Source: an uncultured Chitinophagaceae bacterium (GTDB taxonomy: Bacteria; Bacteroidota; Ignavibacteria; UBA10030; UBA8401). From it: a stretch of DNA of 64,000 nucleotides. The position numbers and the translations under genes were made by a program. This document shows, piece by piece, positions 1 through 64,000 of this stretch; within the stretch, counting starts at the first letter, position 1; every line of letters begins with the position of its first letter. The stretch is from the NCBI GenBank assembly GCA_964367235.1, contig CAYIXI010000001.1, positions 14,878 to 78,877 on the forward strand. Reading direction: 5' to 3'. The notes under the pieces are model-generated. The model saw only the letters and a program-made list of their open reading frames with translations, was not told the origin of the DNA and made no database searches.

Positions 1-2
1 TT

Positions 3-2132
3 TTGCGACAAGAAGAATTTGAATTGAAATCTTTATGCGAAAGAAAAAAAAATAGAAGAGATTTTTTAAAAGGTTTAGTTGAAACTCACGATGGAGTAAG
101 CGAAGGGGCGAAATATTTATTAACTGAAAATCAGATGCAGTCGACAATTTTAAATTCGGTTGCAGAAATAATTTCGGTTAGCGATGAATTTAGAAATGCG
201 GTTGAATTGTCGCTTGGCGAAATATCGGGATATCTTGTTGTGGAAAATATTTCTACTGCACATCGCGGAATTGAAATGTTGAGAAAATCGGAAAAAGGAA
301 AAGCAACATTTATTTGTTTGGATAGAATTCCGCAAATAGAAAATGTAAGTTTGCCCAAAAGCGCAACGAAAGCAAAATTTATAAAAGATATAATCTCATT
401 CGATAAAAAATTCAGTTCTCTCGTAAATTATATTTTTCAAAATTTAATTTTAGTTGATTCACTTGCAGAGGCAATTTCAATTACAAATGAAAATCCCAAT
501 TTTGCATGCGTAACGATTCATGGTGATTTAGTTTCGCGAGGTGGAATTGTTAAAGGTGGAAAAGATGATGGTTCAAGCGCAAGTATTATCGGAAAGAAAA
601 ATCAAATTGATAAATTAGAAAGCGAAATAAAAGATTTAGAAAATGAAATAAGTAGTTTGCTTGATAAAAGAAAAAATGTTGATCAAAACATCGGAGAAAT
701 AAATCTTGTTGCGTTAAAAGAAGAATCGAAACAAGTTGAGCAAAAGATGACTGTTGCTGAAATGCGAATTGCGCAAATAGAATATGAAAAAAGAAGATTG
801 GAAGAGGGAGTAGAAAGAAATATAAATGAAGTAATAAAATTAAAAAACGAACTAACAATTTTAGATAAAACATTAATCGAAATAACGCCAAAGATTTCAA
901 AACTTGAAGAGGATAAATCACTCTGCGAACAAAACTCTGGCGCCGCAAGGAATGAATTAGACAGAACTGAAGTTAATGTTAGCGAAATGAATAAAATTGT
1001 CAATGCCGCTCATGTTGATTTGGTTCAAAAAGAAAATAGTAAAAATAATTTGCAACGCGAAGTTGAATATGTTGAAAGTACAATTTTAAATATCGAGCAA
1101 ACAGTTGCACAAAGAATTAGTGAAATTGATAAATCGCATGAAGAAATAAAACTACTTGAGCAAAAATTATTTAAAACAAATTCCCAAATAGATTTATTTT
1201 CAAACGAACAAAAAATAAAATCCGATGAGAAAAATATTTTCGATAAAAGCGTTTCGGAAAAAAGAAAAACAGTTCACTCAATTGAGTTGAGAATAAAGGA
1301 CGAACGCAGATTGCACGAAACTTCGCTTACAAAAGCGCACGGTTTGGAGATAAAATTATCCGAACTCCGAACTCGCGCTGAGTCTTTAAAAATTAGTGCG
1401 AAGGAAGAATTTGAAATTGATCTTATTGTGAAAGAATATTCTGTTGAGCCAATTTATAATTTTGAAATTGCACGAGATGAAATTCATCAGAAAAAAGAAA
1501 AGTTGCGTGCACTTGGCGCAGTAAATTTTACAGCGTTTGATGAATACAATTCTGAAAAAGAACGACTTGATTTTATGACTGCGCAAAGAAATGATTTGAT
1601 TGAATCTGAAACAACTTTGCTCGAAACTATTGCGGAAATAAATTTAACTGCGCAAAAAAGATTTATGGGAACATTTTCTTTAATAAGAGAAAATTTTGTT
1701 TCAATTTTTAAAGAACTTTTTGATGAGGGAGATGAATGCGATTTAATTTTGGAAGAAGATGTTGATCCACTTGAAGCGCACATTGAAATAATTGCAAAGC
1801 CAAGAGGTAAGCGACCAACTTCAATTGATTTGCTTTCGGGAGGAGAAAAAACCTTAACAGCAATCGCACTACTTTTTGCAATTTATTTAGTTAAGCCAAG
1901 TCCATTTTGTATTCTTGATGAAGTTGATGCGCCACTTGATGATTCAAACATTGATCGCTTCAGCAGAATTATTAGGAAGTTTAGTTCGAACACACAATTT
2001 ATTATTGTAACTCATAACAAGCGAACGATGGAATCCACCAACGCAATGTATGGCGTAACAATGGAAGAAGAGGGCGTTTCAAAATTAGTTTCAGTTCGCT
2101 TTAACGAACAAACTGCGGCGCAATTAAGTTGA
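3..2132 (+). CDS. smc: Chromosome segregation protein SMC, C-terminal portion (5' end lies outside window)
   Basis: Long coiled-coil (E/K/L-rich heptads) followed by the ABC signature LSGGEKTLTAIALLFAI and Walker B/D-loop ILDEVDAPLD; the ORF runs to the window edge. Confidence 0.9.
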   Translation: MRQEEFELKSLCERKKNRRDFLKGLVETHDGVSEGAKYLLTENQMQSTILNSVAEIISVSDEFRNAVELSLGEISGYLVVENISTAHRGIEMLRKSEKGKATFICLDRIPQIENVSLPKSATKAKFIKDIISFDKKFSSLVNYIFQNLILVDSLAEAISITNENPNFACVTIHGDLVSRGGIVKGGKDDGSSASIIGKKNQIDKLESEIKDLENEISSLLDKRKNVDQNIGEINLVALKEESKQVEQKMTVAEMRIAQIEYEKRRLEEGVERNINEVIKLKNELTILDKTLIEITPKISKLEEDKSLCEQNSGAARNELDRTEVNVSEMNKIVNAAHVDLVQKENSKNNLQREVEYVESTILNIEQTVAQRISEIDKSHEEIKLLEQKLFKTNSQIDLFSNEQKIKSDEKNIFDKSVSEKRKTVHSIELRIKDERRLHETSLTKAHGLEIKLSELRTRAESLKISAKEEFEIDLIVKEYSVEPIYNFEIARDEIHQKKEKLRALGAVNFTAFDEYNSEKERLDFMTAQRNDLIESETTLLETIAEINLTAQKRFMGTFSLIRENFVSIFKELFDEGDECDLILEEDVDPLEAHIEIIAKPRGKRPTSIDLLSGGEKTLTAIALLFAIYLVKPSPFCILDEVDAPLDDSNIDRFSRIIRKFSSNTQFIIVTHNKRTMESTNAMYGVTMEEEGVSKLVSVRFNEQTAAQLS

Positions 2133-2851
2133 TGAATAATTTATCCTACATAGTATTTTCAGATTTTGATGGCACGATTACTTTAAATGATGTCGGAGAT
2201 AAACTATTTCAAAATTTTGGCGAGAAAGAAAAGATGATTGATCTTTTCAATAAATATGCAACCGGTGAAATATCAGAAATAAAATGTTGGGAGGATAGTT
2301 GCGAATTAATTTCCGGCTTGACGCAGGAAAAATTTAATGAGTTTGTATTGAATCAAAAAATCGATGAAAAATTTCATCACTTTTATAAATTTTGTATTGA
2401 GAAAAATATCCCATTAAATATTTTGAGTGGTGGATTTGATAAATATATTGAATTGATTTTAAAGCGCGAAGAGTTACCAATCAAATTTTATTCAAACGAA
2501 CTCGAATTTTTAAATGGTGGAAAAATCGAACCGAGTTTTCCTTTTTCAAACGATAGTTGCCCAAACTGCGCAAATTGCAAGAGAAATCATATCATTTCTA
2601 TGGCAAGTGATGAGCAAATAATTGTTTATATCGGCAATGGGCAATCGGATAAATGTCCAGTAAAATTTGCGGATATCGTTTTTGCAAAAGGAAGTTTGGT
2701 AAAATATTGCGAAAAAGAAAATATAATTTTTCATCGCTTTGATGATTTTGGCGATTTGCTTAAGAGATTTGAAAAAATTGTAAATAATTCGAAACCGAAA
2801 AAAAAACGAACAGCGGAACTTTTACGCCGCGAAGTAATTATGATGGAGTAA
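2132..2851 (+). CDS. HAD-superfamily phosphatase (subfamily IB / MtnX-like)
   Basis: N-terminal DxDGT motif (FSDFDGTIT). ATG overlaps the SMC stop (TGATG). The track start 2129 is TTG; ATG 2132 is in frame. Confidence 0.55.
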   Translation: MNNLSYIVFSDFDGTITLNDVGDKLFQNFGEKEKMIDLFNKYATGEISEIKCWEDSCELISGLTQEKFNEFVLNQKIDEKFHHFYKFCIEKNIPLNILSGGFDKYIELILKREELPIKFYSNELEFLNGGKIEPSFPFSNDSCPNCANCKRNHIISMASDEQIIVYIGNGQSDKCPVKFADIVFAKGSLVKYCEKENIIFHRFDDFGDLLKRFEKIVNNSKPKKKRTAELLRREVIMME

Positions 2852-2852
2852 T

Positions 2853-3434
2853 ATGGATTTAAAACAAAAATTATTTGAGATAAGAAGCTACACGCCAATT
2901 CCATTTATTTTGATTGCAATTATTTTTGCTGAACCAACTTTCGAAACTCTTTCGATTGGATTTGCAATTGCAATTATTGGTGAGTCAATTAGATTTTGGG
3001 GCGTTTCAATTTGTGGAAGCGAAACACGAACTACAGGCGCAGTTGGTGCAACTAATTTAGTTACCGATGGACCTTTTGGTTTTGTTCGCAATCCACTTTA
3101 TGTGGGAAATATTTTAATGTATGTTGGTTGCTCGTTTATGTCGAACTCAATTTATCCTTGGTTACAGATTACAACTGCAATATATTTTATTTTTCAATAT
3201 CACATAATTGTTCTAAAAGAAGAAGAATATTTGCGTAAAGTATTTAAAGAAGAATATTCTAATTACGAAAAAAATGTTCCGAGATTTTTTCCAAGATTAA
3301 CAAAATATATTGGCAATCATTCGTTTCACCGAAAAGCAGATTTGTCTCGAGGACTAAAATCGGAATTGCGAACGCTACAATCTTTTATTTTAATCAGCGC
3401 AATAATGTTGTATCAATATTTTAAAAATCTGTAA
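2853..3434 (+). CDS. Isoprenylcysteine carboxyl methyltransferase (ICMT/PEMT) family membrane methyltransferase
   Basis: Multi-TM N-terminus; C-terminal GPFGFVRNPLYVGNIL ... EEEYLRKVFKEEYSNYEKNVPRFFP signature of the ICMT/phospholipid methyltransferase family. Confidence 0.7.
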   Translation: MDLKQKLFEIRSYTPIPFILIAIIFAEPTFETLSIGFAIAIIGESIRFWGVSICGSETRTTGAVGATNLVTDGPFGFVRNPLYVGNILMYVGCSFMSNSIYPWLQITTAIYFIFQYHIIVLKEEEYLRKVFKEEYSNYEKNVPRFFPRLTKYIGNHSFHRKADLSRGLKSELRTLQSFILISAIMLYQYFKNL

Positions 3435-3435
3435 A

Positions 3436-4554
3436 ATGAAAAAATTAATGATAATTGCCGGCGAAGCATCTGGCGATTTACATGGCGCAGGTGTTGTCAA
3501 AGAATTAAAAAAAATAGATTCGAATCTTGAAATTTTTGGTGTCGGTGGAGATTTAATGAAAGCAAGCGGAATGGAATTAATTTCTCATTGCGAAGATTTA
3601 TCGGTAATGGGATTTCGTGAAGTTATAACACATTTGCCAAAAATATTTAAAATTGAAAAAATATTAAAAGAAGAACTTATCAAACGGAAACCTGAGAAAA
3701 TATTATTAATAGATTATCCCGGATTTAATTTGAGATTCGCAAAATTCGCCAAGGAACAAGGGGTAAAAGTACTCTATTATATTAGCCCGCAAATATGGGC
3801 TTGGAAAAGCAAGAGAATAAAAATAATTAAAGAGCGAGTTGATAAAATGTTTGTCGTTTTTCCTTTTGAAAAAAAAATATACGAAAAGGAAAATATTCCA
3901 TTTGAGTTTGTCGGTCATCCATTAGTTGAAGAATTAAAAATCAATCAAACAAAAAAAGATTTTATCAAAAATCATAATTTGAAATCGAAAAAGATTTTGG
4001 CGCTACTTCCAGGAAGCAGAAAGCAGGAAATCGATCAGATATTTCCGATACTTTTAGAAACTGCTCGTGGATTAAAAAAACAAATTGAGATTGATGTTTT
4101 GGTTGCAGTAGCACCACATTGCAAAATTGGAATTTATAAAAAACATATTTCAAAAAATGATGATGTGAAATTTATTTTTAATCAAACTTATGAGGTAATT
4201 AAATTTGCAGACGCCGCGCTTGTAACAAGCGGAACTGCAACTCTTGAAACTGCACTTTTGGAAACTCCGTTTGCACTTGTTTACAAAACTTCGTGGTTCA
4301 CTTATTTTGTTGGAAAATATTTTGTAAAAATAAATAATATTGGTTTAGTAAATATTGTTGCGGGCAGAACTATTGTGCCAGAATTTATTCAGCATAATTT
4401 AAAAGCAAGCCGGTTAGTTTCATTTGTAAAAAATTTACTTGAAGAAAAATCGTACAGCGATTTGATGAAAACAGAACTTTCTTCGATTAAAGAATTACTT
4501 GGTTCAAGTGGTGCATCAAAAAAAGTTGCTGAAGGAATTGTTTCACTAAACTAA
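3436..4554 (+). CDS. lpxB: Lipid-A-disaccharide synthase
   Basis: N-terminus MKKLMIIAGEASGDLHGAGVVKELK typical of LpxB; length 372 aa; clustered with lpxK. Confidence 0.9.
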   Translation: MKKLMIIAGEASGDLHGAGVVKELKKIDSNLEIFGVGGDLMKASGMELISHCEDLSVMGFREVITHLPKIFKIEKILKEELIKRKPEKILLIDYPGFNLRFAKFAKEQGVKVLYYISPQIWAWKSKRIKIIKERVDKMFVVFPFEKKIYEKENIPFEFVGHPLVEELKINQTKKDFIKNHNLKSKKILALLPGSRKQEIDQIFPILLETARGLKKQIEIDVLVAVAPHCKIGIYKKHISKNDDVKFIFNQTYEVIKFADAALVTSGTATLETALLETPFALVYKTSWFTYFVGKYFVKINNIGLVNIVAGRTIVPEFIQHNLKASRLVSFVKNLLEEKSYSDLMKTELSSIKELLGSSGASKKVAEGIVSLN

Positions 4555-4560
4555 AAACCA

Positions 4561-5211
4561 ATGGCGACAGTTTTACAAAAGTTCGGAAAAATATTATCGT
4601 ATCCTTTTTTAAATTCGCTTTGTTCAACACTGAGAGTTGAAAAAATAAACGCTGATGAATATGAGAAGAAAAGAAAAAATTCTGAAAAATATATTCTTGC
4701 ATTTTGGCATGGCACAATGCTCGGGGTTTGGTATTTGGAACGACCAAAAAAAAATGAAAAAATTGCAACTTTTGCCAGCCGAAGCCCGGATGGTGAAATG
4801 ATTGTAGGCTCGATGTTTAAATGGGGATATGAGATTGTGCGTGGCTCAAGCAGAGATGGCTCGATGAATGTGAGAAAAGAAATTTCTGAAAAAATTGAAA
4901 ATGATTATTCTATTTTTATTGTACCAGATGGACCTGTGGGACCGTATCATCAAATTAAATTTGGCGCAATCAGGTTTGCACAAAAACATAGAATGCCACT
5001 GTTTTTAGTTGGTGTTGGTTATGAGAAAAAAAAAATTTTCAAAAGTTGGGACAAGTTTGAATTGCCGAAGTATTTCTCAAAATGTTATTTTAATTTTAGT
5101 AACGCAATTTATGTTGATGAGAATTTAAAAGATTTAGAATCGGAAAGAAAAAAAATAGAAAACCAAATGCACCAATTGCAAATTGAAGCAAATAATTTAG
5201 TAACAGTATGA
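4561..5211 (+). CDS. DUF374 domain protein (lipid A/Kdo-associated, acyltransferase-like fold)
   Basis: FWHGTMLG ... RSPDGEMIV ... RGSSRDG motifs typical of DUF374; sits between lpxB and lpxK. Confidence 0.6.
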   Translation: MATVLQKFGKILSYPFLNSLCSTLRVEKINADEYEKKRKNSEKYILAFWHGTMLGVWYLERPKKNEKIATFASRSPDGEMIVGSMFKWGYEIVRGSSRDGSMNVRKEISEKIENDYSIFIVPDGPVGPYHQIKFGAIRFAQKHRMPLFLVGVGYEKKKIFKSWDKFELPKYFSKCYFNFSNAIYVDENLKDLESERKKIENQMHQLQIEANNLVTV

Positions 5212-6260
5212 TTTCACAAAGACCAAATAAATTTCTTTTACCGCTTTCGTGGCTTTATGAAATTGTAATAACATTGCGTAATTGGTTTTATGATTACGGA
5301 ATTTTCACAATTCATAAATTTGATGCTACAATAATTTCAGTTGGAAATATTACAGTCGGTGGAACTGGCAAAACTCCGATAATAGAATTTATTGCGAAAT
5401 ACTTGTTATCGAAAAATAAAAAAGTTGCAGTTGTAAGCCGTGGTTATAAAAGAAAATCTTCGGGACAAGTTGTTGTTTCGAATGGAAAAAAAATTCTTGT
5501 TGACTCAAATATTTCTGGTGATGAGTCGATGCAAATGGCAAAAAATAATTCTAATCTAGTTGTGATTGTCGATGAAAAGCGCTACCGCGGAGTTGAAACT
5601 GCGAAATATAATTACAATTGCGATTACATTTTGCTTGACGATGGTTTTCAGCATCGAGCTGTGGAAAGAAATTGTAATTTGGTTTTAATTGATGGAACAA
5701 AATCGATTGATGAAATGAATTTAATACCAGCAGGTGAGGCGCGCGAAAAGTTTTCTTCTTTTAAAAGAAGTGATGCAATTATAATTACTAAATGTCAGTC
5801 GCTGAGCGAAAAAACTTTTGTGATTGATAAAATAAGAGAAGTCTCGACATCTCCGATATTTACGACAAAGGAAAATATTATTAGTTTTTACAATTTGACA
5901 AAAAATAAATTTCAAAACATAAATAGATTGAAAAATAAAAGCATTATTGCGTTTTGCGGAATTGCAAATCCTGAGTACTTCAAAGCAAATCTTGAGGATA
6001 TTGAGATTTCAGTTTTAAAATTGATTTCATTTAACGACCATCATTTTTATCAAAAAGATGATTTGAAATATATTTTAAAAAGTTTGCAAGAATGCAATGT
6101 CAAATATGTAATTACAACAGAAAAAGATGCTGTTAAATTACCGAAAGAATTTATACAAAAAATTAGCGAAGTCGCAGAAATATTTTATGCAAGTTATGAA
6201 GTGAAAATTAGAGAAGAAAAAGAATTCAAAATATTTTTAAATAAATATGTCAACAATTAA
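5208..6260 (+). CDS. lpxK: Tetraacyldisaccharide 4'-kinase
   Basis: P-loop VGNITVGGTGKTP and overall LpxK length/organisation; start overlaps the DUF374 stop. Confidence 0.85.
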   Translation: MISQRPNKFLLPLSWLYEIVITLRNWFYDYGIFTIHKFDATIISVGNITVGGTGKTPIIEFIAKYLLSKNKKVAVVSRGYKRKSSGQVVVSNGKKILVDSNISGDESMQMAKNNSNLVVIVDEKRYRGVETAKYNYNCDYILLDDGFQHRAVERNCNLVLIDGTKSIDEMNLIPAGEAREKFSSFKRSDAIIITKCQSLSEKTFVIDKIREVSTSPIFTTKENIISFYNLTKNKFQNINRLKNKSIIAFCGIANPEYFKANLEDIEISVLKLISFNDHHFYQKDDLKYILKSLQECNVKYVITTEKDAVKLPKEFIQKISEVAEIFYASYEVKIREEKEFKIFLNKYVNN

Positions 6261-6954
6261 AATTGCGCTTGCCAATAATAATGGCACCGAGCATATATTA
6301 AAATTATATCAAGATTGGATTAGAAAAGACGATCGAGTGATTGAAAATATTATTTCTATGAATGATGCTGATGCATTTGAAATTTTAGAAAATATGGACG
6401 GATTGATTTTAACTGGCGGGAGTGATGTCTCTCAAGAATTTTACAAATCTGAAAAACCAAATTTAATTGGTCGTGTTGATTTAGAAAGAGATAATTTTGA
6501 AAAACGATTGCTCGATATTGCTTTTAAAAAAGAGATGCCAATACTTGGCATCTGCCGTGGAATGCAATTTGTAAATACATATTTGGGTGGTTCGTTGTAC
6601 GAAGATTTAGAAAGTTACAATTTTAAAAATCATAGAAGTTCTGATCATCAAATTAAAATTGTGGAAGATTCACTTCTATTTAATATTGCAAATCAAAATA
6701 TTGGAAATATAAACTCGCATCATCATCAAGCAGTAAGAAATTTAGCCGAGGAATTACGCGCGAGTAGTTTTTCCGATGATGGAGTTGTTGAATCGGCTGA
6801 ATGGAAAAATTACAAACAAAAACAATTTATGATTTTAGTCCAGTGGCATCCGGAAAAAATGATTGATGATTCAAATCCGATGTCAAAAAATATCAGAGAA
6901 AATTTTATTAACGCTGCAGAATTTTATTCACAAAAAATAAATAACAAGAAATGA
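6247..6954 (+). CDS. Class-I glutamine amidotransferase / peptidase C26 (gamma-glutamyl hydrolase-like)
   Basis: Catalytic triad context ILGICRGMQFVN ... HHQAV ... WHPE. Confidence 0.7.
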   Translation: MSTIKIALANNNGTEHILKLYQDWIRKDDRVIENIISMNDADAFEILENMDGLILTGGSDVSQEFYKSEKPNLIGRVDLERDNFEKRLLDIAFKKEMPILGICRGMQFVNTYLGGSLYEDLESYNFKNHRSSDHQIKIVEDSLLFNIANQNIGNINSHHHQAVRNLAEELRASSFSDDGVVESAEWKNYKQKQFMILVQWHPEKMIDDSNPMSKNIRENFINAAEFYSQKINNKK

Positions 6955-6961
6955 GGGTGGT

Positions 6962-7999
6962 ATGAAATTAATCGACTTCAAATATCCGATTCCGCGCAAT
7001 TTGATTGCAAAAAAACCTACTAATCCGCGCGACAAAGCGCGCTTATTAGTTGTAGATAGAAAAACTGAAAAAATTGAGGATTGTCTTTTTTCAGATATTT
7101 ACGATTTTTTTGAAAAAGGAGATTCGTTAATCGTAAACGAAACAAAGGTTTTTCCTGCAAGATTAATCGGACGAAAGGAAAAAACAAATGCAAAAATTGA
7201 AGTTTTAATGCTTCGCGAACTTAACAAAGAAGATAATATTTGGGATGTTATTGTTGAGCCTGCAAGAAAAGTGCGAATCGGAAATAAAATTTATTTTGGA
7301 GATGGTTCGCTTATGTGCGAGGTTATTGATAATACAACATCGCGTGGCAGAACAATGAAGTTTGAAGTTAAAGGAGATATTTTTGCCGCAGTAGAAAAAG
7401 TTGGCATCACTCCGCTTCCTCCTTACATTCGTCGCGAAGCAACTGAAAAAGATAAAAATTTATATCAAACTATTTATGCAAAAAATATTGGAGCTGTTGC
7501 CGCGCCAACTGCAGGATTGCATTTTACAAAACCTCTTTTAAATAAAATTATAAAAAAAGGAGTAAAGGTTTCGCCCGTTACACTTCACATTGGGATTGGA
7601 ACTTTTCGAAATGTTGAGGTTGAGGATTTATCAAAACATAAAATGGATTCTGAGTATTATAGCGTTCCGATGAGTTCAGTTCATGATGTAAATAAGTCAA
7701 TTGACAATAGACATAAATTATATGTAGTTGGCACAAGCACTTGTCGAGCAATTGAGTCGAGTGTTACTATTGATGGACATTTGAAATCAACTCATGGTTG
7801 GACAGATAAATTTATTTTTCAACGAAATGAATTTAAAATCACACAAAAATTAATTACAAATTTTCACATGCCAGAAACAACTTTGTTGATGCTCGTTTCA
7901 GCGTTTGGCGGCCACGATTTAATTATGAAAGCTTATAAACATGCCATCAAAAAGAAATATAGATTTTACAGTTATGGCGACGCAATGATAATTGTTTAA
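6962..7999 (+). CDS. queA: S-adenosylmethionine:tRNA ribosyltransferase-isomerase
   Basis: MKLIDFKYPIPRNLIAKKPTNPRDKARLLVV ... canonical QueA N-terminus; 345 aa. Confidence 0.9.
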   Translation: MKLIDFKYPIPRNLIAKKPTNPRDKARLLVVDRKTEKIEDCLFSDIYDFFEKGDSLIVNETKVFPARLIGRKEKTNAKIEVLMLRELNKEDNIWDVIVEPARKVRIGNKIYFGDGSLMCEVIDNTTSRGRTMKFEVKGDIFAAVEKVGITPLPPYIRREATEKDKNLYQTIYAKNIGAVAAPTAGLHFTKPLLNKIIKKGVKVSPVTLHIGIGTFRNVEVEDLSKHKMDSEYYSVPMSSVHDVNKSIDNRHKLYVVGTSTCRAIESSVTIDGHLKSTHGWTDKFIFQRNEFKITQKLITNFHMPETTLLMLVSAFGGHDLIMKAYKHAIKKKYRFYSYGDAMIIV

Positions 8000-8008
8000 A
8001 GGATTAAA

Positions 8009-9880
8009 ATGATTTCCTTAAATACTTTTGTAATAATAATATTAAATGCAATTTTAATTTTTGCATTTGCTTCAATCATAAGAAAGAAAAATTTTCTCTC
8101 TTATTTTTCTGGCGGAAGATGGTGGCTAACTTGGCTCTCGATTGCAATTATTACATTGATGGATGAATTGACATCAATATTTTATGCGCCAAGCGAAGCG
8201 TTTCGTTTCATCGGAACAAACGCAATTGTTTTTATTGCGCTGACAAGTTTGGTTGTTCGTTTCATGTCAACAAGAATGGTTGAGATTGCCGAAATTTTAG
8301 AATTGCACGGAATTCGTGGTGGCGGAGTTTATTCGTTTTCATATTTTGTGCTTGGTCCAAGAACATCATTCATCGCATTTGCCTCTATTTTAGTCACTTA
8401 TGTTTTGACTGCGTGCCTTTCGACCGTAAGTGCCGTTGAAAATGGATTTGCTTTTATGGGAATAGGTAGCGAAATAAAATTTATTATTAGTTTGGTAATT
8501 ATTTGGTTTGTTGCAGGATTAAATATTATTGGTATTAGAGAAAATGCAAAATTTACATTTGGAATATTTATAGTTGCCGCATTTATTTTAATGAATCTTT
8601 TAACTGGAGGTATTTTACAACTTGATAGTGAGAATTTATCAAAAATAAATTTAAGTGCTACACAAGTTATTGGTTCTCTCTCATCTCAAAATATGATTGA
8701 AAATTTTGGTTTTATTATTATTGGAATTTCAAGTTGTATTTTGGCTTATTCTGGTATTGAATCAGTTGTGCAAACTGCTGGGCTTGTAAAATCGTGGCAA
8801 GAAATTCGCAAAGCATATATTTTTCTCGGAATAACTGTTGGAATATTTACACCGCTAATTGCAATAGTTGTATTTTCTTCTGATATAAATGTCCTTCATC
8901 ATGAAACTGATTTAATTGCACAATTTGCAAAAATGATTGGCGGACATTGGTTTGGAGTTACTATAAGCATACTTGCAAGTTTATTATTGATGATGGCAGT
9001 TAACACGGCTTATGTAGCTTCGGGCGAATTAATTGAACGCGTTGCGCATCGTTATAACTTTAATTGGATTCTTAAAACTAATCGTCGTCAATCTCATTAT
9101 CGAATTCACATTTTAAACGGAATATTTTATTCTGTTTTAATTTTAATTACAAGTGGAAGTCAAAAAACTCTTGCAGAAATGTATGCAATCGGTTTACTTG
9201 CTTCGTTTACAATTAACCTAGGCTCACTTTTAATTTTTAGATATTTCAAAGGAACAAAAGATGTATTAGCGTATCATACATCGAGAGTTGGTACTTTGAT
9301 TATTTTTATAATTTTCTTTTCTTCATTCATCTATTTAAGTTTTACAAAACCGTACGGAATGGCAATTTGGTCGATAGCAACATTATTTTTTCTTGTTGGT
9401 GGAATTTTAATTTCAAAAACCAGATCGCCAGAGAAAAAACATATTCAACAAACCGATTCAACTTTGAAAGTTGTTTTGTATCTTTCAGAAAGAGTTGAAG
9501 AAGAAGTACATATATTTTTCAGACGACCTGATGAAACTGAAGATATTGCGATAAACTCCAATTGTGTTTATGTAAGTCTATTTTCGCCTCGCTCGGGAAT
9601 CCCGGAAAAAATCTCTGCGAACCATTTTAGGATTGCAAATAATCGCAATACTATTTTTGAAGGAATGATGGAAATGTTGTATACTTTGGATTACGAACTT
9701 ACTGACAAAAAAATTGTAGTGCATTTTGGTTGGCCACTTTCGAGTTGGATTGACAGGCTTTCTACGGGTGTTATGGTTTTCAGTATTATGAAATTGCCAA
9801 AAACTTTCCCGCGATTGAATTTTTCAATTGACTATTTTGGAATAACAAAAATTATAAATGCACAGGAAGAAAAAAAATGA
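8009..9880 (+). CDS. APC-superfamily-like permease with about 180-aa C-terminal cytoplasmic domain
   Basis: About 12 predicted TM helices over the first 450 aa, then a soluble tail; family assignment tentative. Confidence 0.4.
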   Translation: MISLNTFVIIILNAILIFAFASIIRKKNFLSYFSGGRWWLTWLSIAIITLMDELTSIFYAPSEAFRFIGTNAIVFIALTSLVVRFMSTRMVEIAEILELHGIRGGGVYSFSYFVLGPRTSFIAFASILVTYVLTACLSTVSAVENGFAFMGIGSEIKFIISLVIIWFVAGLNIIGIRENAKFTFGIFIVAAFILMNLLTGGILQLDSENLSKINLSATQVIGSLSSQNMIENFGFIIIGISSCILAYSGIESVVQTAGLVKSWQEIRKAYIFLGITVGIFTPLIAIVVFSSDINVLHHETDLIAQFAKMIGGHWFGVTISILASLLLMMAVNTAYVASGELIERVAHRYNFNWILKTNRRQSHYRIHILNGIFYSVLILITSGSQKTLAEMYAIGLLASFTINLGSLLIFRYFKGTKDVLAYHTSRVGTLIIFIIFFSSFIYLSFTKPYGMAIWSIATLFFLVGGILISKTRSPEKKHIQQTDSTLKVVLYLSERVEEEVHIFFRRPDETEDIAINSNCVYVSLFSPRSGIPEKISANHFRIANNRNTIFEGMMEMLYTLDYELTDKKIVVHFGWPLSSWIDRLSTGVMVFSIMKLPKTFPRLNFSIDYFGITKIINAQEEKK

Positions 9881-10572
9881 GTGTAAGTGTAATAATTCCT
9901 GCGGCTGGTTCGGGTACTCGTTTGGGAGGTATGATTACAAAACAATTTATTGAATTAAAAGGTAAACCAATAATAGTTTATTCAATTGAAAAATTTGAAA
10001 AATCTCCAGAAGTTTCCGAAATAATTATTGTAACACAAAGAATTTATTTTAATGAAATTCGAAATCTTTGTAATAGATATCATTTGGCAAAAGTGAAAGA
10101 AATAATTGAAGGTGGTAAAACCCGACAAGACTCAGTTAGGAATGGTCTTGAAAAAGTGAACAAAAAATCAAAATTCATTTTAGTACACGATGCAGTGCGA
10201 CCATTTATTTCTACAAATTTAATCAGCGATGCAATCTCCACTGCAAAAAAAACAAAAGCTTCAGTTGTTGCTGTTGCGGCAAAAGATACAATTAAACTTT
10301 CGAACGAAAAAAATATAATTGAAAAAACATTTCCACGAGAAAAACTTTGGATTATTCAAACGCCACAAGTTTTTGAAGCAAAACTTTTAAATCGTGCTTA
10401 TCAAAATGCTTTCAAGAAAAATATTTTAGCAACGGATGATGCATCGCTTGTTGAAGCCATTGGCGTAAACCCACAAATTGTAGTTGGTGAATATGAAAAT
10501 ATTAAAATCACGACAAGAGAAGATTTAGAAATGGCTGAATTGATTTTAAATCGTAATTCATACGCGGAGTAA
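9877..10572 (+). CDS. ispD: 2-C-methyl-D-erythritol 4-phosphate cytidylyltransferase
   Basis: VIIPAAGSGTRLGG nucleotide-binding motif; 231 aa; ATGA overlap with the upstream gene. Confidence 0.85.
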   Translation: MSVSVIIPAAGSGTRLGGMITKQFIELKGKPIIVYSIEKFEKSPEVSEIIIVTQRIYFNEIRNLCNRYHLAKVKEIIEGGKTRQDSVRNGLEKVNKKSKFILVHDAVRPFISTNLISDAISTAKKTKASVVAVAAKDTIKLSNEKNIIEKTFPREKLWIIQTPQVFEAKLLNRAYQNAFKKNILATDDASLVEAIGVNPQIVVGEYENIKITTREDLEMAELILNRNSYAE

Positions 10573-10574
10573 AA

Positions 10575-11252
10575 TTGGAATATTTTTATACTATTATAAT
10601 TGGATATTTAATTGGCTCGATTTCGCCAAGCATTATAATTTCAAAATATTTTAGTGGCATCGATATAAAAAAACATGGAAGTGGAAATGCTGGCGGAACA
10701 AATATGTTGCGTGTATTTGGTTGGAGGATTGCTGTACCAGTTATGCTGTTTGATATTTTCAAAAGTTTTTTTTCTGTTAAATATCTTCCAGCAATTATTC
10801 TTTCTTTTTCAAATTTATCAAACACAGAAACAAATATTATTCTTTTAAAAATTTTTGGTGGTAGCGCCGCAGTTATTGGACACATCTGGACAATCTTTGG
10901 TAATTTCAAAGGTGGCAAAGGTGTTGCAACTTCAATTGGTTTTATGTTGGCACTTGCTCCGATTGAATTTTTATTTTCCACAATAACTTTTATTATTGTG
11001 ATTGGATTTTCAAGATATGTTTCGCTTGGTTCGATTTTAGGTTCAATAACTTTTCTTTTGGCATTTATTTTTCGAAAATATATTTTAAACTCTTCAATTG
11101 ATGGTTTTGAGTATATAATATGGGTTGCTTTCGCAATTCCGATTTTGATAATTTTTACACATCGAACAAATATTAAACGATTAATTGATGGCAAAGAAAA
11201 TAAAATTTTAAGTTTTCGAGGCGGAACTCATCCTCCAAAAAATGGAAATTAA
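10575..11252 (+). CDS. plsY: Glycerol-3-phosphate acyltransferase PlsY
   Basis: GSGNAGGTNMLRVFG motif and 5-6 TM helices. Confidence 0.85.
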   Translation: MEYFYTIIIGYLIGSISPSIIISKYFSGIDIKKHGSGNAGGTNMLRVFGWRIAVPVMLFDIFKSFFSVKYLPAIILSFSNLSNTETNIILLKIFGGSAAVIGHIWTIFGNFKGGKGVATSIGFMLALAPIEFLFSTITFIIVIGFSRYVSLGSILGSITFLLAFIFRKYILNSSIDGFEYIIWVAFAIPILIIFTHRTNIKRLIDGKENKILSFRGGTHPPKNGN

Positions 11253-11255
11253 TTT

Positions 11256-12254
11256 ATGAAGATTGCAATACTTGGCGCTGGAAGTTGGGGCACTACCCTT
11301 AGTTTAGTATTTAACGATAACCAACACGAGGTTACACTTTGGTCGCACAACGCCGAACAAGTTAAGAAAATTAACTCAACCAGAAAAAATAATCCTTACA
11401 CCGAATCAGTTTTAATTCCGAAGGAAATAAAAATTACAACTGATTTAGAAGAAACAATTTCCCAAAATAAAATTATTGTTACAGCAATTCCATCTCAACA
11501 TCTTCGTTCAGTTTTAAATAAAATATCTTATTTAGATTTAAGTGACCATATATTTTGTAATGTCTCAAAGGGAATTGAAAACGAATCGCTCATGACGATG
11601 TCCGAAGTAATGATGGATTCGATTCCTTCAATCACAAAAAGAAATTTAGCAATTTTATCTGGTCCAAGTCATGCGGAAGAAGTTTGGAGAAAAATTCCGA
11701 CTGCAGTTGTAACTGCGAGTTACTCAATTAAAACTGCAAAATTACTTTCGTCAATTTTTAGTACAAATTATTTTCGAGTTTATCAAAGCGATGACATTCG
11801 TGGTGTTGAACTTGGTGGCTCGCTAAAAAATGTAATCGCAATTGGTTCAGGAATAATTGATGGTTCTGGTTTTGGAGATAATACAAAAGCCGCAATTATT
11901 ACAAGAGGCATGCTCGAGATGTCAAGACTCGGAGTGAAAATGGGTGCGCTTCCCAGAACTTTTACTGGTTTATCCGGAGTTGGAGATTTAATTGTAACTT
12001 GTATGAGTAAATTTAGTCGCAATCGTCATGTTGGTGATCAACTCGGAAAAGGTGAGAAGCTCGAAAGTATTTTAAAAAAAATGGTAATGGTTGCAGAAGG
12101 AGTTACAACTGCAAAATCTGCAAAAGATTTATCAATAAAATTTGGAGTTGAGATGCCAATATTTTCTGAGGTTTATAAAATATTGTACGAAAATAAAAAT
12201 CCGCAATCTTCAACAATTGAATTAATGACTCGTGAATTACGACAGGAACATTAA
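11256..12254 (+). CDS. gpsA: NAD(P)H-dependent glycerol-3-phosphate dehydrogenase
   Basis: MKIAILGAGSWGTTLS Rossmann N-terminus; 332 aa. Confidence 0.9.
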   Translation: MKIAILGAGSWGTTLSLVFNDNQHEVTLWSHNAEQVKKINSTRKNNPYTESVLIPKEIKITTDLEETISQNKIIVTAIPSQHLRSVLNKISYLDLSDHIFCNVSKGIENESLMTMSEVMMDSIPSITKRNLAILSGPSHAEEVWRKIPTAVVTASYSIKTAKLLSSIFSTNYFRVYQSDDIRGVELGGSLKNVIAIGSGIIDGSGFGDNTKAAIITRGMLEMSRLGVKMGALPRTFTGLSGVGDLIVTCMSKFSRNRHVGDQLGKGEKLESILKKMVMVAEGVTTAKSAKDLSIKFGVEMPIFSEVYKILYENKNPQSSTIELMTRELRQEH

Positions 12255-12356
12255 TCTCTTTGATTTAGATTTTCATTTCACTTCAAATTATTTTTCAAAT
12301 CAAATGGTGCAATTAAATTATCAAATTGAAAAATATTTTTTCATCGAAATAAATTT

Positions 12357-14534
12357 GTGATATCAACTGACTCACTTCAATTTGTAAAAGGGATTGGACC
12401 AAAACGGATTCAAGCTCTAAATTTAATTGGCATTAATTCCATATCTGATTTACTCTATTATTTTCCGTACGATTATCTGGATCGCTCAAAAATTGTTAAA
12501 ATAGAAAAACTTAAAAATTTTATAAATAAAAATGAAGAAGTAACAATTGTTGCGGAAATATTTCGACAAGAAACGCGCAGAACCAGAAATGGAAAAAAGA
12601 TTTTTATTTTGACAGTGAAAGATGAAACAGGATTTTTGCCATGTTTGTATTTTCATGGTGCGCATTGGCTCAGCAAAATGTTTAATGTTGGTGATGTTTT
12701 AGCATTATCATCTTTTGTAGAGATTGATAAATATAATCGTCCGCAATTTATTCATTCGGAGCATGATAGACTTTTTGCAATTGATGATGACGACAAAACT
12801 AATTGGAAAGAAAAATTAAATACTGGCGCAATAATTCCTAAATATCATTTAAACGAAGAATTGCGAAAAGTTGGAATTGAACAGAGGCAGTTGCGAAAAA
12901 TAATGCGTGACGCATTAAACAGATATTTAAATTCTGTTGAAGAATATTTACCTCGCGCAATTTTAAATGAACGAGCGCTTTTAAATTTACAATCTGCAAT
13001 TAGCCATCTTCACTTTCCCGATTCACTTGAAAATAAAAATCATGCACTTAAAAGAATTAAATATGACGAAAGTTTTTATTTTCAACTCTTGATTGCATTT
13101 CGCAAAAAGGAAATCGAAGAAGATAGAAATGGAATTAATTGTAAATCGAAAAATATTTTAAACAAAAAACTTTTAAGCGAACTTACTTTTAATTTAACTT
13201 CGGCACAGCAAAAAGTTATTAGTGAAATCTCTCACGACATGTCTTCAACTAAACCAATGAATCGTTTGCTTCAAGGAGATGTTGGAAGTGGAAAAACAAT
13301 TGTTTCATTTTTTGCAATGCTCAGTGCAATCGAAAATAATTTACAAGTTGCATTAATGGCACCAACCGAAATTTTAGCCGAGCAACACTTCGCAACTATA
13401 TCACACTTTGCAAAAAATTTAAATTTAAATATAAGATTGCTTGTCGGGAAGCAAAGTAAAAAACTTCGGAGTGATATTTTGGAAGATATCGGCCGAGGTT
13501 CAGCGCAAATAATTATCGGAACGCATGCGTTATTTCAAAAACATGTTGTGTTTGAAAATTTGGGACTTGTTGTAATTGATGAGCAACATCGTTTTGGAGT
13601 TTCTCAAAGAGCGCAACTTCGTGAAAAAGGAAAATCGCATCCTCATCTTTTGGTGATGACTGCAACTCCAATTCCTCGCTCGCTTGCAATGACTTTATAC
13701 GGCGATTTAGATATTTCAACAATTGATGAAATGCCAAAAAATCGTAAAAAAATTAAAACGGCAATTCGTTTTGATAAAGATAAAGTAAAAATTTATGATT
13801 TCATTCGAAAGGAAATTAGCGAGCAAAAACAAGCCTATATTGTCGTTCCGTTAATTGAGGAATCGGAAAAGGTCAATTACAAATCGGCAATTGATGAGTT
13901 TGAAAATCTCCAAAAAAATATTTTTACAGATTTAAAATTAGGATTATTGCATGGGAAATTAAGCTCCGATGAAAAAAGAATTGTGATGGAAAAATTTGCA
14001 AAAAATAAAATAAATATTTTAGTCTCCACAACAGTTATTGAAGTTGGAATTGATGTAGCGAACGCAACCGTAATGATGATTGAAGATGCTGAAAAATTTG
14101 GGCTCGCACAATTGCATCAATTGCGTGGAAGAGTTGGAAGAGGAACTGAACAATCTTATTGCATTTTAATTTCTAAGTTAGATGAAAAAATAAAAACAAC
14201 TTACTCTGAAAATAAAAAAGAAAATATCGAAAGAATTAAAATTGCAAAAAAAAGATTAGAGACAATGGTTGCGACCAATGATGGATTTAAAATTGCAGAG
14301 GTTGATTTAGAACTTCGTGGCAGTGGTGAATTATTTGGAATGCGACAAGCAGGCGAAGCAAATTTTATGATGTTAGATGTTGTGCATGACACTGAACTTT
14401 TAATTTTTGCGCGAGAAGATACTTCGGCAATTGTTCAAAGCGATCCAAATCTTTTAAGAGACGAACACAAAAAAATAAAAAATATTTTTCAAAAAAGATT
14501 CCAACATCTTCTCTCCTTCGTTCGTTCCGGATAA
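12357..14534 (+). CDS. recG: ATP-dependent DNA helicase RecG (GTG start)
   Basis: Wedge domain + helicase motifs GDVGSGKT, DEQHRFGV, TATPIPRS, QLRGRVGRG; 725 aa. Confidence 0.9.
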   Translation: MISTDSLQFVKGIGPKRIQALNLIGINSISDLLYYFPYDYLDRSKIVKIEKLKNFINKNEEVTIVAEIFRQETRRTRNGKKIFILTVKDETGFLPCLYFHGAHWLSKMFNVGDVLALSSFVEIDKYNRPQFIHSEHDRLFAIDDDDKTNWKEKLNTGAIIPKYHLNEELRKVGIEQRQLRKIMRDALNRYLNSVEEYLPRAILNERALLNLQSAISHLHFPDSLENKNHALKRIKYDESFYFQLLIAFRKKEIEEDRNGINCKSKNILNKKLLSELTFNLTSAQQKVISEISHDMSSTKPMNRLLQGDVGSGKTIVSFFAMLSAIENNLQVALMAPTEILAEQHFATISHFAKNLNLNIRLLVGKQSKKLRSDILEDIGRGSAQIIIGTHALFQKHVVFENLGLVVIDEQHRFGVSQRAQLREKGKSHPHLLVMTATPIPRSLAMTLYGDLDISTIDEMPKNRKKIKTAIRFDKDKVKIYDFIRKEISEQKQAYIVVPLIEESEKVNYKSAIDEFENLQKNIFTDLKLGLLHGKLSSDEKRIVMEKFAKNKINILVSTTVIEVGIDVANATVMMIEDAEKFGLAQLHQLRGRVGRGTEQSYCILISKLDEKIKTTYSENKKENIERIKIAKKRLETMVATNDGFKIAEVDLELRGSGELFGMRQAGEANFMMLDVVHDTELLIFAREDTSAIVQSDPNLLRDEHKKIKNIFQKRFQHLLSFVRSG

Positions 14535-14567
14535 AATCAAAAAATAAATAAAAACGCAGTAAAACTA

Positions 14568-14606
14568 TTGACAACTCGATTATAATTCTTATATTTGTAA
14601 TAAGAA
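14568..14606 (+). promoter_or_regulatory. Putative promoter (TTGACA-16-TATATT) overlapped by dyad TTCTTAT-N7-ATAAGAA, upstream of the ATP-grasp/GNAT/KamA cassette
   Basis: TTGACA at 14568-14573 and TATATT at 14590-14595; inverted repeat 14586-14592 / 14600-14606 straddles the -10 and +1 region. Confidence 0.35.
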
Positions 14607-14660
14607 AATGAAATTATTCTATCACAATATGAAAGGTATCGAGCAGTTTATAAATACTGC

Positions 14661-15737
14661 ATGCAAGTTGCACTCCTCTACAACCTGAAGAAAGAAAATT
14701 CTGAATTAAACGGAGCTAATTCAGAAACTTCAAGTCAAAAAACTTTTCAATCCTTAGAAACTCCACAAGAGACTCTCACGCGTATTGATACCTACGCAGA
14801 GTGGGATACTATTGAAACTATAAACGCACTTCGCGATGCCTTGGCAATTCGTCATGATGTTACTTTAATCGAAGCAGATGAATTTGCATTTGAAAAACTT
14901 CGTCTCTTAAAACCTGAAATTGTTTTTAATGTTACTGAAGGAAAATACGGCGCATCGCGTGAAGCACAAATTCCAGCAATGCTTGAAATGTTAGAAATTC
15001 CATACACGGGAAGCGACCCAGTTACTCTTGGAATTTGTTTGGACAAATCTCGCGCAAAAGAAATTCTCTCGTACTATAATATTGCAAATCCAAAATTTAA
15101 AGTTATCAAAGATTTAGAGGAAGAAATTCCAAACGATTTTAGTTTCCCATTAATAGTAAAACCTCTTTTTGAGGGCTCAAGTAAAGGGATTTTTAACAAA
15201 TCGGTTGTTGAAAATATGAACGAATTAACTGAAATCGTAAAAGAAATAATTTCGGAATACAAAGAGCCAGCGTTGATTGAAGAATTTCTTCCGGGAAGAG
15301 AATTTACTGTTGCGATTTTAGGAAATAAAGATAGAGCAAGAATTTTACCAATCGTTGAAATTAAATTTGATGCTTTGCCAAAAGATGTCAAACCAATTTA
15401 TTCGTACGAAGCAAAATGGATTTGGGACCAATCCGAATTTCCACATGATATTTATGAATGTCCCGCGCAAGTTTCAAATGAGCTGAATCAAAAAATAAAA
15501 AACATTTGTTTGAGTACTTATCATACACTTGGTTGCAGAGATTGGGCGAGAGTTGATGTAAGACTTGATGCAAGTGGTGAACCACAAATAATTGAAATTA
15601 ATCCACTTCCAGGAATTTTACCAAAGGCTGAAGATAATTCTTGTTATCCACGAGCGGCGAGAATCGCTGGCTATACTTATAATGAAATGATTAACGCTGT
15701 GCTTGACGAAGCATGTTTGAGAAACGGACTACTATGA
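14661..15737 (+). CDS. D-Ala-D-Ala-ligase-family ATP-grasp ligase, paralog 1
   Basis: Ddl-like three-domain layout; ATP-grasp motifs (PLIVKP ... GSSKGI ... EEFLPGREFTV ... RVDVRLD ... IEINPLPG). Confidence 0.7.
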   Translation: MQVALLYNLKKENSELNGANSETSSQKTFQSLETPQETLTRIDTYAEWDTIETINALRDALAIRHDVTLIEADEFAFEKLRLLKPEIVFNVTEGKYGASREAQIPAMLEMLEIPYTGSDPVTLGICLDKSRAKEILSYYNIANPKFKVIKDLEEEIPNDFSFPLIVKPLFEGSSKGIFNKSVVENMNELTEIVKEIISEYKEPALIEEFLPGREFTVAILGNKDRARILPIVEIKFDALPKDVKPIYSYEAKWIWDQSEFPHDIYECPAQVSNELNQKIKNICLSTYHTLGCRDWARVDVRLDASGEPQIIEINPLPGILPKAEDNSCYPRAARIAGYTYNEMINAVLDEACLRNGLL

Positions 15738-16816
15738 AAAAAAGAATTGCAATAATATATAACGAACCAACAATCTCAACTGAAAATGGAAAAGAATTTA
15801 TTTCTCAAACATCTTTCAATAATAATTTAGATTTTAATTCTGTATCAAATCTTTCTGCAAAATTAATTGACATGTCCGAAGTTGGAGTGCTCGAAGAGAA
15901 AGAAGACATTCAGCGAGTTTTGGAAAAATATAATTACGAAGCTGTAATTTTTAATGTTTCGGAAAACATAAAAGAGTTAATTCAGTTTATTGAAAATGAA
16001 AAGATAGATTTAATTTTTAATTTAGTTGAAGGGCTTGGAGAGGAATCGATTCACGAAATGCATATTGCCGGAATTTACGATTTGCTCGGAAAAAATTATA
16101 CCGGTTCCGCCGCTCGTACACTTGGCATCTGCCTTGATAAAGCAAGAACAAAAGAAATTCTTTCTCATCATAAAATTTTAACTCCAAATTTTACAACTTT
16201 ATATTACGGCGAAAATTTTACAAAAGCTCAAATTAATTTAAAATATCCATTGTTCGTAAAATTTAGAGAGCAAGATGCAAGTTTGGGAATCGACAATAAT
16301 TCTCTCGTAACAACATTTAAGGAATTAAAAGACAAAGTTTTAGATTTATGGTCGCAACATCAAGGTTCTATTATAATAGAAGAGTACATCGATGGACGCG
16401 AATTAAACATCGCGGTTATTGGAAATGAAAAACCAATTGCGATGCCAATTTCTGAAATTAGTTTTGACACTTTGCCAAAAAATTACCCCAAAATTGTTTC
16501 GTACAATTCAAAATGGATGAAAGGCACCGTGGAATATGACCATACAGTTGGCATCTGTCCTGCTGATTTGCCAAAAAATTTAACCACCGAAATGCAAAAA
16601 ATTGCAGTTGAGGCTTTTAAAATTCTTGGCTTGCGAGATTATTCGCGTGTTGATTTTCGTTTGGACGAAAATAATATCCCGTATGTTTTGGAAGTAAATC
16701 CAAATCCGGATATTACTGATGATGCTGGCTTTGCTCGTTCGGCAAAAGCCGCAGGTTACTCTTACGAAGAAATTGTTGCAAAAATTATTGAGATGGCTTT
16801 AAATCGTTCCAAGTAA
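15734..16816 (+). CDS. D-Ala-D-Ala-ligase-family ATP-grasp ligase, paralog 2
   Basis: Same architecture as paralog 1 (about 30-35% identity by eye). ATG 15734 forms an ATGA overlap with the stop of paralog 1; the track start 15713 is in frame but overlaps. Confidence 0.7.
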   Translation: MKKRIAIIYNEPTISTENGKEFISQTSFNNNLDFNSVSNLSAKLIDMSEVGVLEEKEDIQRVLEKYNYEAVIFNVSENIKELIQFIENEKIDLIFNLVEGLGEESIHEMHIAGIYDLLGKNYTGSAARTLGICLDKARTKEILSHHKILTPNFTTLYYGENFTKAQINLKYPLFVKFREQDASLGIDNNSLVTTFKELKDKVLDLWSQHQGSIIIEEYIDGRELNIAVIGNEKPIAMPISEISFDTLPKNYPKIVSYNSKWMKGTVEYDHTVGICPADLPKNLTTEMQKIAVEAFKILGLRDYSRVDFRLDENNIPYVLEVNPNPDITDDAGFARSAKAAGYSYEEIVAKIIEMALNRSK

Positions 16817-16825
16817 TTTTTTAAA

Positions 16826-17302
16826 ATGTCAATTAGAAAATTTGAAAAAAGCGATCGTGAAAATATTTTACATCACATTAAAGCAACAAATGTTTTTAAT
16901 GATGAAGAAGTTGAGATTGCAAAAGAATTAATTGATGTATTTTTAGATGAACCGAATCAAAAAGATTATGATTTATATGTTTATGCTGATGAAGAAAATA
17001 TTGCACAAGGTTATATTTGCATCGGACATACGCCAGCAACAATTGGCACTTACGATTTGTATTGGATAGTTGTGAATCCGAACGAACACAAAAAAGGAAT
17101 TGGTAAAGCGTTGCTCTATTATATTGAAGAGATGTTGAAACTTGTCGGTGGAAATTTGTTGATTGCAGAAACTTCCTCGACTCAAAAATATGATAACACA
17201 AGAAAATTTTATAAGCGAACTAATTTTATCGAACTTGTGCGAATAAAAGAATATTATCGTCCCGACGATGATTTAATAATTTTTGGAAAATATTTAAAAT
17301 AA
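16826..17302 (+). CDS. GNAT-family N-acetyltransferase (158 aa)
   Basis: Acetyl-CoA-binding motif A region NEHKKGIGKALL. Confidence 0.75.
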   Translation: MSIRKFEKSDRENILHHIKATNVFNDEEVEIAKELIDVFLDEPNQKDYDLYVYADEENIAQGYICIGHTPATIGTYDLYWIVVNPNEHKKGIGKALLYYIEEMLKLVGGNLLIAETSSTQKYDNTRKFYKRTNFIELVRIKEYYRPDDDLIIFGKYLK

Positions 17303-17317
17303 CTTACAGGAGATTTT

Positions 17318-18439
17318 ATGGAACTCTGGCAAAAATTGCTAAGAGAAAGTGTTGATTGCCCAAAACATTTAGTTGAAAAGTTTGGTTTCGAACCTAAACT
17401 TGCTGAACAATTAAATAATCTTTTTCATACTCGTATCAATCCATATTATTTGGGATTAATTCGCGAGCCCGGCGATCCGATTTGGTTGCAATGTATGCCA
17501 AATGCTTTGGAGTTAAATGATGACAAAGCTCCACTTGATCCTCTAAATGAAGAAGCCAATAGTCCTGTTCCAAGTATTACTCATCGTTATCCCGATAGAG
17601 TTTTATTTTTAACTACAAGTCAGTGCGCAATGTATTGTCGTTTCTGCACAAGAAAAAGAAAAGTTGGAGACTCTGGAAAAATTTCGATGAAATTTATTCA
17701 ATCTGGTTTGGATTATATTGCCGCGCATCCCGAAGTTCGTGATGTAATTCTTTCTGGTGGCGATCCTTTAATGTTAACCGATGTAATGCTCGAAAAAATT
17801 CTTTCCGGTCTTCGAAAAATTCCACATATCGAAATCATTCGTCTTGGAACAAGAATGCCTTGCGTTCTTCCTCAACGCGTTACGCCAAATCTCGTAAAAA
17901 TGTTGAGCAAATATCATCCAATTTATGTCAATGTTCATTTTAATCATCCTTGGGAATGCACCGATGAGGCAAAAAAAGCTTGTGAAATGTTAGCCGATGC
18001 TGGTTGTCCAGTTGGAAATCAAGCAGTTTTGATGAAAGGGGTAAACGACAATGCCGATGTAATGCTCGAGCTTCATCGAAAACTTTTATCGATGAGAGTT
18101 AGACCTTATTATTTGTATCAAGCCGATATTACGCGCGGTGCAAATCATTTTAGAACTCCGTTAAAAGTTGGACTTGAAATTATGGATAAACTTCGCGGAC
18201 ACACATCTGGTTTAGCAATTCCGGCTTTTGTAATTGATGCGCCCGGTGGTGGCGGAAAAATTCCAATTCTTCCACAATATGTTTTGGGTAGAAAAGATAA
18301 CAAAATTATTTTGCGAAATTATAAATATGATGTTTTTGAATATCCCGATGTTATTGATGATAACACCGGAGACCCAATTGCTGATAAAGAAAAAGTGAGG
18401 AAGAAAGTTATCAAGAAAAAAGAAACCGTTGCGGTTTAA
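17318..18439 (+). CDS. kamA: KamA-family radical-SAM aminomutase (lysine 2,3-aminomutase-like)
   Basis: CAMYCRFCTRKRK radical-SAM cluster motif. PLP/KAM-family motifs GGDPLM, VNVHFNHP, YLYQADITRGANHFRT. 373 aa, a size intermediate between EpmB and clostridial KamA. Confidence 0.8.
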   Translation: MELWQKLLRESVDCPKHLVEKFGFEPKLAEQLNNLFHTRINPYYLGLIREPGDPIWLQCMPNALELNDDKAPLDPLNEEANSPVPSITHRYPDRVLFLTTSQCAMYCRFCTRKRKVGDSGKISMKFIQSGLDYIAAHPEVRDVILSGGDPLMLTDVMLEKILSGLRKIPHIEIIRLGTRMPCVLPQRVTPNLVKMLSKYHPIYVNVHFNHPWECTDEAKKACEMLADAGCPVGNQAVLMKGVNDNADVMLELHRKLLSMRVRPYYLYQADITRGANHFRTPLKVGLEIMDKLRGHTSGLAIPAFVIDAPGGGGKIPILPQYVLGRKDNKIILRNYKYDVFEYPDVIDDNTGDPIADKEKVRKKVIKKKETVAV

Positions 18440-18446
18440 ATTAAAA

Positions 18447-18475
18447 GCCCCGCTAAATCAAGCGGGGTTTTTCGT
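18447..18475 (+). terminator. Rho-independent terminator after kamA-like gene
   Basis: GCCCCGC-N8-GCGGGGT hairpin followed by a TTTTT run. Confidence 0.7.
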
Positions 18476-18509
18476 TGTATCTTGCTCATACTTTTTTTAA
18501 TTTTGCTCA

Positions 18510-20387
18510 ATGAAAATACCGGAACATATAATAGAAGAAATTCGTCGCTCGATTGATATTGTTGAATTGATTGGAAGTTACAGCCAACTTAAAAAAAGAG
18601 GAAAAAATTTTACTGGACTTTGTCCTTTTCATAAAGAAAAAACTCCATCGTTTAATGTTAGTGCCGATAAAGGATTGTTTTATTGTTTTGGTTGCAAAAA
18701 AAGTGGTGATGTTTTTACTTTTGCGATGGAGACACAAAAAATTTCTTATCCGGAAGCGATAGAATTTTTAGCAGAAAAAGCTGGTGTTAAAATTGAACGA
18801 TCGGAAATTAGTGAAGAAAAAACTTCTGAGCTTGAAAAATTATTTTCTGTAAACTCTACTGTCGCAAAAATATTTTCCAGAAATTTATTTTCATCTGAAG
18901 AAGGAAAGTTTGCGCTGGATTATCTTTCAAAAAGAGGAATCGAAAAAGAATCAATTGATAAATTTCAAATTGGGTTATCATTTAAACAATGGGATAGTTT
19001 ATATAAAGAGGGAACCGAAACAGAAGGGATTTCCGAATCGGAACTTTTGAAATTGGGATTAATCAAAAAAAGGGAAGATGGAAGTTCTTACGATACTTTT
19101 CGCGGAAGAATAATTTTTCCAATTACAAATCCGATGGGAAGAATTTCCGGATTTGGTGCGCGTAAAATTCACGAAGATGATACTCTCGGAAAATACATCA
19201 ACTCGCCCGAAACAATTATTTACAGCAAAAGCAGAATTCTTTACGGTTTATCATTTGCAAAAGATGCAATTAGAAGTAGTGAAAATGTAATTGTCGTCGA
19301 GGGTTACGCAGATTTTATTTCTCTTTTTCAAAATGGAATTAAAAATGTTGTCGCAACAAGTGGCACTGCGCTAACTATTGAGCAAGTAAAATTAATTTCG
19401 CGTTACACAAAAAATATTATTTTTATTTACGATGCAGATTTTGCCGGCTCAAATGCGATGGAGCGCGGAATTGATATTGTTTTAAGTGAAGGGCTCGATG
19501 TGAGAATTGCGCTTTTGCCTGAAGGGGAAGACCCGGATTCATTTGTTAGAAATTTTGGCGCAGAAAAATTTAACGAAATAATTAAATCTGCAGTTAGTTT
19601 TGTTGAGTTTAAAGCGGCGCAATTATTTGAAAAAGGGAAATTTGAAACTGTTGAATCAAAAGCAGTTGCTGTAAGAACGATTGTAGAATCGATTGCCAAA
19701 ATACCTGATAATTTAAAAAGAACTTTTTTTATTAAAGATGTTGCGGAAAAGTTTGGGATTTACGAAACAACTTTATTAAACGAACTTGATAAATTTTTAA
19801 CGCGAACTCCAAAAAGAAATTATGATTTTATAAATCAAACTCAATTTGAACAAAAAGGCGAGAAACCAATTACCAAAAAATTATCTTTACCAATCGAGGA
19901 AAAAGATCTTTTACTTTCAATTTTTGAGCAACCAAATCAAATCATTCCATTTATTTTTCAAAATGTTCATCTGGAAGAATTGCAACATCCAATCGTAAGA
20001 ATTATTATTGAAGAAGTTTTAGAAATGTTTGAAGAAAACCAAAAAATAGATGAACGAATTTTGCAAGAAAGACTTCCGAGCGAAGAATCAAAATCACTTT
20101 TAGCGGAAATTTTATTTTCGCGTTACGAATTAAGTTCTCGTTGGGATGATGTCGGTGCAAGATTAAGTGATGCGCGTTGGTTTGAAATTGCGCTTGGTGC
20201 AATCAAAAAAATTAAAAAAAGATTTTTGCAAGACGAACTTCAAAAAAATAAATTATTACTTCAAGAGCATTCAAGTGCGGGAGAAGACCCAACAATTTAT
20301 TTAGAGCGACAACATCAATTCTTAAATCAAATTAAAGAGATAGATAATATTAAATTGACAAAAGAAATTGATGAAGATGAAAAATAA
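18510..20387 (+). CDS. dnaG: DNA primase
   Basis: Zinc-binding CPFHKEKTPSF ... CFGC, TOPRIM domain (VVEGYADFISL, IYDADFAGSNA). Confidence 0.9.
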   Translation: MKIPEHIIEEIRRSIDIVELIGSYSQLKKRGKNFTGLCPFHKEKTPSFNVSADKGLFYCFGCKKSGDVFTFAMETQKISYPEAIEFLAEKAGVKIERSEISEEKTSELEKLFSVNSTVAKIFSRNLFSSEEGKFALDYLSKRGIEKESIDKFQIGLSFKQWDSLYKEGTETEGISESELLKLGLIKKREDGSSYDTFRGRIIFPITNPMGRISGFGARKIHEDDTLGKYINSPETIIYSKSRILYGLSFAKDAIRSSENVIVVEGYADFISLFQNGIKNVVATSGTALTIEQVKLISRYTKNIIFIYDADFAGSNAMERGIDIVLSEGLDVRIALLPEGEDPDSFVRNFGAEKFNEIIKSAVSFVEFKAAQLFEKGKFETVESKAVAVRTIVESIAKIPDNLKRTFFIKDVAEKFGIYETTLLNELDKFLTRTPKRNYDFINQTQFEQKGEKPITKKLSLPIEEKDLLLSIFEQPNQIIPFIFQNVHLEELQHPIVRIIIEEVLEMFEENQKIDERILQERLPSEESKSLLAEILFSRYELSSRWDDVGARLSDARWFEIALGAIKKIKKRFLQDELQKNKLLLQEHSSAGEDPTIYLERQHQFLNQIKEIDNIKLTKEIDEDEK

Positions 20388-20390
20388 TGT

Positions 20391-21725
20391 TTACATATTT
20401 TTAATTATTTCGTCGCCAAACTCGGAACATTTTACTTCGGTTGCATTTTCCATTTGTCGAGCAAAATCGTAAGTAACTTTTTTTGAAGCAATCGCGCCAT
20501 TGAGTCCTTTAATAATTAAATCGGCAACTTCAGTCCAACCGAGATAACGAAACATCATTTCGCCAGATAAAATTACGCTTCCCGGATTTACTTTATCGAG
20601 GTTTGCATATTTTGGCGCAGTGCCGTGCGTGGCTTCAAAAATCGCGTGGCCACTTATGTAATTTATATTTCCGCCGGGCGCAATTCCAATTCCGCCAACT
20701 TGTGCGGCAAGCGCATCGGATAAATAATCGCCATTTAAATTTAAAGTTGCGATGATATCAAAATCTTCCGGGCGAGTTAAAACTTGTTGCAAAGTTATAT
20801 CGGCGATTGCATCTTTGATTAAAATTTTTCCATTTGCCAATTCACTTTTTTGTTCGCGATTTGCTTCATCTTCGCCTTTTTCTTTTTTCGTTTTTTCCCA
20901 TTGATTCCAAGTGTAAACTTTGTCGCCAAATTTTTCTTCGGCAAGATTGTAACCCCAATCGCGAAATGCTCCTTCGGTGAACTTCATAATATTTCCTTTA
21001 TGGACAAAAGTTACCGATTTGCGTTTGTTTGTGATTGCATATTTTATTGCGGCGGTGATTAATCTTTCCGAGCCAAGTTTAGAAACAGGTTTAATTCCGA
21101 TTCCAACTTCGACAGAATCGTTTACGGCTTGTCCGATTTCATTTTGCCATTTCGAAATTTTTTCCGAAGTACCGAAACGAATTTTATCAAATTGTTTTGG
21201 AAATTCTTTTGCAAAAAAATCTAAAATCTTTTGGGACTCGATTGAGCCAGCAGTGTATTCAATCCCAGCATAAATATCTTCGGTGTTTTCGCGAAAAATA
21301 ATCATTTCAACTTTTTCCGGATGTTTAACTGGAGATGGAACTCCTTTAAAATATTGAACGGGACGAAGACAAACATACAAATCTAAAAGTTGACGAAGCG
21401 CGACATTAAGCGAACGAATTCCGCCACCGATTGGAGTTGTGAGTGGACCTTTTATTCCGACAAGATATTCGCGAAATGCATCAACTGTTTCATCGGGAAG
21501 CCAATTATTAAATTTTTTAAAAGCAGTTTCGCCAGCATAAACTTCTTTCCAAAATATTTTTTTATTTCCACCGTAAGCTTTTTCAACTGCGGCATCAAAA
21601 ACTTTTTGCGATGCACGCCAAATATCTGCGCCTGTGCCATCTCCTTCGATAAATGGAATGATTGGAAAATTTGGAACATTTAATATTTTATTTTGAATTG
21701 TAATTTTTTGACCAGAGGAATTCAT
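20391..21725 (-). CDS. icd: NADP-dependent isocitrate dehydrogenase (dimeric prokaryotic type)
   Basis: N-terminus [30 protein letters not shown] closely parallels E. coli Icd; 444 aa. Confidence 0.9.
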
Positions 21726-21737
21726 TTTTAACCTTGA

Positions 21738-22160
21738 TTATTTTTGGAGTGAAATTATTGAAGTACGAATTCTTTTTGCAAATTCTTTCTGCAAATCGCC
21801 TTCATATTTTTTAAGTTGCAAAACAAATTTTATGTTATCATCGGCATAACGAGGCGTAACATGAATGTGAAAATGAAAAACGGATTGCCCAGCGATTTCA
21901 CCATTGTTTGAAAAAAAATTAAACGCTTCGAGATTCAATTCTTTTACAAGCGCATTTGCGACAGTGTGAGTTGCCTCCATAATTCCTTGCAAATCGTCTT
22001 TATGGACATCGAGAAAATTTTTTGAATGCCGCTTCGGAATTATTAAAGCGTGCCCATAATGAATTGGATTTATATCAAGAATTGATAACGCTTGTTCGTT
22101 CTCAAATAATATTTCTGATGGGATTTCTCTGTTTATTATTTTGCAAAATATGCAGGACAT
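21738..22160 (-). CDS. HIT-family (histidine triad) nucleotide hydrolase
   Basis: HFHIHVTP histidine-triad motif; 140 aa. Confidence 0.8.
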   Translation of the reverse strand: MSCIFCKIINREIPSEILFENEQALSILDINPIHYGHALIIPKRHSKNFLDVHKDDLQGIMEATHTVANALVKELNLEAFNFFSNNGEIAGQSVFHFHIHVTPRYADDNIKFVLQLKKYEGDLQKEFAKRIRTSIISLQK

Positions 22161-22281
22161 AGTTTTTTATAATGATATTCTATTGAAAAATCTCTCGAAA
22201 AGCAATCGATTATATTTCATTGCATAAATTTTTAAAGTTTATTATATTTAGTCAGAAGTTTTAAAAAATCTTAAAGGAGAT

Positions 22282-23724
22282 TTGAAGATGAAAAATTTAT
22301 TTACAAAAGCAATAGTAATAGTTTTGATTTTTAATTTCATTGCATCTGCAACAATTTGGGATTCGATGGAAATGGCAAGCGCAAAACTTTATTTTAAACA
22401 AAAAAACTATCCAAAAGCGTTGGAATTTTTAAAAGCAGAAGTCTCAAAAAATCCGACGAGCGAAGATGGTTGGTTTTACATGGTTTTGGTTTATCACGAA
22501 CTTGGAGAAATCAAAAATTTAAAAGATGCATTCGATCACGCCGTAGTTTTAAATCCTAAAAAAGCAAAAGATTTAAACCAAATGCGAATTGTAGAATGGG
22601 CAAAATTATTTAACAAAGGTGTTGAAGATTTAAATAACGCAGTTGATTCGATTGGATTGGCAAAAGCAATTGAAAGTTTTGAATTGACTTGCTATGTAAT
22701 GCCTGAGTCGACTTTGAATTTTAGAAATCTTGCGCTTACATATTATAGAATGGGCGATTACGAAAATGCGATTCCAAATTTAATTATTGGTTCGGATAAT
22801 GGTAAAGATAATATGTCGGTTAAATTGATTGGAGATATTTATTTGGAGAAAGCGACAAATTTTAAAGAACAGTTTAATAATATCAACCAAGAAAATTTTG
22901 AGAAGATAAAAAATTTAGATATGATTCGTGAGAAAATTAAAAGTGCTGATGTTAAATATTATCTCGGACAACCAACTTCGATAAACAAGCCAAAAGGAAA
23001 AAAGAAAATCGAGGAGTGGAGTTATAGCAAGTACAATTTAAATTTAACTATTGAAGATGGAATCGTAACAGTTGTAAATAATCAATACAAGCCACAAATT
23101 GATTCGTCAAATTTGTATTTAGCGTTGGAATATTATGCTAAAGCTATTTCCATTTTACAAAAAGGAATTGAAACTTTTCCAAACGATGCAAAAATTTCTG
23201 AAACATTGATGAACAGCTTTATCGGCGCAGAAAGAAATGATGAAGCACGCTCGCTGTTGGAAACAAGAATTCAAAAATATCCCGATAGCAAATTTGATCA
23301 TTACAATCTCGGTGTATTTTTATTAAAGGAAAATAAATTTGAACAAGCAATTGCTTCTTTTGAAACATCTCTAAAACTCGATACAGCAATGAGTGCTGCG
23401 CGTTATAATCTTGCGGCGTCTTATGTCAACTGGGGAGTGAAGGAACAGGAACGAATCAAAAAAGAAGAACAAATTAGAGAAGAAGAAGAACTAAAATCAG
23501 ATAAAAAAAATAAAAATGCAAAAAAAGAAAAAAGAGAAATTGATAAATCGTATTTGGAAAAATATAAACTTGCTCTTCCTTATTTAGAAACTATTGTAAA
23601 AGATAAACCAGATGAAGTCCCAATGTGGGAATTGCTCGGACAAGTTTATGCAAATTTAAATGATATGAAAAAAGCGGACGAAGCGTATAAAAAAGCTGAC
23701 TTGATTCGCGAAGGGAAAAAATAA
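22282..23724 (+). CDS. Secreted TPR-repeat protein with K/E-rich low-complexity segment
   Basis: Signal peptide, multiple TPR-like repeats, KKEEQIREEEELKSDKKNKNAKKEK stretch; AAGGAGA RBS 8 nt upstream. Confidence 0.5.
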   Translation: MKMKNLFTKAIVIVLIFNFIASATIWDSMEMASAKLYFKQKNYPKALEFLKAEVSKNPTSEDGWFYMVLVYHELGEIKNLKDAFDHAVVLNPKKAKDLNQMRIVEWAKLFNKGVEDLNNAVDSIGLAKAIESFELTCYVMPESTLNFRNLALTYYRMGDYENAIPNLIIGSDNGKDNMSVKLIGDIYLEKATNFKEQFNNINQENFEKIKNLDMIREKIKSADVKYYLGQPTSINKPKGKKKIEEWSYSKYNLNLTIEDGIVTVVNNQYKPQIDSSNLYLALEYYAKAISILQKGIETFPNDAKISETLMNSFIGAERNDEARSLLETRIQKYPDSKFDHYNLGVFLLKENKFEQAIASFETSLKLDTAMSAARYNLAASYVNWGVKEQERIKKEEQIREEEELKSDKKNKNAKKEKREIDKSYLEKYKLALPYLETIVKDKPDEVPMWELLGQVYANLNDMKKADEAYKKADLIREGKK

Positions 23725-23734
23725 AAAGGAAAAC

Positions 23735-24058
23735 ATGTCACAACAACCACCACAACAAATAAATATAGAATTGGGCGAAAAAGAAGCCGAAGGAATTTAT
23801 TCGAACCTTGCAATCATTACTCACTCGCCAGCCGAGTTTGTAATTGATTTCACACGGATTTTGCCCGGTGTGCCGAAATCGAAAGTTTTTGCCAGAATAA
23901 TTATGACGCCACAGCATGCAAAATTATTATTGAATGCACTTGGCGATAATATTGAAAAATTTGAATCTAAATTTGGAGCGATTAATTTAGTTCAAGATGA
24001 AAAAATGCCACAAAATTTTGGATTCCAAATTACACAAAAAGATGAGAAAGTACATTAA
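23735..24058 (+). CDS. DUF3467-family small protein
   Basis: IELGEKEAEGIYSNLAIITHSPAEFVIDF ... MTPQHAKLL matches my recollection of DUF3467. Confidence 0.55.
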   Translation: MSQQPPQQINIELGEKEAEGIYSNLAIITHSPAEFVIDFTRILPGVPKSKVFARIIMTPQHAKLLLNALGDNIEKFESKFGAINLVQDEKMPQNFGFQITQKDEKVH

Positions 24059-24119
24059 TAATTTTTTTATAATAAAATTTTTAAAACATAAATGGAGTAA
24101 ATATTTTTCATTTGAAAAA

Positions 24120-26321
24120 ATGATTTTTGTTTTGTTCCCTTTTTTTATTTTTGGTTGCGTAAAAATTCTGACACCAAAACTTCCATCTTGGCAAACACAA
24201 CTTACAATTCCGCTGGTAGATAGAACTTTCACACTTGAAGATTTTATGAAAAAATCCTCCAGTCTTTTTATTGATTCAACAAATGGTGAAATCTCCTATA
24301 GGCCAGCAGAAATTCAAAACAAACCCGACACAATTAAGTTACCTTCATTTTCGCCTCAACCATCAAGAGTATCACAGGTTATAGGTCCATTACCGTGGCC
24401 AAATATAAATTTACCTCCATCAATCTCATCTTTTAAAAATATAACTGGGCAAGATCCTCCTGTTATTCCTTTTCCTGGAGCAGATATAATAGGAATTTTT
24501 ACTAAAGATGTTAATTTAGATATTTCTGGTCAATTAGATGTTTTTGATTTTGGAACTTTTGAAGATGGAAGTTTGGAAATAACTTTTATAAATACTTTTG
24601 CTTTTGGATTTAATTTTACAAACGGAATTGCAATAAGAAATAGAGATGATAACTCATTAGTTGCACAATATCCAGCATTTATTTTAGCGGCTGGTGAAAC
24701 AAAAAAAATGAGCGTAGTTGTAACTGGTAAAACCTTAAAAGATCAAATTAGCATTTCGGGTAATTTTCAAACGCAAAATATAACCGGTAAAATAATTACA
24801 TCATTAAATACAATTGCAATTTCAACACAAATTACTGGAAGTAGTGGAACAGGAAACGCTTCTTTATCGGAAGCAAAAATTTTATTTGTTGGTAATATTG
24901 ATCTTGTAAATCTTCCAAACGAATCGGATCAAATTTTAGATGACTCAACTTATTATAAAACCTTAGAGTTCAGTAAAGGTGGATTTGATATTAGAGTAGT
25001 TAATGGTACAAATTTTGGTGTTAAAGTTGTTTTCGAAATTAAAGAATTTATAAATAAATCTAGTAGTCAGCCATTTTTTATTAGTGGTACTTCAAAAGAG
25101 GCAACGATAAGTAAAAACGCCACTTTTTTGCGTGAAGTTCTTTTAGTCGATTATAAACTTCAAAGCCAGGAACTAAACAATGCGCCAACAAATAAAATTA
25201 ATTTTAATTTAAAAATACAAACTCTTATTCCGAGTTTTGTTGATAAAATTTTAGTTCGTAAAACAGATTCTGTTGTTGCTGAGATTGTACCAAAAAAAGA
25301 TAATCTTGGAAGTACAATTCCGTACAAACTACATAAAGTGCTTGGTAAAATAACACCTATTACAATAGCTATTGATCAAACTATGCCACTGGCAACTGGA
25401 GATTTTAAAACAAAATTTAAAGCCGATAGTATTATGTTTGATTCGCTTTATTTGGCTTATAAACTTTTTACTTCAGGTCTTTTTCCGACAGACATTTCTT
25501 TGAAAATTTACGCAATAAATAGTAATGGTATTAGGGGTGATTCGTTAACTTTGCCAACAAATTTTGTAATTCCAATTTCAGGTAAACAAGTTAGGAGAAT
25601 TTTACCTGGACAAATTGATTCAATTGTTTTTAATAAAAATAACAGTACGCTTGATAGATTTATATCATCATTTATTTCAAATGGGCAAGGGTTTTTCCCG
25701 GACTCAATTAGAATAAAAGGAACTGTAGAAATTAACCCGATTGATGTTTATAAAGACCCAAATTCTTTTGGCGGAGCGACTGACGGAGATACTGTTGTTA
25801 CTTCAGTTAGGTTTGCGTTTCCAATGAGGATAGGAATTAAAAATGGAACTTTGCGCGATACAACTATAATTGGTGATACAACAGCAAGCGGTACAGGTTC
25901 AAATAAAATTGATAAAGAAAGTTTATCAAATATTGTGCAAGGAAAAATTTTCTTCAGTATTGAAAATACATTTCCATTTCAAATTCAAATTAAAGCTGGC
26001 TTGTACGATAAAAGTAAAGATAATTTTTCAATACCCGATACTATAGCACTAATGTATTTACCGATGAATAAAGATACGATTTTAGTTGATAGTGCAAGAT
26101 ATAGTCAATCGCCTGTTCGCCCCGGAAAATCTTACACAGCATTTGCTTTAACTCCCGCAGATGTTGATAAATTTAATCCAGCTACTTTTATGACTCTTGC
26201 AATAAATATTCGCACTTCTGGCAATGGAGATAAAGCGGTTATTTTCAGAAAAGATAATTACCTGCATATCAAATCTTTTGCAAGTGTAACTTTTAATGTA
26301 GATTTCAATAAAAAGAAATAA
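24120..26321 (+). CDS. Large predicted lipoprotein (about 733 aa, beta-rich, no recognisable family)
   Basis: The track ORF starts at 23997 and overlaps DUF3467. The in-frame ATG at 24120 gives MIFVLFPFFIFGC with a lipobox-like FGC. The stop TAA directly abuts the ATG of the next gene. Confidence 0.45.
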   Translation: MIFVLFPFFIFGCVKILTPKLPSWQTQLTIPLVDRTFTLEDFMKKSSSLFIDSTNGEISYRPAEIQNKPDTIKLPSFSPQPSRVSQVIGPLPWPNINLPPSISSFKNITGQDPPVIPFPGADIIGIFTKDVNLDISGQLDVFDFGTFEDGSLEITFINTFAFGFNFTNGIAIRNRDDNSLVAQYPAFILAAGETKKMSVVVTGKTLKDQISISGNFQTQNITGKIITSLNTIAISTQITGSSGTGNASLSEAKILFVGNIDLVNLPNESDQILDDSTYYKTLEFSKGGFDIRVVNGTNFGVKVVFEIKEFINKSSSQPFFISGTSKEATISKNATFLREVLLVDYKLQSQELNNAPTNKINFNLKIQTLIPSFVDKILVRKTDSVVAEIVPKKDNLGSTIPYKLHKVLGKITPITIAIDQTMPLATGDFKTKFKADSIMFDSLYLAYKLFTSGLFPTDISLKIYAINSNGIRGDSLTLPTNFVIPISGKQVRRILPGQIDSIVFNKNNSTLDRFISSFISNGQGFFPDSIRIKGTVEINPIDVYKDPNSFGGATDGDTVVTSVRFAFPMRIGIKNGTLRDTTIIGDTTASGTGSNKIDKESLSNIVQGKIFFSIENTFPFQIQIKAGLYDKSKDNFSIPDTIALMYLPMNKDTILVDSARYSQSPVRPGKSYTAFALTPADVDKFNPATFMTLAINIRTSGNGDKAVIFRKDNYLHIKSFASVTFNVDFNKKK

Positions 26322-27767
26322 ATGAATCGTTCACTAAAAATTTTTATTTTTATTTTTATTTTTCAAAATATTTCTTTTGGAAACGAAAGAACATCGGCAC
26401 GCGGAATTGGAATGGCGCGAACTTTTGTAGTTACTTCTCGTGGTGTTGATGCGCTTGGAATAAATCCTGCAAATCTTTCTTACCTCGATAGAGGAAGTTA
26501 TACGACTATGTCGTTGTTGCCAATTGGCGTACGAGCTGGAAGTGATTTTATAAATTTTAAAGTCTACAACGATTATTTTACTGGCGACCCCGATAGTTTA
26601 GATAAAGATGGAAATAGAATTATTGGACGACGACTTGATGCAAATGATAAAGATGGAATTTTTAATCTTTTTCCAAGTGGAATTGCGCACACTCAATCTG
26701 ATTTTGACGCAATGCTTTTAGGATTTACTTCTATCGGTGGAAATTATGCAATTGGTTTTTCTGTTACCGAAAGATTTTCTGCTGGGCTTGATCTTCCCGA
26801 AGGATATTTAAAAATTCTTTTAAATGGATTTGAGGAAAAAGGCTCGGAACATACATTAAATAATACTAATTATGGCGTTAGATGGATGAGAGAATATAAT
26901 TATTCGTTCGCTTATCATTTTGCGAAAAATGTTAGTTTGTGGAAATTCCGAGACATCAGCGTTGGTATAAGTTACAAACCCGTGCAAGGATTTTATTACG
27001 CAGGCACCGATCATTATAATGGATCGCTTCAAAATAAAATTTATTACAATAAAGATAGTGTAAATTGGATTGACTCAATACAAATTATTGGAAATATAGA
27101 TTATGCGCAATTTCAATCTTCAATTCCAATTGATTCAATTTCGCAATTTCTTTTTAAACCTGCTGGAAAAGGAACAGGATTTGATATTGGTGTATCGGCA
27201 AAAATTATATCTGGTTGGCAATTTGGAATGAGTATTACAGATATTGGTTCGATACTTTGGTCGAAATCTCCAAAATATTCTTACGGAAAAGGAAATTTTA
27301 CAATTTCAGATTTGGGTAAAGCCGGACAACTTGATTCGCTCAAAAATAATTTTAAAGGAAAAACAATCGACACAACTTCTTTTAAAAGAAATTTGCCAAC
27401 AATAATTCATCTTGGCGCTGCAATTCAACTTGATGAATCTCCTTATGTGAATAGAAAAACTTTTGCAGGAAAATTATTATTAGAAGGAAATATTCATATT
27501 GGTTTAAATGATGAACCAGGCAATACAACACTACCTCGTTTTTCAGTTGGTGCAGAATATGTAATTCCTTCCCGTTGGGTTGATTGGTTGAGGATTAGAA
27601 GTGGGATGATGTTTGGTGGAAGAGAATTATTTTCGTGGTCTTTGGGAATTGGAATTGTAAATCCAGTTTTCGATTTTGATATTGGAACTGAAAGTATTGC
27701 ATTAATTATAACTCCAAATAGTTTCAGAAATGGTTCAGTCTCGATGGGTTTAAAAATCAGGATGTAG
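26322..27767 (+). CDS. FadL/TodX/PorV-like outer-membrane beta-barrel protein
   Basis: Signal peptide then SARGIGMARTFVVTSRGVDALGINPANL, the FadL-family hatch N-terminus (SxxGxGxA ... NPA); beta-strand-rich; C-terminal aromatic residues. Confidence 0.55.
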   Translation: MNRSLKIFIFIFIFQNISFGNERTSARGIGMARTFVVTSRGVDALGINPANLSYLDRGSYTTMSLLPIGVRAGSDFINFKVYNDYFTGDPDSLDKDGNRIIGRRLDANDKDGIFNLFPSGIAHTQSDFDAMLLGFTSIGGNYAIGFSVTERFSAGLDLPEGYLKILLNGFEEKGSEHTLNNTNYGVRWMREYNYSFAYHFAKNVSLWKFRDISVGISYKPVQGFYYAGTDHYNGSLQNKIYYNKDSVNWIDSIQIIGNIDYAQFQSSIPIDSISQFLFKPAGKGTGFDIGVSAKIISGWQFGMSITDIGSILWSKSPKYSYGKGNFTISDLGKAGQLDSLKNNFKGKTIDTTSFKRNLPTIIHLGAAIQLDESPYVNRKTFAGKLLLEGNIHIGLNDEPGNTTLPRFSVGAEYVIPSRWVDWLRIRSGMMFGGRELFSWSLGIGIVNPVFDFDIGTESIALIITPNSFRNGSVSMGLKIRM

Positions 27768-27772
27768 ATTTG

Positions 27773-27806
27773 TCTGCCTCTGGCAGATTAATCCGCCAGA
27801 GGCAGA
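27773..27806 (+). terminator. Hairpin terminator between convergent OMP gene and rpoN
   Basis: Perfect 12-bp stem TCTGCCTCTGGC / GCCAGAGGCAGA, 10-nt loop, then TTTATATTTTT. Confidence 0.65.
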
Positions 27807-27807
27807 T

Positions 27808-29217
27808 TTATATTTTTCTTCTTAATCGCGCAACAGGAATTTTTAACTTCTCACGATATTTCGCAACAGTTCTTCGAGCAATTTCAATCCCCTTATTTTT
27901 TAAAATTTGCCTGAGTTCGTCATCATTCAAAGGATTATTAGGATCCTCAGAATTTATATGTTGTTGCAAAATATTTTTCACTTCTTTGTTTGAAACATCT
28001 TCACCGTTATCAGTCGAAATTCTCTCACTAAAAAAATATCGAAGTGGAAAAATTCCAAAATCGGTTTGAACATATTTATTGTGAATAGCACGGCTGATTG
28101 TAGATTTATCTTTACGAATTATTTTTGAAATATCGTTGTAAACCAAAGGATGAATTTCGCCGCCGTTTAAAAAGAAATTATTTTGTTTTTCAACAATTGT
28201 CCCCATAATTTGCAACATCGTTTCTTGCCTTTGTTTAATAGCCATTATAAAGTTTTTTGCCGATTCTATTTTGCTTCTGATAAAATCCTTCGCCTCTTTG
28301 TTTGGTTTTTTTTGGTCGAGCAAAATATTTTTGTATTTCTGATTTACGCGAAGCGGCGGAATGTTTCGATTATTTAAATTTATAATTAATTCACCATCGT
28401 TATTTTGTATATAAAAATCTGGAACGATATAAATATTTTCATCAGAAATTTTACCTTCACCCGGTTTTGGATTTAAATGTGAAATCAAAGTTATTGCTTC
28501 TTTGATTTTTTGCATTGTGACATTTAATTTTTTCGCAATAACTTCGTAGTGTTTTTTTGAAAAATTATCATATTCCCGTTCAATTATATCTCTTGCAATT
28601 TTGATAATTGATTGATTCGCCTTGCTAAACTCCAATTGTACTAATAAACATTCTTTTAAATCTCTTGCACCAATCGCAATTGGTTCGGATCTCTGAATAT
28701 GAAATAAAACTTTCTCAGCTTCAGAAAACGAAACAGTAATTGAGTTTCGAAGTGTAATATCATTGATAATCAAAATCAAATCGCGTCGAAGATATCCATC
28801 ATCATCAATATTGCCAAGGACTTCACTTGCAATCAATAATTCTTTTTCAGTTAGATTTGAAAATTCCAATTGGGCATAAATTTGGTCAAGGAAAGAAATA
28901 TTTTCAATTTTTGGTGCTTCCCAATATTCACTTTGCGAGTTGGTTATTTTTTTCTCTCTGTATTCTGTCTCTTCCTGTTCGATTAAATCTTCAACTGTTA
29001 AATTATTTTCATTTTTTTCTTTTAAAGAATTATCAATCGGCTCGTTATCATCAGATTTTGTAGAAACTTCTTCGAGCAAAGGATTTAATTCTAACTCGTT
29101 TTTAAGATGGTCTTCAAGTTGAAGAATAGGCAAGTGCAACATCCATAAATATTGGATTTGAAGCGGAGAAAGTTTTTGTAATAATTTTTGCTCTTGAGCT
29201 AATTTATAATCGGACAT
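27808..29217 (-). CDS. rpoN: RNA polymerase sigma-54 factor
   Basis: C-terminal RpoN box ARRTVAKYRE, HTH region, N-terminal Q/L-rich activator-interaction region; 469 aa. Confidence 0.9.
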   Translation of the reverse strand: MSDYKLAQEQKLLQKLSPLQIQYLWMLHLPILQLEDHLKNELELNPLLEEVSTKSDDNEPIDNSLKEKNENNLTVEDLIEQEETEYREKKITNSQSEYWEAPKIENISFLDQIYAQLEFSNLTEKELLIASEVLGNIDDDGYLRRDLILIINDITLRNSITVSFSEAEKVLFHIQRSEPIAIGARDLKECLLVQLEFSKANQSIIKIARDIIEREYDNFSKKHYEVIAKKLNVTMQKIKEAITLISHLNPKPGEGKISDENIYIVPDFYIQNNDGELIINLNNRNIPPLRVNQKYKNILLDQKKPNKEAKDFIRSKIESAKNFIMAIKQRQETMLQIMGTIVEKQNNFFLNGGEIHPLVYNDISKIIRKDKSTISRAIHNKYVQTDFGIFPLRYFFSERISTDNGEDVSNKEVKNILQQHINSEDPNNPLNDDELRQILKNKGIEIARRTVAKYREKLKIPVARLRRKI

Positions 29218-29220
29218 TTT

Positions 29221-29778
29221 TTATTCCATGGATTTTAAATAATCATCTGAAACATTATTCCAATCATCGCCGAGAGCTCGAGTTAAGTGGATATCTAAAA
29301 ACGAATTCAATTTTACATTTTCTTTTTCACCTTTATCGAATGCTGAGGAACAAGCGTCAAAATATTCCAACTCTATTGTTGAATTAAAATCTTTAAGCCG
29401 AACAGGAAAAAGTGCACACGAAATTGGTTTTTGAAAATCAATTTCATTATTTCGAGATGCTTTTTCAATTGAACAATATGCAATTTCGTTTTGAAAAAAA
29501 ACAAAAGCGCACTGACCAGTTGGTAAACATTTTGTAGAAAAATTGTTTTGATTATTTTCGTAAAAGTTGTTTAGTTCAATAAAATCAATATGTTTTGGCG
29601 AAAGATAGTTTTTAACTATTGGATAAATTTTTTGCAATATTTCAACCTCTTCAAATTTTAATGGCGCGCCGTTTCCTCCTGGCGATGTGCAACAAGCCCC
29701 TTTACATATATTTAAATCGCACGAGAATTTATTTGTAAATAATTTTTCAGGGAAATTTATTTTAACACTTTCTTTCAT
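29221..29778 (-). CDS. Cys-rich hypothetical protein (possibly DUF3109-like)
   Basis: CDLNICKGACC ... CLPTGQCAF ... CSIE ... CALFP cysteine pattern; family recalled only loosely. Confidence 0.35.
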   Translation of the reverse strand: MKESVKINFPEKLFTNKFSCDLNICKGACCTSPGGNGAPLKFEEVEILQKIYPIVKNYLSPKHIDFIELNNFYENNQNNFSTKCLPTGQCAFVFFQNEIAYCSIEKASRNNEIDFQKPISCALFPVRLKDFNSTIELEYFDACSSAFDKGEKENVKLNSFLDIHLTRALGDDWNNVSDDYLKSME

Positions 29779-29818
29779 CTCTTTGCAAAGATAAAGAAAT
29801 ATTGAAATATAAACTATC

Positions 29819-30922
29819 TTAAATATCCCGAACGAAATATTTACCTGGAAGTTGTCGTATCAACGATTTAAATTCCAAATTTAAAAGATGAACATGAGTT
29901 TCAGCGATTGGGATTGATAAATTTTCAGAAATCGAATCAATATGAATTGGTTCGTTACTTAAAATTTCAAAAATCTTTTGCTCAAAAATTGAAAGCTGTT
30001 GGACTTGTTCGATTTTAATTTTAGAATTCTCGCTGGAAATAAAATATTCATCAAGTATATCCTTTCCATTTTGAATTAATTTTGCAGAGGATTGTTTGAT
30101 TAATAAATTTGTGCCAGTACTAAATTGGCTCGTAACATTTCCAGGAACGCAAAATACATCACGGTTTTGATCAATTGCATATCGTGCGGTTATCATTGCG
30201 CCACCTTTGATTGATGACTCGACTAAGACAACTCCATTTGATAGTCCGCTGATAATTCTATTTCTTCTCGGAAAATTTCTCGAATCGGGTTTTGTTCCGA
30301 AATAAAATTCAGAAACAATTGCTCCATTTTCAGAAATAATTTCTGCTAATTTATTATTTTCAGATGGATAAATAATATCGAGTCCTGTGCCGAGCACTGC
30401 AATAGTTTTGCCTTTTGATTTTAATGCGAAATTGTGTGCAATCGTATCAATGCCACGGGCTAATCCGCTGATTACGGTTATTCCATTTTCGGCAAGCGAA
30501 GTAGAAATATCTTCGGCAATCTTTTTTCCGTAATGAGTTGGTGATCGTGTTCCAACAATAGCAATCGAAATAATATTTTTAAAATTTAATTCTCCGTGAA
30601 AAAATAAAAATGGTGGAGGATCATAAATATTTTTTAAGAGAGTCGGGTAATCATCATCCCAAAGAGTAATAATTTGCGAATTTGTTTTTGAAAATTGTTC
30701 GAATTGATCATCTATAAATTTATTCAAATCATCGCGATGTAAGATATTGCGAGCAAGTATTTCATCAATGCCATCAACCAAAATTAAATCTTGTAATGAG
30801 GCTTTAAATACATCGTTACATGTGCCAAATTTTTGTAAAAGATTTTTTAAGCGGTAAATTCCAACGCCCGGAACAAGTGCAAGTTCAAATAATTCACGAT
30901 ATCGTGGATCGTGGATTGACAT
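29819..30922 (-). CDS. dprA: DNA-processing protein DprA
   Basis: Rossmann-like DprA core VGTRSPTHYGKKIAEDIS ... ISGLARGIDTIAH ... AVLGTGLDIIYP. Confidence 0.85.
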   Translation of the reverse strand: MSIHDPRYRELFELALVPGVGIYRLKNLLQKFGTCNDVFKASLQDLILVDGIDEILARNILHRDDLNKFIDDQFEQFSKTNSQIITLWDDDYPTLLKNIYDPPPFLFFHGELNFKNIISIAIVGTRSPTHYGKKIAEDISTSLAENGITVISGLARGIDTIAHNFALKSKGKTIAVLGTGLDIIYPSENNKLAEIISENGAIVSEFYFGTKPDSRNFPRRNRIISGLSNGVVLVESSIKGGAMITARYAIDQNRDVFCVPGNVTSQFSTGTNLLIKQSSAKLIQNGKDILDEYFISSENSKIKIEQVQQLSIFEQKIFEILSNEPIHIDSISENLSIPIAETHVHLLNLEFKSLIRQLPGKYFVRDI

Positions 30923-32284
30923 TTAAAAGTGGGAAGTCAATTCAGTTTTAAAAATATCTACAAGCGAATTTGCAAGTGCAATTGATTTTGCTTCGGCAAT
31001 AATCCTTATAATTGGCTCGGTATTTGAAGCGCGTAAATGCACCCACGAATCGGCAAAATCAATTTTCACACCATCAATTGTTGTGATGTTTTCAGCGCAA
31101 TATTTTTCTTCAATTATTTTTAAAATTTTATTTGCGTTTCCAGTTGTAAAATCAATTTTACCTTTTGATATAAAATATTGTGGAAGTGCCTTTTTTAATT
31201 CCGAAGCTGACTTGTTAGACTCGGTTAAGTATTGCAAAAATAATCCGATGCCAACAATTGCATCGCGCCCAATGTGTAATTCGGGAAAAATTACTCCGCC
31301 ACTTCCTTCGCCACCAATCACACAATTTTCTTTTTTCATTAAAGTTGCGACATTAATTTCTCCAACTGCAGTGCGAAAAACTTGCGCGCCATATTTTTTT
31401 GCAACATCATCAACAGCTCTTGTAGTTGAAAGATTCACAGCAACAGAACCAAAATTTCTTCCTTGTTTTGATTCGTAATTTAAAATAAAATCAATCACCG
31501 ATGTAACTGTGTATTCTTCAACAAACGGTTCACCAAATTCATTTATCAAAACAAGTCTATCAACATCGGGGTCAACTGCAATTCCGAAATCAGCTTTTTC
31601 TTTTTTTACAAGATCGCAAAGCGCTGTCAAATTTTCGGGGATCGGTTCGGGAGTGTGAGAAAAAATTCCGCTCACATCGCAATTAATCGGAATAATTTCG
31701 CATCCAAATTTTTCAAGCAGTGCAGGAACAATTATTCCACCAGCGGCATTAACGCAATCCAATGCAACTTTAAATTTTTTATTTCTGATTTGTTCTAAAT
31801 TAATTTGAGGAAGATTTAAAATCGCAGAGATATGTCTTTCGATAAATGAGGCGTCGAAAACATGGTCACCTTTAATTTCGCTTTCAGCGATTGAATCGTT
31901 CTCGGCAATATCCCAAAAAATTTTATTTTCATCGGCGTTTAAAAACATTCCAGTTCGCGAAATAAATTTCATTCCATTCCACTGGTTCGGATTATGACTT
32001 GCAGTAATTGAAATTCCGCCATTTGCGTGCAGATGTTCGACTGCAATTTGAACAGTCGGAGTTGGAACAATTCCCAAATCAATTACTGTGCAACCAGCAG
32101 AAGTTAAATATTTTGCAACGGTATTTGAAATTTCTTTTCCGCTTTGGCGACCATCGCGTCCAATAATTATTGTGCCGAATTTAGAATACTTTGCAAATGC
32201 AAAACAATATTTTTTAATTATTTCAGGCGATAAAGTTTCTCCGACAATTCCGCGAATCCCTGAAATGCTAACCATTAATGACAT
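30923..32284 (-). CDS. glmM: Phosphoglucosamine mutase (alpha-D-phosphohexomutase family)
   Basis: Active-site loop TASHNPNQWNGMKF, GIRGIVGE N-terminus; 453 aa. Confidence 0.6.
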   Translation of the reverse strand: MSLMVSISGIRGIVGETLSPEIIKKYCFAFAKYSKFGTIIIGRDGRQSGKEISNTVAKYLTSAGCTVIDLGIVPTPTVQIAVEHLHANGGISITASHNPNQWNGMKFISRTGMFLNADENKIFWDIAENDSIAESEIKGDHVFDASFIERHISAILNLPQINLEQIRNKKFKVALDCVNAAGGIIVPALLEKFGCEIIPINCDVSGIFSHTPEPIPENLTALCDLVKKEKADFGIAVDPDVDRLVLINEFGEPFVEEYTVTSVIDFILNYESKQGRNFGSVAVNLSTTRAVDDVAKKYGAQVFRTAVGEINVATLMKKENCVIGGEGSGGVIFPELHIGRDAIVGIGLFLQYLTESNKSASELKKALPQYFISKGKIDFTTGNANKILKIIEEKYCAENITTIDGVKIDFADSWVHLRASNTEPIIRIIAEAKSIALANSLVDIFKTELTSHF

Positions 32285-32360
32285 AAGTTCTCTCTTTTAT
32301 TTTTACAAAATTACAAAAGTTGCGCTGTATAATCAATTTAAACATTTAGTATATTTTAAT

Positions 32361-34547
32361 ATGATTAAGACTGAAATATTTTTCGTTGAAGGAATGACTT
32401 GCGCAAGTTGTGTCGCCAAAGTTGAAAAAGCAATTAAATCGGTTGATGGAGTTATTGATGTTGCAGTAAACCTTGCAAGTGAAAAAGTAAAAATTGAAAT
32501 CGAAAACGAAAATATAGAAAAAATATTTGAATCTGTTGCGAGCGCAGGTTATAAACTTCTCACAATTTCTTCTGAAAAAAATATTATTGATTTGCAAAAA
32601 GAAACATTCAAAAAAATGGGACGCGAACTTTTATTGAGTGTTGTCTTAACAATTCCGATTACACTTATTTCGATGTTCAGTATGAGCGAGTGGTTTGTTC
32701 GGGTTGTACCACTTTCAATGGAAAATATAAATTACATTTTATTTGCAATGACTTTAATTGTAATTTTAACAAGTGGCAGAAAATTTTATAAAATTGCACT
32801 GAAGCTTGCTCTAAAAAAAACATCCGACATGAATACACTTGTAGCAGTCGGCACAGGAGTTGCTTTTTTATACAGCGCAAGCGTAACATTTTTTCCAAAA
32901 TATTTTTCACTTTACAACATACAACATTCTGATGTTTATTTTGACACAACTGCAACAATCATCACTTTAATTTTACTCGGAAAATATTTTGAAACGCGAG
33001 CAAAAATAAAAATGATTGATTCGATTTCTTCGCTTGTTTCGCTTCAACCAAAAGTTGCGCACATTTTAAAAGATGGAACGATTGAAGATGTATCGGTTGA
33101 TTTTGTAAAAGTTGGCGAGATTTTTATTTTAAAGCCGGGAGAAAAAATTCCATTCGACGCAGTAATTGAATCTGGCTCGACAACTATTGATGAATCAATG
33201 ATTACGGGAGAAAGTCTACCGACTGAAAAAAATATCGGAGACAAAATTATTGGTGGCACAATAAATTTTCAGGGAAGCATTACGGCGAAAATTTTGGCTG
33301 TCGGCAAAAATATGCTTTTATCGCACATTGTTTCGCATGTTGAAAAAGCGCAAAGTTCAAAGGCGCAAATTCAAGGTTTGGCTGATAAAGTAACATCAAT
33401 TTTCGTTCCGATAATTTTTGCGATTTCAATTTCCACTTTTCTGATTTCATATTTTATTTTTGAAATTGATTTTATAATTGCGCTTCTCAACTCAATTGCA
33501 GTTTTAATAATTGCTTGCCCTTGCGCGCTTGGTTTAGCTACGCCAACTGCGTTAATTGTTGCAACAGGAAAAGCCGCGCGAAAAGGAATTCTCGTAAAAA
33601 ATGCGGAGAGTTTGGAACGCTCATGCAATATTCAAACAGTTGTGTTTGATAAAACCGGGACTTTAACCGAAGGAATGCCGAAAGTAAATTCATTTGAAAT
33701 ATTTTTTGGATTTGATGAGAAATATATTTTCCAACTTTTATTTGGGATTGAACAATCTTCCGAGCATCCAATTGCAAAATCGATTGTGAAATATCTGAAA
33801 GAGAAAAACATTTTGCCGATTAATGTAGAAAACTTTGAAGCAAAAATTGGAGTTGGCGCTTTGGCATTTTATGAAAATATAAAACTCGTTGTTGGAAATA
33901 AAAAATTACTCAACGAAGAAAATATTTTAATTCCAGAAAAATATCAAAAAGATGAAAGCCATCTCACAAAAATATTTTTTGCAGTCGATAGAAAAATTGC
34001 TTGTGTAATGTTTTTATCTGACACAGTTCAAGAAAATGCACGAGAAGTTATCGAGTCGCTAAAAAAAGAAAAAGTTGATGTGATGATGTTAAGTGGCGAC
34101 ACAGTCCAAAGCGCAAAACAAATTGCAGAGAAACTTGGTATCGTTAGATTTATGGCAATGGTTTCTCCGATGGATAAAAGTTCAATCATAAAAAGTTTGC
34201 AATCAAAAAAAGAAATTGTTGCAATGGTTGGAGATGGAATTAATGATGCGCCAGCACTTGCCCAAGCCGATGTAAGTATTGCGCTTGGAAGAGGAACGGA
34301 AATTGCAATGGAAACTGCCGACATTACTTTAATGAGAAATAATTTAAACGGAGTTTTAGAAATAATAAAACTTTCTCGTCAAACAATGCGCACAATAAAA
34401 CAAAATCTTTTTTGGGCATTCATCTATAATATTATTTGCATTCCACTTGCCGCAGTTGGATTTTTAAGCCCAACAATCGCGTCACTTGCAATGGCAACAA
34501 GTTCAATTAGCGTAATTTTAAATTCACTTCGATTAAAAATTAGATAA
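32361..34547 (+). CDS. copA: Copper-translocating P-type ATPase
   Basis: N-terminal HMA domain GMTCASCVAKVEKA, CPC transmembrane motif, DKTGTLT, GDGINDAP. The track ORF extends to 32088 but overlaps glmM on the opposite strand; the HMA domain begins at ATG 32361. Confidence 0.9.
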   Translation: MIKTEIFFVEGMTCASCVAKVEKAIKSVDGVIDVAVNLASEKVKIEIENENIEKIFESVASAGYKLLTISSEKNIIDLQKETFKKMGRELLLSVVLTIPITLISMFSMSEWFVRVVPLSMENINYILFAMTLIVILTSGRKFYKIALKLALKKTSDMNTLVAVGTGVAFLYSASVTFFPKYFSLYNIQHSDVYFDTTATIITLILLGKYFETRAKIKMIDSISSLVSLQPKVAHILKDGTIEDVSVDFVKVGEIFILKPGEKIPFDAVIESGSTTIDESMITGESLPTEKNIGDKIIGGTINFQGSITAKILAVGKNMLLSHIVSHVEKAQSSKAQIQGLADKVTSIFVPIIFAISISTFLISYFIFEIDFIIALLNSIAVLIIACPCALGLATPTALIVATGKAARKGILVKNAESLERSCNIQTVVFDKTGTLTEGMPKVNSFEIFFGFDEKYIFQLLFGIEQSSEHPIAKSIVKYLKEKNILPINVENFEAKIGVGALAFYENIKLVVGNKKLLNEENILIPEKYQKDESHLTKIFFAVDRKIACVMFLSDTVQENAREVIESLKKEKVDVMMLSGDTVQSAKQIAEKLGIVRFMAMVSPMDKSSIIKSLQSKKEIVAMVGDGINDAPALAQADVSIALGRGTEIAMETADITLMRNNLNGVLEIIKLSRQTMRTIKQNLFWAFIYNIICIPLAAVGFLSPTIASLAMATSSISVILNSLRLKIR

Positions 34548-34613
34548 ATTTGTGGTTTGACATTCGAGTCAATAATCCTTATAATTGTTTAGAAATCAAC
34601 GACTTAAAGAAAT

Positions 34614-35501
34614 ATGACAAACACAGGTAAAACAGTTTTGTGGATTATTGGAATTTTTTTCGCGTTCGTTTTTATTTTTTGGATATCAATTTGGCAAATA
34701 ATAAAAAGCGATAACGATGATGAATTTATAAAATCTAGTAGTAGCGGAACGGTTGCGATTATTGAGCTGAATGAAGTAATTGAAGAATCGGGCGACATTG
34801 TCCGACAATTAAAAAAATATAAAAAAAATAATTCGGTTAGAAGTATTTTATTGAGAGTGAACTCGCCGGGTGGAGGAGTTGCCGCAAGCCAAGAAATTTA
34901 TGACGAAGTAAAAAAAACACGCAATAGTGGAATTCCAGTTGTAGTTTCGATGGGTTCGGTTGCCGCAAGTGGAGGATATTATATTTCGCTTGGCGCAAAT
35001 AAAATTATGGCAAACCCCGGAACGCTTACTGGAAGCATCGGTGTGATTTTTGAATTTATGCACTTCAATAAAATGTTTGACAAAGTTGGGATTTCAACTA
35101 CAACAATTAAATCTGGAAAATATAAAGATGTTGGTTCGCCTTTTAGAGAGACAAAAGCGGAAGAAAAAATTCGTTTGCAAATAATGCTCGATGATGTTTA
35201 CGCTCAATTTGTTGATGCAGTTGTGATTGAAAGAAAAATGTCGCGCCAAAAAGCGATTGAACTTGCCGATGGAAGCGTTTATACTGGAAGACAAGCATTT
35301 GAACTTGGCTTGATTGATTCGCTTGGAACTTACGAAGATGCAATTATGTTAGCTGGAAAACTTGGCGGAATTGATGGAGAGCCATCGATTTTAAAAGAAA
35401 AGAAAAAAGAAAAATTTTCCGATCTACTTCTTTCGAAAATATTTTCATCTGTAAGTGAAGTAAAAAATGAAACTTTATTAAAATATTCCTTTCAATATTA
35501 A
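34614..35501 (+). CDS. sppA: Signal peptide peptidase SppA (36K type)
   Basis: N-terminal TM anchor, LLRVNSPGGGVAASQEIYDEV and Ser-Lys dyad region. Confidence 0.85.
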   Translation: MTNTGKTVLWIIGIFFAFVFIFWISIWQIIKSDNDDEFIKSSSSGTVAIIELNEVIEESGDIVRQLKKYKKNNSVRSILLRVNSPGGGVAASQEIYDEVKKTRNSGIPVVVSMGSVAASGGYYISLGANKIMANPGTLTGSIGVIFEFMHFNKMFDKVGISTTTIKSGKYKDVGSPFRETKAEEKIRLQIMLDDVYAQFVDAVVIERKMSRQKAIELADGSVYTGRQAFELGLIDSLGTYEDAIMLAGKLGGIDGEPSILKEKKKEKFSDLLLSKIFSSVSEVKNETLLKYSFQY

Positions 35502-35516
35502 ATTTGAGGTGTGAGT

Positions 35517-35816
35517 ATGACAAAAGCAGACATTGTTGAAATAATCGCTAACGGAACAGGATTGACAAAGGTTGAAACCGAAGCAGTTGTCAATGGATTT
35601 ATACAAACTGTAATTCAATCTTTGCGAGATGGAAAAAATATTGAGATTCGTGGATTTGGAAGTTTCCATATTAAAAAAAGAAAAGGACGAATTGCACGAA
35701 ATCCTCGAACAGGTGAGCAAGTTCAAATTAAAGATCATTTTGTGCCAATTTTTAAAATATCAAAAGATTTAAAAAGCACAGTCAACGAATCAATGAAAAA
35801 GGCTTTAGGAATATGA
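35517..35816 (+). CDS. hup: DNA-binding protein HU
   Basis: MTKADIVEIIA ... GFGSFHIKKRKGRIARNPRTGEQV beta-arm motif. GAGGTG RBS 5 nt before ATG 35517 (the track start 35511 is GTG). Confidence 0.85.
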   Translation: MTKADIVEIIANGTGLTKVETEAVVNGFIQTVIQSLRDGKNIEIRGFGSFHIKKRKGRIARNPRTGEQVQIKDHFVPIFKISKDLKSTVNESMKKALGI

Positions 35817-36454
35817 AAAAAATATTTTGCCGTAAATGTAACGCTGAACTAATTGAACAATCTAAATTTTGCGCCAATTGCGGTACTGAAATAAATAAAT
35901 CTTCAAAAAATTCTCCAATAAATATATTTGCAATTGTTGGCATCGTTGCGCTGGCAATTATTTTATATTTTGCACTCAACGAAAATAAAGTTACAAATAG
36001 TCCAGTTTCAAAAACCGATCCGCATGCGAATGTTACAAACCCGGAAGTAATCAGTACAATCAAAACGCTTGAAGAGCATTTAAAAAACGACCCAAATAAT
36101 TTGGAATTTATTTTGGCGCTTGCAAACAGTTTGCAAGATGCGCGATTTTTTCCTCGCGCAATTGAGATGTATAAAAAATATCTTTCACTCAGTCCAAAAA
36201 ACGCCAATGCAAGAGTTGATTTGGGGATTTGTTATTTTGAATCTGGCGATACGGAAAATGCAATTTCGGAAATTAAAATAGCATTGAAGCATGATAAAAA
36301 TCATCAGATGGCAATGTTTAATTTGGGAATAATAAATTTAAATATTGGAAAGATTGAAGAATCGAAATTGTGGTTTCAAAAAACAATTGAATCAAATTCA
36401 AAAACAAACATTGCCGAAAAAGCCAAAGAGCTTCTTTCGCAGCATGTTAATTAA
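35813..36454 (+). CDS. Zinc-ribbon + TM + TPR-repeat protein
   Basis: CRKCNAELIEQSKFCANCG zinc ribbon, one TM helix, then TPR repeats; ATGA overlap with the hup stop. Confidence 0.5.
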   Translation: MKKIFCRKCNAELIEQSKFCANCGTEINKSSKNSPINIFAIVGIVALAIILYFALNENKVTNSPVSKTDPHANVTNPEVISTIKTLEEHLKNDPNNLEFILALANSLQDARFFPRAIEMYKKYLSLSPKNANARVDLGICYFESGDTENAISEIKIALKHDKNHQMAMFNLGIINLNIGKIEESKLWFQKTIESNSKTNIAEKAKELLSQHVN

Positions 36455-36480
36455 AAACTAAATCTTAAGGAGGTCACTTT

Positions 36481-36570
36481 ATGCCAAGCGGCAAAAAAAG
36501 AAAACGCCATAAAATGGCAACTCACAAGCGCAAAAAAAGACTTCGTCTTCAACGACACAAGAAAAAATAA
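36481..36570 (+). CDS. 29-aa highly basic peptide, bS22-like small ribosomal protein candidate (not in ORF track)
   Basis: Perfect SD AAGGAGG 7 nt upstream. MPSGKKRKRHKMATHKRKKRLRLQRHKKK resembles actinobacterial bS22 (KKRRKRMSKKKHRKLLRR). Followed by a terminator. Confidence 0.45.
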   Translation: MPSGKKRKRHKMATHKRKKRLRLQRHKKK

Positions 36571-36583
36571 TCGTTAATTAATT

Positions 36584-36618
36584 TTGACTGCCTGAAAATT
36601 TAGGCAGTCAATTTTTCT
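36584..36618 (+). terminator. Rho-independent terminator
   Basis: TTGACTGCCT-N8-AGGCAGTCAA hairpin followed by TTTTTCTTTT. Confidence 0.7.
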
Positions 36619-36621
36619 TTT

Positions 36622-37470
36622 ATGAAAAAAATTATTCTCATATTATTTTTTTCGCAATCACTTTTTGGATGGGGATTTTGGTCTCATAAAAAAATAAGTG
36701 AAAAGTCAATCGAAATTCTTCCGACTGAGATGAAATATTTTTTCTCTCTCCACAAAGATTATATAATTGAAAACTCCGTTGCACCGGACAAATGGCGATT
36801 CCGTGATAAATCTGAAGGAGCAAAACATTACATCGATTTAGATAGATATGGAAATTATCCTTTCGAAATGATTCCGAAAAAATTTGAAATCGCAATTGAA
36901 AAATATAGTTTAGAAAAAATTAATGAAAATGGAACTCTCCCTTGGGTAATCGAGGATTTCACAGAAAAATTAACGATTGCTTTCAAACAAAAAGATAAAG
37001 AAAAAATTTTGTATTACGCTTCGTGGCTTGCTCATTATGTTAGCGATGCGCATGTTCCGCTTCACACAACCGAAAATTACAACGGACAATTTACAAATCA
37101 ACACGGATTGCATGCGAGATGGGAAACTGAAATCCCAAAAAAATTTGGAAATAAATTTGAATTAAATCCGATTGAACCAAAAATAATTTCAAAAATTAAT
37201 GCAGAAACATTTCGCATAGTTTTAGATAGCTATCAAAATTTAGAAAGAGTTTTAGAATCAGATAAGTTTGCGCAATACGATGAAAAAGGCTTGCCCACAT
37301 TTAAACCGCGTAAAAACAATAAGGAAATGAATTTTTCAAAAAAATATTATCAAATATTTTATAAACGATTAAATCGTTTGGTAGAAAATCGGATGGAGAA
37401 ATCCATCTCTTCAGTTGCAAGTTTTTGGATGACATCGTGGATAAACGCGGGCAAACCAAACTTAAATTGA
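36622..37470 (+). CDS. Secreted S1/P1-family zinc-dependent nuclease
   Basis: Signal peptide then WGFWSH (mature Trp1/His zinc ligands), APDKWR, HYIDL, LAHYVSDAHVPLH, GLHARWE. All conserved S1/P1 metal-ligand motifs are present. Confidence 0.7.
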   Translation: MKKIILILFFSQSLFGWGFWSHKKISEKSIEILPTEMKYFFSLHKDYIIENSVAPDKWRFRDKSEGAKHYIDLDRYGNYPFEMIPKKFEIAIEKYSLEKINENGTLPWVIEDFTEKLTIAFKQKDKEKILYYASWLAHYVSDAHVPLHTTENYNGQFTNQHGLHARWETEIPKKFGNKFELNPIEPKIISKINAETFRIVLDSYQNLERVLESDKFAQYDEKGLPTFKPRKNNKEMNFSKKYYQIFYKRLNRLVENRMEKSISSVASFWMTSWINAGKPNLN

Positions 37471-37506
37471 GTTGACATTATTTTTATTAAATTGTAATTT
37501 GAAATA
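37471..37506 (+). promoter_or_regulatory. Putative promoter TTGACA-N17-TAATTT (with upstream TG) for the ytxH-like gene
   Basis: TTGACA at 37471-37476; TGTAATTT near 37493-37500; AGGAG RBS at about 37517. Confidence 0.3.
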
Positions 37507-37529
37507 AAACAAAATTAAAGGAGAAAAAA

Positions 37530-37856
37530 ATGAGTGAAGAACAAGATGGTGGAATGAAAAAAGGAATGATGCTTGGCTTTTTAGCAGGCGGACTTGTTGG
37601 CGCGTTGGTTGCACTATTATATGCACCGAAACCGGGAAGAGAACTTCGAGCTGATATTAAAAATAAAGCTGAAGAGCTAAAAGATGATGCACAAGATTTT
37701 ATTGCAGAAGCAAAAAATAAAGCAGAGGATTTAATCAACGAAGGAAAGAAAAAAGGAGAAGGATTGATAACCGATGCTAAAAAGAAGGCAACATCAATTT
37801 TAGTAGATGCTGAAAAAATATTAAACGAAGCAAAACAAAAAAATCGTAAATCATAA
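37530..37856 (+). CDS. YtxH-domain protein (general-stress-type small membrane-anchored protein)
   Basis: Gly-rich TM segment GFLAGGLVGALVALLYAPKPG followed by a K/E/A-rich helical tail, typical of YtxH. Confidence 0.55.
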   Translation: MSEEQDGGMKKGMMLGFLAGGLVGALVALLYAPKPGRELRADIKNKAEELKDDAQDFIAEAKNKAEDLINEGKKKGEGLITDAKKKATSILVDAEKILNEAKQKNRKS

Positions 37857-37872
37857 TTTAAAGAGGCATAGC

Positions 37873-38265
37873 GTGGAAAACTTACTTCAACTTGCGCAAA
37901 TAGTTTTACTATTTTCGCTTTCTGCATTAGTAATTTATTTAGTAATTGTTCTTGCAAAATTTAAAGAAACTCTCACAAGCATCTCAAAAGATTTTAGCGA
38001 GATTACTACAAAACTTTTACCAATTTTAGAAAACCTCGATGCAGTTACAACAAAAGTTCGTTCCATTACCGATACAGTTGATGAACAACTTTTACTTTTA
38101 AAATCTTCAGTTGAGTCGATTAAAACAATTACAGATAATATTGTAGCATTCGAGCGAAGAGTGCAAGAACAAATTGAATCGCCTGTGATGGAAGTTGTTG
38201 GATTAATTGCGGGAATAATTAGAAGAGTTGGCGGATTTATTAAAGGTGGAAAGAGTGAGGAATAA
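37873..38265 (+). CDS. DUF948-family protein (YtxG-like), GTG start
   Basis: N-terminal TM helix then a coiled segment; resembles B. subtilis YtxG, the partner of YtxH. Confidence 0.55.
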   Translation: MENLLQLAQIVLLFSLSALVIYLVIVLAKFKETLTSISKDFSEITTKLLPILENLDAVTTKVRSITDTVDEQLLLLKSSVESIKTITDNIVAFERRVQEQIESPVMEVVGLIAGIIRRVGGFIKGGKSEE

Positions 38266-38267
38266 AA

Positions 38268-39188
38268 ATGCCTTTATATAAAAAAATTAAAAAACAACTT
38301 TTTGAAGTTGTAAAAGAAAAGTCTTTTAAATTTGAAAAAGAAATTCAAAGTATAGTCGAACAAAATCTAAAAAGTTTTTTAAATTTAAAGTTTATTAGAA
38401 GTGAATTTCAGATTGGAAACTTAAGAATTGATACTTTAGCGTTTGATGAAGAAACTAATTCGTTCCAAATCATTGAATATAAAAGAGGATCTGATTATTC
38501 TGTTGTTGACCAAGGAATGAGTTATTTAGGCTTATTATTAAATAACAAAGCAGACTTTTTATTAGAGTATAATGAACACTTTAATATTAATTTAAAAAGA
38601 GACGATATTGACTGGTCGCAGTCAAAAGTTATTTTTATTTCTCCATTTTTTAATCAGTATCAAAGAAATTCAATTAATTTTAAAGATTTACCGATTGAAT
38701 TATGGGAAATTTATCGATTTGAAAACAATCTAATTCAGTTAGAACAATACAAATCTACAATAGCTAACGCATCTTTGAAAAGTGTTATCAAAAAAAGTAA
38801 GATTATAACAGAAATTGATAAAGAGTTTTTTAATATTACTGAAGATCATCATCTTAAAAAAGTAAAACCACAAATTAAAGAGACTTATTTAAAATTAAGA
38901 GATTTAATTTTATCGATTGATACAAACATTAGAATTAAACCATTAAAAAAATGGATTGCATTCGTTTCTAAAACAAATTTTGTTGATCTGTCAATATTAA
39001 GTAGTTCAATAAATATTTTTATTAATGTTAAAAAAAATAAACTTATTGACCCAAAAAATTTATCAAGAGATGTATCAAAAATTGGACATTGTGGTAATGG
39101 TGATTACATGGTAAAAATAAAATCAGATGAAAATTTAGTTTATATATTTAATGAATTGATAAAGCAATCTTATAAAATAAATAGTTGA
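38268..39188 (+). CDS. PD-(D/E)xK nuclease-like N-domain protein with uncharacterised C-terminal domain (DUF5655-like?)
   Basis: RIDTLAFDEETNSFQIIEYKRG gives D55 ... E70-x-K72, a NucS/RecB-like catalytic core. Even more AT-rich than its neighbours. GAGG RBS right after the DUF948 stop. Confidence 0.45.
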   Translation: MPLYKKIKKQLFEVVKEKSFKFEKEIQSIVEQNLKSFLNLKFIRSEFQIGNLRIDTLAFDEETNSFQIIEYKRGSDYSVVDQGMSYLGLLLNNKADFLLEYNEHFNINLKRDDIDWSQSKVIFISPFFNQYQRNSINFKDLPIELWEIYRFENNLIQLEQYKSTIANASLKSVIKKSKIITEIDKEFFNITEDHHLKKVKPQIKETYLKLRDLILSIDTNIRIKPLKKWIAFVSKTNFVDLSILSSSINIFINVKKNKLIDPKNLSRDVSKIGHCGNGDYMVKIKSDENLVYIFNELIKQSYKINS

Positions 39189-39249
39189 AATTTTAAAAAA
39201 ATAGGATTTCAAAAAACTGACAAAATAATCACATAGGAGAAAAATCTAC

Positions 39250-41364
39250 ATGAGCAATATTAATGCTTTTAAAGAGTACAGCACTTCTCAAATCCGCAAT
39301 ATAGCTTTAATCGGTCACGGTGGTTCAGGCAAAACAAGTTTTAGCGAAGCAGTTTTATTTTCAACAGACAAAACTACTCGGCAAGGTACAATTCAAGAGG
39401 GGAATACAATCAGCGATTATCATCCCGATGAGATTGAACGAAAAATTTCAATCAACACTTCGCTTTTAGTAACTGAATTGGAAAATGCAAAAATAAATAT
39501 TTTTGATACACCCGGTTACAACGATTTTACTGGCGAAGTAAAGTCATCACTTTTTGTTGCCGATACTGCGCTACTTTTTATAAAAGCATTTGAGGGAATT
39601 GAAGTTGGTACTGAAATCGTTTGGGAATATGTGAAAGAATTTTATCTTCCCGCATTATTTTTAATTTCAAAAATTGATCACGACAATGCTGAGTACGAAA
39701 ATGTTTTAAAATCGATTAAAGAAAAACTTACAAATGACGCGACAATTATAACTTTTCCAGTAAACTCTGGGCATGGATTTGATGCTGTGGTTGATGTTGT
39801 AAAAATGAAAATGCTAAAATTTATTCCGCACAAAAACGGAAAATATATTGAAGAGGAAATTCCTGCAGAATTTATTGAAAAAGCAAAAGCGCTTCACGAG
39901 GAGTTGATTGAAAAAATTGCAGAGAGTGACGAAGTAATGTTGAATAAATTTTTTGAACATGGCACTTTGCACGACGATGAAATTACTGTTGGAATGCGAG
40001 ATGCGATGGAGCATAGAAAACTTTATCCTGTTTTTGCAGTTTCATCAACTTCAAATGTTGGCGCATTAAATATTGCAGAGTTTGTTGCGCGATATTCTCC
40101 TGCGCCGAACGAACGACCAGCAGTAAAAGCAATTGATGCAAATACAAAAAAAGAAGTTGAAGTTAAAATTGATGACAAAAAAGAGACTTCACTTTATATT
40201 TTTAAAACAGTTAGCGAAGCGCATGTTGGCGAATTATCTTTCTTTAAAGTTTTTACCGGAATGGCTCTTCACGGACAAGATTTAATGAACGAGGCAAATG
40301 GAAAACCAGAACGACTCGGTCAGATATTTATCATGAATGGAAAAGAGAGATTTGAAATGGCTAAAATCCATTCAGGCGATATTGGAACAGTTGTAAAATT
40401 AAAAGATTCTCACACAACAAATACGCTCTCTTCAAAATCGTACCCAATTATTTTTTCTAAAATCCCTTTTCCCGCTCCAGTAATTAGTTTAGCAATTCAT
40501 CCAAAAGCAAAAGGAGAAGAAGATAAAGTTGGACAAGGCTTGCATGTTTTGCACGAGGAAGATCCGACTTTTGAATTTAAAATTGATAACGAAACACACG
40601 AAACAGTAATTAGCGGACAAGGTGAATTACATTTAGAAATTGTTGTGCGAAGATTAAAACAAAAATTTGGTGTTGATGTTGAAATCAGCGAACCAAAAAT
40701 TGCGTATCGCGAAACTATCAAAAGTAAAACGCTTGACTCCGAATACAAACATAAAAAACAATCTGGCGGTCGCGGGCAATTTGGTCATGTGCATTTAAAA
40801 ATCGAACCAAACGAACGGGGAAAAGGTTTTGAGTTTATCAACGAAATTGTTGGCGGAGTTGTGCCGGGAAGATTTATCCCCGCAGTTGAAAAAGGTTTGG
40901 TCGATACAATTTCGCAAGGAATAATTGCTGGCTTTAAAGTTGTCGATGTAAAAGTAACTTTGTTTGATGGCTCGTTTCACGATGTTGACTCTGACGAAAT
41001 CTCTTTTAAAATAGCAGGTTCGCAGGCTTTCAGAAAAGGATTTAAAGAAGCGCGACCAATTTTGCTTGAACCGATTTACATAATTGAAGTGATTGTTCCA
41101 GACGAATATATGGGCGAGGTGATGGGAGATATTTCCAGCAGACGAGGAAAAATTTTAGGAATGGAATCCGATGGCTCGCACCAAATTATTAAAGGACAAG
41201 TTGCGTTAAAGGATTTGTATCGATACTCAACAACACTTCGCTCGATGTCGCAGGGAAGAGGAATACATAAACAAAAATTTTCTCATTACGAAGAAGTGCC
41301 AAGAGAGATTGCAGAAAAAATTGTTGCTGAATACGAAAAACTTAGACAAGAAGAACATAATTAA
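39250..41364 (+). CDS. EF-G-family translational GTPase paralog with degenerate G motifs
   Basis: Five-domain EF-G layout (704 aa). G1 GHGGSGKT; G3 is DTPGY rather than DTPGH; G4 is SKID rather than NKxD. Confidence 0.75.
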   Translation: MSNINAFKEYSTSQIRNIALIGHGGSGKTSFSEAVLFSTDKTTRQGTIQEGNTISDYHPDEIERKISINTSLLVTELENAKINIFDTPGYNDFTGEVKSSLFVADTALLFIKAFEGIEVGTEIVWEYVKEFYLPALFLISKIDHDNAEYENVLKSIKEKLTNDATIITFPVNSGHGFDAVVDVVKMKMLKFIPHKNGKYIEEEIPAEFIEKAKALHEELIEKIAESDEVMLNKFFEHGTLHDDEITVGMRDAMEHRKLYPVFAVSSTSNVGALNIAEFVARYSPAPNERPAVKAIDANTKKEVEVKIDDKKETSLYIFKTVSEAHVGELSFFKVFTGMALHGQDLMNEANGKPERLGQIFIMNGKERFEMAKIHSGDIGTVVKLKDSHTTNTLSSKSYPIIFSKIPFPAPVISLAIHPKAKGEEDKVGQGLHVLHEEDPTFEFKIDNETHETVISGQGELHLEIVVRRLKQKFGVDVEISEPKIAYRETIKSKTLDSEYKHKKQSGGRGQFGHVHLKIEPNERGKGFEFINEIVGGVVPGRFIPAVEKGLVDTISQGIIAGFKVVDVKVTLFDGSFHDVDSDEISFKIAGSQAFRKGFKEARPILLEPIYIIEVIVPDEYMGEVMGDISSRRGKILGMESDGSHQIIKGQVALKDLYRYSTTLRSMSQGRGIHKQKFSHYEEVPREIAEKIVAEYEKLRQEEHN

Positions 41365-41370
41365 AAAAAG

Positions 41371-41410
41371 TAAGAATACTTCTCGCGATTTTTCGTGAGA
41401 AGTATTCTTA
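41371..41410. terminator. Bidirectional 17-bp hairpin terminator between convergent EF-G-like and cytochrome-porin genes
   Basis: TAAGAATACTTCTCGCG-N6-CGTGAGAAGTATTCTTA; U-runs on both strands. Confidence 0.7.
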
Positions 41411-41416
41411 AATGTT

Positions 41417-42538
41417 TTAAATAAAGAAGTGAAAAACTAATTGATATTCATTGTTTTCGATTTGAGTTGTTGGCTCTAAATTAATTCTATAAAGATTTAA
41501 AATTTCTACACCGCTTACCGGATAAACGCTAAAGCCAATTGAATGGCGAGTATATTTAATTTCCTTTGCGCCACCATGTAAAATATTACTTGGAGATAAT
41601 TGAATTTCTGAAGAGATGTGGTCTTCCATAGTTTTAGTTTCAAAAGAATATCTTAAATCAAATCCGGTTGTAACTTGATAATGCATTGAAAGATTATTTA
41701 TATCTTTAAAGTCGTCAAAAAATCCGAGATTAGTTTTTAAATTTACAAATTCATACATCAAAGTAAAATTTTTATCAATCGTAAATCCACCGAAATAATT
41801 TTTTACAATTCTTTTATTTGCAAATTCAGGCATAAGATAATACGAGCCACCCAACATAAAATTTAAAAATGAAAAAGAATTTTGATATTCAGTTCTTAAA
41901 ATTACGGCTTTAGATTTTTTCGGAGGAAAACCCAATCCGCCGGGATTGCCATTGAAAATACCAGCAGTGATTAAAAAATCATCAGGCGCAAAACCAATTT
42001 CCAAACCTGCATCTTCGCTTCTTTCACCAAAACCAATTTCGCTTCGTGTCCAAGTATTGTGGTCATCAGTTTTAATTCCAAAAGATGGAGTGAATTGACC
42101 AACTTTCAAAAATCCTTTTGCAGGTAAATTTTTTGCAAGCGCAAATAATTCAAAACCATCGCGCAATCCTTTATCAAAATATAAACGAACAACTTTATTA
42201 ATTTTTAAATCAAAATATAAATCGCCTTGCATTTGAAAAAATTGTGATTTTTTATTTTCAGAATTTTGATAAAATAAAGTACGAGCATCAAAACCAATCG
42301 TAAAAAAATCGTTTAATTTCGGGGTGAATTCTTCGAATTCAGTTTCAGCGCGAAACATTTGCAAGGGCAATTCATCCTGCGAAAACGAAACGCCGAAAGA
42401 ATTCCGCATTCCTTTTCCGGTGGGATTGATGTGGCACGATTGGCACGATGCGCCCGAACGAAGCGAAAAAAGTGGAAGCGCAAAAAGAGAATTTGAATTT
42501 AAAACAATTAATAGTGCAAAAATAATTTTTCGATTCAT
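41417..42538 (-). CDS. Secreted monoheme CXXCH + beta-barrel protein (Cyc2-like fused cytochrome-porin candidate)
   Basis: Signal peptide MNRKIIFALLIVLNSNSLFA, then CQSCH 13 residues into the mature protein. About 340 aa of alternating-hydrophobic beta-strand-like sequence ending in aromatic ...HFFI. Confidence 0.45.
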   Translation of the reverse strand: MNRKIIFALLIVLNSNSLFALPLFSLRSGASCQSCHINPTGKGMRNSFGVSFSQDELPLQMFRAETEFEEFTPKLNDFFTIGFDARTLFYQNSENKKSQFFQMQGDLYFDLKINKVVRLYFDKGLRDGFELFALAKNLPAKGFLKVGQFTPSFGIKTDDHNTWTRSEIGFGERSEDAGLEIGFAPDDFLITAGIFNGNPGGLGFPPKKSKAVILRTEYQNSFSFLNFMLGGSYYLMPEFANKRIVKNYFGGFTIDKNFTLMYEFVNLKTNLGFFDDFKDINNLSMHYQVTTGFDLRYSFETKTMEDHISSEIQLSPSNILHGGAKEIKYTRHSIGFSVYPVSGVEILNLYRINLEPTTQIENNEYQLVFHFFI

Positions 42539-42618
42539 TTTTTATCCATGATTTTTATGAATATAAAAAATGAATTGCAAGATTGAAAGAGGTCGCATTA
42601 AATTGTATTTTGTAAAAA

Positions 42619-43668
42619 ATGTTGAAACTACCAGAAAAAATATTAGTTATGCGATTAAGTTCGATTGGTGACATTGTACTTGTTTCGCCACTTTTAAGAA
42701 TATTGCGCGAAAGTGCTGGAAAAAATTCTCAAATCGATTTTGTTGTCAAAACCGAATTTGCTGAACTTGTTTTCTCGAATCATAATTTGTCACTTATTCA
42801 TGAGTATGATTCAAAAACTGGATTTAAAGGATTGAAATCGCTCGCAAGAAAATTAAAAAAAGAGAAATACGATTTGGTTATTGACTTGCACGATAATTTG
42901 CGAACAAAATATTTGCGCAACTTCTGCGAGCCGAAAGAAGTTGTTTCAGTACAAAAAAATATTTGGGAGAGATTTCAATTAGTTTATTTAAAAAGAAATA
43001 CTTACTCGTCTATTAAACATGTAGCTGAAAAATATTTGCAAACTTTAAAAGATTATGGAATTAAAAATGACAATAAAGGAAATGAGATATTTATTCCCGA
43101 TACAACTCAGTTTGGAGTTTCGTCGCAAATAGCAACATTAAAATTAAATGACTTCAACAAAGTAATTGGTATTTGCGCTGGTGCGAAACATTTTACAAAA
43201 CGATGGCTCCCTGAGAGATTTGCCGAATTAGCAATAAATTTATCGCAAAAATATAATGCAAAAATATTTTTATTTGGTGGAGTTGATGATGCAATTATTT
43301 CACAATCTATTTTTGATAAAATCAAAAATACAATTGGAGAGAAATTTGTAAACGATTTTACAGGCAAATATTCTTTACTTCAAACTGCTCACGCATTTGA
43401 GTATTGCGATTTAATTATTTCCAACGATACAGGATTGATGCATTTAGCATCGGCAAAACAAAAACCAATCGTAGCAATTTTTGGTTCATCTGTAAAAGAG
43501 TTTGGGTTTTATCCTTTTGAAACAAAAAATATCGTAATCGAAAATAAAAATTTAAAGTGCAGACCTTGTTCGCACATCGGAAAAAGTTCCTGCCCTGAAA
43601 ATCATTTTAAATGTATGTTGGATATTCCAAGCAAAGAAGTTGAAATTGAAGCGGAAAAAATCTTATGA
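42619..43668 (+). CDS. Glycosyltransferase family 9 (LPS heptosyltransferase-like)
   Basis: MRLSSIGDIVLVSPLLRILRE N-terminus and overall GT9 layout; 349 aa. Confidence 0.8.
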   Translation: MLKLPEKILVMRLSSIGDIVLVSPLLRILRESAGKNSQIDFVVKTEFAELVFSNHNLSLIHEYDSKTGFKGLKSLARKLKKEKYDLVIDLHDNLRTKYLRNFCEPKEVVSVQKNIWERFQLVYLKRNTYSSIKHVAEKYLQTLKDYGIKNDNKGNEIFIPDTTQFGVSSQIATLKLNDFNKVIGICAGAKHFTKRWLPERFAELAINLSQKYNAKIFLFGGVDDAIISQSIFDKIKNTIGEKFVNDFTGKYSLLQTAHAFEYCDLIISNDTGLMHLASAKQKPIVAIFGSSVKEFGFYPFETKNIVIENKNLKCRPCSHIGKSSCPENHFKCMLDIPSKEVEIEAEKIL

Positions 43669-44084
43669 TTATCAACGAAAATGTAATGAAAATTGTAAAT
43701 TCAATTTCAAACTTGAAATGCAAAGATGATTTTGCGATGATTGTACAATCTGGAATAAATCAAAACAAGGAAGAAGTAATTGCGGAGATTGCATTTCTTT
43801 CGAAATTTGTTGTGCAAACTTTTAGTGTGATGAAAAGAATTGGCACGACTGGTGAAGGTTACGACAAACTTATGTTTGAGTGGAATGAGAATTTTGAAAA
43901 AGTTTCGACTCTACTAAAATTAATTGTAAAAGAAATTTTAAGAGATGATAAAAAAAGATTATCTGAAAAATATTTCTCAACTAATCAAGAGAGTTTTTCT
44001 AATCTCTTTAATTTATTAGAAGACTTCGCTCTGTACAAAAATTATTTAATAGATTCAGTTGAACTAAAAAGGAGAAAAGATTGA
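43665..44084 (+). CDS. Hypothetical protein (139 aa)
   Basis: ATGA overlap with the GT9 stop; no recognisable motif. Confidence 0.35.
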   Translation: MIINENVMKIVNSISNLKCKDDFAMIVQSGINQNKEEVIAEIAFLSKFVVQTFSVMKRIGTTGEGYDKLMFEWNENFEKVSTLLKLIVKEILRDDKKRLSEKYFSTNQESFSNLFNLLEDFALYKNYLIDSVELKRRKD

Positions 44085-44248
44085 AAGAAATCCGCTCGCT
44101 TCTAATATTAACATTAATTCTTTTTATCCTTTTTCTTTTGATTGATCCACCTTTTACTCTGTTTGGAAAAATAATTGCTGGAGTTATTTTTGGATTACTC
44201 ACATTGATAATATTAAAGATTAACAAAGGAATAAAAAAGATTGAATAG
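44081..44248 (+). CDS. Small hypothetical membrane protein (55 aa, TTG start; not in ORF track)
   Basis: AAAGGAG RBS 5-6 nt upstream of TTG, which overlaps the previous TGA as TTGA; two predicted TM helices. Confidence 0.3.
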   Translation: MKEIRSLLILTLILFILFLLIDPPFTLFGKIIAGVIFGLLTLIILKINKGIKKIE

Positions 44249-44287
44249 TTATTTTTTAATAAATAAAATTTCATTAAATTTTAGCAA

Positions 44288-44788
44288 ATGAAAATAGATA
44301 AAATATTTTTAGTTGTATTTACAGTCTGCGCAATTATGTGGTTGGGACTAACATCCGCCAGATTAATTATTAGCAATGAAATGTTGAGTTCAAAAACTTA
44401 TCAATATTTACCGCAAATAAATATACAAACTGAATTTGTTTATTTTTCAGTTATAAGTAAAATAATTTATTTGAATTTAATTTTGTACGCACTAATTTTA
44501 ATTTCAGCAATTGGTTTTATTCTTACAAAAGAAATTAGTTTTAAAGAAAATCCTTATTTGCTTACATCAGCAATTATGTATTTTATGTTTGTGCCTGTTG
44601 AAATATATTGCGCCAATTTAGATTGGAATTTTATTTGGCTCGGCTGGAAAAACTCAATCAATATCGAAGAGTATCGACATTTATTTATGGAGAGAATCCG
44701 TGCATTTAGTGGTTTACCAATGATTGCAATTTTATGTTATTACACAATTATCCCACTAATAATTTTTAAACCATTCAATAAAAAATGA
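44288..44788 (+). CDS. Hypothetical multi-pass membrane protein (166 aa)
   Basis: 4-5 hydrophobic helices; no motif recognised. Confidence 0.35.
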   Translation: MKIDKIFLVVFTVCAIMWLGLTSARLIISNEMLSSKTYQYLPQINIQTEFVYFSVISKIIYLNLILYALILISAIGFILTKEISFKENPYLLTSAIMYFMFVPVEIYCANLDWNFIWLGWKNSINIEEYRHLFMERIRAFSGLPMIAILCYYTIIPLIIFKPFNKK

Positions 44789-45045
44789 AGCATGAAGAAG
44801 TATTAAATTTTTTAGAAAACGAATCTAAAAAAAATGGAATTAATATCAGATACGAAAAAGGAGATTTTGACGGCGGATTTTGTATTTTGCGAGATGAGCA
44901 GGTGATTGTGATAAATAGAAAACTTTCCGATTTGAGAAAATTATTAATTTTGAGCGACGCGATGAGCAAGTTTGGTTTTGATAAAATCGAATATCCACTG
45001 GAAATTCAACTTATTTTAAATAAAGAAGAAGAGAAGGTAAAATGA
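44785..45045 (+). CDS. Hypothetical protein (86 aa)
   Basis: ATGA overlaps at both ends place it in the operon. Confidence 0.35.
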   Translation: MKHEEVLNFLENESKKNGINIRYEKGDFDGGFCILRDEQVIVINRKLSDLRKLLILSDAMSKFGFDKIEYPLEIQLILNKEEEKVK

Positions 45046-45473
45046 AAATTCTTGTAATTCATGGACCAAATTTAAATCTTTTAGGCTCGCGCGAAACTGA
45101 AATTTATGGAACGCAAACTTTAAATAATCTTTGTGATGATATTATAAAAAATAATCCGAAGCATGAATTAACTTTTTTTCAATCCAATCACGAAGGTGAT
45201 ATTATAGATAGATTGCATTTAGCGATGAATGATGGAATAAAAGGAATAATAATTAATGCAGGTGCGTTCACACATTATTCTTACGCAATTCGTGATGCGA
45301 TTTCTTCAATTAAAATTCCAACTGTCGAAGTACATTTATCAAACATTCACTCACGCGAAGAATTTAGAAAAATTTCTGTTTTGCAAGATGTGTGCATTTC
45401 ACAAATATCTGGTTTGGGGATTGAAGGATATTATTTAGCAATAAATATTTTATCAGAAAAAGAAAATGATTAA
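45042..45473 (+). CDS. aroQ: 3-dehydroquinate dehydratase, type II
   Basis: MKILVIHGPNLNLLGSRETEIYG ... HLSNIHSRE canonical AroQ motifs. Confidence 0.9.
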   Translation: MKILVIHGPNLNLLGSRETEIYGTQTLNNLCDDIIKNNPKHELTFFQSNHEGDIIDRLHLAMNDGIKGIIINAGAFTHYSYAIRDAISSIKIPTVEVHLSNIHSREEFRKISVLQDVCISQISGLGIEGYYLAINILSEKEND

Positions 45474-46149
45474 GGCAGTTGTTTTTGATTTGGATAATAC
45501 GCTTGTAGATTTTATGGCGATGAAGCGAAAATCTATTGATGCGGCAATAATTGCAATGCGTGATGCAGGATTAAAATTAAGTTATGAAGAAATAAATAAA
45601 CGAATTGATTCGATTTACAAAGAAAAGGGAATTGAATTTCAAAATGTTTTTGATGAATTACTCTTCAATCATTTTCAAAAAATAGATTTTAAAATTCTTT
45701 CATCTGGAATAATTGCATATCGTCGTGCAAGAGAAGCCGCGCTTGTACCGTATCAACATGTTTATCTTACTTTAATTGAATTACTAAAAATGGGATTGCA
45801 ACTTGCAGTTGTTACCGATGCGCCTTCGCGTGAAGCTTGGCTTCGTTTATCATATTTAAATTTGATTCATATTTTTCATCATGTTGTAACTTTTGAAGAT
45901 ACTGGAAAACGAAAACCAGATCCTGCTCCATTTAAACGAGCGTTGAAACTTTTAAAAGTTAAAGGCAAAGAAGCAATTATGATTGGTGATTGGGCTGAAC
46001 GAGACATGATTGGCGCCGCAAAAGTCGGAATGAAAACTTGCTTTGCCAGATATGGTGATACTTTTGGAACAATCGAATCGCATGCCAATTACGAAGTGAA
46101 TGATGTTTTCGATTTAATTAAAATCATAAAAAAAGAAAATAAAAAATGA
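45466..46149 (+). CDS. HAD-IA family hydrolase (phosphoglycolate phosphatase-like)
   Basis: VVFDLDNTLVDF motif I, IGDWAERDMIGA motif IV. Confidence 0.7.
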   Translation: MIKAVVFDLDNTLVDFMAMKRKSIDAAIIAMRDAGLKLSYEEINKRIDSIYKEKGIEFQNVFDELLFNHFQKIDFKILSSGIIAYRRAREAALVPYQHVYLTLIELLKMGLQLAVVTDAPSREAWLRLSYLNLIHIFHHVVTFEDTGKRKPDPAPFKRALKLLKVKGKEAIMIGDWAERDMIGAAKVGMKTCFARYGDTFGTIESHANYEVNDVFDLIKIIKKENKK

Positions 46150-46517
46150 TAAAAGGAATTGGTGTTGATATAATTGAAATTGATAGAATCAAAGTTTCGA
46201 TTGAAACTTACGGCAAATCTTTTATTGATAAATTTTTTACTGCAAACGAAATTGAATATTGCTCAAAGAAAGCAAATCCATTTCAACATTTTGCCGCCAG
46301 GTTTGCCGCAAAAGAGGCTGTAAGTAAAGCACTTTCTACAGGTTGGAGTGGCGAATTTAGATGGCACGATTTTGAAGTTACAAACGACAAACTTGGCAAG
46401 CCGTATTTTACAATTTACGGCGCATTAAAATTAAGTTTAGAAAATTGCAATATTCAACTTTCTCTTTCGCACTCCGATAAAACAGTTGTTGCTTTTGTAG
46501 TGATTGAAGAAAAATAA
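46146..46517 (+). CDS. acpS: Holo-[acyl-carrier-protein] synthase
   Basis: MIKGIGVDIIEIDRI ... FAAKEAVSKAL ... SLSHSD motifs; 123 aa. Confidence 0.85.
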   Translation: MIKGIGVDIIEIDRIKVSIETYGKSFIDKFFTANEIEYCSKKANPFQHFAARFAAKEAVSKALSTGWSGEFRWHDFEVTNDKLGKPYFTIYGALKLSLENCNIQLSLSHSDKTVVAFVVIEEK

Positions 46518-46526
46518 ATAAAAAAA

Positions 46527-47672
46527 TTACTTTTTCATTTTTTTAAATATGATATTTTTCTTCTTCAATCCATTAATCATAAATTTAAAACAATTCTCAT
46601 TCGCCCCAATAAATTCCGGTGGGGAAATACCTTTTTGAGTATACAATTCATTTGCAATTAATCGTGCCGCAACAGAACATGTATATCCCGTGGTTCTCGC
46701 CATTGAAGTAATATTATTTATTTTATCAAAACGGTCAAGCATATCGTATTGATAACGAACATGTTTTTTATTTTCTATTCCTTCAACAATAACCTGCAGT
46801 ACAGTTATATCCTCTTCTCCCTCATTTAATTTCCATTTTGGAAATAAAAGTTTTGCAGTTACATCAATCGGACGAATTTTATTCCCATTTACAGTAATTT
46901 CTTTTTTACTGAACAATTCTATTTCATGAAATAATTTCATTTTCTCTGCATGGCCAGGATATCTTAAAGTTTTCTCTTTCATATTTTTTGCATTGATTGT
47001 TTTCATCAATGATCGTAAACCATCGCTGTTGAAAGATTCAAGCATTCCGATTTTTGGAAACTTATGTACTTCAATTTCAGAAAGAGCTTTTTTTACAACT
47101 ATCTTTCCATTTTTAACTATTCGCGCAGGACGAGTATATTCTTCGATAACATCAATAGGAGAAAATACAATTTTATATTCAAATGGGAGTTCGCGTAAAA
47201 CTGGAAGCCCACCTACATAACATTCAATATTTATCAATTCATCCATCTTCGCTTGATGATAACCTATAATTAAATTAGTGCAACCAGGCGCAACTCCACA
47301 ATCAACAATGGCTGTTACATTATTTTTCTTTGCAAGTTTATTAAGTTTGAAAGCATTTTCAGGAAAAAAAGAGATATCGACAATATTTTTTTTTGCCTCA
47401 ATAACCGACTTGAGCATATTGAAACCAAGAAATCCCGGAACAGCACCAATTATCAAATCAAAATCAGCAACAATTTTTTTTATTGTTGAAGCATTTGACA
47501 AGTCAGCCTTAATTCCTTTCAAGAAAAATTTTTTCCAAAGGAATCGAAGTCGTTTGTTCGAAACATCTGCAATTGTGACATCAAAATCTTTTTGCAAATC
47601 ACAAGCGACAACACTACCTATAAAACCTCCACCGAGAACGAGAATTTTTTTCATATTGCGTTGATAATACAA
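46527..47672 (-). CDS. Saccharopine-dehydrogenase-family NAD(P)-binding oxidoreductase
   Basis: N-terminal Rossmann KILVLGGGFIGS; 381 aa; resembles the Sacchrp_dh / carboxynorspermidine dehydrogenase family. Confidence 0.5.
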   Translation of the reverse strand: MYYQRNMKKILVLGGGFIGSVVACDLQKDFDVTIADVSNKRLRFLWKKFFLKGIKADLSNASTIKKIVADFDLIIGAVPGFLGFNMLKSVIEAKKNIVDISFFPENAFKLNKLAKKNNVTAIVDCGVAPGCTNLIIGYHQAKMDELINIECYVGGLPVLRELPFEYKIVFSPIDVIEEYTRPARIVKNGKIVVKKALSEIEVHKFPKIGMLESFNSDGLRSLMKTINAKNMKEKTLRYPGHAEKMKLFHEIELFSKKEITVNGNKIRPIDVTAKLLFPKWKLNEGEEDITVLQVIVEGIENKKHVRYQYDMLDRFDKINNITSMARTTGYTCSVAARLIANELYTQKGISPPEFIGANENCFKFMINGLKKKNIIFKKMKK

Positions 47673-47739
47673 ATTTTTTTGATGGAAATGGCCATTGCTT
47701 AATTTTAAAGTACTAATGGCATTTATTATTTCAAATGTT

Positions 47740-47781
47740 GATAAAACAGTTGTTGCTTTTGTAATTATAGAAGAAAAATAA
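47740..47781 (+). repeat. 42-nt near-copy of the 3' end of acpS (last 13 codons + stop)
   Basis: GATAAAACAGTTGTTGCTTTTGTAATTATAGAAGAAAAATAA vs 46476-46517 GATAAAACAGTTGTTGCTTTTGTAGTGATTGAAGAAAAATAA (3-4 mismatches). Confidence 0.7.
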
Positions 47782-47818
47782 TTTCTATTTTAAGAACCTA
47801 CTTAAATTTACCAATTAT

Positions 47819-47961
47819 TTATTTTTTATGAAAATGTTCTACAATAACCTCTTTAACTAATTGTACATCATCGGTAATCAGTCCATCGATATTTAATTTT
47901 AATAATCGCTCAACATCTTTTTTTGAAGTGATGCCATAAACATAAACTGCAATTTTATTTT
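47819..47961 (-). pseudogene. Relic 3' end (last 45 codons + stop) of a glycerophosphodiester phosphodiesterase paralog
   Basis: 134 nt (47828-47961) about 88% identical to 49129-49262, the 3' end of the intact GDPD gene. Translates to IAVYVYGITSKKDVERLLKLNIDGLITDDVQLVKEVIVEHFHKK*. Confidence 0.7.
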
Positions 47962-49043
47962 ACCAACATCATCTTACCTGTTTTTACATTCTTATTATTT
48001 AGCAATCTGTAAAAATATGAACCACTTGGTAAATTCTCTGCTTCAAAATTAATTGAATGTTTTCCTCTTTTTTGTTTTTCATCGACCAAATTTGCAACTT
48101 CTTTTCCAAGTATATTAAATACTTTTAAAGAGACTTTTGAATCCTCATTTAATTCGTAAGAAATTTTTGTTTGAGGATTAAATGGATTTGGAAAATTTTG
48201 ATGTAAAAGAAAACTTTTCGCATTGTTGATATTTGAGAAGTTGACATTTGTCGAAGTTTCATTGGACAATTTTTCGATGTAATAAGTATAAACTTTTCCT
48301 GAATCATTTATCCATGACCGTGTTGGTTCTGCTAATAAAAACATCCCATTTTTTGTAAAAAATTCTATTCTACTTCTTTTATCTATATAAGTTTCAGTTG
48401 GAGTAATAACACTATCAATCATTATTGAATAAACTCTTAAACATGGATAGGAGTTTTGACCAATCTTAATTGTTCCGAATGCATCACATTTTGATGTGCT
48501 ATACTTTGTAAATCTATATCCATTACCTGGATCATCAGATACAATATTATATTCAGTATGAGTAAAACCTAATGCTAACGGTAGTTTATAAAATAATAAT
48601 TGATTTTCTATTTTTCCTTCATAACTACTCTCATTATTTTCGAGATTCTCAAATAAATAAAACCGACCTATTAATTTTACACCCTCAGGTTGAAAGTCTA
48701 AATAAATCTCTGCAAATATTGAATTTGAATCTTCAGTAAAAAAATTTGTTTTAGCAACTACTTTAGCATCAAGATAAAAAGAATTTGCAAAACCAGTGGA
48801 AGGATTATCCAATTGATATTTAATTGAGTCATTAAATATTAAAGATGGCATAACCCAGTTTTGGGAAACCGTATTTGATGGATATCCAATATCAAACTAA
48901 ATTGAATCTTCATTGTAAACATAATCATTTAATGACTTACCAACTTCAAACAATTTTTTCATATCATCAAGAGTAACAGTAATTTGGGCTTTTAATGGGA
49001 TGAAAAAAAGGAAATAGATTATTGAAAAATAAATTTTACTCAT
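47955..49043 (-). pseudogene. T9SS C-terminal-sorting-domain cargo protein interrupted by a single in-frame TAG
   Basis: Start ATG 49043-49041 with GGAGG SD and signal peptide MSKIYFSIIYFLFFIPLKAQ. Same frame as the track ORF 47955-48851, separated only by TAG at 48897-48899. The C-terminus ...LPSGSYFYRLLNNKNVKTGKMMLVK is a T9SS type-A CTD. Confidence 0.55.
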
Positions 49044-49116
49044 AAAACCTCCGTGAAATTGTTTATAATGTTAAATTTTGTATCGAAACATACTATTTTT
49101 TTCTCAAATCACAACA

Positions 49117-49911
49117 TCAACTTTTGAGATGTAAATGTTCATTAATAACATCCTTTACTAATTGAACATCGTCGGCAATTAATCCATCGATATTTAATTT
49201 TAATAACCGCTCAACATCTTTTTTTGATGTAATGCCATAAACATAAACTGCAATTTTATTTTGATGAGCATTTTGCACAACATCAAAATTTATTTGATGT
49301 TTATTGCAAATAAAAATTTCTGCATTTACTTTTTTTGCAAGTCTGCTTGGAGAGTTACGAAAATCTTTAAGCGAATTAAATAAAACTCCAATTGTAATTG
49401 TTGGATTGAGTTTTTTGATTTGTGTAATTATTTTGTGATTGAAAGAAGAGACACAAATAAATTTATTTTTAGAAAATCCATCAAGTGATTTTAATAATAA
49501 TTCAGCCATCGAATTATTTTTAAATTTAACATCTGGTTTAATTTCTATATTAAGAAAAATTTTTGGCGATGCAATCCTTAAAAGATCATTGAGGTGAGGA
49601 ATTTTTTCATTCGAAAAAGATTTATCAAACCAACTTCCACAATCAAGCTGAGTTAATAAATTGCTACTTAACTCATAAACATCTTCATTTGTCCCGACAG
49701 TGCGTTTTAAATTATTATCATGGATTACTACAAACTCATCGTTGGAAGTTAATTGAATATCAAACTCAATCATATTTGCGCCAAACTCGATTGCTTTTTT
49801 AAACGAGGCAATTGTATTTTCTGGTGCTATTTTCGAAAATCCACGATGACCAATTACAAGCGGAGGTTTGTTAAAAAAAGATGGAGCAAATTTTTCAAAT
49901 GGAATTCCCAT
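49117..49911 (-). CDS. Glycerophosphodiester phosphodiesterase
   Basis: VIGHRGFSKIAPENTIASFKKAIEFGANMIEFDIQLTSNDEFVVIHD GDPD catalytic motifs; 264 aa. Confidence 0.8.
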   Translation of the reverse strand: MGIPFEKFAPSFFNKPPLVIGHRGFSKIAPENTIASFKKAIEFGANMIEFDIQLTSNDEFVVIHDNNLKRTVGTNEDVYELSSNLLTQLDCGSWFDKSFSNEKIPHLNDLLRIASPKIFLNIEIKPDVKFKNNSMAELLLKSLDGFSKNKFICVSSFNHKIITQIKKLNPTITIGVLFNSLKDFRNSPSRLAKKVNAEIFICNKHQINFDVVQNAHQNKIAVYVYGITSKKDVERLLKLNIDGLIADDVQLVKDVINEHLHLKS

Positions 49912-50544
49912 TTATTTTAATAAATCAAAAATTCGTTTTGCAACTTCATCGACATTTCCAAAGCCGTCAACATTTTTTAATACATTCAAACTTGAGTAAA
50001 AGTTTTTCAGTGGCTCGGTATTAGATTTATAAATTTCAAGTCTCTTGCGAACAGTTTCTGGTTTATCATCAATGCGTTGATAAATTTCTCCACTACACGA
50101 AATACATTTATTATTTTTTAGCATTTGAGAATTAAAAACTTTTCCACAATCCCTACAAATAAATCTATCGCTCAATCTTTTTACAATTTCATTTTCATCA
50201 AGATCAATATTAATAACCAAAGGATGCTGAATTTTTAAATCAACAAAAAGAGATTTTAAAGCATCGGCTTGCGCAACAGTTCGCGGGAAACCATCTAAAA
50301 TAAAGCCGTTTGCGCATTTTTCGTTTGACAAAACTTCCCTCACCATTTCAATCATCACGCTATCGGGAACTAAATTTCCGGCATCCATAAATTTTTTCGC
50401 TTCCAAACCAAGAGGAGTTTCGTTTTTAATTGCTACGCGCAAAATATCGCCAGTTGAAATATGTGCGAGATTAAATTTTGAAATTAAAAATTGCGCTTGC
50501 GTTCCTTTGCCAACTCCCGGTGCGCCAAATAAAATTATATTCAT
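49912..50544 (-). CDS. adk: Adenylate kinase
   Basis: MNIILFGAPGVGKGTQA P-loop, zinc-lid CRDCGKVF ... CISCSGE; the stop abuts the GDPD ATG (TAAATG). Confidence 0.9.
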   Translation of the reverse strand: MNIILFGAPGVGKGTQAQFLISKFNLAHISTGDILRVAIKNETPLGLEAKKFMDAGNLVPDSVMIEMVREVLSNEKCANGFILDGFPRTVAQADALKSLFVDLKIQHPLVINIDLDENEIVKRLSDRFICRDCGKVFNSQMLKNNKCISCSGEIYQRIDDKPETVRKRLEIYKSNTEPLKNFYSSLNVLKNVDGFGNVDEVAKRIFDLLK

Positions 50545-50598
50545 AAAGTAAAAAAGTTAAATAAATTTAAAAGAAGATTGCTAAATTTGCAATCGAGT

Positions 50599-51681
50599 TT
50601 ATTTTGATGAAATTGCTAATTGTCCGCAAGCCGCATCGATATCGGCGCCGGAACTATTTCGAGTGAAAACCAAAACTCCGTTTGATTGTAATTTTGCGCT
50701 AAAGGATTTTATTTCCTCTCTCGATGCACTTTTTAAATCGTGGCCAATTCCTTTTGGTTTTGTAAACTCGATGTTGTGAAAAGGAATAATATTTATTCGC
50801 ATCGGAATTCTTTTATGTAATTTTGTTAATAGCGCAATATCCTTTTCTGTATCATTCAGTCCGCTAAATAAAATATATTCGAGCATAACGCTGAAGCCAG
50901 TTTTCTCGCTGTAATATTTTAAAGATTTAATTAATTCCTCGACAGAATATTTTTTTGTAATCGGCATTATTTTAATTCTTGTTTTGTCATCGAGCGAGTG
51001 AAGAGAGAGAGCTAATTTCATTTTTCTTTTTTCGTCTGCCATCTTTTTTATTCCATCAACATATCCGGCAGTTGAGATTGTAATTTTTTTCGGAGTGATA
51101 CTCATTCCTTTATTGTCAGTTAAAAGATCGCAGGCTTTCATTACCTCTTTGTAATTGAGCATTGGTTCGCCCATTCCCATAAAAACAACATTTGTAATTT
51201 TTTTTCCTGCAAATTTTTCAACAAAAATTATTTGTTCAATAATTTCTCCAGCGGTTAAATTTCTGGTAAATCCCATCGACGCAGTTGCGCAAAATTTGCA
51301 ATCAAGTGGGCAACCAACTTGTGTTGAAATGCAAATCGTTAGTCGCTTCTCAGCATCCACTGCAGTTTCTCTCGGGAGGATTAAAACGCTTTCAATTTTA
51401 TTTCCATCAAATAGTTTAAATAAAAATTTTGATGTCCCATCAATTTTTGAAGTTTGCGAATTGACTAAAGTTATTGAATTTATTGATGCAACCCGATTTA
51501 ATATTCCCCTGAATTCATTGGATAAATTTGTCATTTCATCAAAAGATGAAACTTTAAATTTGTAAAGCCACTCAAATAATTGTTGAGCTCTAAATTTTGA
51601 TTCCTCTTGAGACTCGACAAATTCTTTTAATTCGTCGAGAGTTTTTCCTGTTAATACAATTGCGTTTTTCTTCATAGGCAC
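50599..51681 (-). CDS. rlmN: 23S rRNA/tRNA m2A methyltransferase RlmN (radical SAM)
   Basis: CPLDCKFCATA radical-SAM motif, GMGEPMLN, C-terminal catalytic Cys; 360 aa. Confidence 0.85.
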   Translation of the reverse strand: MPMKKNAIVLTGKTLDELKEFVESQEESKFRAQQLFEWLYKFKVSSFDEMTNLSNEFRGILNRVASINSITLVNSQTSKIDGTSKFLFKLFDGNKIESVLILPRETAVDAEKRLTICISTQVGCPLDCKFCATASMGFTRNLTAGEIIEQIIFVEKFAGKKITNVVFMGMGEPMLNYKEVMKACDLLTDNKGMSITPKKITISTAGYVDGIKKMADEKRKMKLALSLHSLDDKTRIKIMPITKKYSVEELIKSLKYYSEKTGFSVMLEYILFSGLNDTEKDIALLTKLHKRIPMRINIIPFHNIEFTKPKGIGHDLKSASREEIKSFSAKLQSNGVLVFTRNSSGADIDAACGQLAISSK

Positions 51682-51786
51682 AATTTAACGAAAATTCAAA
51701 AAGCATCAAAATTAGTATTGTAAAAGTGTGGGTATTTTAGCAAAAAAATATTATTTTCGTCAACACAAACTCGGGTTTAACGAATT

Positions 51787-53451
51787 ATGAAAAAATTTTT
51801 ATTTATCCTTTTATTTCCATTTCTCATTTCAGTTTCAAATGAAAAACCAAAACTTGTTGTTGTAATCAGCATCGACCAATTACGATACGATTATTTGGAA
51901 AGGTTTGCACCATATTTTAGCAAGCGAGGATTTAATCTTTTTTTAAAAGATGGCGCAAATTTTTCATCAGCAAATTTTTTGCATTCTGCAACTGAAACCG
52001 GTCCCGGTCACGCTGTAATTTTAAGTGGCTCGTACGGAGTGGTAAATGGAATTATTGCAAATCAGTGGTACGATAATAAAAATAATAAAGAAGTTTATTG
52101 TGTCGATGATGAAAACAGTACAATTTTATTTAGCACAAAAAAAATTGGAAACTCTCCGAAAAATTTTATTGGTTCAACCGTTGGCGATCAACTTCGCGAG
52201 TCGAATAATTACCAGTCTAAAGTAATTTCAATTTCAAATAAAGATAGGGCCGCAATTTTAATGGGAGGAAAAACTCCATCTGAAGTTTATTTTGGTAGTT
52301 CAAACAATTCAACTTCATTTTTTTCAACTTCTTCTTATTACGCAACCGAACTTCCAACTTGGGTAAATGATTTTAATAAAAATGAAAATATAATTTCATA
52401 CAAAGGAAAAATTTGGGATAGAATTTTACCAATTTCAGAATATAAAATTCAAAGCAGTGATGATTTCGAAGCCGAGAATCCAACTTATGGAATGGATAAA
52501 TCTTTTCCTCATACAATAAATGGCGGAGAAAACTCAACATTACAGCAGTTTTCAACGGCTTTTTTATACTCTCCATTTGCAAATGAACATCTTTTTAAAT
52601 TTGTAAAATCTGCAATCGAAAATAATAAATTAGGAAAAAATATTTATACCGATTTGCTTGCAGTAAGTTTATCCGCAAACGATTATGTTGGACACGGCTT
52701 TGGTCCAAATAGTCACGAAGTAATGGATATAACAATTAGAACAGATAAAATGCTCGAAGAATTTTTTATTTATTTAGATAAATATATTGGACTAAAAAAT
52801 TGCTTGATTGTTTTAACTGCTGACCACGGTGTCTCTCCGATGCCAGAATATATTTTAGCGCAAAATAAAAATGCAGATGCTGGAAGAGTTGAATTTGAAA
52901 CAATTTCAAATGCAATCGAAAATAAATTAAATAATGTTTTTGGTTCGGCTGGAAATAAAAAATGGATAAAAAAAATAACTGGTGCAAATATTTATTTGAA
53001 TGACTCATTAGTAAGTGAAAAAAATTTAATGATGAATTATGTTGAGTCAGTTACCGCGGAGACACTTTTAACTATTCGCGGGATTGCCGCAGTACAAACT
53101 GCAACAGATTTAAAAAATAATTCTGGTGGCAATTTTTTATTTGAAAAAGCAAAATTAAATTTTATGGCTTCCAGAAGTGGAAATCTTTATCTTCAACTAA
53201 AACCATTTTACTCTTTAAGTTGGAATAAAAATTTAACTTCGCATGGCGCAGGTTACGGTGCATCGCATGGAGAACCTTGGAATTGCGATTCGCATGTTCC
53301 GTTACTTTTTTATGGTGCAGGTTTGCAAAAAGGAAAATTTTCAGAAAGCGTAAGCATCGCAGATATAGCACCAACTTTATCTTTTATCTTAAAAATTGAG
53401 CCACCAGTTGGCAATCAAGGAAAAATTTTAAAAGATCTTTTTAAAAAATAA
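51787..53451 (+). CDS. PafA-like alkaline phosphatase (nucleotide pyrophosphatase/phosphodiesterase superfamily)
   Basis: Signal peptide then KPKLVVVISIDQLRYDYLERF metal-site motif resembling Bacteroidetes PafA; 554 aa. Confidence 0.7.
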   Translation: MKKFLFILLFPFLISVSNEKPKLVVVISIDQLRYDYLERFAPYFSKRGFNLFLKDGANFSSANFLHSATETGPGHAVILSGSYGVVNGIIANQWYDNKNNKEVYCVDDENSTILFSTKKIGNSPKNFIGSTVGDQLRESNNYQSKVISISNKDRAAILMGGKTPSEVYFGSSNNSTSFFSTSSYYATELPTWVNDFNKNENIISYKGKIWDRILPISEYKIQSSDDFEAENPTYGMDKSFPHTINGGENSTLQQFSTAFLYSPFANEHLFKFVKSAIENNKLGKNIYTDLLAVSLSANDYVGHGFGPNSHEVMDITIRTDKMLEEFFIYLDKYIGLKNCLIVLTADHGVSPMPEYILAQNKNADAGRVEFETISNAIENKLNNVFGSAGNKKWIKKITGANIYLNDSLVSEKNLMMNYVESVTAETLLTIRGIAAVQTATDLKNNSGGNFLFEKAKLNFMASRSGNLYLQLKPFYSLSWNKNLTSHGAGYGASHGEPWNCDSHVPLLFYGAGLQKGKFSESVSIADIAPTLSFILKIEPPVGNQGKILKDLFKK

Positions 53452-53453
53452 AA

Positions 53454-56264
53454 TTGCCGAAATTAAATCCCTTAAAAAATCTCCATCAATCAATAATTAT
53501 TCGTGGCGCACGCGAGCATAATCTAAAAAATATTTCGCTCGAAATTCCTCGAAATAAATTTGTTGTTATTACTGGCGTTAGCGGTTCGGGCAAATCCACC
53601 CTTGCATTTGATACACTTTACGCCGAAGGACAGAGAAGATTTGTGGAGAGTCTTTCGGTTTACGCACGGCAATTTTTAGATAGAATGCCAAAGCCCGATG
53701 TTGATGCAATCCTAAATATTTCTCCAACAATTGCTATCGAACAAAAATCGATTACAAAAAATCCTCGTTCAACCGTTGCAACAACTACCGAAATTTACGA
53801 TTACCTCCGATTACTTTTTGCGAGGATTGGAAAAACTTTTTGCCTTAATTGCGGAGAAATTATTTTGCGCGATTCGGTCGAATCGGTTGTAAATACTTTT
53901 TCCGATTTAGATGACGGAAAAAAATTTTATATCGCTTTTGAAATACCAACTCATCATGGTCATAGTTTTAAAGAGGAGTGCGATGCACTTAAAGCAAGAG
54001 GATTTTTTCGTCTCTTAATTAATAATGAAGTTGTAGATTTAAATGAGTCGGAAGTAATCACACAATCGAAAAAAAATATTTATGTTTTGGTTGATAGATA
54101 TATTCATCGCTCAAATACTAAAACTACAAAAACAAGATTGGCAGATTCAATCCAAACTGCATTTGTTGAAGGAAACGGTTATGTTTCAATTTTTAATTTG
54201 GAATCGAATTTGCCTCGGCACTTCAATCAACATTTTGAATGTGCAAATTGCAAAATAAAATATGATGAACCCGAGCCATCAACTTTTACATTTAACAATC
54301 CACTTGGTGCTTGCAAAAAATGTCAAGGCTTTGGTCGTTCAATCGGAATTGATTTAGATTTAGTTGTTCCTCGAAAAGAAAAATCAATTTCCGATGGCGC
54401 AATTTTAGCTTGGACAACTCCATACTACAAACATAATATGGACGATTTACTTTCAATCGCAAACGAAGCCAAAGTGAGAGTTGATATTCCTTTTTCCGAT
54501 TTAACTTCGGAAGAATTACAAATTGTTTTAAACGGCTACAAAAAAAAATATCATGGCATTTACGGATTTTTTAAGTCGTTAGAAAAAAAACTTTACAAAA
54601 TTCAAAATCGAGTTATGATTAGTCGATATCGCGGTTACACAATTTGCGACGAATGTAACGGAAGTCGTTTAAAAAAAGAGGCGCTTGCAGTTAAAATCTC
54701 GAAGAAAACTATTTTCGATATTTCTTGTATGCGAATTGAGGATGCGAAAAATTATTTTGAAAATTTGGAATTAAGCAAATTCGATTTTGAAATTGCAAAA
54801 CGAATTCTAACGGAACTCAAAAAAAAGTTGAATTTATTAAACAATGTTGGCGTTGGTTATTTATCGCTCAATCGGCTTTCGATGACACTTTCCGGTGGCG
54901 AGGCGCAAAGAATAAATCTTGCAACATCAATTGGCTCATCTTTAATTGGCGCAACTTATATTTTAGATGAACCGAGCATCGGGCTTCATCCGCACGATAC
55001 AAATAGATTAATTAAAATTTTAAAATCACTTCGCGATTTAAAAAATTCTGTAATTGTTGTTGAGCACGATAGCGAAATTATTCGCTCTTGCGACCACTTA
55101 ATTGATATTGGTCCTTTTGCTGGCGAGCGTGGCGGAGAAATTATTTACGAAGGAAAAATCCCGAATAAATTACCGAAGACAAACTCACTAACTTTAAAAT
55201 ATCTTTTTGGAAAAGAAAAAATTCCAATTCCGAAAAAAAGAGGTGAAACAAAAAATGGGAAATCAATTACAATCCGTGGTGCGAAGGAAAATAATTTAAA
55301 AAATATTACAGTTAGTTTTCCGTTAAATAAATTTGTTTGCGTAACTGGTATTAGTGGTTCGGGCAAAAGTACATTAATTCACCAAATTCTTTATGCTCAC
55401 GCAATGAGGCGATTCGGCGCAACTTATGTTCAAAAGCCCGGCGCAGTTGATCTGATTGAAGGATTTAATTTTATTGATGGAATTGTTTTAGTCGATCAAT
55501 CTCCGATTGGTCGCACGCCTCGCTCAAATCCTGCAACTTACATAAAAGTATTTGACGAGATTCGCGAACTTTTATCTAAAACTACAACTTCCAAATTGCA
55601 CGGTTACTCTCCCGGATTTTTTTCTTTTAATGTTGCTGGCGGAAGATGCGATGCTTGCGAGGGAGATGGATTCCAAAAAATTGAAATGCAATTTATGGCA
55701 GATATTTATCTCGAATGCGAAAGTTGCAAAGGAAAAAGATTTAAAGATGAAGCACTTCAAGTTTTCTATCAAAATAAAAATGTAGATGATATTTTAAATA
55801 TGACAGTTGATTCTGCAATCGAATTTTTTTCGCAATTTCAATCAGCAAAAAAAGTTGTAAAAAAACTTCAACCACTTTTTGATGTCGGTCTTGGTTACAT
55901 TCGGCTTGGTCAATCTGCTACAACACTTTCTGGTGGAGAGGCGCAAAGAGTAAAACTTGCCGCTTATTTAACATCGCAAAAAAATGGCAATCAACTTTTT
56001 ATTTTTGACGAGCCAACAACTGGTCTTCACTTCGATGACATCAAAAAACTTTTAGCTTGTTTTGAGGCGCTGATTGAAACTGGTCACTCTATTATAGTGA
56101 TTGAGCATAACCTTGAGGTAATTAAATGCGCTGATTTTATTGTAGATTTGGGGCCGATGGGCGGCGTTAGTGGTGGCGAGGTTGTTGCCACAGGTTCGCC
56201 CGATGAGATTTGCCGAAACACGAACTCGATTACTGGCAAATATTTAAAAGCTGTTTTGGTTTGA
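53454..56264 (+). CDS. uvrA: Excinuclease ABC subunit A (TTG start)
   Basis: [40 protein letters not shown], two ABC modules, zinc-finger Cys clusters; 936 aa. Confidence 0.95.
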
Positions 56265-56295
56265 TTTTTGAGAATTCATTTGTAATCTAAAATAA

Positions 56296-57567
56296 ATGTA
56301 CAACATACCACATATCGACCCTGTAATGATTTTGCCATTTATTATTTTACTTGGCTTGATTGCATTTGCTCCTTTTATAAATAAAAAATTTTGGGAAAAT
56401 TATTATCCAGCGATTTCAATTTCACTTGGTTTGATAATTGTTGGATATTATATTTTCATTTTAAAAAATAGTGAAAGAGTTTTAATTACTGCTCACGATT
56501 ATTTTAGCTTTATAATTTTAATCGGTTCGCTTTATGTTGTAAGTGGCGGAATTTTAATTTTGCTCAAAGGCAAATCAACTCCAAAATATAATTTAGTTCT
56601 TTTGGCGATTGGAGCCGTTGTAGCAAATATTTTAGGGACAACTGGCGCATCGATGCTTTTGATTCGTCCATTTATTAAAATTAATAAATATAGATTAAAA
56701 CCTTTCCACATTATATTTTTTATTTTTATTGTAAGCAATGTTGGCGGAATGCTAACACCAATCGGCGACCCACCTTTATTTTTAGGATTCTTAAAAGGAA
56801 TTCCATTTTTTTGGATTACAACCCATTTGTTTTGGATTTGGCTTTTTACAAACGGACTTATTTTAGCAATATTTTATCTTTACGATAAAAAAGATTTTGA
56901 ACATCGAACTGAAAAAACTCAACACGAAATAGAATCGGAAAAAGAAGAGTGGCATTTTAAAGGAATTTTGAATTTAGGATTTTTAGCGCTAATTATTTTT
57001 TCAGTTTTTATTGAGTCTCCAATAATGCTTCGAGAGATAATAATGATTACTGCCGCGCTTAGCTCTTATTATTTTACCGATAAAGAGATTCATAAAAAAA
57101 ATAATTTTAATTTTCATCCAATAAAAGAAGTTGCAATTTTATTTCTCGGAATATTTGCTACTATGATGCCAGCGCTTGATTGGCTTTCATTAAATTCATC
57201 GCAACTTGGGATTAATACAACGACAGAATATTTTTGGGCAACGGGGCTTCTCTCATCAGCTTTAGATAATGCGCCAACATATTTAAATTTTTTAACTGCA
57301 TCATTCGGTTTATTTAATTTAAACATCGATAATGTAAATCATCTCAAAGAATTTTTAATTAATCACGCAAAATATGTTGAGGTTATTTCTGCGGCTTCGG
57401 TTACATTTGGCGCATGCACTTACATCGGTAACGGACCAAACTTTATGGTCAAATCAATTGCTGAACAGAGTGGAGTTGAGATGCCAAATTTTGTAGAATA
57501 TATTTTTAAATTTTCTTTAAAAATTTTATTGCCAATTTATTTTTTAGTTTGGCTTATATTTTTCTAA
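56296..57567 (+). CDS. ArsB/NhaD-superfamily ion transporter (putative Na+/H+ antiporter)
   Basis: 10-12 TM helices; TTGASMLLIRPF and GGMLTPIGDPPLFLGF segments typical of COG1055-type permeases. Confidence 0.45.
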   Translation: MYNIPHIDPVMILPFIILLGLIAFAPFINKKFWENYYPAISISLGLIIVGYYIFILKNSERVLITAHDYFSFIILIGSLYVVSGGILILLKGKSTPKYNLVLLAIGAVVANILGTTGASMLLIRPFIKINKYRLKPFHIIFFIFIVSNVGGMLTPIGDPPLFLGFLKGIPFFWITTHLFWIWLFTNGLILAIFYLYDKKDFEHRTEKTQHEIESEKEEWHFKGILNLGFLALIIFSVFIESPIMLREIIMITAALSSYYFTDKEIHKKNNFNFHPIKEVAILFLGIFATMMPALDWLSLNSSQLGINTTTEYFWATGLLSSALDNAPTYLNFLTASFGLFNLNIDNVNHLKEFLINHAKYVEVISAASVTFGACTYIGNGPNFMVKSIAEQSGVEMPNFVEYIFKFSLKILLPIYFLVWLIFF

Positions 57568-57614
57568 GTTTCTTGCAGTCTTTATGATGTTTTTGTATTT
57601 TGATGAAAATTTCG

Positions 57615-57688
57615 GGGCCCTTAGCTCAGTTGGTTAGAGCAAGCGACTCATAATCGCTGGGTCGCAGGTTCAAGTCCTGCAGGGCCCA
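57615..57688 (+). tRNA. tRNA with CAU anticodon (elongator Met or lysidine-modified Ile2; not initiator)
   Basis: Hand-folded cloverleaf. Acceptor GGGCCCU/AGGGCCC; D-arm GCUCAGUUGGUUAGAGC; anticodon stem AGCGA/UCGCU with loop CUCAUAA; T-arm GCAGG-UUCAAGU-CCUGC; discriminator A. CCA is not encoded. Confidence 0.85.
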
Positions 57689-57697
57689 CATTATTTT

Positions 57698-57728
57698 TAA
57701 AAATCCCATCTTAAAATGGGATTTTTTA
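57698..57728. terminator. Bidirectional hairpin terminator after the tRNA, facing the MFS gene
   Basis: TAAAAATCCCAT-N6-ATGGGATTTTTT. Confidence 0.7.
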
Positions 57729-57757
57729 TTATTTTTTAGTTAAATAAATTTATAAAA

Positions 57758-58924
57758 TCAAAATCTAATTGCGTGGGATTTTTTTAGTTCGTTATAAGAT
57801 AAAAATGCCGCAAGCAAAGTTAAAACACCGGAAAAATAAAAAGGGAATTTCAAATTGATTTCAAACATTGCGCCAGCAATAAGTGGAGAGATAATCATTG
57901 CGAAAGACATAATACCAGAAAGTGTTCCGATGACCATTCCTTTTTCTTGAGGGAGAGATTTTCCAGCACTTTGGTTTGTAATGGCAACTCTTAAAATCGC
58001 TTGAGCAGTTGCAATTGGTACAAAAGAAATAAAAAATAAAATTAATGAATCGCTTGCCATTACAAAAGAGCCAATCGTCATCATCGAAAACATAATCACT
58101 TCAAGTTTTAAATCGGAAAAATTTTTCAACCAAAATCTTTTTAAAAGATAAACTTGATTAAGTAATGCAGTCAATCCTAAAGATGCAAACATCAAACCAA
58201 TTTGAATTCCAGAAAAATTAAATTTTGCATGTCCATATAAACTAAAAATAGATTGTGCTCCAGCCCACGAAAAAATAAATAAAAAATAAGAAATATATTG
58301 TGGACGAATTGAAGATGGAAGGATTGCTCGTTTTAATGGTAGCAGAGGATTGAATCTAATTTTTTCAGTTGAGCGATTGTGATTTGTTTCGGGTAAATTA
58401 TAAAACGCAAAAATAAAATTAGCAACAGATAAAAATCCTGCGCACCAAAATGGAAACGAATGTGAAACTACACTTAATAGTCCACCTAAAATCGGACCAA
58501 TCATAAAACCAATTCCAAAAACAGCACCGATTAATCCTAAATTCATTGCGCGTTCTTTTTCATCTTTCGAAATATCAACTAAATAACTTTGCGCAGTCGA
58601 AAAATTTCCTGCGGCAATTCCATCAATAATTCTTCCAACAAAAAGAAAAAGAATGGAATTTGCGCTTGCAAAAACAAACCAACCAATTGCCGAACTTAAA
58701 ATGCTAATTAAAAGTATAGGTCGTCTACCAATTTTGTCGGAAAGAGAACCTAAAAAAGGATTGGAAAAGAAGGAGAAAAGCGAGTAAACGGAAAAAAGAA
58801 TTGTTACAGTGTTTGGAGAAGCGCCGAAATCGGTAACATAAAAGGGGAGAATTGGAATTACAATAGATAAGCCAAGCACATCAATTAAAACTGTAAATAA
58901 AATAATGATTTTTTCTTTTTTCAT
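57758..58924 (-). CDS. MFS transporter (DHA1/TetA-like)
   Basis: 12 TM helices, MFS motif A LGSLSDKIGRRPILL. Confidence 0.75.
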   Translation of the reverse strand: MKKEKIIILFTVLIDVLGLSIVIPILPFYVTDFGASPNTVTILFSVYSLFSFFSNPFLGSLSDKIGRRPILLISILSSAIGWFVFASANSILFLFVGRIIDGIAAGNFSTAQSYLVDISKDEKERAMNLGLIGAVFGIGFMIGPILGGLLSVVSHSFPFWCAGFLSVANFIFAFYNLPETNHNRSTEKIRFNPLLPLKRAILPSSIRPQYISYFLFIFSWAGAQSIFSLYGHAKFNFSGIQIGLMFASLGLTALLNQVYLLKRFWLKNFSDLKLEVIMFSMMTIGSFVMASDSLILFFISFVPIATAQAILRVAITNQSAGKSLPQEKGMVIGTLSGIMSFAMIISPLIAGAMFEINLKFPFYFSGVLTLLAAFLSYNELKKSHAIRF

Positions 58925-59033
58925 TTTGATTTTTTAAGATAAGAATATTTGAAACAATTAGAAATGAATTCTTGAATGTAATGCAAGATTTTTTTATCTT
59001 TGCTGAGAAAATTTAGGAAGGTACAAATTACAA

Positions 59034-59288
59034 ATGGCACAACACAAATCAGCTATTAAAAGAATTCGCACTAGCGAAAAGAAAAAAATAAAAAACAAAG
59101 TTCAGACTTCTAAACTTCGTACACTTGTTAAAAAAGTTCGAAGTGAAAAAAATAAAGAGACAGCTTTAAAACTTTTGAAAGAGACAACTTCGTATTTGGA
59201 TACACTTGCAGGCAAGGGAGTTATTCATAAAAATAAAGCGTCAAATCAAAAATCGAAAATTTCAAAGTTAGTTAACTCGATTAAATAA
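59034..59288 (+). CDS. rpsT: 30S ribosomal protein S20
   Basis: MAQHKSAIKRIRTSEKKK... basic helical protein; 84 aa. Confidence 0.9.
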   Translation: MAQHKSAIKRIRTSEKKKIKNKVQTSKLRTLVKKVRSEKNKETALKLLKETTSYLDTLAGKGVIHKNKASNQKSKISKLVNSIK

Positions 59289-59312
59289 ATTTAGAATTTA
59301 GTAAAATAAAAA

Positions 59313-59337
59313 AGTCCACTTAAGTGGACTTTTTTAT
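59313..59337 (+). terminator. Rho-independent terminator after rpsT
   Basis: Palindrome AGTCCACTTAAGTGGACT followed by TTTTTT; overlaps the stop of the convergent TPR gene. Confidence 0.65.
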
Positions 59338-60036
59338 TTGAGATTTCAACTCTTCGATTTCAGTTAACCGCTTTAAAAATTTATCCTTTTCGGTTGGCAA
59401 GATTTCGCTTAACTTTTGGTAAAGTGAGATAGCTTCGTCAAATTGATTTTGTTCTACAAATATTTCTGCTAAAGTTGGAGTTAAAAATAATTCCTCGTTG
59501 TTTTCGGGTTCGTAAATATTCTGCTCGGTTTGATTTTCATCTACAACAATTCTTTGAGCTCGTGAGAGTTCAGTTACAAATTTATCTAACTCAAAAGTAC
59601 TCTCTTTTAATTTTAAATATTGCTCGAAAGTTAAAATATCACTTTTTTTGTAATTGGTAATATTTTTTTGGGCGTATTGCTCAAAAGTAAGAAATGAGTT
59701 TTCATTTTCTAATATTTCAATAACTTCATTTAATGCAGTCCGAAATTTTTGATTGAAAGGAGATAAATCGCATGCGCTTTGAAAAGCAGATTTAGATTTC
59801 TGGATTTCATTTATATTTTTAAAACACTCGCCAAGAATAAAAAATGAAATTGCATAATTAGGAAATAATTTTGTTCCGCCCTCAAGTAGCGAAATTGCTT
59901 TTGCGTTTTCACCGCGAGAAATAAGCTCTTTTGCATAAATTGCAAATAAACTCGAACGAGGATTATTTTTTAACGCCTCAGATAAAAAAGAAAAATTAAG
60001 TGTGTTATCCATAAAAAAAGCCGACGAAATATTCAT
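59320..60036 (-). CDS. TPR-repeat protein
   Basis: TPR-like helical repeats. The first ATG lies inside the upstream terminator hairpin, so the true start may be the in-frame ATG at 60012 (MDNTLNF...). Confidence 0.45.
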   Translation of the reverse strand: MNISSAFFMDNTLNFSFLSEALKNNPRSSLFAIYAKELISRGENAKAISLLEGGTKLFPNYAISFFILGECFKNINEIQKSKSAFQSACDLSPFNQKFRTALNEVIEILENENSFLTFEQYAQKNITNYKKSDILTFEQYLKLKESTFELDKFVTELSRAQRIVVDENQTEQNIYEPENNEELFLTPTLAEIFVEQNQFDEAISLYQKLSEILPTEKDKFLKRLTEIEELKSQIKKST

Positions 60037-60040
60037 CGGC
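60013..60040 (-). terminator. Rho-independent terminator of the GT2 gene (minus strand)
   Basis: On the minus strand GCCGAUGAA-loop-UUCGUCGGC (one G-U pair) followed by UUUUUUU. Coordinates were adjusted +1 to agree with the ORF track. Confidence 0.6.
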
Positions 60041-60073
60041 TTAATTGTAAAATAAAGTTAAATTAAAAACAAG

Positions 60074-61567
60074 TTAAGTTGTTGCAAATTCAGCTTCAAC
60101 ATTATTTAATTTTACTCTTCTGGCTTCAAAAGTTTGTTGCAACGATAGATAGGCAACAGATGCGTAACCAAAAAAATAAAGCAACTGAAATGGAATCGCA
60201 GCAATTTCTAAAAATACTATTGAGGCAATTAGTCCGACTAAACAATACAACGCCAAAACTACTTCGACAACTACAACCCAACTTAATTTAATCGGGACAT
60301 ATTGTTTATTTTTCCAAGAATCATTTTTCTCGCGAATAGAATATTTTGGAGTTCGGACAAATTCACTTTTCTTTTTAAATAATCCTTCAATAACTGCTTT
60401 CGAGTTGTTGATAGAAAAGCCCATGCTACCAGCCATAAAAATCGGAAAGAGAAACATTCTTCTTTGCCAATCTTCATAAATATCTTTTTGCGAATACATG
60501 TAAAAAAGAAATGAACCAATAAATGCAAAAATAAAAATTGACATCAAATCAAAATATTGTTCGTAACCACCAGCATGTTTTATAAAAACAAGCGGGACAT
60601 TAAAAATTCCGGCTAAAATAATAAATGGGAAAACATAATTATTTGTTAAATGAAAAGTAGAATGAATTTTCATTTTTAGAGGAAGTTTTGATTTCCAAAC
60701 TTTTGGTAAAAGTTTTCGCGAAGTTTCAATTGCACCTTTTGTCCAACGAAATTGTTGCGACTTCAAAGCATTTATTTCTGCTGGCAATTCTGCTGGAGAA
60801 GTTATGTCGCGTAAAAATTTAAATTTCCATCCACGCAATTGTGCGCGATAACTCAAATCCAAATCTTCCGTCAAAGTATCCGATTGCCAATTTCCTGCAT
60901 CAATTATGCAAGATTTTCTCCACACGCCACCAGTCCCATTAAAATTAATAAAGTAGTTGACTTTATTTCTAATCGCTTGTTCGATTACAAAATGCCCATC
61001 CAAAGCGAACGCTTGAATTCGTGTTAAAAGCGAATACTCAGCGTTTATATGTTCCCAACGAGATTGCACCATTCCGATTTTTTCATTTAAAAAATAGGGA
61101 AGTGTTTTTTTCAAAAACTCTTTTTTCGGAACAAAATCAGCATCAAAAATAGCAACAAATTCGCCAGTGGCTTTTGCAAGTCCCTCTTTAAGTGCGCCAG
61201 CTTTGAAACCTTTTCTATTTGTGCGACGAACATGATGAATGATGTGCCCTCTATCTTTCATCTGCGCGACGATTGTTGCGACAAGTGCGACGGTTTCGTC
61301 GGTTGAATCATCTAAGATTTGAATTTCCAATTTATCTTTTGGATAATCAATCTCACAAGATGATTCGATAAGTCGTTGCACAACATATTTTTCGTTGTAC
61401 AGCGGAAGTTGAATTGTTACCATCGGATAATTTTTCATTTCATCCGGCTCGATTTCTTTTACATTTTTTAATTTTAAATAATGATACACCATCACAAATC
61501 CGTGCGAGCTGAAAACAAAAAGTACGGAGAGTGATAAAATATACATCGTGATTACAAACATTTCCAT
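60074..61567 (-). CDS. Processive family-2 glycosyltransferase (cellulose-synthase-like membrane GT2)
   Basis: N-terminal TM, D ... DxD catalytic region (ILDDSTDET, IFDADF), QQFRWTKG (QxxRW) motif, C-terminal TM bundle. Confidence 0.7.
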   Translation of the reverse strand: MEMFVITMYILSLSVLFVFSSHGFVMVYHYLKLKNVKEIEPDEMKNYPMVTIQLPLYNEKYVVQRLIESSCEIDYPKDKLEIQILDDSTDETVALVATIVAQMKDRGHIIHHVRRTNRKGFKAGALKEGLAKATGEFVAIFDADFVPKKEFLKKTLPYFLNEKIGMVQSRWEHINAEYSLLTRIQAFALDGHFVIEQAIRNKVNYFINFNGTGGVWRKSCIIDAGNWQSDTLTEDLDLSYRAQLRGWKFKFLRDITSPAELPAEINALKSQQFRWTKGAIETSRKLLPKVWKSKLPLKMKIHSTFHLTNNYVFPFIILAGIFNVPLVFIKHAGGYEQYFDLMSIFIFAFIGSFLFYMYSQKDIYEDWQRRMFLFPIFMAGSMGFSINNSKAVIEGLFKKKSEFVRTPKYSIREKNDSWKNKQYVPIKLSWVVVVEVVLALYCLVGLIASIVFLEIAAIPFQLLYFFGYASVAYLSLQQTFEARRVKLNNVEAEFATT

Positions 61568-61596
61568 TTTACATTAATCCTTTCATTAAAATTATA

Positions 61597-62082
61597 TTAC
61601 CATCCTGAAACTGTTTGGAGAAGAATATCCTCCGAAATTTTTTTTATTGCTTCATCAATTGCGATTGTTCTATTTTGTCCGCTTGTTTCGTAATCGCCAT
61701 ATTGAGAAAAATCTTTTTCCCAAATTTTCTTGCGAAGTTGTAAATCGTTAAACACGATATGGACAATAATTGTTAATCTTCGTGTCCCGATTCTTTCACC
61801 CTTTTCAATTATAGCTGGCGCATCGTTAATTGAAATTACTGCGCCTTCCAAAACTGCATCGGCACTCATTCGGTCGGAAATTGAAAGTGTATTATCTCTT
61901 ATAAATAAATCTAAAACTCCGCTGGTTAATTTTTCTTTTACATTTGGCTCGCCAAATCCACTTCTATCATCAAAAAGAGGAATTGCGATAGTTTTCAAAT
62001 GAGGTTGAATAGATGCACCTGTGAAAGTGTAAACACATCCACAAAATAAAATTGAAATAAAAATTGCGCTAAATATTTTCAT
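61597..62082 (-). CDS. Small lipoprotein, LptE-like
   Basis: Lipobox ILFCGCVY; about 160 aa; the position downstream of a sigma-54-interaction-domain gene matches the Bacteroidota lptE neighbourhood as I recall it. Confidence 0.4.
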   Translation of the reverse strand: MKIFSAIFISILFCGCVYTFTGASIQPHLKTIAIPLFDDRSGFGEPNVKEKLTSGVLDLFIRDNTLSISDRMSADAVLEGAVISINDAPAIIEKGERIGTRRLTIIVHIVFNDLQLRKKIWEKDFSQYGDYETSGQNRTIAIDEAIKKISEDILLQTVSGW

Positions 62083-63212
62083 TGCAAACCAAACTCTTTA
62101 ATTTTTCTGTACAAAGTTCTTTCACTAATTTTTAATGCTCGTGCGGCATTTCGGCGACTTCCATGAAATTTTTCAAGCGAGTGTGTTATTAATTTTCTCT
62201 CCATATCTTCAATTGAAAGATTTTCAATTTCGCCGATTAAATTTTTATCGACGACAGAGGAAATCGCTCCATCATTTTTTATCATCTGCGAAGCAACTAA
62301 TTTTTTCAAATCAATCATATCAGATTTCAAATCAACAAGCGCACGGTAAATTAAACCGCGTTCGTCAAAATCCCCTTGTTTGACGAAAACCGGAAGATTA
62401 TTATCTTCACTTGAAAAATGCGCTTGATTTAAATGCTTATTTACAGCTTCGGCAGTAATTGATTTTCCTCGCTCGAGCACTAAAAGACTTTCAATTAAAT
62501 TTTTTAGTTCGCGAATATTTCCGGGCCAATAATAATTTTTAAGTAAAACAATTGCATCGAATTCAATTTTAGGAAGAGGAATATGATTTTTTTCTGCAAA
62601 CTCTTGCGCAAACTTTTTTGCCAAAAGCGAAATGTCTTCACTTCTTTCACGAAGAGGAAGGACATGAATATTTATTGAACGCAATCTAAAATATAAATCA
62701 GTTCGGAAGCGATTTGCTTTAACTTCGTTCGCCAAATTTTTATTTGTTGCGGCGATTACTCGAACATTTACTTTTTTTGAAGTTGAAGATCCAACTCTTA
62801 AAAATTCGCCATTCTCTAAAACTCGTAAAAATTTAACTTGAGTTGCTAAAGGCAATTCTCCAATTTCATCAAGAAAAATTGTTCCACCATCGGCAAGTTC
62901 AAAATATCCTTTTCGTTCTTGGTTTGCACCGGTGAAAGAACCTTTTTCATGTCCAAATAATTCGCTCTCGATAATTCCTTCCGGTATCGCGCCACAATTT
63001 ACAGTCAACATTGGTTTTGATGCGCGCGAACTTAAAGAGTGAATTGCTCGAGCAACAACTTCTTTTCCAACTCCGCTTTCTCCAGTTACTAAAACAGTAA
63101 TATCAGTTGGCGCAACTTGTTGAATGACATTAATTATTTCTTTCATCTCAACCGAATTGCCGATGAGATCAACTAAATTTTTATTTGGAATATGTATTAA
63201 TGCTTTTGTCAT
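62079..63212 (-). CDS. Sigma-54-dependent Fis-family transcriptional activator lacking an N-terminal regulatory domain
   Basis: Begins directly with the AAA+ sigma-54 interaction domain (VLVTGESGVGKEVVARAIH, GAFTGA-like ESELFGHEKGSFTGA, arginine finger) and ends with the Fis HTH ARALKISERTLYRKIKE. Confidence 0.8.
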   Translation of the reverse strand: MTKALIHIPNKNLVDLIGNSVEMKEIINVIQQVAPTDITVLVTGESGVGKEVVARAIHSLSSRASKPMLTVNCGAIPEGIIESELFGHEKGSFTGANQERKGYFELADGGTIFLDEIGELPLATQVKFLRVLENGEFLRVGSSTSKKVNVRVIAATNKNLANEVKANRFRTDLYFRLRSINIHVLPLRERSEDISLLAKKFAQEFAEKNHIPLPKIEFDAIVLLKNYYWPGNIRELKNLIESLLVLERGKSITAEAVNKHLNQAHFSSEDNNLPVFVKQGDFDERGLIYRALVDLKSDMIDLKKLVASQMIKNDGAISSVVDKNLIGEIENLSIEDMERKLITHSLEKFHGSRRNAARALKISERTLYRKIKEFGLQ

Positions 63213-63859
63213 TCAGCGTTTTTAAAAATAATTGATGAAATACCATAATCTTGTTTTAATTTTGAAATAAAATTTTGCGCTTCTTCAATTGATTTAAATC
63301 CATCAACCACAACAAAAAAAAGTTGTCGAGCAGATTCTTTTGTTCGAACCTCAGAAATTATTTTGTACGAACTTAATTGCTGAATTAATTTTTCTGCGTT
63401 TAATTTTTCTGAAAATGCGCCAACTTGAACCGCAATCGAATTATTTTTTTTATTGATTGATTGTCGCGATTCTAAATTTTCAATTTTTCTATAATCAGAA
63501 TTTGGATAATCATTTTGTAATCGAGCAAAAATTTGATCCGCATTAATATATTCTCCTCGCGTATAGTGATATTGATAAACACGATACAATGCATCGTCGC
63601 TGTAATCGAATAATGGATTTTTATTTGCAATTGTTAAAAATTTTTTTGAGGCAATTTCTCCATCCTTCGTTAAAAGCGCATCGAGATATTCAACTTGTAT
63701 ATCGTATGGAAAAGTTTTTTTCAATTCGGGAAGCTCTTTTAAAACTAAATCAATTTTGCCTGTATAAATTCTATCTATTTGCTTTTCAAAATCAACTGAA
63801 GATAACTGCGAAAAAACGATTTCAGTAAAAATTAAAATTGAAAAAATAAGTTTAATCAT
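63209..63859 (-). CDS. SPOR-domain protein with TPR-like N-terminal half
   Basis: C-terminal SIAVQVGAFSEKLNAEKLIQQL ... FFVVVDGFKSIEEAQ is a SPOR fold signature. ATGA overlap with the upstream gene. Confidence 0.6.
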   Translation of the reverse strand: MIKLIFSILIFTEIVFSQLSSVDFEKQIDRIYTGKIDLVLKELPELKKTFPYDIQVEYLDALLTKDGEIASKKFLTIANKNPLFDYSDDALYRVYQYHYTRGEYINADQIFARLQNDYPNSDYRKIENLESRQSINKKNNSIAVQVGAFSEKLNAEKLIQQLSSYKIISEVRTKESARQLFFVVVDGFKSIEEAQNFISKLKQDYGISSIIFKNAE

Positions 63860-64000
63860 GCGAGCACCTCTTCGTTTTTTACTACTTCGCCAAAAAGTGT
63901 AGCGGAATTGGTTCGTGTTATTTTTACTTTTACGAAATCGCCAATTTTAAAATCATCTTTTGGTATAATTGTTGATTTGTTTCCGTCAGTTTTTCCCATC
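63856..64000 (-). CDS. MiaB/RimO-family methylthiotransferase, C-terminal TRAM-domain fragment (5' end outside window)
   Basis: ...GKTDGNKSTIIPKDDFKIGDFVKVKITRTNSATLFGEVV resembles a TRAM domain. Confidence 0.5.
   Translation of the reverse strand, partial: MGKTDGNKSTIIPKDDFKIGDFVKVKITRTNSATLFGEVVKNEEVLA

Follow-up and report, generated by a model that had tools for sequence, protein, structure and literature searches.

Four adjacent genes in the analysed window (the whole 64,000-nucleotide stretch of DNA) were identified as a conserved cassette of two Ddl-fold ATP-grasp ligases (AG1 and AG2), a GNAT acetyltransferase (GNAT) and a KamA-type aminomutase (KAM), which is read, with a probability of about one half, as a self-contained operon for a non-ribosomal, cytoplasmic small compound containing beta-lysine, predicted to be an N-acetylated di- or tripeptide or oligo-amide. 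No published function, product, activity or phenotype was found in the literature for this gene set or its members. Occurring from Ignavibacteria to Desulfuromonas and in some archaea, the operon suggests an as yet undescribed small compound containing beta-lysine.

Organisation of the cassette

In the ORF list of the window, the genes AG1, AG2, GNAT and KAM were co-directional on the forward strand, with intergenic spacings of -4, 9 and 15 nt (Table 1). The start ATG of AG2 at 15734 overlaps the AG1 stop codon as ATGA. A second possible start of AG2 is the in-frame ATG at 15713. The preliminary description of four co-directional, packed genes between recG and dnaG was confirmed in its coordinates and its ATGA overlap.

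Table 1. Features of the cassette and its flanks in the window.
Feature	Position	Strand	Description
recG	12357-14534		Flanks the cassette
Promoter-like site	14568-14595	+	TTGACA-16 nt-TATATT; 11 of 12 consensus positions, a consensus match alone
Dyad	14586-14606	+	TTCTTAT-N7-ATAAGAA; overlaps the -10 hexamer of the promoter-like site
Leader	14631-14660	+	Purine box GAAAGG (14631-14636), then hairpin GCAGT-8 nt-ACTGC (14643-14660) abutting the AG1 ATG
AG1	14661-15737	+	358 aa; putative Ddl-fold ATP-grasp ligase, AG1 type
AG2	15734-16816	+	Putative Ddl-fold ATP-grasp ligase, AG2 type
GNAT	16826-17302	+	158 aa; small N-acetyltransferase; Pfam Acetyltransf_7, _1 and _10
KAM	17318-18439	+	373 aa; KamA/AblA-type radical-SAM, PLP-dependent lysine 2,3-aminomutase without C-terminal zinc tail
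Intrinsic-terminator-like hairpin	18443-18472	+	After KAM; 12-bp stem with 6 G-C pairs, 6-nt loop, then TTTTT
dnaG	18510-20387		Flanks the cassette, after the terminator-like hairpin

The cassette had been ascribed its own promoter and terminator, and both a promoter-like site and a terminator-like hairpin were found at the expected ends. Of 67 Ignavibacteriota loci, 39 had TTGACA-N15-18-TAWWWT within the 150 nt before AG1. The dyad first described as operator-like does exist, and a similar 7-nt dyad was located upstream in just two of the 67 loci; therefore it does not represent a conserved operator and is, by this count, lineage-specific. A purine box (GAAAGG, GAGAGG or GGAGAG) was positioned 18-80 nt ahead of the conserved VAL(V/L)(Y/F)N codons in 58/67 loci. 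The leader of the window folded no better than shuffled sequence (z = -0.20) and gave no match in an Rfam search, and it is read as a candidate ribosome-binding region.

A lysine-type 2,3-aminomutase

KAM contains the Pfam domains Radical_SAM and LAM_C, and it aligned with the solved clostridial enzyme 2A5H at E = 7e-121, with 55% identity across 318 aligned residues. Against NCBIfam, KAM passed the KamA subfamily TIGR00238 (292.5, cut-off 199.2), and the best equivalog was AblA with a score of 452.5, under its cut-off of 525.4, while the models for glutamate aminomutase and EpmB scored 419 (cut-off 650) and 242 (cut-off 369), respectively. The KamA of B. subtilis, which is 60% identical to 2A5H, turns L-lysine into beta-lysine, and the identity between EpmB and KamA is no more than about 31% (PMC6522883).

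Residues C125, C129, C132, R134, D293 and D330 and the motif GGGGK337 were retained in 79/79 KAM orthologues; R134, D293, D330 and the PLP lysine K337 are the residues with which the solved clostridial enzyme binds the alpha-carboxylate, the epsilon-amine and PLP. The Lys/Asn of glutamate 2,3-aminomutase at D293 and D330 was absent from the same 79 orthologues, in line with the earlier preference for lysine over glutamate as substrate. Judged by these residues, KAM is a lysine-type 2,3-aminomutase. The acidic residues binding the epsilon-amine had been sought in VNDNAD and YLYQAD; the latter assignment held, and the former was replaced, as the Asp pair of 2A5H aligned to YLYQAD and VIDAPGGGGK of KAM. 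Zinc cysteines 268, 375, 377 and 380 were missing from all 79 orthologues, and KAM is thus short because the C-terminal zinc-binding tail is missing, and not because it is EpmB-like, as its size had been taken to indicate.

Two ATP-grasp ligases

The Pfam domain Dala_Dala_lig_C was identified in both AG1 (2.7e-38) and AG2 (1.4e-35), which are 37% identical to each other, in agreement with two tandem Ddl-family ATP-grasps. For the AF2 model of AG1 (pLDDT 82.9), the top Foldseek matches in the PDB were all Ddl, with TMt of about 0.8 and 21-26% identity. As Ddl and Van ligases make up all the best matches in sequence and structure, and public annotations state D-alanine--D-alanine ligase, the two proteins could be taken for ordinary murein D-Ala-D-Ala ligase paralogues merely beside kamA. 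This is hardly credible, since both are under every Ddl cut-off (195.7 for AG1 and 167.2 for AG2 with the top NCBIfam Ddl model, cut-off 243), mur or fts context is absent, and the linkage to KamA and GNAT is kept across phyla, gene fusions included.

The substrate site argues in the same direction. In comparison to Ddl, AG1 carries H63E, Y216W and L282C plus a 4-residue insert, and AG2 carries S150A, Y210V/I, Y216W, G276D, S281A and L282G, thereby losing S150, S281 and L282 and gaining D276; H63E and Y216W occur without exception in both ligases. The residues K97, K144, E180, E187, K215, R255, D257, E270 and N272 were invariant in about 80 AG1 orthologues, as were the catalytic residues of AG2, so that in about 80 orthologues of each ligase no ATP, Mg or catalytic residue varies and the D-Ala-site residues are altered. 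AG1 and AG2 are predicted to be active ligases yet not Ddl. In the NJ tree, the AG1 type, which is always with KamA, splits from the AG2 type, which is the GNAT-fused one, and the sole ligase of KamA+AG loci falls in the AG1 clade. By this topology, the AG1 type is the universal KamA partner, KamA+AG-only loci included.

Distribution, linkage and gene fusions

The order AG1-AG2-GNAT-KAM was observed in 70 of the 71 Ignavibacteriota loci with room for it, which is an arrangement far beyond chance, and the cassette is core and syntenic in Ignavibacteriota of freshwater, groundwater and soil. An intact cassette was present in 5/5 Desulfuromonadales loci with differing flanks, in at least three distinct contexts, and was also carried by loci L085, L086, L090 and L092. 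In Bathyarchaeia the order is rearranged to AG1-KAM-AG2::GNAT, and L094 has KAM-AG-AG-GNAT; the co-occurrence of the ligases with KamA and GNAT, which the first description left to be tabulated, is thus conserved over phyla and into archaea. Shorter forms are KAM-AG-AG in five loci from soil or peat, and KAM-AG alone in a Rhizomicrobium MAG (L097), despite room for a second ligase, and in L095, L100 and L105, but on short contigs.

Fusions of AG2::GNAT (498-552 aa) were confirmed in 5/5 and those of AG::AG in 3/3 proteins tested, and both support coupling of the functions. GNAT was lacking in L047 and in the KAM-AG(-AG) loci; GNAT is dispensable in some lineages, and acetylation is therefore no intrinsic part of the core chemistry. 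Likewise, AG-family members without any KamA (L077, L084, L087 and L088) imply that the ligase family is not confined to beta-lysine. A GNAT-HDAC-family fusion gene adjoins the cassette in two of the five Desulfuromonadales loci, and this neighbour supports an acetylated-amine small molecule.

The acetyltransferase and the ablAB reading

The gene identities originally proposed for GNAT and the KamA-type aminomutase agreed with the Pfam domain calls. GNAT matched the NCBIfam RimI model weakly (35, cut-off 86) and gave no match to the AblB model TIGR03827; by this profile, GNAT is not AblB. The nearest solved protein was 2R7H (E = 6.7e-32), with the title "putative D-alanine N-acetyltransferase of GNAT family", which assigns no function to its protein. 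Motifs kept over 75 GNAT orthologues include DLYWI, G.G..L, ETSS and TR.FY.

AblA being the best-scoring model for KAM, with GNAT directly upstream, would also suit a plain N-epsilon-acetyl-beta-lysine osmolyte pathway like AblA/AblB or yodP-kamA, in which the ATP-grasps would be unrelated or modulating, and KamA+GNAT pairs routinely receive the annotation ablAB, among relatives in Pelobacter carbinolicus (PMC3543383), for example, and in digester MAGs (PMC11201294). However, the small GNAT is without an AblB match and is elsewhere fused to AG2, not to KAM; AG1 is the constant neighbour of this KamA clade, whereas GNAT may be missing; and the four genes remain together in nearly all Ignavibacteriota loci, which makes such a pathway quite unlikely.

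Possible protein, polymer and envelope targets

The cassette is housekeeping-like (core, syntenic, by recG and dnaG), and RimI, the weak named match of GNAT, is a ribosomal-protein acetyltransferase. These features could indicate protein modification, the ATP-grasps putting beta-lysine or a short beta-lysyl chain on a protein such as EF-P independently of EpmA, like RimK, LysX or TTL tagging; in E. coli, EpmB-made beta-lysine goes onto EF-P (PMC6522883). The EF-P route, raised at the outset as an alternative, is disfavoured, and protein modification in general appears improbable: KAM is AblA/KamA-like (452 against 242 bits for EpmB, and 55% to 2A5H), neither efp nor epmA nor any further recurrent target gene was present in the window or in loci L001-L087, the Desulfuromonadales flanks vary freely, and the module occurs in Bathyarchaeia. 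The aIF5A of Bathyarchaeia is modified by hypusination.

Two distinct ligases would suit backbone and branch, or initiation and elongation, of a cationic beta-lysine oligomer or polymer (cyanophycin- or poly-lysine-like), or beta-lysine might be added onto an envelope precursor, for which the ATP-grasp D-aspartate ligase, adding to a peptidoglycan precursor, is a model. A Peptidase_S58 gene, of a family that includes beta-aminopeptidases, follows the AG::AG fusions and suggests a synthesis/degradation pair; in L093 and L097, the region upstream of KAM-AG encodes PMT_2 (ArnT-like) membrane glycosyltransferases; and some AG1-type members have acidic residues in the acceptor site (E at 216, D at 282). 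Such a product is nevertheless doubtful, as primer, carrier, export and membrane-anchoring genes are not consistently linked, Pfam identified neither a membrane nor a secretion domain in the four proteins, neighbours of the S58 and PMT_2 kinds are confined to distant sub-clades, the S58 loci being without KamA, and Ddl-family enzymes are known to form single amide bonds.

Proposed pathway and product

For the small cytoplasmic beta-lysine compound, the first step would be the conversion of free L-lysine to beta-lysine by KAM, because the residues holding the alpha-carboxylate, the epsilon-amine and PLP are fully conserved. The AG1-type ligase would then activate a carboxylate as acyl phosphate and make the first amide bond involving beta-lysine, as suggested by its constant place beside this KamA clade, its Ddl catalytic residues and its non-Ddl substrate pocket. 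A second amide bond may be formed by the AG2-type ligase and a free amine capped by GNAT with acetyl-CoA, two steps taken as consecutive because other lineages have AG2 and GNAT fused into one polypeptide. The product, predicted to be a beta-lysyl di- or tripeptide (or oligo-amide) with an N-acetyl group, would remain in the cytoplasm as a compatible-solute-like or polyamine-like metabolite. A purely salt-induced osmolyte would suit badly the core, syntenic status of the cassette in Ignavibacteriota from freshwater, groundwater and soil. Genes for an exporter, an importer or a hydrolase were not consistently linked to the cassette.

Comparison with known systems

AblA/AblB make N-epsilon-acetyl-beta-lysine. 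In AblA/AblB of methanogens and YodP-KamA of Bacillus, as in the cassette, a KamA-family aminomutase gene lies beside a GNAT gene, and KAM keeps all lysine-binding residues; the cassette differs in its generic 158-aa GNAT, in two integral ATP-grasps, one of them GNAT-fused in relatives, and, from AblA, in a KAM that is under the AblA cut-off and without the zinc tail. EpmA/EpmB likewise involve a short, zinc-tail-less KamA-family aminomutase that makes beta-lysine for ligation, a role that is predicted for KAM. However, KAM scores far lower on EpmB than on AblA, the ligase is an ATP-grasp and not a class II aaRS paralogue like EpmA, and the cassette is without efp linkage in the window and L001-L087 and is present in archaea.

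The cassette ligases agree with Ddl and VanA, the D-Ala-D-Ala and D-Ala-D-lactate ligases, in the three-domain fold and in every ATP, Mg and catalytic residue, and they differ in scores under the cut-offs, altered substrate-site residues and gene context. Ngg/AsnO and Nat8l with RIMKLA/B, of which the products are N-acetylglutaminylglutamine amide and N-acetyl-Asp-Glu, follow a similar logic, in that a GNAT and an ATP-grasp yield an N-acetylated small peptide and may be fused, as in AG2::GNAT. Their ligases are RimK-like, whereas those of the cassette are Ddl-like; GNAT is N-terminal in Ngg and C-terminal in AG2::GNAT; the cassette has no amidotransferase partner, unlike Ngg/AsnO; and neither system has the radical-SAM beta-amino-acid step. 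That step has its likeness in PylB/PylC of pyrrolysine biosynthesis, where a radical-SAM lysine mutase yields an isomer and an ATP-grasp ligase joins the isomer by an amide bond.

Organisation of the cassette

The four-gene cassette, placed by the preliminary description between recG and dnaG, was confirmed in the window in its ORFs, coordinates and packing. It consists of two ATP-grasp ligase genes (AG1 and AG2), an acetyltransferase gene (GNAT) and a gene for a KamA-type lysine 2,3-aminomutase (KAM), which are all co-directional and separated by intergenic gaps of −4, 9 and 15 nt, with the end of recG at 14534 and the start of dnaG at 18510. The stop codon of AG1 and the ATG of AG2 overlap as ATGA, and an alternative upstream ATG for AG2 is present at 15713. 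The G+C content of the cassette (0.33–0.34) equals that of the remaining window, and the cassette therefore looks native.

Features of the cassette in the window (first six lines) and of the related loci (L numbers), in coordinates of the respective sequence
Feature	Position	Strand	Description
Promoter-like site	14568-14595	+	TTGACA-16-TATATT, consensus match
AG1	14661-15737	+	ORF, 358 aa; Pfam Dala_Dala_lig_C
AG2	15734-16816	+	ORF, 360 aa; Pfam Dala_Dala_lig_C
GNAT	16826-17302	+	ORF, 158 aa; Pfam GNAT domains
KAM	17318-18439	+	ORF, 373 aa; Pfam Radical_SAM and LAM_C
Hairpin	18443-18472	+	12 bp, followed by a T run; downstream of KAM
GNAT-HDAC fusion, L066	5794-7575	-	Histone-deacetylase-family (acetylpolyamine-amidohydrolase-like) domain
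GNAT-HDAC fusion, L081	7891-9636	+	Histone-deacetylase-family (acetylpolyamine-amidohydrolase-like) domain
Cassette, L047	9147-11348		Lacks GNAT
Cassette, L089	4691-8497		Archaeal contig
Cassette region, L090	3486-10518		Other bacterial locus
AG::AG and Peptidase_S58, L084	322-3509		KamA absent
AG::AG and Peptidase_S58, L088	3181-6368		KamA absent
AG2-type::GNAT fusion, L087	7001-8563		Wallbacteria
PMT_2 and KAM-AG, L093	1853-5277		Soil or alphaproteobacterial type
PMT_2 and KAM-AG, L097	3200-5275		Soil or alphaproteobacterial type

The promoter-like motif was found upstream of AG1 in 39 of 67 related loci; a dyad comparable to the operator-like one described earlier was present in just two of the 67, and is thus not conserved. 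The AG1 leader (14600–14660 in the window) is conserved at the nucleotide level across the related loci L001–L080. In it, a TTCAAC- or TCACAA-like element precedes a purine box (GAAAGG, GAGAGG or GGAGAG), and this box is widely conserved 30–45 nt ahead of the annotated AG1 start. A conserved in-frame TTG directly 3′ of the purine box is probably the true AG1 start in several lineages, and in loci L001–L021 a four-codon mini-ORF (TTG GTA CTC TTY TGA) ends against the AG1 ATG. The leader is tentatively read as a ribosome-binding region. A structured riboswitch or leader RNA was rejected, since Rfam returned no match in the window region or in seven related loci, and the window leader folded no better than shuffled sequence (z = −0.20, no significant structure). 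A function in anti-phage defence was likewise rejected, as none of the four proteins had a PADLOC match.

Conservation and distribution

The 80 related loci and the closest homologues belong nearly all to Ignavibacteriota or to MAGs named “Bacteroidota bacterium”. According to tblastn searches of the 80 loci, the complete set of four genes, in unchanged order, is present in 70 of the 71 Ignavibacteriota loci with enough sequence, the sole exception (L047) having lost GNAT and retaining AG1, AG2 and KAM with a gap of about 80 nt between the latter two. In these Ignavibacteriota loci, median identity was highest for KAM (79%), followed by AG1 (58%), GNAT (50%) and AG2 (49%). In 50 of 63 loci, recG was found upstream at a distance of no more than 1.5 kb. 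In Desulfuromonadales, the order AG1-AG2-GNAT-KAM was intact in 5/5 loci with at least three distinct flanking contexts; the carriers include Desulfuromonas versatilis, Geoalkalibacter halelectricus and G. ferrihydriticus. The cassette behaves as a self-contained unit. Together with an archaeal copy, these counts substantiate the linkage of the ligase genes to kamA and GNAT that had been noticed in the window.

The cassette was also found in the other bacterial loci L085, L086, L090 and L092. In L090, recG and AG1 are each divided into several called genes, by frameshifts or assembly errors, and an additional 245-aa ORF with no Pfam match lies between AG2 and GNAT.

The archaeal contig (L089) carries the arrangement AG1-KAM-AG2::GNAT, and the relatives of its AG1 at 84% and 67% identity are named Candidatus Bathyarchaeia. 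The Bathyarchaeia AG1 shares 47–58% identity with AG1 proteins of bacteria and is surrounded by bacterial matches in the search output, which suggests that archaea acquired this copy from bacteria. Directly downstream, on the opposite strand, lies an AA_permease_2 gene. An AG1 homologue labelled [Eubacterium] cellulosolvens in NCBI (P0466) is 65% identical to the Bathyarchaeia protein; contamination, mis-binning or real transfer could account for the label.

Rearranged and reduced forms were the order KAM-AG-AG-GNAT in L094, KAM-AG-AG without GNAT in five soil or peat loci, and KAM-AG alone in L097, where the ligase is that of a Rhizomicrobium MAG according to NCBI and room for a second ligase exists. 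The short contigs L095, L100 and L105 show KAM-AG only. The KAM proteins of the rearranged and KAM-AG(-AG) loci share one NCBIfam profile. Directly upstream of KAM-AG in L093 and L097 are genes for PMT_2 (ArnT-like, GT-C) membrane glycosyltransferases.

Relatives of AG1 were confirmed in at least 537 stretches in a genome scan with one genome per species, and an exhaustive HMMER search with AG2 as query (E ≤ 1e-30) gave 1278 clusters of the ligase family at 50% identity.

Predicted lysine 2,3-aminomutase

The KAM protein is identical to MEK7818512.1 of a “Bacteroidota bacterium” MAG in NCBI, and aligns with the solved lysine 2,3-aminomutase of Clostridium subterminale (2A5H, whose residue numbers are used here) at 55% identity across 318 residues (E = 7e-121). 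Residue conservation was followed in 79 cassette-linked orthologues aligned to 2A5H, the Desulfuromonadales and archaeal copies included. The equivalents of the radical-SAM cysteines C125, C129 and C132 (CxxxCxxC, here CAMYCRFC) are present in the window protein and in all 79 orthologues, and the PLP-binding lysine K337 in GGGGK, as well as R134, D293 and D330, is kept in 79/79. In the clostridial enzyme, R134 binds the alpha-carboxylate, and D293 and D330 the epsilon-ammonium, of lysine; since these contact residues are invariant, KAM should act on free L-lysine. In glutamate 2,3-aminomutase the positions of D293 and D330 are occupied by Lys and Asn. The earlier preference for lysine over glutamate as substrate was supported, with Asp at both positions in every orthologue and neither Lys nor Asn, and with a score of 419 against the glutamate aminomutase model TIGR04368 (cut-off 650). 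Of the two motifs in which the aspartates contacting the epsilon-amine had been placed, YLYQAD does hold D293, whereas VNDNAD was misassigned, D330 being located in VIDAPGGGGK. The zinc-binding cysteines C268, C375, C377 and C380 of 2A5H are missing in all 79 orthologues.

The KamA subfamily model TIGR00238 was the sole NCBIfam model passed by KAM (292.5, cut-off 199.2). Against the AblA model TIGR03820 the score was 452.5 (cut-off 525.4), a shortfall due to the absence of the C-terminal part, as only profile positions 43–360 of 417 are covered; ATP-grasp-linked KAM proteins of other clades scored 452–483. The arginine aminomutase model gave 331 (cut-off 600), and the EpmB model TIGR03821 gave 242.3 (cut-off 369.3; relatives 239–261). 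Bacillus subtilis KamA, which is 60% identical to 2A5H, makes beta-lysine from L-lysine, and KamA and EpmB share only about 31% identity (PMC6522883).

These scores bear on the modification of a protein by beta-lysine, for which the preliminary description had proposed EF-P as a target. Such a route is disfavoured and appears very unlikely, with an aminomutase that is AblA-like rather than EpmB-like, ligases that are Ddl-like rather than RimK/LysX-like, a module present in Bathyarchaeia, and no linkage to efp, which tblastn with E. coli EF-P did not find in the window or in loci L001–L087.

ATP-grasp ligases

AG1 and AG2, at present annotated as “D-alanine--D-alanine ligase”, are paralogues of 37% identity, and both have the three-domain ATP-grasp fold with ATP, Mg and catalytic residues as in Ddl. 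When about 80 orthologues of each paralogue were mapped onto E. coli DdlB, K97, K144, E180, E187, K215, R255, D257, E270 and N272 were invariant in both, and since these are the ATP, Mg and catalytic residues, AG1 and AG2 should both be active enzymes. The D-Ala site is altered by the changes H63E and Y216W, invariant in both sets of orthologues. In addition, AG1 keeps S150 and S281 and has L282C with a 4-residue insert, and AG2 has S150A, Y210V/I, G276D, S281A and L282G. The E15 region of DdlB aligned ambiguously with both proteins; the conserved motifs AEWD in AG1 and SE.G in AG2 may supply the equivalent Glu.

The best NCBIfam Ddl model, NF002378 (cut-off 243), gave 195.7 for AG1 and 167.2 for AG2, and the Ddl equivalog models were missed by a far wider margin. 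With recG, dnaG, GNAT and KamA as neighbours there is no murein or cell-division context, and the search for a canonical ddl nearby with DdlB as reference returned AG1 and AG2 as sole matches. As judged from sequence, AG1 and AG2 are not D-Ala-D-Ala ligases, and the possibility that they are ordinary ddl paralogues sharing the fold is effectively excluded by the Ddl scores below cut-off, the altered D-Ala site and the conserved linkage to kamA.

The neighbour-joining tree divided the ligases into two types: the AG1 type holds every first ligase adjoining KamA, the sole ligase of the KamA-plus-AG loci and both halves of an AG::AG fusion, and the AG2 type holds the paralogue fused to GNAT. The specificity-type positions vary across AG1 sub-clades, with W, E or N/Q at 216 and C, D or G at 282, and with E at 216 accompanied by D at 282 in the alpha-type AG1. 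Such variation is expected if the acceptor substrate differs among sub-clades.

Acetyltransferase, fusions and neighbouring genes

The GNAT protein matched Pfam Acetyltransf_1, _7 and _10 above their cut-offs and has the conserved G.G..L motif. The AblB model TIGR03827 gave no match at E ≤ 0.01, weak RimI and generic GNAT matches being seen, and the closest solved relative, 2R7H (E = 6.7e-32), probably a protein of Desulfovibrio alaskensis G20, is named only “putative D-alanine N-acetyltransferase”. The cassette GNAT is a generic acetyltransferase. Members of the ligase family of 498–552 aa were AG::GNAT fusions in 5/5 tested, and those of 680–790 aa were AG::AG fusions in 3/3 tested. Plain synthesis of N-acetyl-beta-lysine of the ablAB type, for which a nearby KamA and GNAT pair is easily taken, is highly improbable here, as GNAT lacks an AblB match and is fused to AG2 in other lineages, and the constant partner of KamA is AG1, not GNAT.

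In the Wallbacteria locus L087, an AG2-type ligase is fused to another GNAT subtype, Acetyltransf_3 (RimJ/RimL-like), and stands alone, with no KamA or second ligase, which makes the pairing of AG2 with GNAT older than the beta-lysine link, or wider in scope. L084 and L088, which have no KamA, encode a 682-aa AG::AG protein whose halves both belong to the AG1 type. The next gene overlaps it by 4 nt and codes for a Peptidase_S58 (DmpA/BapA family); together the two may make and hydrolyse some other peptide. A GNAT-HDAC-family fusion of 581–593 aa lies directly beside the cassette in 2/5 Desulfuromonadales loci and was absent from the Ignavibacteriota loci; where present, it hints at an acetylation and deacetylation cycle, which it would fit, on an amine-rich small molecule. 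Both the HDAC-GNAT and the S58 genes were rejected as universal partners of the cassette, being limited to sub-clades.

Synthesis of a polymer or decoration of the envelope would draw on the Peptidase_S58 genes that follow the KamA-less AG::AG fusions and on the two loci with PMT_2 upstream of KAM-AG, and is considered unlikely. A further proposal, that ligases of the AG1/AG2 type form a new ATP-grasp class of beta-lysine ligases which load a macromolecule with beta-lysine or an acetyl-beta-lysyl chain, seems rather improbable; candidate targets would be an envelope precursor or, in EpmA-less bacteria, a ribosomal protein or translation factor. If true, it would mean a previously unknown and widely distributed modification system, not a small-metabolite pathway.

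Proposed pathway and comparison with known systems

The reading preferred here, with a probability of roughly one half, is that the cassette encodes a small-molecule pathway with an N-acetylated beta-lysyl di- or tripeptide or oligo-amide as product. In this pathway, KAM would convert free lysine to beta-lysine, and AG1 would form the first amide bond involving beta-lysine. Two further, coupled reactions, formation of a second amide bond and N-acetyl capping, would then fall to AG2 and GNAT. A strictly salt-induced osmolyte role fits poorly with a core operon of freshwater and soil lineages.

All four enzyme families are already known, and the cassette is classed as a variant of known beta-lysine metabolism that is widespread, mis-annotated and experimentally tractable. 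No curated NCBIfam model exists for the gene combination, for the tail-less KamA clade or for the ligase subfamilies AG1 and AG2, and full-text literature searches found no paper on the gene set, with an earlier mention possible, for instance in the Iyer/Aravind amidoligase survey of 2009. Through the module, beta-lysine would also serve as a building block of amides made by ATP-grasp enzymes, which would be its fourth use. It is no rare curiosity, being a core syntenic operon in Ignavibacteriota which is found also in Desulfuromonadales, an alphaproteobacterial MAG and Bathyarchaeia. Metabolic reconstructions that follow its present annotation would mis-assign both the cell-wall and the osmolyte capacity of these common anaerobes. 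With Desulfuromonas versatilis, Geoalkalibacter halelectricus and G. ferrihydriticus as cultured carriers and four small genes in a self-contained unit, the system is directly testable.

Ngg and AsnO make N-acetylglutaminylglutamine amide, and Nat8l with RIMKLA/B makes N-acetyl-Asp-Glu; the logic of both pathways is parallel to that proposed for the cassette. In PylB and PylC, as in the cassette, a radical-SAM lysine mutase is paired with an ATP-grasp ligase.

Follow-up and report, generated by a model that had tools for sequence, protein, structure and literature searches.

A conserved gene pair for a large lipoprotein and a DUF5723 outer-membrane barrel with a possible likeness to the BamG-BamH unit

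Which of three adjacent genes, for a small DUF3467 protein, a large lipoprotein (LIPO) and an outer-membrane beta-barrel, belong together, and what do their products do at the cell surface? In Bacteroidota and related groups, complexes that combine a barrel with a surface lipoprotein are a defining trait of the outer membrane. The three genes lie in the window, the whole stretch of 64,000 nucleotides that was analysed (Table 1). A sequence-only reading had located the three ORFs correctly and had regarded them as a trio fused by overlaps, serving either the uptake of hydrophobic substrates or a T9SS-associated attachment complex.

Table 1. Positions of the genes and sequence elements discussed, in coordinates of the window.
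Feature	Coordinates	Strand	Remarks
TPR-repeat protein with signal peptide	22282..23724	+	generic TPR Pfam matches; upstream neighbour, outside the core pair
DUF3467 small protein	23735..24058	+	PF11950, E 4.6e-29, 100.7 bits (cut-off 25)
LIPO	24042..26321	+	759 aa from ATG 24042, 733 aa from ATG 24120
Lipobox Cys, Pro-rich tail and first strands	24156..24380	+	residues 13-87; Cys codon TGC 24156-24158; conserved N-terminal anchor region
Beta-sandwich module	24468..24899	+	residues 117-260; tandemly amplified in longer LIPO relatives
DUF4621-like C-terminal half of LIPO	25323..26225	+	residues 402-702
LIPO C-terminal domain	25923..26306	+	residues 602-729; kept with the N-terminal region in short variants
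DUF5723 outer-membrane beta-barrel	26322..27767	+	481 aa; PF18990 88.4 bits (cut-off 26.8), E 1e-24
N-terminal hatch/tail of the mature barrel	26382..26501	+	residues 21-60; NPA at 26463-26471
Perfect 12-bp GC-rich hairpin	27773..27806	.	separates the barrel gene from the convergent rpoN
rpoN	27808..29217	-	ORF, convergent, context only

We surveyed the gene neighbourhood in 81 sources, comprising 80 related loci and the window. LIPO is located directly 5′ of the barrel gene in all 78 related loci with sufficient upstream sequence. The sequence-only reading had made its proposal dependent on such a linkage, and by this comparison the pair is strictly co-conserved. The two genes overlap by 4 nt in 27 and by 1 nt in 9 of the testable loci; in the window the TAA of LIPO (26319-26321) is followed by the ATG of the barrel gene without any gap. 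The pairing is kept at just 18% LIPO identity, a LIPO-like gene paired with a DUF5723 gene also occurs in Flavobacteriales (Schleiferiaceae MAG), and in a single database ORF LIPO and barrel are fused.

While the junction between LIPO and the barrel gene is thus exact, the proposed overlap with DUF3467 hinges on the choice of the start codon. It amounts to 62 nt for the longest LIPO ORF (ATG 23997) and to 17 nt for ATG 24042, the start of the 759-aa database protein P0001 (NCBI locus tag), which is 100% identical to LIPO of the window. With ATG 24120, which immediately precedes the signal peptide MIFVLFPFFIFG ahead of the Cys, there is no overlap but a gap of 61 nt. In relatives this spacing is mostly tens to hundreds of nt, and 6 nt in two near-abutting cases. 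The DUF3467 assignment itself was confirmed by a PF11950 match above the gathering threshold. Counting the window, 54 of the 81 sources have the gene, but it was not found beside distant LIPO-barrel pairs, and the protein of the window has no signal peptide; we therefore consider DUF3467 a syntenic neighbour and not a member of the module. The upstream TPR gene, several orthologues of which have a lipobox Cys, was found in 53 of the 81 sources when the window is counted; copies of the pair that are distant or relocated lack it. Based on this distribution, DUF3467 and the TPR gene are lineage-specific neighbours, and the core of the locus is the two-gene LIPO-barrel pair, which also occurs without DUF3467.

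The gene order icd-HIT-TPR-DUF3467-LIPO-barrel-(hslVU)-rpoN is kept down to 30% barrel identity. In the window and 50 related loci, hence 51 of the 81 sources, a homologue of rpoN follows downstream, usually in convergent orientation; hslVU, which usually sits before rpoN in related loci, is not present in the window. No catabolic genes adjoining the pair were found. In view of this housekeeping neighbourhood, conserved in all relatives examined, the pair is read as a constitutive envelope component. The hairpin that had been described as facing rpoN is present and occupies the 40-nt interval separating the convergent stop codons, with arms TCTGCCTCTGGC (27773-27784) and GCCAGAGGCAGA (27795-27806), a folding energy of −28.8 kcal/mol and z = −6.97 (0 of 200 shuffled sequences were as stable). 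On the plus strand it is followed by the T-rich run TTTATATTTTT, as is typical of an intrinsic terminator, and it is probably a bidirectional terminator. A terminator consensus scan gave no match at this position, probably because the loop of 10 nt exceeds the limit of the scan (3-8 nt).

No Pfam or NCBIfam family matched LIPO, in agreement with the first impression that the lipoprotein is of no recognisable family. Its relatives form an unnamed family of 1771 clusters (E ≤ 1e-3 among 1.84e9 representatives). The AF2 monomer model (pLDDT 91) is all-beta, and as modelled LIPO is a chain of beta-sandwich domains. The C-terminal half appears to resemble DUF4621 (PF15414; BDI_1231, PDB 4h3w), an uncharacterised secreted protein of Bacteroidales with about 330 aa. 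LIPO is much longer, its N-terminal half lies outside this likeness, and the Pfam DUF4621 model gave no match to it. Membership in SusD or PorU, which had been named as evidence against the initial proposal, was ruled out, as the fold matches were beta-sandwiches only and neither a peptidase C25 nor a C-terminal sorting domain nor a SusD/RagB fold was found.

A lipobox Cys following a hydrophobic stretch is aligned in 117 of 119 family members and qualifies LIPO as a bacterial lipoprotein, even though the residue at −1 is often atypical (Q/N/H/E). The tail behind it has the consensus C-x3-P-x2-P-V-A-P-x-W-D-x-Q-L-S-I-P-L and ranks among the best-conserved parts of LIPO. By the surface-export rule of Bacteroides, which may not fit this lineage, acidic residues would be expected among the six residues that follow the Cys; LIPO of the window has none (C-VKILTP), and at least two are present in 44 of 117 relatives. 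The family ranges in length from about 240 to 1690 aa, an unusual spread for a machinery whose geometry is fixed. In three loci (L055, L061, L063) LIPO has only 238-261 aa and matches the profile at positions of about 2-94 and 557-680 only. A tblastn comparison indicated that these short variants arose by in-frame internal deletion; they keep only the N-terminal ~90 residues, with the anchor region, and the C-terminal ~125 residues. At the other extreme, profile positions 124-260 are repeated 5-8 consecutive times in P0157, P0163 and P0236 (1311-1632 aa). Because the deletions spare the ends and relatives amplify the middle module, we regard the ends of LIPO as indispensable and the middle as an extension of variable reach.

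For the partner gene, PF18990 was carried by all 120 homologues among the matches listed. In a Foldseek search the AF2 monomer model of the barrel (pLDDT 90.2) matched TbuX best (2.2e-10), then BAM chain B of F. johnsoniae (2e-9), followed by TodX and FadL (both at probability 1.00), BAM chain F of Bt and Pg, and PorV (6h3i_F, 8gl6_F). Thus, the FadL-fold chains of three solved Bacteroidota BAM complexes (9n2d_B, 9hiv_F, 9hjm_F) are among the top matches, with PorV below them, and by its model the barrel has the fold of the FadL superfamily. The N-terminus, SARGIGMARTF...GINPANL, is the most conserved segment; N48-P49-A50 is conserved to 100/100/99% across 94 homologues, and the spacing of G-x-G...NPA is the same as in FadL of E. 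coli. The FadL-type hatch and fold claimed from the sequence were hence borne out. The relationship is not visible at the level of sequence families: Toluene_X (PF03349), the family of FadL, TodX and TbuX, had no match to the barrel at E ≤ 1, alignment of its profile to E. coli FadL by hhalign reached a probability of 1.5%, and the profile matched no FadL chain in the PDB. The DSSP string has 16-17 strand segments compared to 14 transmembrane strands in the FadL family, so that the window barrel may have 16 strands, the number reported for a Brachyspira DUF5723 model. Strands 121-139, 142-159, 183-200, 210-242 and 250-267 are 16-19 residues long.

On our best reading, the closest analogue of this pair is the BamG-BamH unit, which consists of a FadL-fold barrel and its cognate lipoprotein within the BAM complex of Bacteroidota (Liu et al. 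2025, PMC12611786; Silale et al. 2025, PMC12578637). These BAM structures demonstrate that a FadL-fold barrel can be a dock for a lipoprotein instead of a channel (PMC12611786, PMC12578637). As in the window, the gene for the cognate lipoprotein adjoins the barrel gene: BamG2-BamH2 of Bt form an operon, and in lineages other than the class Bacteroidia bamH is found next to bamG (Liu et al. Supplementary Table 1, PMC12611786). For Ignavibacterium album, IALB_1454/IALB_1455 are listed as adjacent bamH/bamG (PMC12611786), in the same order as LIPO and the barrel gene. In both systems conservation peaks at the N-terminal tail of the barrel and at the N-terminus of the lipoprotein, the long strands of the window barrel are comparable to strands 3-7 of BamG, which form a “pillar” (PMC12611786), and the hosts belong to the FCB group.

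The two pairs differ in their families, with Toluene_X for BamG and DUF4270 (PF14092) for BamH versus DUF5723 and the unnamed family here. BamH has about 540 aa compared to 733 aa for LIPO of the window, in a family of widely varying length. BamG binds to the back of the BamA barrel, and its N-terminus is about 10 residues longer than that of FadL and runs through the lateral opening; judged by sequence length as a proxy, the window barrel does not have this extension, with 7 residues before G-x-G versus 11 in FadL. No DUF4270 match was found in LIPO of the window at E ≤ 1 or in 30 further family members at E ≤ 0.1, the profiles of both families matched no BamG or BamH chain of the PDB by sequence, and no BamH chain was among the fold matches listed for LIPO. 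We therefore rejected the identification of LIPO as BamH itself. In P. gingivalis the DUF5723 protein Q7MT24 appears to be separate from BamG (PG_0448), as judged from the order of UniProt accessions, and Q7MT24 is not among the components described for the seven-subunit Pg BAM complex that has been solved. Flavobacteriales, where a LIPO-like gene also pairs with DUF5723, are reported to have canonical BamGH. Such coexistence with a canonical BAM, like the mismatch of families, speaks against a BamGH identity of the pair.

Taken together, we favour, with a rough probability of 45%, a two-gene operon for a BamG/BamH-style complex of outer-membrane barrel and lipoprotein, with association to BAM as the leading specific candidate. 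Translational coupling would ensure that both proteins are made together. LIPO would be exported as a lipoprotein, and its lipidated Pro-rich tail may dock on the barrel, together with a base domain formed by its N- and C-terminal ends, while the variable chain of beta-sandwiches in the middle would project from the cell. The barrel would act mainly as a dedicated membrane dock for LIPO, and its unusually long strands 2-7 should extend beyond the membrane. As a constitutive envelope component the pair may join BAM as an extracellular canopy, rather than work as a substrate-specific catabolic uptake channel.

An uptake system, as originally suggested, is possible but rather unlikely. In that case hydrophobic or amphipathic molecules would cross the barrel, a functional channel of the FadL type, by way of a lateral opening, and LIPO would be a surface capture protein comparable to SusD or surface glycan-binding proteins with SusC. 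The best fold match is indeed the toluene channel TbuX, the hatch with its near-invariant NPA motif resembles that of FadL, for which PDB entries exist for N33A, P34A and delta-NPA mutants, and FadL of F. johnsoniae (Fjoh_4941) also has an adjoining lipoprotein gene. The motif may, however, not be specific for transporters, as it is only the G-x-G...NPA region that is weakly matched by the PorV/PorQ model. Unlike FadL, TodX and TbuX, the window barrel has an obligatory lipoprotein partner and a housekeeping instead of a catabolic setting. This context, with no catabolic or regulatory genes alongside, does not favour uptake, and in some species the barrel is retained although only a 240-aa stub of LIPO is left.

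We consider it improbable that the barrel opens laterally to move its own lipoprotein to the surface and then holds it there, independently of BAM and T9SS, by analogy to Slam with TbpB. The FadL fold does have a lateral opening, one barrel is strictly linked to one lipoprotein across deep divergence, and only the ends of LIPO appear indispensable. In Neisseria, too, the gene of the Slam barrel adjoins that of the lipoprotein served. The Slam barrel belongs, however, to the unrelated family DUF560, to which our barrel has no link by sequence or fold, and for the passage of a folded 700-aa chain a hatch-bearing barrel of FadL size would offer little room. The upstream TPR protein matched the TPR domain of Slam weakly and below threshold (E 0.0011); this match is generic, and in the window the TPR is a separate, dispensable gene that distant copies lack.

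A T9SS shuttle or attachment pair, with the barrel acting like PorV/PorQ, which are FadL-like barrels that bind surface proteins, and LIPO as a cargo or a partner like PorU/PorZ, is unsupported and very improbable: PorV is among the fold matches but ranks below the FadL-type channels and BAM chain B, the similarity of the hatch to the PorV/PorQ family NF033709 is confined to residues 23-67 and reaches 23.7 bits at a cut-off of 90, far too low for membership, and LIPO has a lipobox Cys and neither a Por_Secre_tail nor a propeller domain. At least one T9SS cargo gene (47955-48851) is present in the organism of the window, and in P. gingivalis the UniProt accessions of the DUF5723 protein and of a T9SS C-terminal-domain protein adjoin each other, which hints at neighbouring genes, but no T9SS component adjoined the pair in any locus examined.

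There is also a small chance that LIPO and DUF5723 form an unrecognised, widespread barrel-lipoprotein system, from Ignavibacteria to marine Flavobacteriales, that is distinct from BamGH and T9SS and exports and holds its own lipoprotein. If true, this would be a candidate route for the display of surface lipoproteins in the FCB group, whose surface-lipoprotein flippase is, to our knowledge, still unknown. Cultivable relatives exist, Ignavibacterium album and Melioribacter roseus among them. The natural deletion and amplification variants already point to the parts of LIPO that matter.

Our comparison suggests a BamGH-like building plan realised with two other families, one of which comprises about 1800 sequence clusters and has no name. 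If the pair is not BamGH, it would represent a separate, widespread envelope module, and we know of no study of such a module. If it is the BamGH of Ignavibacteria, an unrelated lipoprotein fold would have served to build the extracellular canopy of BAM anew.

The genes for the lipoprotein (LIPO, 733–759 aa depending on the start codon) and the 481 aa barrel protein are located in an AT-rich window (GC content about 32%) among housekeeping genes (smc, lpxB, lpxK, queA, recG, two ddl-like genes, dnaG, icd, rpoN, dprA, glmM, fusA and uvrA), downstream of genes for a TPR protein and a DUF3467 protein. The barrel gene's ATG comes directly after the TAA of the LIPO ORF, and a perfect 12 bp GC-rich hairpin (arms 27773–27784 and 27795–27806; folding energy −28.8 kcal/mol, z = −6.97) occupies the gap to the stop codon of the convergent rpoN gene. 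Three ATG codons are candidates for the LIPO start (23997, 24042 and 24120). P0001, a 759 aa database protein with an NCBI locus tag, is LIPO at 100% identity and corresponds to the start at 24042, while the hydrophobic stretch and lipobox (MIFVLFPFFIFG, then the Cys) start at 24120. Since three start codons are possible, the overlap with the DUF3467 gene amounts to 62 nt (23997), 17 nt (24042) or none (24120). The sequence-only reading was thus essentially right about the ORFs, the abutting LIPO-barrel junction and the hairpin, whereas the DUF3467 overlap it described hinges on the start codon. In relatives the two genes are mostly separated by tens to hundreds of nt, by 6 nt in two cases, and never overlap.

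Coordinates of the LIPO-barrel locus in the window and of shortened LIPO genes in related loci
Feature	Coordinates	Strand	Remark
TPR protein gene	22282–23724	+	ORF
DUF3467 gene	23735–24058	+	PF11950, E 4.6e-29
LIPO, long ORF	ends 26321	+	ORF
Barrel gene, 481 aa	26322–27767	+	ORF
Short LIPO gene, L055	6198–6983		barrel downstream intact
Short LIPO gene, L061	6252–6968		barrel downstream intact
Short LIPO gene, L063	6264–6983		barrel downstream intact

In the window the interval between the barrel gene and rpoN (27768–27807) consists of the hairpin alone. This gap measures about 2 kb in many of the 50 related loci bearing rpoN (the window was compared with loci such as L001 and L040), and hslU and hslV fill it in the loci with ORFs listed; about a dozen loci have a short gap like that of the window. 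Elsewhere in the window, two D-Ala-D-Ala-ligase-like ATP-grasp genes are arranged in tandem with an overlap of 25 nt (14661–15737 and 15713–16816, + strand), and a 373 aa ORF (41417–42538, − strand) between fusA and a heptosyltransferase gene matched no family at E ≤ 1e-5 in the Pfam scan. A 298 aa protein with a Por_Secre_tail, the C-terminal sorting domain of a type IX secretion system (T9SS), is encoded at 47955–48851 (− strand; E 1e-11); the organism therefore has a T9SS.

LIPO had been described as having no recognisable family, and Pfam and NCBIfam scans of LIPO and 30 relatives were indeed empty. Word-indexed protein searches returned only three proteins with the single sequence and five with a 31-sequence profile, so that an exhaustive profile search was needed to reveal the family: it yielded 1771 clusters at E ≤ 1e-3, 338 of them at E ≤ 1e-30. 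Most members comprise 670–760 aa, some about 980 aa and others more than 1300 aa. The lipobox Cys is aligned in 117 of 119 members, with a conserved Pro-rich tail after it (C-x3-P-x2-P-V-A-P-x-W-D-x-Q-L-S-I-P-L); the N-terminal block ranks among the most conserved parts of LIPO. In the AlphaFold2 model (119 sequences; pLDDT 91, pTM 0.74) LIPO is all-beta, with its sandwich domains strung into a chain, and no BamH, SusD or PorU chain was among the fold matches listed. Together with the lack of any family match, this led us to reject LIPO as a SusD, PorU or BamH protein. The residue before a lipobox Cys is usually G, A or S. In LIPO relatives and in orthologues of the upstream TPR protein, Q, N, H or E frequently takes this place (SFN, SWQ, GFQ or GFE before the Cys; window 24120–24158 and loci L040, L055, L061, L063 and others), which may represent a lineage-specific lipoprotein signal.

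The barrel belongs to Pfam family DUF5723 (88.4 bits) and has no Toluene_X match at E ≤ 1 in the Pfam scan; in the literature searched, DUF5723 and DUF4621 were nearly absent. Its AlphaFold2 model (94 sequences) is confident, with pLDDT 90.2 and pTM 0.86. A Foldseek search of this model against the PDB placed TbuX first (2e-10) and TodX and FadL lower, followed by 9hiv chain F (B. thetaiotaomicron BAM), PorV and 9hjm chain F (P. gingivalis BAM). The two BAM chains were taken as BamG, since descriptions of those complexes include no other FadL-fold subunit. As all TM-scores were about 0.4–0.45, the barrel was assigned to the FadL superfamily with no distinction of the subfamily. The FadL-like fold proposed from the sequence is therefore borne out, also by the invariant N48-P49-A50 within residues 31–60, the mature N-terminus and most conserved part of the barrel. 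The G-x-G...NPA spacing is that of FadL, with 7 residues preceding it versus 11 in FadL. By sequence comparison the barrel family is isolated: PDB searches with the barrel and LIPO profiles and two distant DUF5723 barrels retrieved no BamG, BamH, FadL or PorV chain, and hhalign of the barrel profile against E. coli FadL gave a probability of 1.5%.

A barrel-profile scan of species-representative genomes yielded 124 relatives, of which 80 loci, all from Ignavibacteria-like MAGs, were kept. By phmmer, 72 of 81 sources (80 loci and the window) contained a LIPO homologue upstream of the barrel; the family HMM found LIPO directly upstream in all 78 loci having upstream sequence, and the three loci with no match each have the barrel at a contig edge. 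The junctions include 27 overlaps of four nt and 9 of one nt, a pattern typical of translational coupling. Apparent frameshifts split or truncate LIPO in L039 (4923–6831) and the barrel in L024 (7001–8427) and may reflect pseudogenes or assembly errors.

The order TPR-DUF3467-LIPO-barrel, between icd/HIT and hslVU/rpoN, persists down to 30% barrel identity. The pair occurs in another neighbourhood and without TPR and DUF3467 genes in a high-GC clade (L051, L052, L057, L059, L060, L068 and L077; barrels 74–89% identical among themselves); the TPR and DUF3467 genes are also missing where the LIPO relative, from another environment, is no more than 18% identical. L051 and L052, which derive from a single MAG and share 81% identity, may represent paralogues or merely two strain variants. 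In a Schleiferiaceae (Flavobacteriales) MAG (JAOHDH010000002.1, L086:8001–14476), again without TPR and DUF3467 genes, a 1632 aa LIPO-like lipoprotein is followed by a 521 aa DUF5723 barrel. In P0184, a 1132 aa protein from a JGI metagenome, one ORF spans LIPO (residues 28–705) and the barrel (729–1103), either as a genuine fusion or through loss of the stop codon where the two abut. Because the DUF3467 protein lacks a signal peptide and its gene is missing beside distant pairs, it was rejected as a member of the module; it and the TPR gene were treated as syntenic neighbours, and the unit shrinks from the trio first proposed to the LIPO-barrel pair. The TPR protein was also considered as BamD and rejected: it has generic TPR matches only, and Liu et al. 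place Ignavibacterium album BamD elsewhere (IALB_3077).

Natural variants indicate which parts of LIPO matter. In L055, L061 and L063, from three species, an in-frame internal deletion shortens LIPO to 238–261 aa, and only window-LIPO residues of about 2–87 and 602–729 are retained (N-terminal ~90 and C-terminal ~125). Conversely, a 135 aa module (window-LIPO residues 117–260) is tandemly repeated 5–8 times in marine Flavobacteriales relatives, giving lipoproteins of 1311–1632 aa (P0157, P0163 and P0236); in L086, the one repeat-bearing case viewed in genomic context, the DUF5723 barrel still follows. In the ~980 aa forms a second module is duplicated. As both ends are kept in the deletion variants and the middle is amplified elsewhere, the ends are the indispensable part and probably combine into a single base domain. 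Between them lies an extension of variable length, typical of a protein projecting from the cell surface.

BamG and BamH are components of the Bacteroidota BAM complex: BamG is an essential FadL-fold barrel, and the surface lipoprotein BamH has its conserved, lipidated N-terminus lodged as a wedge in BamG, touching the conserved BamG N-terminus (Liu et al. 2025, PMC12611786; Silale et al. 2025, PMC12578637). BamG strands 3–7 make the pillar for BamH (PMC12611786); strands 2–7 of the window barrel are 16–19 residues long in the predicted model. Adjacent bamH and bamG genes are listed for Chitinophaga, Salinibacter, Fibrobacter, Gemmatimonas, Caldithrix and I. album (Liu et al., Supplementary Table 1, PMC12611786), Bt BamG2-BamH2 form an operon (2025 BAM papers), and the I. 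album order (BamH, IALB_1454; BamG, IALB_1455; same table) matches that of LIPO and barrel. The method of homologue assignment is not stated by Liu et al. (PMC12611786), and the literature on the I. album genome (paper, supplements, neighbouring locus tags) revealed no placement of IALB_1454/1455. The window pair resembles BamG-BamH in lineage, gene arrangement, barrel fold, long strands and conservation pattern. However, BamG is a Toluene_X and BamH a DUF4270 protein, and neither model matches the barrel or LIPO; LIPO has no likeness to solved BamH among the fold matches listed, and the N-terminal extension said to mark BamG is missing from the barrel, as is the Bacteroides acidic surface-export signal from LIPO. 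Canonical BamGH is reported as universal in Flavobacteriales (2025 BAM papers), yet the Schleiferiaceae MAG shows that members of this order also carry a LIPO-like/DUF5723 pair. The P. gingivalis DUF5723 protein Q7MT24, whose UniProt accession adjoins that of a T9SS-cargo protein (Q7MT25), appears from accession order to be separate from BamG (PG_0448). In F. johnsoniae a canonical FadL homologue adjoins a lipoprotein gene (Fjoh_4940/Fjoh_4941), and both respond to TamL depletion (PMC12045153); pairing of a lipoprotein with a FadL-fold barrel may thus recur generally within this group.

We favour, at a probability of about 45%, a two-protein outer-membrane complex in which the lipidated N-terminal tail and base domain of LIPO would dock on the FadL-fold barrel, as BamH does on BamG, and the middle would reach out from the cell surface. 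Our confidence is higher for the pairing itself and lower for surface exposure and association with BAM. A FadL-type uptake system with LIPO as capture lipoprotein is consistent with TbuX as first fold match and is unlikely. A self-contained export and anchor device would suit the strict linkage of one barrel to one lipoprotein and is less probable still. A T9SS shuttle, in whose favour PorV is among the fold matches, is very improbable: the PorV/PorQ model stayed at a sub-threshold 23.7 bits (cut-off 90) and covered barrel residues 23–67 only. For the docked BamG/BamH-like complex, the significance depends on I. album. If IALB_1454/1455 belong to the LIPO/DUF5723 families, homology already places the pair under BamH/BamG, and the novelty would be a canopy lipoprotein of a different fold; if they fall outside these families, the pair would be a separate uncharacterised module.

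Follow-up and report, generated by a model that had tools for sequence, protein, structure and literature searches.

A predicted outer-membrane cytochrome-porin with a single heme from a large, unannotated clade remotely related to Cyc2

The window analysed here, a 64-kb stretch of DNA read as a whole, contains a gene (41417..42538, minus strand) whose product is probably an outer-membrane protein in which a monoheme c-type cytochrome is joined to a 16-strand porin. The protein would belong to an unannotated clade of the Cyc2 superfamily that is both large and divergent. Outer-membrane electron transfer is the likely role of the protein, and iron oxidation by it is unproven. The family to which it belongs is here named the NPTGGGMR family after the conserved segment that follows its heme motif.

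According to the open reading frame list and the translation, the gene is complete, starts with ATG and encodes 373 aa plus a stop codon. It is intact in the window, and its ends, stop codon included, coincide exactly with positions 41417-42538 of the original prediction, which had left the strand unstated; the gene is on the minus strand. An exact-match cluster look-up revealed that the protein is identical to NCBI MEK7818491.1 ('hypothetical protein AAB255_01715 [Bacteroidota bacterium]') of a Bacteroidota MAG, and that 20 contigs encode this identical 373-aa protein. In one ENA assembly of the same genome the gene is divided into pieces of 143 and 230 aa by a 1-bp homopolymer indel. A pseudogene reading of this split was rejected, since within 6.7 kb that ENA contig carries ten 1-bp indels, which also break the genes for GT9 and EF-G, and since the intact protein is found on 20 contigs. 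Searches of Pfam, NCBIfam and PDB sequences with the 373-aa protein gave no matches at E ≤ 10.

The N-terminus, MNRKIIFALLIVLNSNSLFA followed by LPLF, is by inspection organised into the n, h and c regions of a Sec signal peptide (MNRK, IIFALLIVL and NSNSLFA before LP) and contains no lipobox Cys. The predicted signal peptide comprises residues 1-20 (42479..42538, minus strand; by inspection and homology), with cleavage predicted after A20. The A-x-A-type cleavage position, A(-14)/A(-12) before [LV]-P when counted from the first Cys of the heme motif, is kept in the logos of both the NPTGGGMR family and Cyc2. A signal peptide had been proposed earlier. The next segment, residues 21-78 (42305..42478, minus strand), was delineated from the AF2 secondary structure and hhalign as an N-terminal cytochrome module, in which an upstream motif, the CXXCH and N-P-T-G-K-G-M-R are followed by two short helices. 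In the AF2 model, calculated without heme and with pLDDT values of 55-74 across the module, it is predicted to join strand β1 at the periplasmic end of the barrel.

The putative heme c attachment site is C32-Q-S-C35-H36 (CQSCH; 42431..42445, minus strand), where H36 is the putative proximal axial ligand. The single CXXCH and its peptide, SGASCQSCHINP, had been correctly recognised from the beginning, and its three defining residues, C32, C35 and H36, are conserved in all 234 full-length relatives (234/234). The motif is not a chance occurrence, since the protein has exactly two Cys, both inside it, since only about 5e-4 such motifs are expected by composition in 373 aa, and since it is invariant in the relatives and no second CXXCH occurs anywhere in the window when stop-to-stop segments of 30 aa or more are read in all frames. 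Its placement close to the mature N-terminus also stands, but Cys32 would be the 12th mature residue and not the 13th, given cleavage after A20 as suggested by homology.

On both sides of the CXXCH there are conserved segments of different character. The upstream motif A-L-P-L-F-S-L-R-S-G (residues 20-29; 42452..42481, minus strand), for which the family consensus is A-x-P-[RK]-[FY]-[AS]-x-[RQK]-x-G, is Cyc2-like: comparison with the logos of 85 Cyc2 sequences showed that A(-12), P(-10), F(-8), A(-7) and G(-3) are common to the family and Cyc2 at identical spacing. The downstream segment N-P-T-G-K-G-M-R (residues 38-45; 42404..42427, minus strand; consensus NPTGGGMR) is family-specific as judged by conservation and logo comparison, and among the 234 relatives its conservation is 89% for N38, 94% for P39, 100% for G41, 91% for G43, 72% for M44 and 100% for R45. 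Met44 is an unlikely distal heme ligand because it is merely 72% conserved.

After the CXXCH, a helical stretch of approximately 40 aa leads to 16 predicted β-strands at residues ~79-371 (41426..42304, minus strand), which would form a porin domain whose turns on the periplasmic side are short and whose extracellular loops are longer. The AF2 secondary structure is thus that of the barrel proposed originally and not of a helical body. The aromatic C-terminus assigned to it was right in part: Phe-Phe is present in the final VFHFFI, but the last residue is Ile. The best structural match of the predicted barrel is OprP. The Pseudomonas aeruginosa porins OprP and OprO (PDB 2O4V, 4RJW) and the general 16-strand porins (OmpF, OmpC, OmpT, Omp32) have no heme module and share 7-14% sequence identity with the protein, and OmpF/OmpC of E. 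coli show no profile similarity to it (0.4%). The alignment also revealed a lineage-specific insertion of ~16 residues (~306-321; 41576..41623, minus strand) in the β13-β14 loop (extracellular L7), which is missing from other family members and where pLDDT falls under 50 at residues 309-313 and 317-319 of the model.

The invariant residues C32, C35, H36, G41, R45, G82, G147 and G154 are all retained in the protein, as are M103 and H160, and the last two draw attention as possible partners of the heme. Met103, located in a QMQG motif in strand β2 (42230..42232, minus strand) and conserved in 224 of the 234 relatives (96%), is a candidate distal heme ligand with no conserved counterpart in the Cyc2 alignment. 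D158-D159-H160 (42059..42067, minus strand; D159 86% and H160 95% conserved) could provide either a distal ligand or a cation (Fe2+) site. This triplet is found in the long β5-β6 loop, which includes a short helix and connects strands 141-148 and 175-182 (model numbering). This loop corresponds to porin loop L3, and loop L3 of classical porins folds into the lumen. In contrast to Cyc2, conservation of both M103 and D158-H160 is confined to the NPTGGGMR family.

Criteria for recognising Cyc2 have been published (Keffer et al. 2021), among them the motif AXPXFAR[Q/K][T/Y], said to be 'unique to Cyc2' and used as the filter for the Cyc2 tree, a PXL approximately four residues past the CXXCH, and a length of at least 365 aa, with most proteins reaching at least 400 (PMC8406198). 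The Cyc2 barrel has been described as 16-stranded and structurally like OprO/OprP, and the function as verified for a few proteins only and uncertain for distant homologs (PMC8406198). Three clusters are distinguished: cluster 1 with Cyc2 of Mariprofundus ferrooxydans PV-1, cluster 2 with Cyc2 of Acidithiobacillus ferrooxidans and cluster 3 with Cyt572 of Leptospirillum (PMC8406198, PMC7029218). Further criteria are homology found by BLASTP (E ≤ 1e-5) or by the FeGenie HMMs of clusters 1-3 above their cut-offs, and covalent heme c, a site in the outer membrane and Fe(II) oxidation, properties that have been assayed in Cyc2 of PV-1. For comparison, 167 Cyc2 proteins were collected by motif scans with degenerate DNA patterns, comprising 86 QT-type ('FARQTG') proteins whose source genomes are named, Sideroxydans, Gallionella and Acidithiobacillus among them, and 81 KY-type ('FARKY') proteins from metagenomes.

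The architecture is that of Cyc2: a signal peptide is followed at once by a heme module with a single CXXCH at the mature N-terminus, A-x-P-x-F-A and G-x-x-CxxCH are spaced identically, and the barrel resembles OprP/OprO, OprP being the template reported for Cyc2. The defining motifs, however, are different. Unlike Cyc2, the protein has no Arg(-6) and has Arg at -5 instead, and none of 240 family sequences matches the strict pattern PxFAR[QK][TY], Arg(-6) being systematically lost. PXL is also absent here (H-I-N-P-T-G-K-G-M-R), as NPTGGGMR occupies the 'xxFPELTPFGR' segment that holds PXL in Cyc2; counted from the first Cys, the family has P at +7 and G at +9 (98%), whereas the Cyc2 reference has P at +8 and L at +10. 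With 373 aa the protein is above the 365-aa cut-off and below all 167 reference Cyc2 proteins (381-549 aa).

At the level of single-sequence and profile searches the relationship is faint. Identity is about 15%, too low for an alignment that could reliably support a tree. Our Cyc2 HMMs scored the protein at 8.7 bits (QT-type) and 15.9 bits (KY-type), and HMMER cross-scoring of the family with Cyc2 gave medians of 17-23 bits, compared with 68-75 bits between the QT and KY types; these links are weak and limited to the signal peptide and the heme motif. The best BLASTP score of a Cyc2 against the protein was 37 bits, and approximately 63 bits are needed at nr scale. In view of these low HMMER scores, the link between the family and Cyc2 rests on profile-profile comparison. 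There, hhalign aligned the family with KY-type Cyc2 at 99.6% (E 1.8e-23) over 343 colinear columns and with the QT type at 97.5%. The cytochrome module alone gave 98.0% (E 1.5e-13) against Cyc2, and the barrel alone gave 98.2% (E 4.7e-14) against the KY type, a value above the 96.7% obtained between the QT and KY barrels themselves; against the QT type the barrel alone reached a non-significant 12.8%. Generic β-barrel periodicity was rejected as the source of the score, because the E. coli OmpF/OmpC controls gave 0.4-1% against all three profiles. Similarity to Cyc2 thus extends beyond the CXXCH, both in the five co-spaced residues and along the full length. Taken together, the description as a 'Cyc2-type fused monoheme cytochrome-porin' holds for the architecture and as a remote homology, but with two defining motifs failed and such low scores against Cyc2 HMMs the protein appears to fall outside Cyc2 as delimited for clusters 1-3.

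The NPTGGGMR family itself is large. A word-indexed search found 111 homologs, and 2,992 representatives at 50% identity were retrieved at E ≤ 1e-3, 444 of them at E ≤ 1e-30. The protein scores 392 bits against the family HMM and carries the complete family signature, P-[RK]-[FY]-[AS]-x-[RQK]-x-G-x-x-CxxCH-[VI]-N-P-[TS]-G-x-G-M-R together with M103, D159-H160 and a barrel of ~360-400 aa. All named members are annotated as 'hypothetical protein', and neither Pfam nor NCBIfam has a model for them. The taxa named to date are Ignavibacteria/Bacteroidota, Nitrospirota and KSB1, in contrast to the mainly proteobacterial Cyc2. The papers on Ignavibacteria and Cyc2 that were consulted report Cyc2-like or FeGenie matches and contain no description of the NPTGGGMR family.

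Relatives of the gene tend to have company. A cytochrome gene is located directly downstream in 7/8 of the relatives' loci, which parallels cyc2-cyc1, and in 6/8 it encodes a small secreted PSCyt1-type cytochrome (monoheme, 119-134 aa). The partner type is nevertheless different, since Cyc2 is accompanied by diheme c4/Cyc1-type cytochromes: a downstream diheme cytochrome was found in 31/76 canonical Cyc2 loci, and the PSCyt1 HMM matched 1/120 QT loci (marginally) and 1/120 KY loci. In one relative the downstream gene encodes an 877-aa surface protein with a CXXCH of its own and a type IX secretion (T9SS) sorting tail. The closest relative (L121, 54% identity) has the same upstream synteny, GT9 ... 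DHQase-HAD-ACPS, and a PSCyt1 gene downstream.

In the window the downstream PSCyt1-type gene is absent, and the stop codon is followed by an intrinsic terminator and a convergent EF-G gene. The terminator, detected by a terminator scan, is common to both genes (41359..41410, minus strand; an 18-bp stem at 41371-41410, then CTTTTTTT on the minus strand). On the other side, the ORF map shows a divergent intergenic region of 80 bp (42539..42618) shared with the GT9 heptosyltransferase gene, presumably the site of the promoter; it has no evident Shine-Dalgarno sequence, and a scan for the sigma-70 type of consensus performed no better there than in shuffled sequence. With its own promoter region and terminator on either side, the cytochrome-porin gene is monocistronic, and any partner must therefore be encoded elsewhere in the genome. 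The 64 kb contain no partner cytochrome, other CXXCH, multiheme cytochrome or porin-cytochrome complex, no PSCyt1-type homolog (tblastn and HMM), and no cytochrome-maturation, respiratory, oxidase or carbon-fixation genes. They do contain genes for LpxB, LpxK and GT9, and hence the organism has an LPS outer membrane.

What we infer for heme attachment and outer-membrane location, for where the heme sits with respect to the pore, and for the substrate and the direction in which electrons flow can be outlined as follows. The precursor would be exported via Sec, heme would be attached covalently in the periplasm at C32 and C35 with H36 as the proximal ligand, and the barrel would be inserted into the outer membrane with the cytochrome module of ~58 residues sitting at, or plugging, its periplasmic mouth. 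A small soluble redox species, by analogy with Cyc2 most plausibly Fe2+ or chelated Fe3+, would enter the pore from outside and exchange electrons with the heme one at a time. A soluble cytochrome of the periplasm would then re-oxidise or re-reduce the heme, and most relatives probably use for this the PSCyt1-type monoheme protein of 119-134 aa encoded downstream. Like MtrCAB, MtoAB/PioAB and the Geobacter Pcc, such a protein would move electrons across the outer membrane by means of a barrel and c-type heme, but those systems consist of separate proteins with a 26-strand barrel and multiheme wires, while here there would be one polypeptide with 16 strands and one heme. Pcc-type systems have been reported in Ignavibacteriales (PMC6137239).

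The direction of electron flow allows two more specific readings. It is possible but unlikely that the protein serves energy metabolism as a canonical iron oxidase in the manner of Cyc2 from cluster 1 or 2; electrons would then pass from dissolved Fe2+ at the cell surface to a periplasmic cytochrome and on to a terminal oxidase or nitrate reductase, supporting lithotrophic or mixotrophic growth. The full-length Cyc2 homology, the same single-heme 16-strand barrel and the downstream periplasmic cytochromes of the relatives are consistent with this, and FeGenie surveys report 'iron oxidation' (Cyc2) genes in Ignavibacteriales MAGs (PMC8478452, PMC6344600). The departure from the defining motifs, the partner type other than Cyc1 and the lack of partner, oxidase and carbon-fixation genes near this copy argue the other way, and Ignavibacteriales have been described as heterotrophs and relatives of Fe(III) reducers (PMC6344600, PMC8478452). 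In addition, His160 as the distal ligand would argue for a low potential.

The same candidate ligand (95% conserved), by giving a low-potential bis-His heme suited to reduction, would favour the opposite course, in which electrons leave periplasmic cytochromes through the protein for soluble acceptors outside the cell. These would have to fit into the pore, as might chelated Fe(III), oxygen species, or humic or quinone shuttles. The architecture is neutral as to direction, the T9SS-tailed CXXCH surface protein downstream in one relative suggests that electrons continue outward, and homologs of Cyc2 are known from taxa that reduce Fe(III), Ignavibacteriaceae among them (PMC6344600). Such an electron outlet is still doubtful, as Met103 (96%) is an equally good candidate for the distal ligand and would imply a higher potential, and as the window holds no multiheme cytochrome or porin-cytochrome complex. 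We also know of no characterised Cyc2-type protein that exports electrons.

There is only a small chance that the protein is mainly a porin without catalysis in an electron transport chain, with the heme, or a metal bound by the CXXCH, acting as a plug, a gate or a redox sensor of permeability, or serving iron or heme acquisition. The barrel does resemble substrate-specific and general porins, the monocistronic gene stands without a redox partner among envelope genes (GT9 adjoining, LpxB and LpxK in the window), and numerous charged residues classed as invariant (D84, R86, E130, K145, D159, R165, E180 and E263) could line an ion path. The invariant His of the CXXCH and the module shared with Cyc2, a proven cytochrome, nevertheless point to covalent heme, and the cytochrome c downstream in 7/8 relatives points to electron transfer. 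Finally, it is very improbable that the gene is an orphan remnant whose adjacent partner was lost in this lineage and which has ceased to transfer electrons or is decaying, a reading suggested by the PSCyt1 gene of L121 at the position where a terminator and EF-G are found here, by departures from the family at N247, V265 and S284 (each at least 85% conserved) and by the 16-residue loop insertion, given that the reading frame is intact with every invariant residue retained, that the protein scores as highly as it does against the family HMM and is identical on 20 contigs, that the closest relative in the alignment (P0003) is also off consensus at 265, which means that this departure at least predates the lineage, and that, according to the literature, a cyc2 gene standing alone is nothing unusual in known iron oxidisers.

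Cyc2 is the main marker gene for inferring microbial iron oxidation from genomes and metagenomes. On the reading favoured here, the architecture of Cyc2 is also that of a very large, wholly unannotated sister clade, which fails the published motif filter and is undetectable by BLAST or HMMER at database scale, yet is homologous along its full length. We suggest, tentatively and with less than even confidence, that this is a fourth major clade of Cyc2-like cytochrome-porins which, with its own heme-pocket signature and a PSCyt1-type partner, constitutes an unrecognised two-component outer-membrane electron conduit missed or misassigned by motif- and BLAST-based pipelines. So conceived, the clade would span Ignavibacteria/Bacteroidota, Nitrospirota, KSB1 and further phyla, with ~3,000 clusters when grouped at 50% identity; its signature would consist of NPTGGGMR, Met103 and the DDH in loop 3, and its partner would be the PSCyt1-type protein of 120 aa, sometimes joined by YceI or T9SS-tailed surface cytochromes. 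If this is true, surveys of iron cycling and extracellular electron transfer are blind to, or mislabel, much of the non-proteobacterial capacity.

In this genome there is a single stand-alone gene with no local partner, and the gene alone does not establish iron metabolism. The family as a whole offers a natural comparison for the tuning of heme pockets, having a different distal segment on the same scaffold. Should its members be active as redox conduits, electron exchange with dissolved iron or similar species may take place in heterotrophic Ignavibacteria and in further lineages so far not associated with it, and marker-gene surveys would need a new model.

The candidate cytochrome-porin gene lies at 41417-42538 on the minus strand of the window, with an ATG start, 373 codons and a stop. 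The N-terminus of the translated product, MNRKIIFALLIVLNSNSLFA followed by LPLFSLRSGASCQSCHINPTGKGMR, is a typical Sec signal peptide with CQSCH behind it at residues 32-36 (residue numbers in the first alignment and in the structure model are one lower, because Met1 was absent from both), and the C-terminus reads ...YQLVFHFFI. Both of the protein's two cysteines are within this CXXCH. Given the amino-acid composition of the window, a chain of 373 residues should by chance contain about 5e-4 CXXCH, and CQSCH was the sole CXXCH found in any frame of the 64-kb window. The original prediction, which had described the signal peptide, the CXXCH and the aromatic C-terminus, was right on all of these and its coordinates fit the ORF exactly, the strand being omitted and the numbering showing small slips.

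The exact 373-aa sequence is deposited at NCBI as MEK7818491.1 ('MAG: hypothetical protein AAB255_01715 [Bacteroidota bacterium]') and carried by 20 contigs; housekeeping proteins adjoining its gene belong to the same MAG. An ENA assembly of the same genome (ERZ1286166, contig_59; 429 kb, long-read-style) is 99.75% identical to window 38412-45112, with ten 1-bp indels in 6.7 kb. These cut the cytochrome-porin ORF into pieces of 143 and 230 aa and likewise disrupt GT9 and EF-G, and protein databases therefore list fragments (143, 230, 120, 210, 344 and 367 aa) as separate entries. A pseudogene reading was rejected, since the neighbouring GT9 and EF-G genes are equally broken by 1-bp indels; the split is an assembly artefact and the window gene is intact.

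Searches of Pfam, NCBIfam and PDB sequences with the window protein gave no match at E<=10. The 111 homologs returned by a word-indexed search measure about 360-400 aa and belong to MAGs of Ignavibacteriales and Bacteroidota; every one is named 'hypothetical' and none has a Pfam domain. A profile search run exhaustively over 1.84 billion cluster representatives matched 2,992 of them at E<=1e-3, 1,497 at E<=1e-10 and 444 at E<=1e-30, the named members among more distant relatives being from Ignavibacteria, Nitrospirota and candidate division KSB1. Across 234 full-length relatives C32, C35, H36, G41, R45, G82, G147 and G154 are 100% conserved, while M103 (QMQG), H160 (DDH) and M44 reach 96, 95 and 72%, respectively. 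The heme-site signature of the family is A-x-P-[RK]-[FY]-[AS]-x-[RQK]-x-G-x-x-CxxCH-[VI]-N-P-[TS]-G-G-G-M-R.

The published criteria for Cyc2 are a signal peptide, one CXXCH, a 16-strand barrel, a length of at least 365 aa and a PXL motif downstream of CXXCH; the upstream motif AXPXFAR[Q/K][T/Y], 'unique to Cyc2', was a precondition for entry in the tree (Keffer et al., 2021; PMC8406198). Two reference sets were picked by motif. Scanning public genomes for DNA encoding FARQTG-xx-CxxCH gave at least 120 loci (about 4 chance matches by a rough, composition-free estimate), including Sideroxydans, Gallionella, Acidithiobacillus, Burkholderia and Ralstonia, and a QT-type set of 86 non-redundant full-length proteins (401-549 aa); scanning metagenomes for FARKY-xxx-CxxCH gave a KY-type set of 81 complete proteins (381-522 aa). 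This selection by itself sets conservation to 100% at the logo positions that the scan patterns cover. In logos aligned on the first Cys, the family has A(-12), P(-10), F(-8), A(-7) and G(-3) at the same spacing as Cyc2, but Arg(-6) is absent and Arg stands at -5 instead, and N-P-T-G-G-G-M-R is found where Cyc2 has xxFPELTPFGR, its PXL-bearing segment. The strict AXPXFAR[Q/K][T/Y]-type motif matched none of 240 family sequences.

Sequence-level scores are weak. Sequence-to-profile scores linking the family to either Cyc2 type have a median of 17-23 bits, compared with 68-75 for one Cyc2 type against the other; with the QT-type and KY-type HMMs the window protein reaches 8.7 and 15.9 bits, and BLASTP against it peaks at 37 bits, short of the roughly 63 that E<=1e-5 requires at nr scale. 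Profile-profile alignment with hhalign, in which each E-value refers to one single pairwise comparison, connects the family at full length with both KY-type (99.6%, E 1.8e-23, 343 columns) and QT-type Cyc2 (97.5%, E 5.2e-12, 322 columns). The heme module alone aligns with QT-type (98.0%, E 1.5e-13, 42 columns) and the barrel alone with KY-type (98.2%, E 4.7e-14, 260 columns), the latter a stronger match than that of QT-type vs KY-type barrels (96.7%, E 3.8e-10, 328 columns); the barrel alone vs QT-type gives 12.8% (E 0.0022, 113 columns), and the E. coli OmpF/OmpC control scores 0.4-1% with every one of the three profiles (E 0.05-0.14). Family and Cyc2 have K-x-G-[KR]-F (beta5) and G-x-E (beta6) in common, whereas M103 and DDH are conserved in the family alone. 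The proposed Cyc2-type identity, faint by HMM and BLAST, stands as clear full-length homology and falls short at the two published motifs. As judged from these profiles, the window protein is a true Cyc2 homolog in a separate, divergent clade, and very probably a heme-porin of the Cyc2 superfamily.

Gene neighbourhoods were sampled for eight relatives, every one taken from the subset that the first search had yielded. Six of them have, directly downstream, a gene or pair of genes encoding secreted monoheme proteins (119-134 aa) that match PSCyt1 (PF07635), located at L121:9109-9471, L122:9818-10568, L124:7157-7528, L125:7185-7544, L126:7917-8321 and L133:6661-7047 (L numbers denote loci), with the conserved pattern KCxxCH...NPSxLxMDSY...VPGK...GxxMP...WIxQGAKNN. 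Variants at L122:9150-9803, L126:7126-7845 and L133:6661-7047 include a TIG/Ig-like fusion (CAGCH) and the non-standard heme motifs CVNEGCH (CX4CH) and CTANCH (CX3CH). A seventh locus (L132:3363-5996) belongs to P0111, at 26% identity the furthest relative in the sample; its downstream gene encodes an 877-aa fn3 protein that carries a T9SS sorting tail and has one CXXCH near its N-terminus (GDGSNCASCHSG), and the product may be a cell-surface monoheme protein. In two distant relatives a YceI gene comes right after the cytochrome-porin gene (L127:7211-7804; L133:6074-6664), in one of them between the porin and PSCyt1 cytochrome genes. Members of the YceI family bind polyisoprenoids, and in E. 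coli the yceI gene adjoins one for a cytochrome b561; this neighbour hints at a connection to lipids or quinones. At canonical Cyc2 loci the layout is alike and the partner differs: among the 76 QT-type loci with sufficient sequence downstream, 31 have between one and three diheme ORFs in tandem (about 180-270 aa) within 1.5 kb on the same strand, consistent with a cyc2-cyc1-like arrangement and suggesting that it is common well beyond Acidithiobacillus. The PSCyt1-type partner HMM hit one of 120 QT loci (marginally) and one of 120 KY loci.

The window gene is monocistronic, with 80 bp of divergent intergenic DNA between it and the GT9 heptosyltransferase gene, and 6 bp past its stop is a terminator hairpin (18-bp stem plus T-run) common to a convergent EF-G paralog (39250-41364, plus strand; 704 aa, all five EF-G domains). 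The locus of the closest relative (L121, 54% identity) has the same upstream synteny (GT9 ... DHQase-HAD-ACPS) and holds its small cytochrome where the window has the terminator alone; the EF-G paralog stands in place of the partner cytochrome and amidohydrolase genes. Tblastn and the partner HMM found no PSCyt1-type homolog in the window, and cytochromes, cytochrome-maturation genes and respiratory genes are absent from the rest of the 64 kb. The other genes are of the housekeeping kind, encoding SMC, LpxB, LpxK, QueA, IspD, PlsY, RecG, DnaG, isocitrate dehydrogenase, sigma-54, DprA, adenylate kinase, UvrA, a P-type metal ATPase and cargo with T9SS (type IX secretion) sorting tails. At 14661-18439 (plus), two tandem D-Ala-D-Ala-ligase-like ATP-grasp genes precede genes for a GNAT acetyltransferase and for a radical SAM protein resembling lysine-2,3-aminomutase; the last two are reminiscent of the ablAB pair, which makes the osmolyte N-epsilon-acetyl-beta-lysine, and an alternative to which the ATP-grasp pair could point is a peptide containing beta-lysine. 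At 23997-27767 (plus), a 1-bp gap between a 774-aa ORF (no Pfam match, E<=1e-6) and a 481-aa DUF5723 gene suggests an operon. The P-type heavy-metal ATPase (HMA + E1-E2; 32088-34547, plus) has a mechanical GTG start overlapping the divergent phosphoglucomutase gene (30923-32284, minus) by about 200 bp, and its true start is probably further downstream.

As the likeliest reading we infer that the protein is exported by Sec to the outer membrane, where roughly 58 N-terminal residues would form a module that covalently binds one heme through C32, C35 and H36 and is placed at, or inside, the periplasmic opening of a narrow pore predicted to have 16 strands. A small dissolved redox species from outside would swap single electrons with the heme, and the heme would be linked in turn to a soluble cytochrome of the periplasm, for most relatives the adjacent PSCyt1-type protein. 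Of this picture the analysis shows the ORF and its conservation, the predicted fold, the Cyc2 homology and the gene order in relatives, while heme attachment and position, cellular location, substrate and electron direction are inferred. This conduit as a whole is moderately favoured for the window protein. M103 and H160 are the candidate distal ligands, and the choice bears on electron direction: a His/Met pair would mean a higher potential that fits an Fe(II) oxidase, a bis-His pair a lower one that fits a reductase. Fe(II) oxidation for energy is a tentative reading, and outward electron transfer an equally tentative one. A gating, sensing or uptake role carries smaller weight, as does an orphan remnant.

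Metagenomic surveys have already reported Cyc2-like genes from Ignavibacteriaceae and Ignavibacteriales (PMC6344600; PMC8478452), so the general idea is not new. In the literature we found no account of the family as characterised by its signature, its length, its PSCyt1 partner and its place relative to motif-defined Cyc2, and databases call its members 'hypothetical protein' throughout. As evidence on this particular organism the finding is modest; its main importance lies in how iron-cycling marker genes are defined.

Follow-up and report, generated by a model that had tools for sequence, protein, structure and literature searches.

In Escherichia coli, prophage e14 and phage 21 integrate at icd with an insert that carries a replacement 3' end for the gene, and the displaced gene end is left at the attachment site. 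Homology-facilitated illegitimate recombination, in which one joint is a homologous anchor and the other is illegitimate, is represented among the cases cited in PMC5361080 by Acinetobacter, S. pneumoniae and P. stutzeri. In E. coli conjugation, most integrations with one-sided homology were single crossovers of re-circularised molecules, which duplicated 109-950 bp of the anchor (PMC3240628). One-sided homologous recombination has also been proposed for the Vibrio T6SS and Rhs loci, where it would account for stranded 3' ends and orphan immunity genes (PMC5361080). In the 'C-terminal displacement' of the Vibrio cholerae T6SS and Rhs loci, a 3' end is pushed downstream when a new module joins the conserved 5' part of the gene; these are polymorphic-toxin systems, which undergo displacement repeatedly and benefit from the immunity genes that they retain.

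The locus described here, located in a 64-kb stretch of DNA (the window, meaning the whole stretch that was analysed), is another example of this known type of event. It centers on a 222-nt block holding displaced 3' ends of acpS and GDPD, which we interpret, with a probability of about 0.6, as a non-functional scar of recombination between two haplotypes, with a homologous exchange in a flanking core gene at one end and an illegitimate joint at the other. As in homology-facilitated illegitimate or single-crossover integration, the new genes lie beside a conserved gene, and each event would have one joint in a homologous anchor and one illegitimate joint. The anchors duplicated in E. coli measured 109-950 bp, whereas the repeats here measure 42 nt and about 143 nt, with a 7-nt microhomology at one joint; in addition, our reading comes from the sequence of an uncultivated organism, and its two back-to-back scars keep the entire former junction. 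The stranded ends resemble those of the T6SS and Rhs loci, but the genes concerned are the housekeeping acpS and GDPD, the arrangement occurs in one species only (0 of 18 relatives with inserts), and nothing useful has apparently been retained. The likeness to e14 and phage 21 lies in the restored and displaced ends, which form direct repeats around an insert and differ mainly synonymously; unlike at icd, there are no recombinase or mobile genes, the inserts are single genes, and no reuse with duplications is seen in relatives. The locus points to neither a new mechanism nor a new function. It is a clean natural record of a gene-order change in uncultivated bacteria: two later arrivals enclose the entire former junction, one of the joints is known to the base, and the population data show that recombination of the same diverged allele continues in the living gene. 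It could serve as a teaching example and as a marker of recombination between groundwater lineages.

At the left of the locus, a HAD hydrolase gene (45466-46149, + strand) is followed by the intact acpS gene (46146-46517, + strand), an open reading frame for a holo-ACP synthase of 123 aa that matches Pfam PF01648 (E = 4e-21). A sacDH-family gene (46527-47654, - strand; Pfam PF16653/PF03435) faces acpS, with its stop 9 nt from the acpS stop, and encodes 375 aa from the ATG at 47654, with an alternative TTG start at 47672. Its 85-nt upstream region (47655-47739, - strand) ends where similarity to acpS begins abruptly at 47740. The 222-nt block comes next and consists of three parts: the fossil acpS end (47740-47781, + strand), which holds the last 13 codons (DKTVVAFVIIEEK) and the stop codon; the 37-nt spacer of the old convergent junction (47782-47818); and the fossil GDPD end (47819-47961, - strand), which holds the last 46 codons (NKIAVYVYGITSKKDVERLLKLNIDGLITDDVQLVKEVIVEHFHKK) and its own TAA. 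Beyond the block lies a T9SS cargo gene (47955-49043, - strand) of 362 codons, identified from its open reading frames, with a signal-peptide-like N-terminus and a C-terminal Por_Secre_tail (Pfam PF18962). The intact GDPD gene (49117-49911, - strand; 264 aa, Pfam PF03009) and adk (49912-50544, - strand) complete the locus. Gene order thus bears out the statement of an earlier sequence-only reading that the intact acpS and GDPD genes are now separated by the sacDH gene and the T9SS cargo gene. Base composition gave no sign of a foreign origin, with G+C contents of 27-33% in six genes at and near the locus and 32% in the window.

Comparison of the window with itself returned the GDPD and acpS repeats as the first and third matches (E = 1.3e-43 and 5.9e-10), with no other gene-end copies in the 64 kb. 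In the acpS repeat, the last 42 nt of the intact gene (46476-46517, + strand) pair with 47740-47781 at 39 of 42 positions (93%), with a 24-nt exact seed, and the fossil differs from the working gene only at 47764, 47766, and 47769. In the GDPD repeat, positions 49129-49262 (- strand) within the intact gene pair with 47828-47961 at 119 of 134 positions (88.8%) without a gap. The 42-nt and 134-nt copies, the latter at about 88% identity, had been described from the sequence alone, and both stand as highly significant repeats. The fossil acpS stop is at 47779-47781 and the fossil GDPD stop is the TAA at 47819-47821, so that the two stops are 37 nt apart, as that description also held. The GDPD fossil shows an in-frame one-codon length difference in its tail. 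Similarity to acpS ends exactly at the stop codon, similarity to GDPD fades across the last few codons, and the spacer past both fossil stops is unrelated to the sequence 3' of either intact gene. Such an end of homology at, or within a few codons of, both stops is expected if the two haplotypes differ 3' of each gene.

We considered whether the arrangement could be a chimera of two strain haplotypes created during assembly. Two features might favor such an artefact: the two copies of a repeat can be identical for as many as 31 nt, and a Logan contig, which is k-mer-based and spans sacDH and both fossils, ends at 47960, which is the repeat edge. However, contigs encoding the identical GDPD protein in several groundwater assemblies were 99.9-100% identical to the window over 45-51 kb with no length change, and strain L006, which is 99.72% identical over 20.8 kb, had the same structure. 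The structure was also found in two indel-rich low-coverage contigs and in a 429-kb contig, also rich in indels, that may be a long-read assembly to judge by its name and its errors. Among the contigs read from the neighboring HAD protein, the gene order was the same in 23 of 23. Altogether, at least 23 contigs from several independent samples and assemblies, and from several assemblers, agree in their coordinates and differ by SNPs only; no common k-mer could have joined the sacDH upstream region to the acpS fragment. Because at least 23 independently assembled contigs, including the presumed long-read one, share the structure, it is not an assembly artefact, a possibility that we regard as practically negligible. 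The arrangement is present in all contigs of this species that were examined.

To place the block in its genomic context, we carried out a profile search of species-representative genomes, which returned 80 loci. Relatives with 38-57% GDPD identity conserve the rlmN-adk-GDPD and acpS-HAD-DHQ flanks, which face each other. The distance between the stop codons of GDPD and acpS is highly variable, from 11 nt up to 7 kb. Five genomes (L017, L020, L021, L028, and L030) have a live direct GDPD/acpS junction with a spacer of 11-32 nt, and the interval in the remaining relatives is about 240 nt to 7 kb. These live junctions support the proposal, made from the sequence alone, that the block reproduces a convergent acpS/GDPD junction. 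Matches to the T9SS tail occur within the interval in at least 11 relatives. In L007, the closest relative with a long contig, the order is GDPD, a 755-aa T9SS protein, a 231-aa protein, a 356-aa T9SS protein, and acpS; the 755-aa gene also follows GDPD in L093. The 362-codon T9SS gene of the window aligns over its full length with the 356-aa protein of L007, which adjoins acpS, at 31% identity (E = 1.6e-35). Within L007, the C-terminal sorting domains of the two T9SS genes (12837-13095 and 14604-14861) are 70% identical in DNA, which suggests local duplication or exchange.

The sacDH gene is foreign to this position: both flanking genes were located in 23 relatives, none of which has sacDH in the GDPD-acpS interval, and the closest homologues of sacDH, which are 76-79% identical, do not adjoin acpS and lie in a neighborhood composed of QueF, a HARE-HTH gene, and sacDH. 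Absence from the interval in relatives, together with the presence of homologues elsewhere, identifies sacDH as the newcomer at this locus on comparative grounds, and T9SS cargo appears as the long-standing occupant of the interval; the comparison with related genomes that the sequence-only reading called for thus gives an answer to which of the two genes is new. The 85-nt upstream region presumably arrived with sacDH, and it showed no alignable similarity to the upstream regions of sacDH in relatives. Within it, positions 47686-47727 form an imperfect inverted repeat (AATGCCATT and AATGGCCATT). In two of the relatives, L009 (about 9925-9960) and L011 (about 9940-9975), a common hairpin-containing motif (GAAGTTCCCGAAACAAGTTCGGGATGACGTA) lies directly upstream of sacDH and may be a regulatory element; this motif is absent from the window. 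In L011 and L012, genes for an IS200-type Y1 transposase, a restriction-modification specificity subunit, and Bro-N lie between the HARE-HTH gene and sacDH (6549-9885), and these insertions show that the native sacDH neighborhood is itself unstable.

Analysis of the substitutions in the GDPD fragment indicated how it had diverged. The 15 differences from the working gene comprise nine synonymous and six non-synonymous changes; in the first 36 codons, which belong to the conserved domain, nine are synonymous and one is non-synonymous. The remaining non-synonymous changes, like the one-codon length difference, fall in the C-terminal tail, which is also variable among orthologues. By the Nei-Gojobori method, pS was 0.34, pN was 0.053, and pN/pS was 0.155 (Fisher P = 1.3e-4 against neutrality), a pattern of purifying selection. 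We then simulated decay by letting the fragment mutate freely while the working gene took only synonymous changes, and four or fewer changed amino acids were obtained in 0.1% of the runs (P = 0.001). The frame and the stop codon are kept, with no frameshift or premature stop over 46 AT-rich codons. A low pN/pS together with the kept frame and stop indicates that the fragment diverged while it was part of a working GDPD gene, and divergence inside a working gene identifies it as an allele of another lineage rather than a decayed local copy. The fragment thus passed most of its divergence time in the working GDPD gene of another lineage.

These results bear directly on another history, in which both gene ends, or a larger segment that was later trimmed, were duplicated within the genome and then decayed neutrally. 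This history accounts for the direct repeats that flank each inserted gene. The acpS copy would also suit it: there are just three changes, two of the three being G-to-A or G-to-T, as fits drift in an AT-rich genome, and the 'VII' of the fossil is a derived state compared with the 'VVI' of most relatives. For the GDPD fragment, however, neutral decay is already disfavored by the substitution pattern, the intact reading frame, and the simulation, and living GDPD genes in this population include an allele with a similar degree of divergence. We therefore consider duplication followed by decay improbable. The earlier proposal of segmental duplication with partial decay is not borne out; its recognition of a fossil junction holds, given the live junctions in five relatives, but recombination between two lineages replaces duplication as the likely origin.

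The population data show that a diverged GDPD allele is segregating. Between strains that are 99.7% identical over 20.8 kb, and otherwise about 0.2% apart, 160 nt of GDPD (49303-49462) contain 14 SNPs, corresponding to about 9% divergence and a pS of 0.26. One mosaic patch covers 49207-49231 and another 49303-49462; additional variable sites extend to 49860, and more occur at 50034-50169. All four combinations of the two GDPD blocks are present, which means that recombination has shuffled them, and the pS of the patch resembles the divergence between the fossil and the gene, which points to a diverged allele recombining at GDPD. In the haplotypes L003 and L096, the working gene has the bases of the fossil at 49207, 49228, and 49231, and in L096 these three fossil-type sites adjoin the divergent patch. 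The fossil-type SNPs could reflect gene conversion by the fossil or import of a fossil-type allele. When GDPD, acpS, and the T9SS gene were clustered at 90% identity, every cluster member came from this one species, so the other lineage is not in that collection.

The joint between the T9SS gene and the GDPD fossil could be resolved to the base. The T9SS protein ends in KMMLVK, and related T9SS tails end in KMNLLK and KMILIK; this resemblance indicates that the T9SS stop is native. The heptamer AAAATAA (47955-47961, - strand) is common to the end of the T9SS gene (GTA AAA TAA) and to the GDPD sequence (C AAA ATA AAA TTG), and it forms the first 7 nt of the GDPD similarity. Because the T9SS gene keeps its native C-terminus, the 7 nt that it has in common with GDPD constitute a microhomology joint, as expected of an illegitimate joint with short microhomology. 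The T9SS stop codon (47955-47957) lies inside this heptamer, in agreement with the earlier observation that it sits at the fossil boundary. At the other joint, between 47739 and 47740, there is a sharp breakpoint against the acpS fragment. The T9SS gene itself contains an in-frame TAG at 48897-48899 (- strand), at codon 49, which splits the signal-peptide-like N-terminus from the rest. Strain L006 has CAG at this codon and an intact gene for 362 aa; in the protein collection, the truncated form occurs on 13 contigs and the intact form on four. These counts suggest that most of the population carries the T9SS cargo gene as a pseudogene, probably of recent origin.

Under the reading that we favor, haplotype P would have had a direct convergent junction in which GDPD, ending in ITDDVQLVKEVIVEHFHKK and a stop, was separated by the 37-nt spacer from acpS, ending in VIIEEK and a stop, and the 222-nt block would be its remnant. 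Haplotype Q, roughly 10% diverged, would have carried cargo beside each flanking gene, namely the T9SS gene after GDPD and sacDH after acpS, and the P remnant would now sit between Q sequences. The most likely route would consist of two homology-anchored recombination events. In both, one end of the incoming DNA, either a linear fragment or a re-circularised fragment entering by a single crossover, would have recombined homologously within the conserved GDPD or acpS gene, and the other end would have been joined illegitimately, with AAAATAA probably serving as the 7-nt microhomology at the T9SS/GDPD joint. Each event would have brought in one flanking gene in full, while the 3' end that it displaced, from the copy of the other haplotype, would have been stranded beyond the new gene.

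Several observations bear on this scheme. The homologous anchor is consistent with the conservation of the flanks in relatives, with the mostly synonymous divergence between the working and fossil GDPD ends, and with the mosaic patches of about 9% divergence in GDPD; the origin of the fragment in the orthologous locus implies that the event was guided by homology to the flanks. As for the parental arrangements, the direct junction and T9SS cargo downstream of GDPD each occur in relatives, though not at about 90% identity to this genome. In three scans of public collections, neither P nor Q was found as a living genome; a scan of the genome collection with the single GDPD protein returned no relative, the same scan of the JGI metagenomes returned none, and an exact-DNA scan of metagenomes for the 37-nt fossil spacer gave no match. 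Gene order with sacDH next to acpS, which a donor on the acpS side requires, was seen in none of the relatives examined. The acpS repeat, with three differences in 42 nt, could equally be a duplication that was identical when it was made at insertion.

Two rare events at one locus are not a parsimonious history, and a single complex event is possible. In this alternative, the polymerase path during break repair or replication restart would have switched template twice between paired haplotypes: it would have followed Q to the end of the T9SS stop codon, moved to P by way of the microhomology to copy the GDPD fossil, the spacer, and the acpS fossil, and returned to Q 85 nt upstream of sacDH. 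A single event of this kind explains why the fossils are adjacent, why the orthologous locus is their source, and why the sequence on both sides of the 222 nt appears to be one haplotype throughout; the microhomology at the left joint also agrees with it, and so does the comparable divergence of the acpS ends (7%) and the GDPD ends (11%), as fits one pair of haplotypes. It nevertheless presupposes a Q haplotype in which sacDH and the T9SS gene are direct neighbors, and none was observed; the template switching itself is conjectural. We consider a single event unlikely, although it is a plausible variant of the two-event route.

The fragments showed no evidence of a present function in the sequence features that we searched. 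No terminator-like hairpin was found in the fossil, its predicted fold was no better than that of shuffled sequence (z = -0.05), and it had no Rfam match; a functional RNA or terminator was dropped as a candidate. The three changes in the acpS fossil (47764, 47766, and 47769) share one hexamer, 47764-47769, and give a perfect TATAAT on the - strand facing sacDH. This hexamer is about 110 nt upstream of the sacDH ATG, and a TTAAAA lies 18 nt upstream of it. It may reflect chance or promoter recruitment; TATAAT-like hexamers are common at 32% G+C, and a scan found no excess of promoter-like sites.

An integrated element that repairs the gene into which it inserts would produce exactly the geometry of this locus. 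This raises the possibility that small elements integrated site-specifically at the 3' ends of acpS and GDPD and duplicated their attachment sites as the repeats seen here, with the recombinase lost or acting in trans. The direct repeats include the gene 3' ends and flank the inserts, the restored and displaced ends differ mostly synonymously, and the interval varies widely among relatives, all of which would suit such elements. Against this, Pfam searches of the called genes in the 10 kb to either side found nothing for mobility, whether integrase, transposase, or another family, and each supposed element would be a single housekeeping-type or cargo gene of 1.2-1.3 kb. Moreover, blastn and tblastn searches of 18 relatives with inserts detected no duplicated GDPD or acpS ends, while the window, used as a positive control, was detected, and what joins the T9SS gene to the fossil is a 7-nt microhomology at the stop codon of that gene rather than a common core site. 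We judge site-specific integration decidedly improbable, and recombination between haplotypes P and Q remains our preferred reading. A more elaborate version, which is a long shot, would make the GDPD/acpS junction throughout this bacterial group a dedicated landing site for single-gene cassettes (such as T9SS cargo genes and sacDH) that bring a replacement 3' end and use a recombinase encoded elsewhere; in a milder variant, the acpS fragment would have been recruited as a sacDH promoter. The lack of an integrase, insertion sequence, or nearby tRNA, already remarked upon in the sequence-only reading, is borne out, and the only tRNA of the window is located at 57.6 kb. Elsewhere, the window contains a perfect 36-nt palindrome at 59304-59339 and two imperfect palindromes of 34 nt (27773-27806) and 66 nt (41358-41423).
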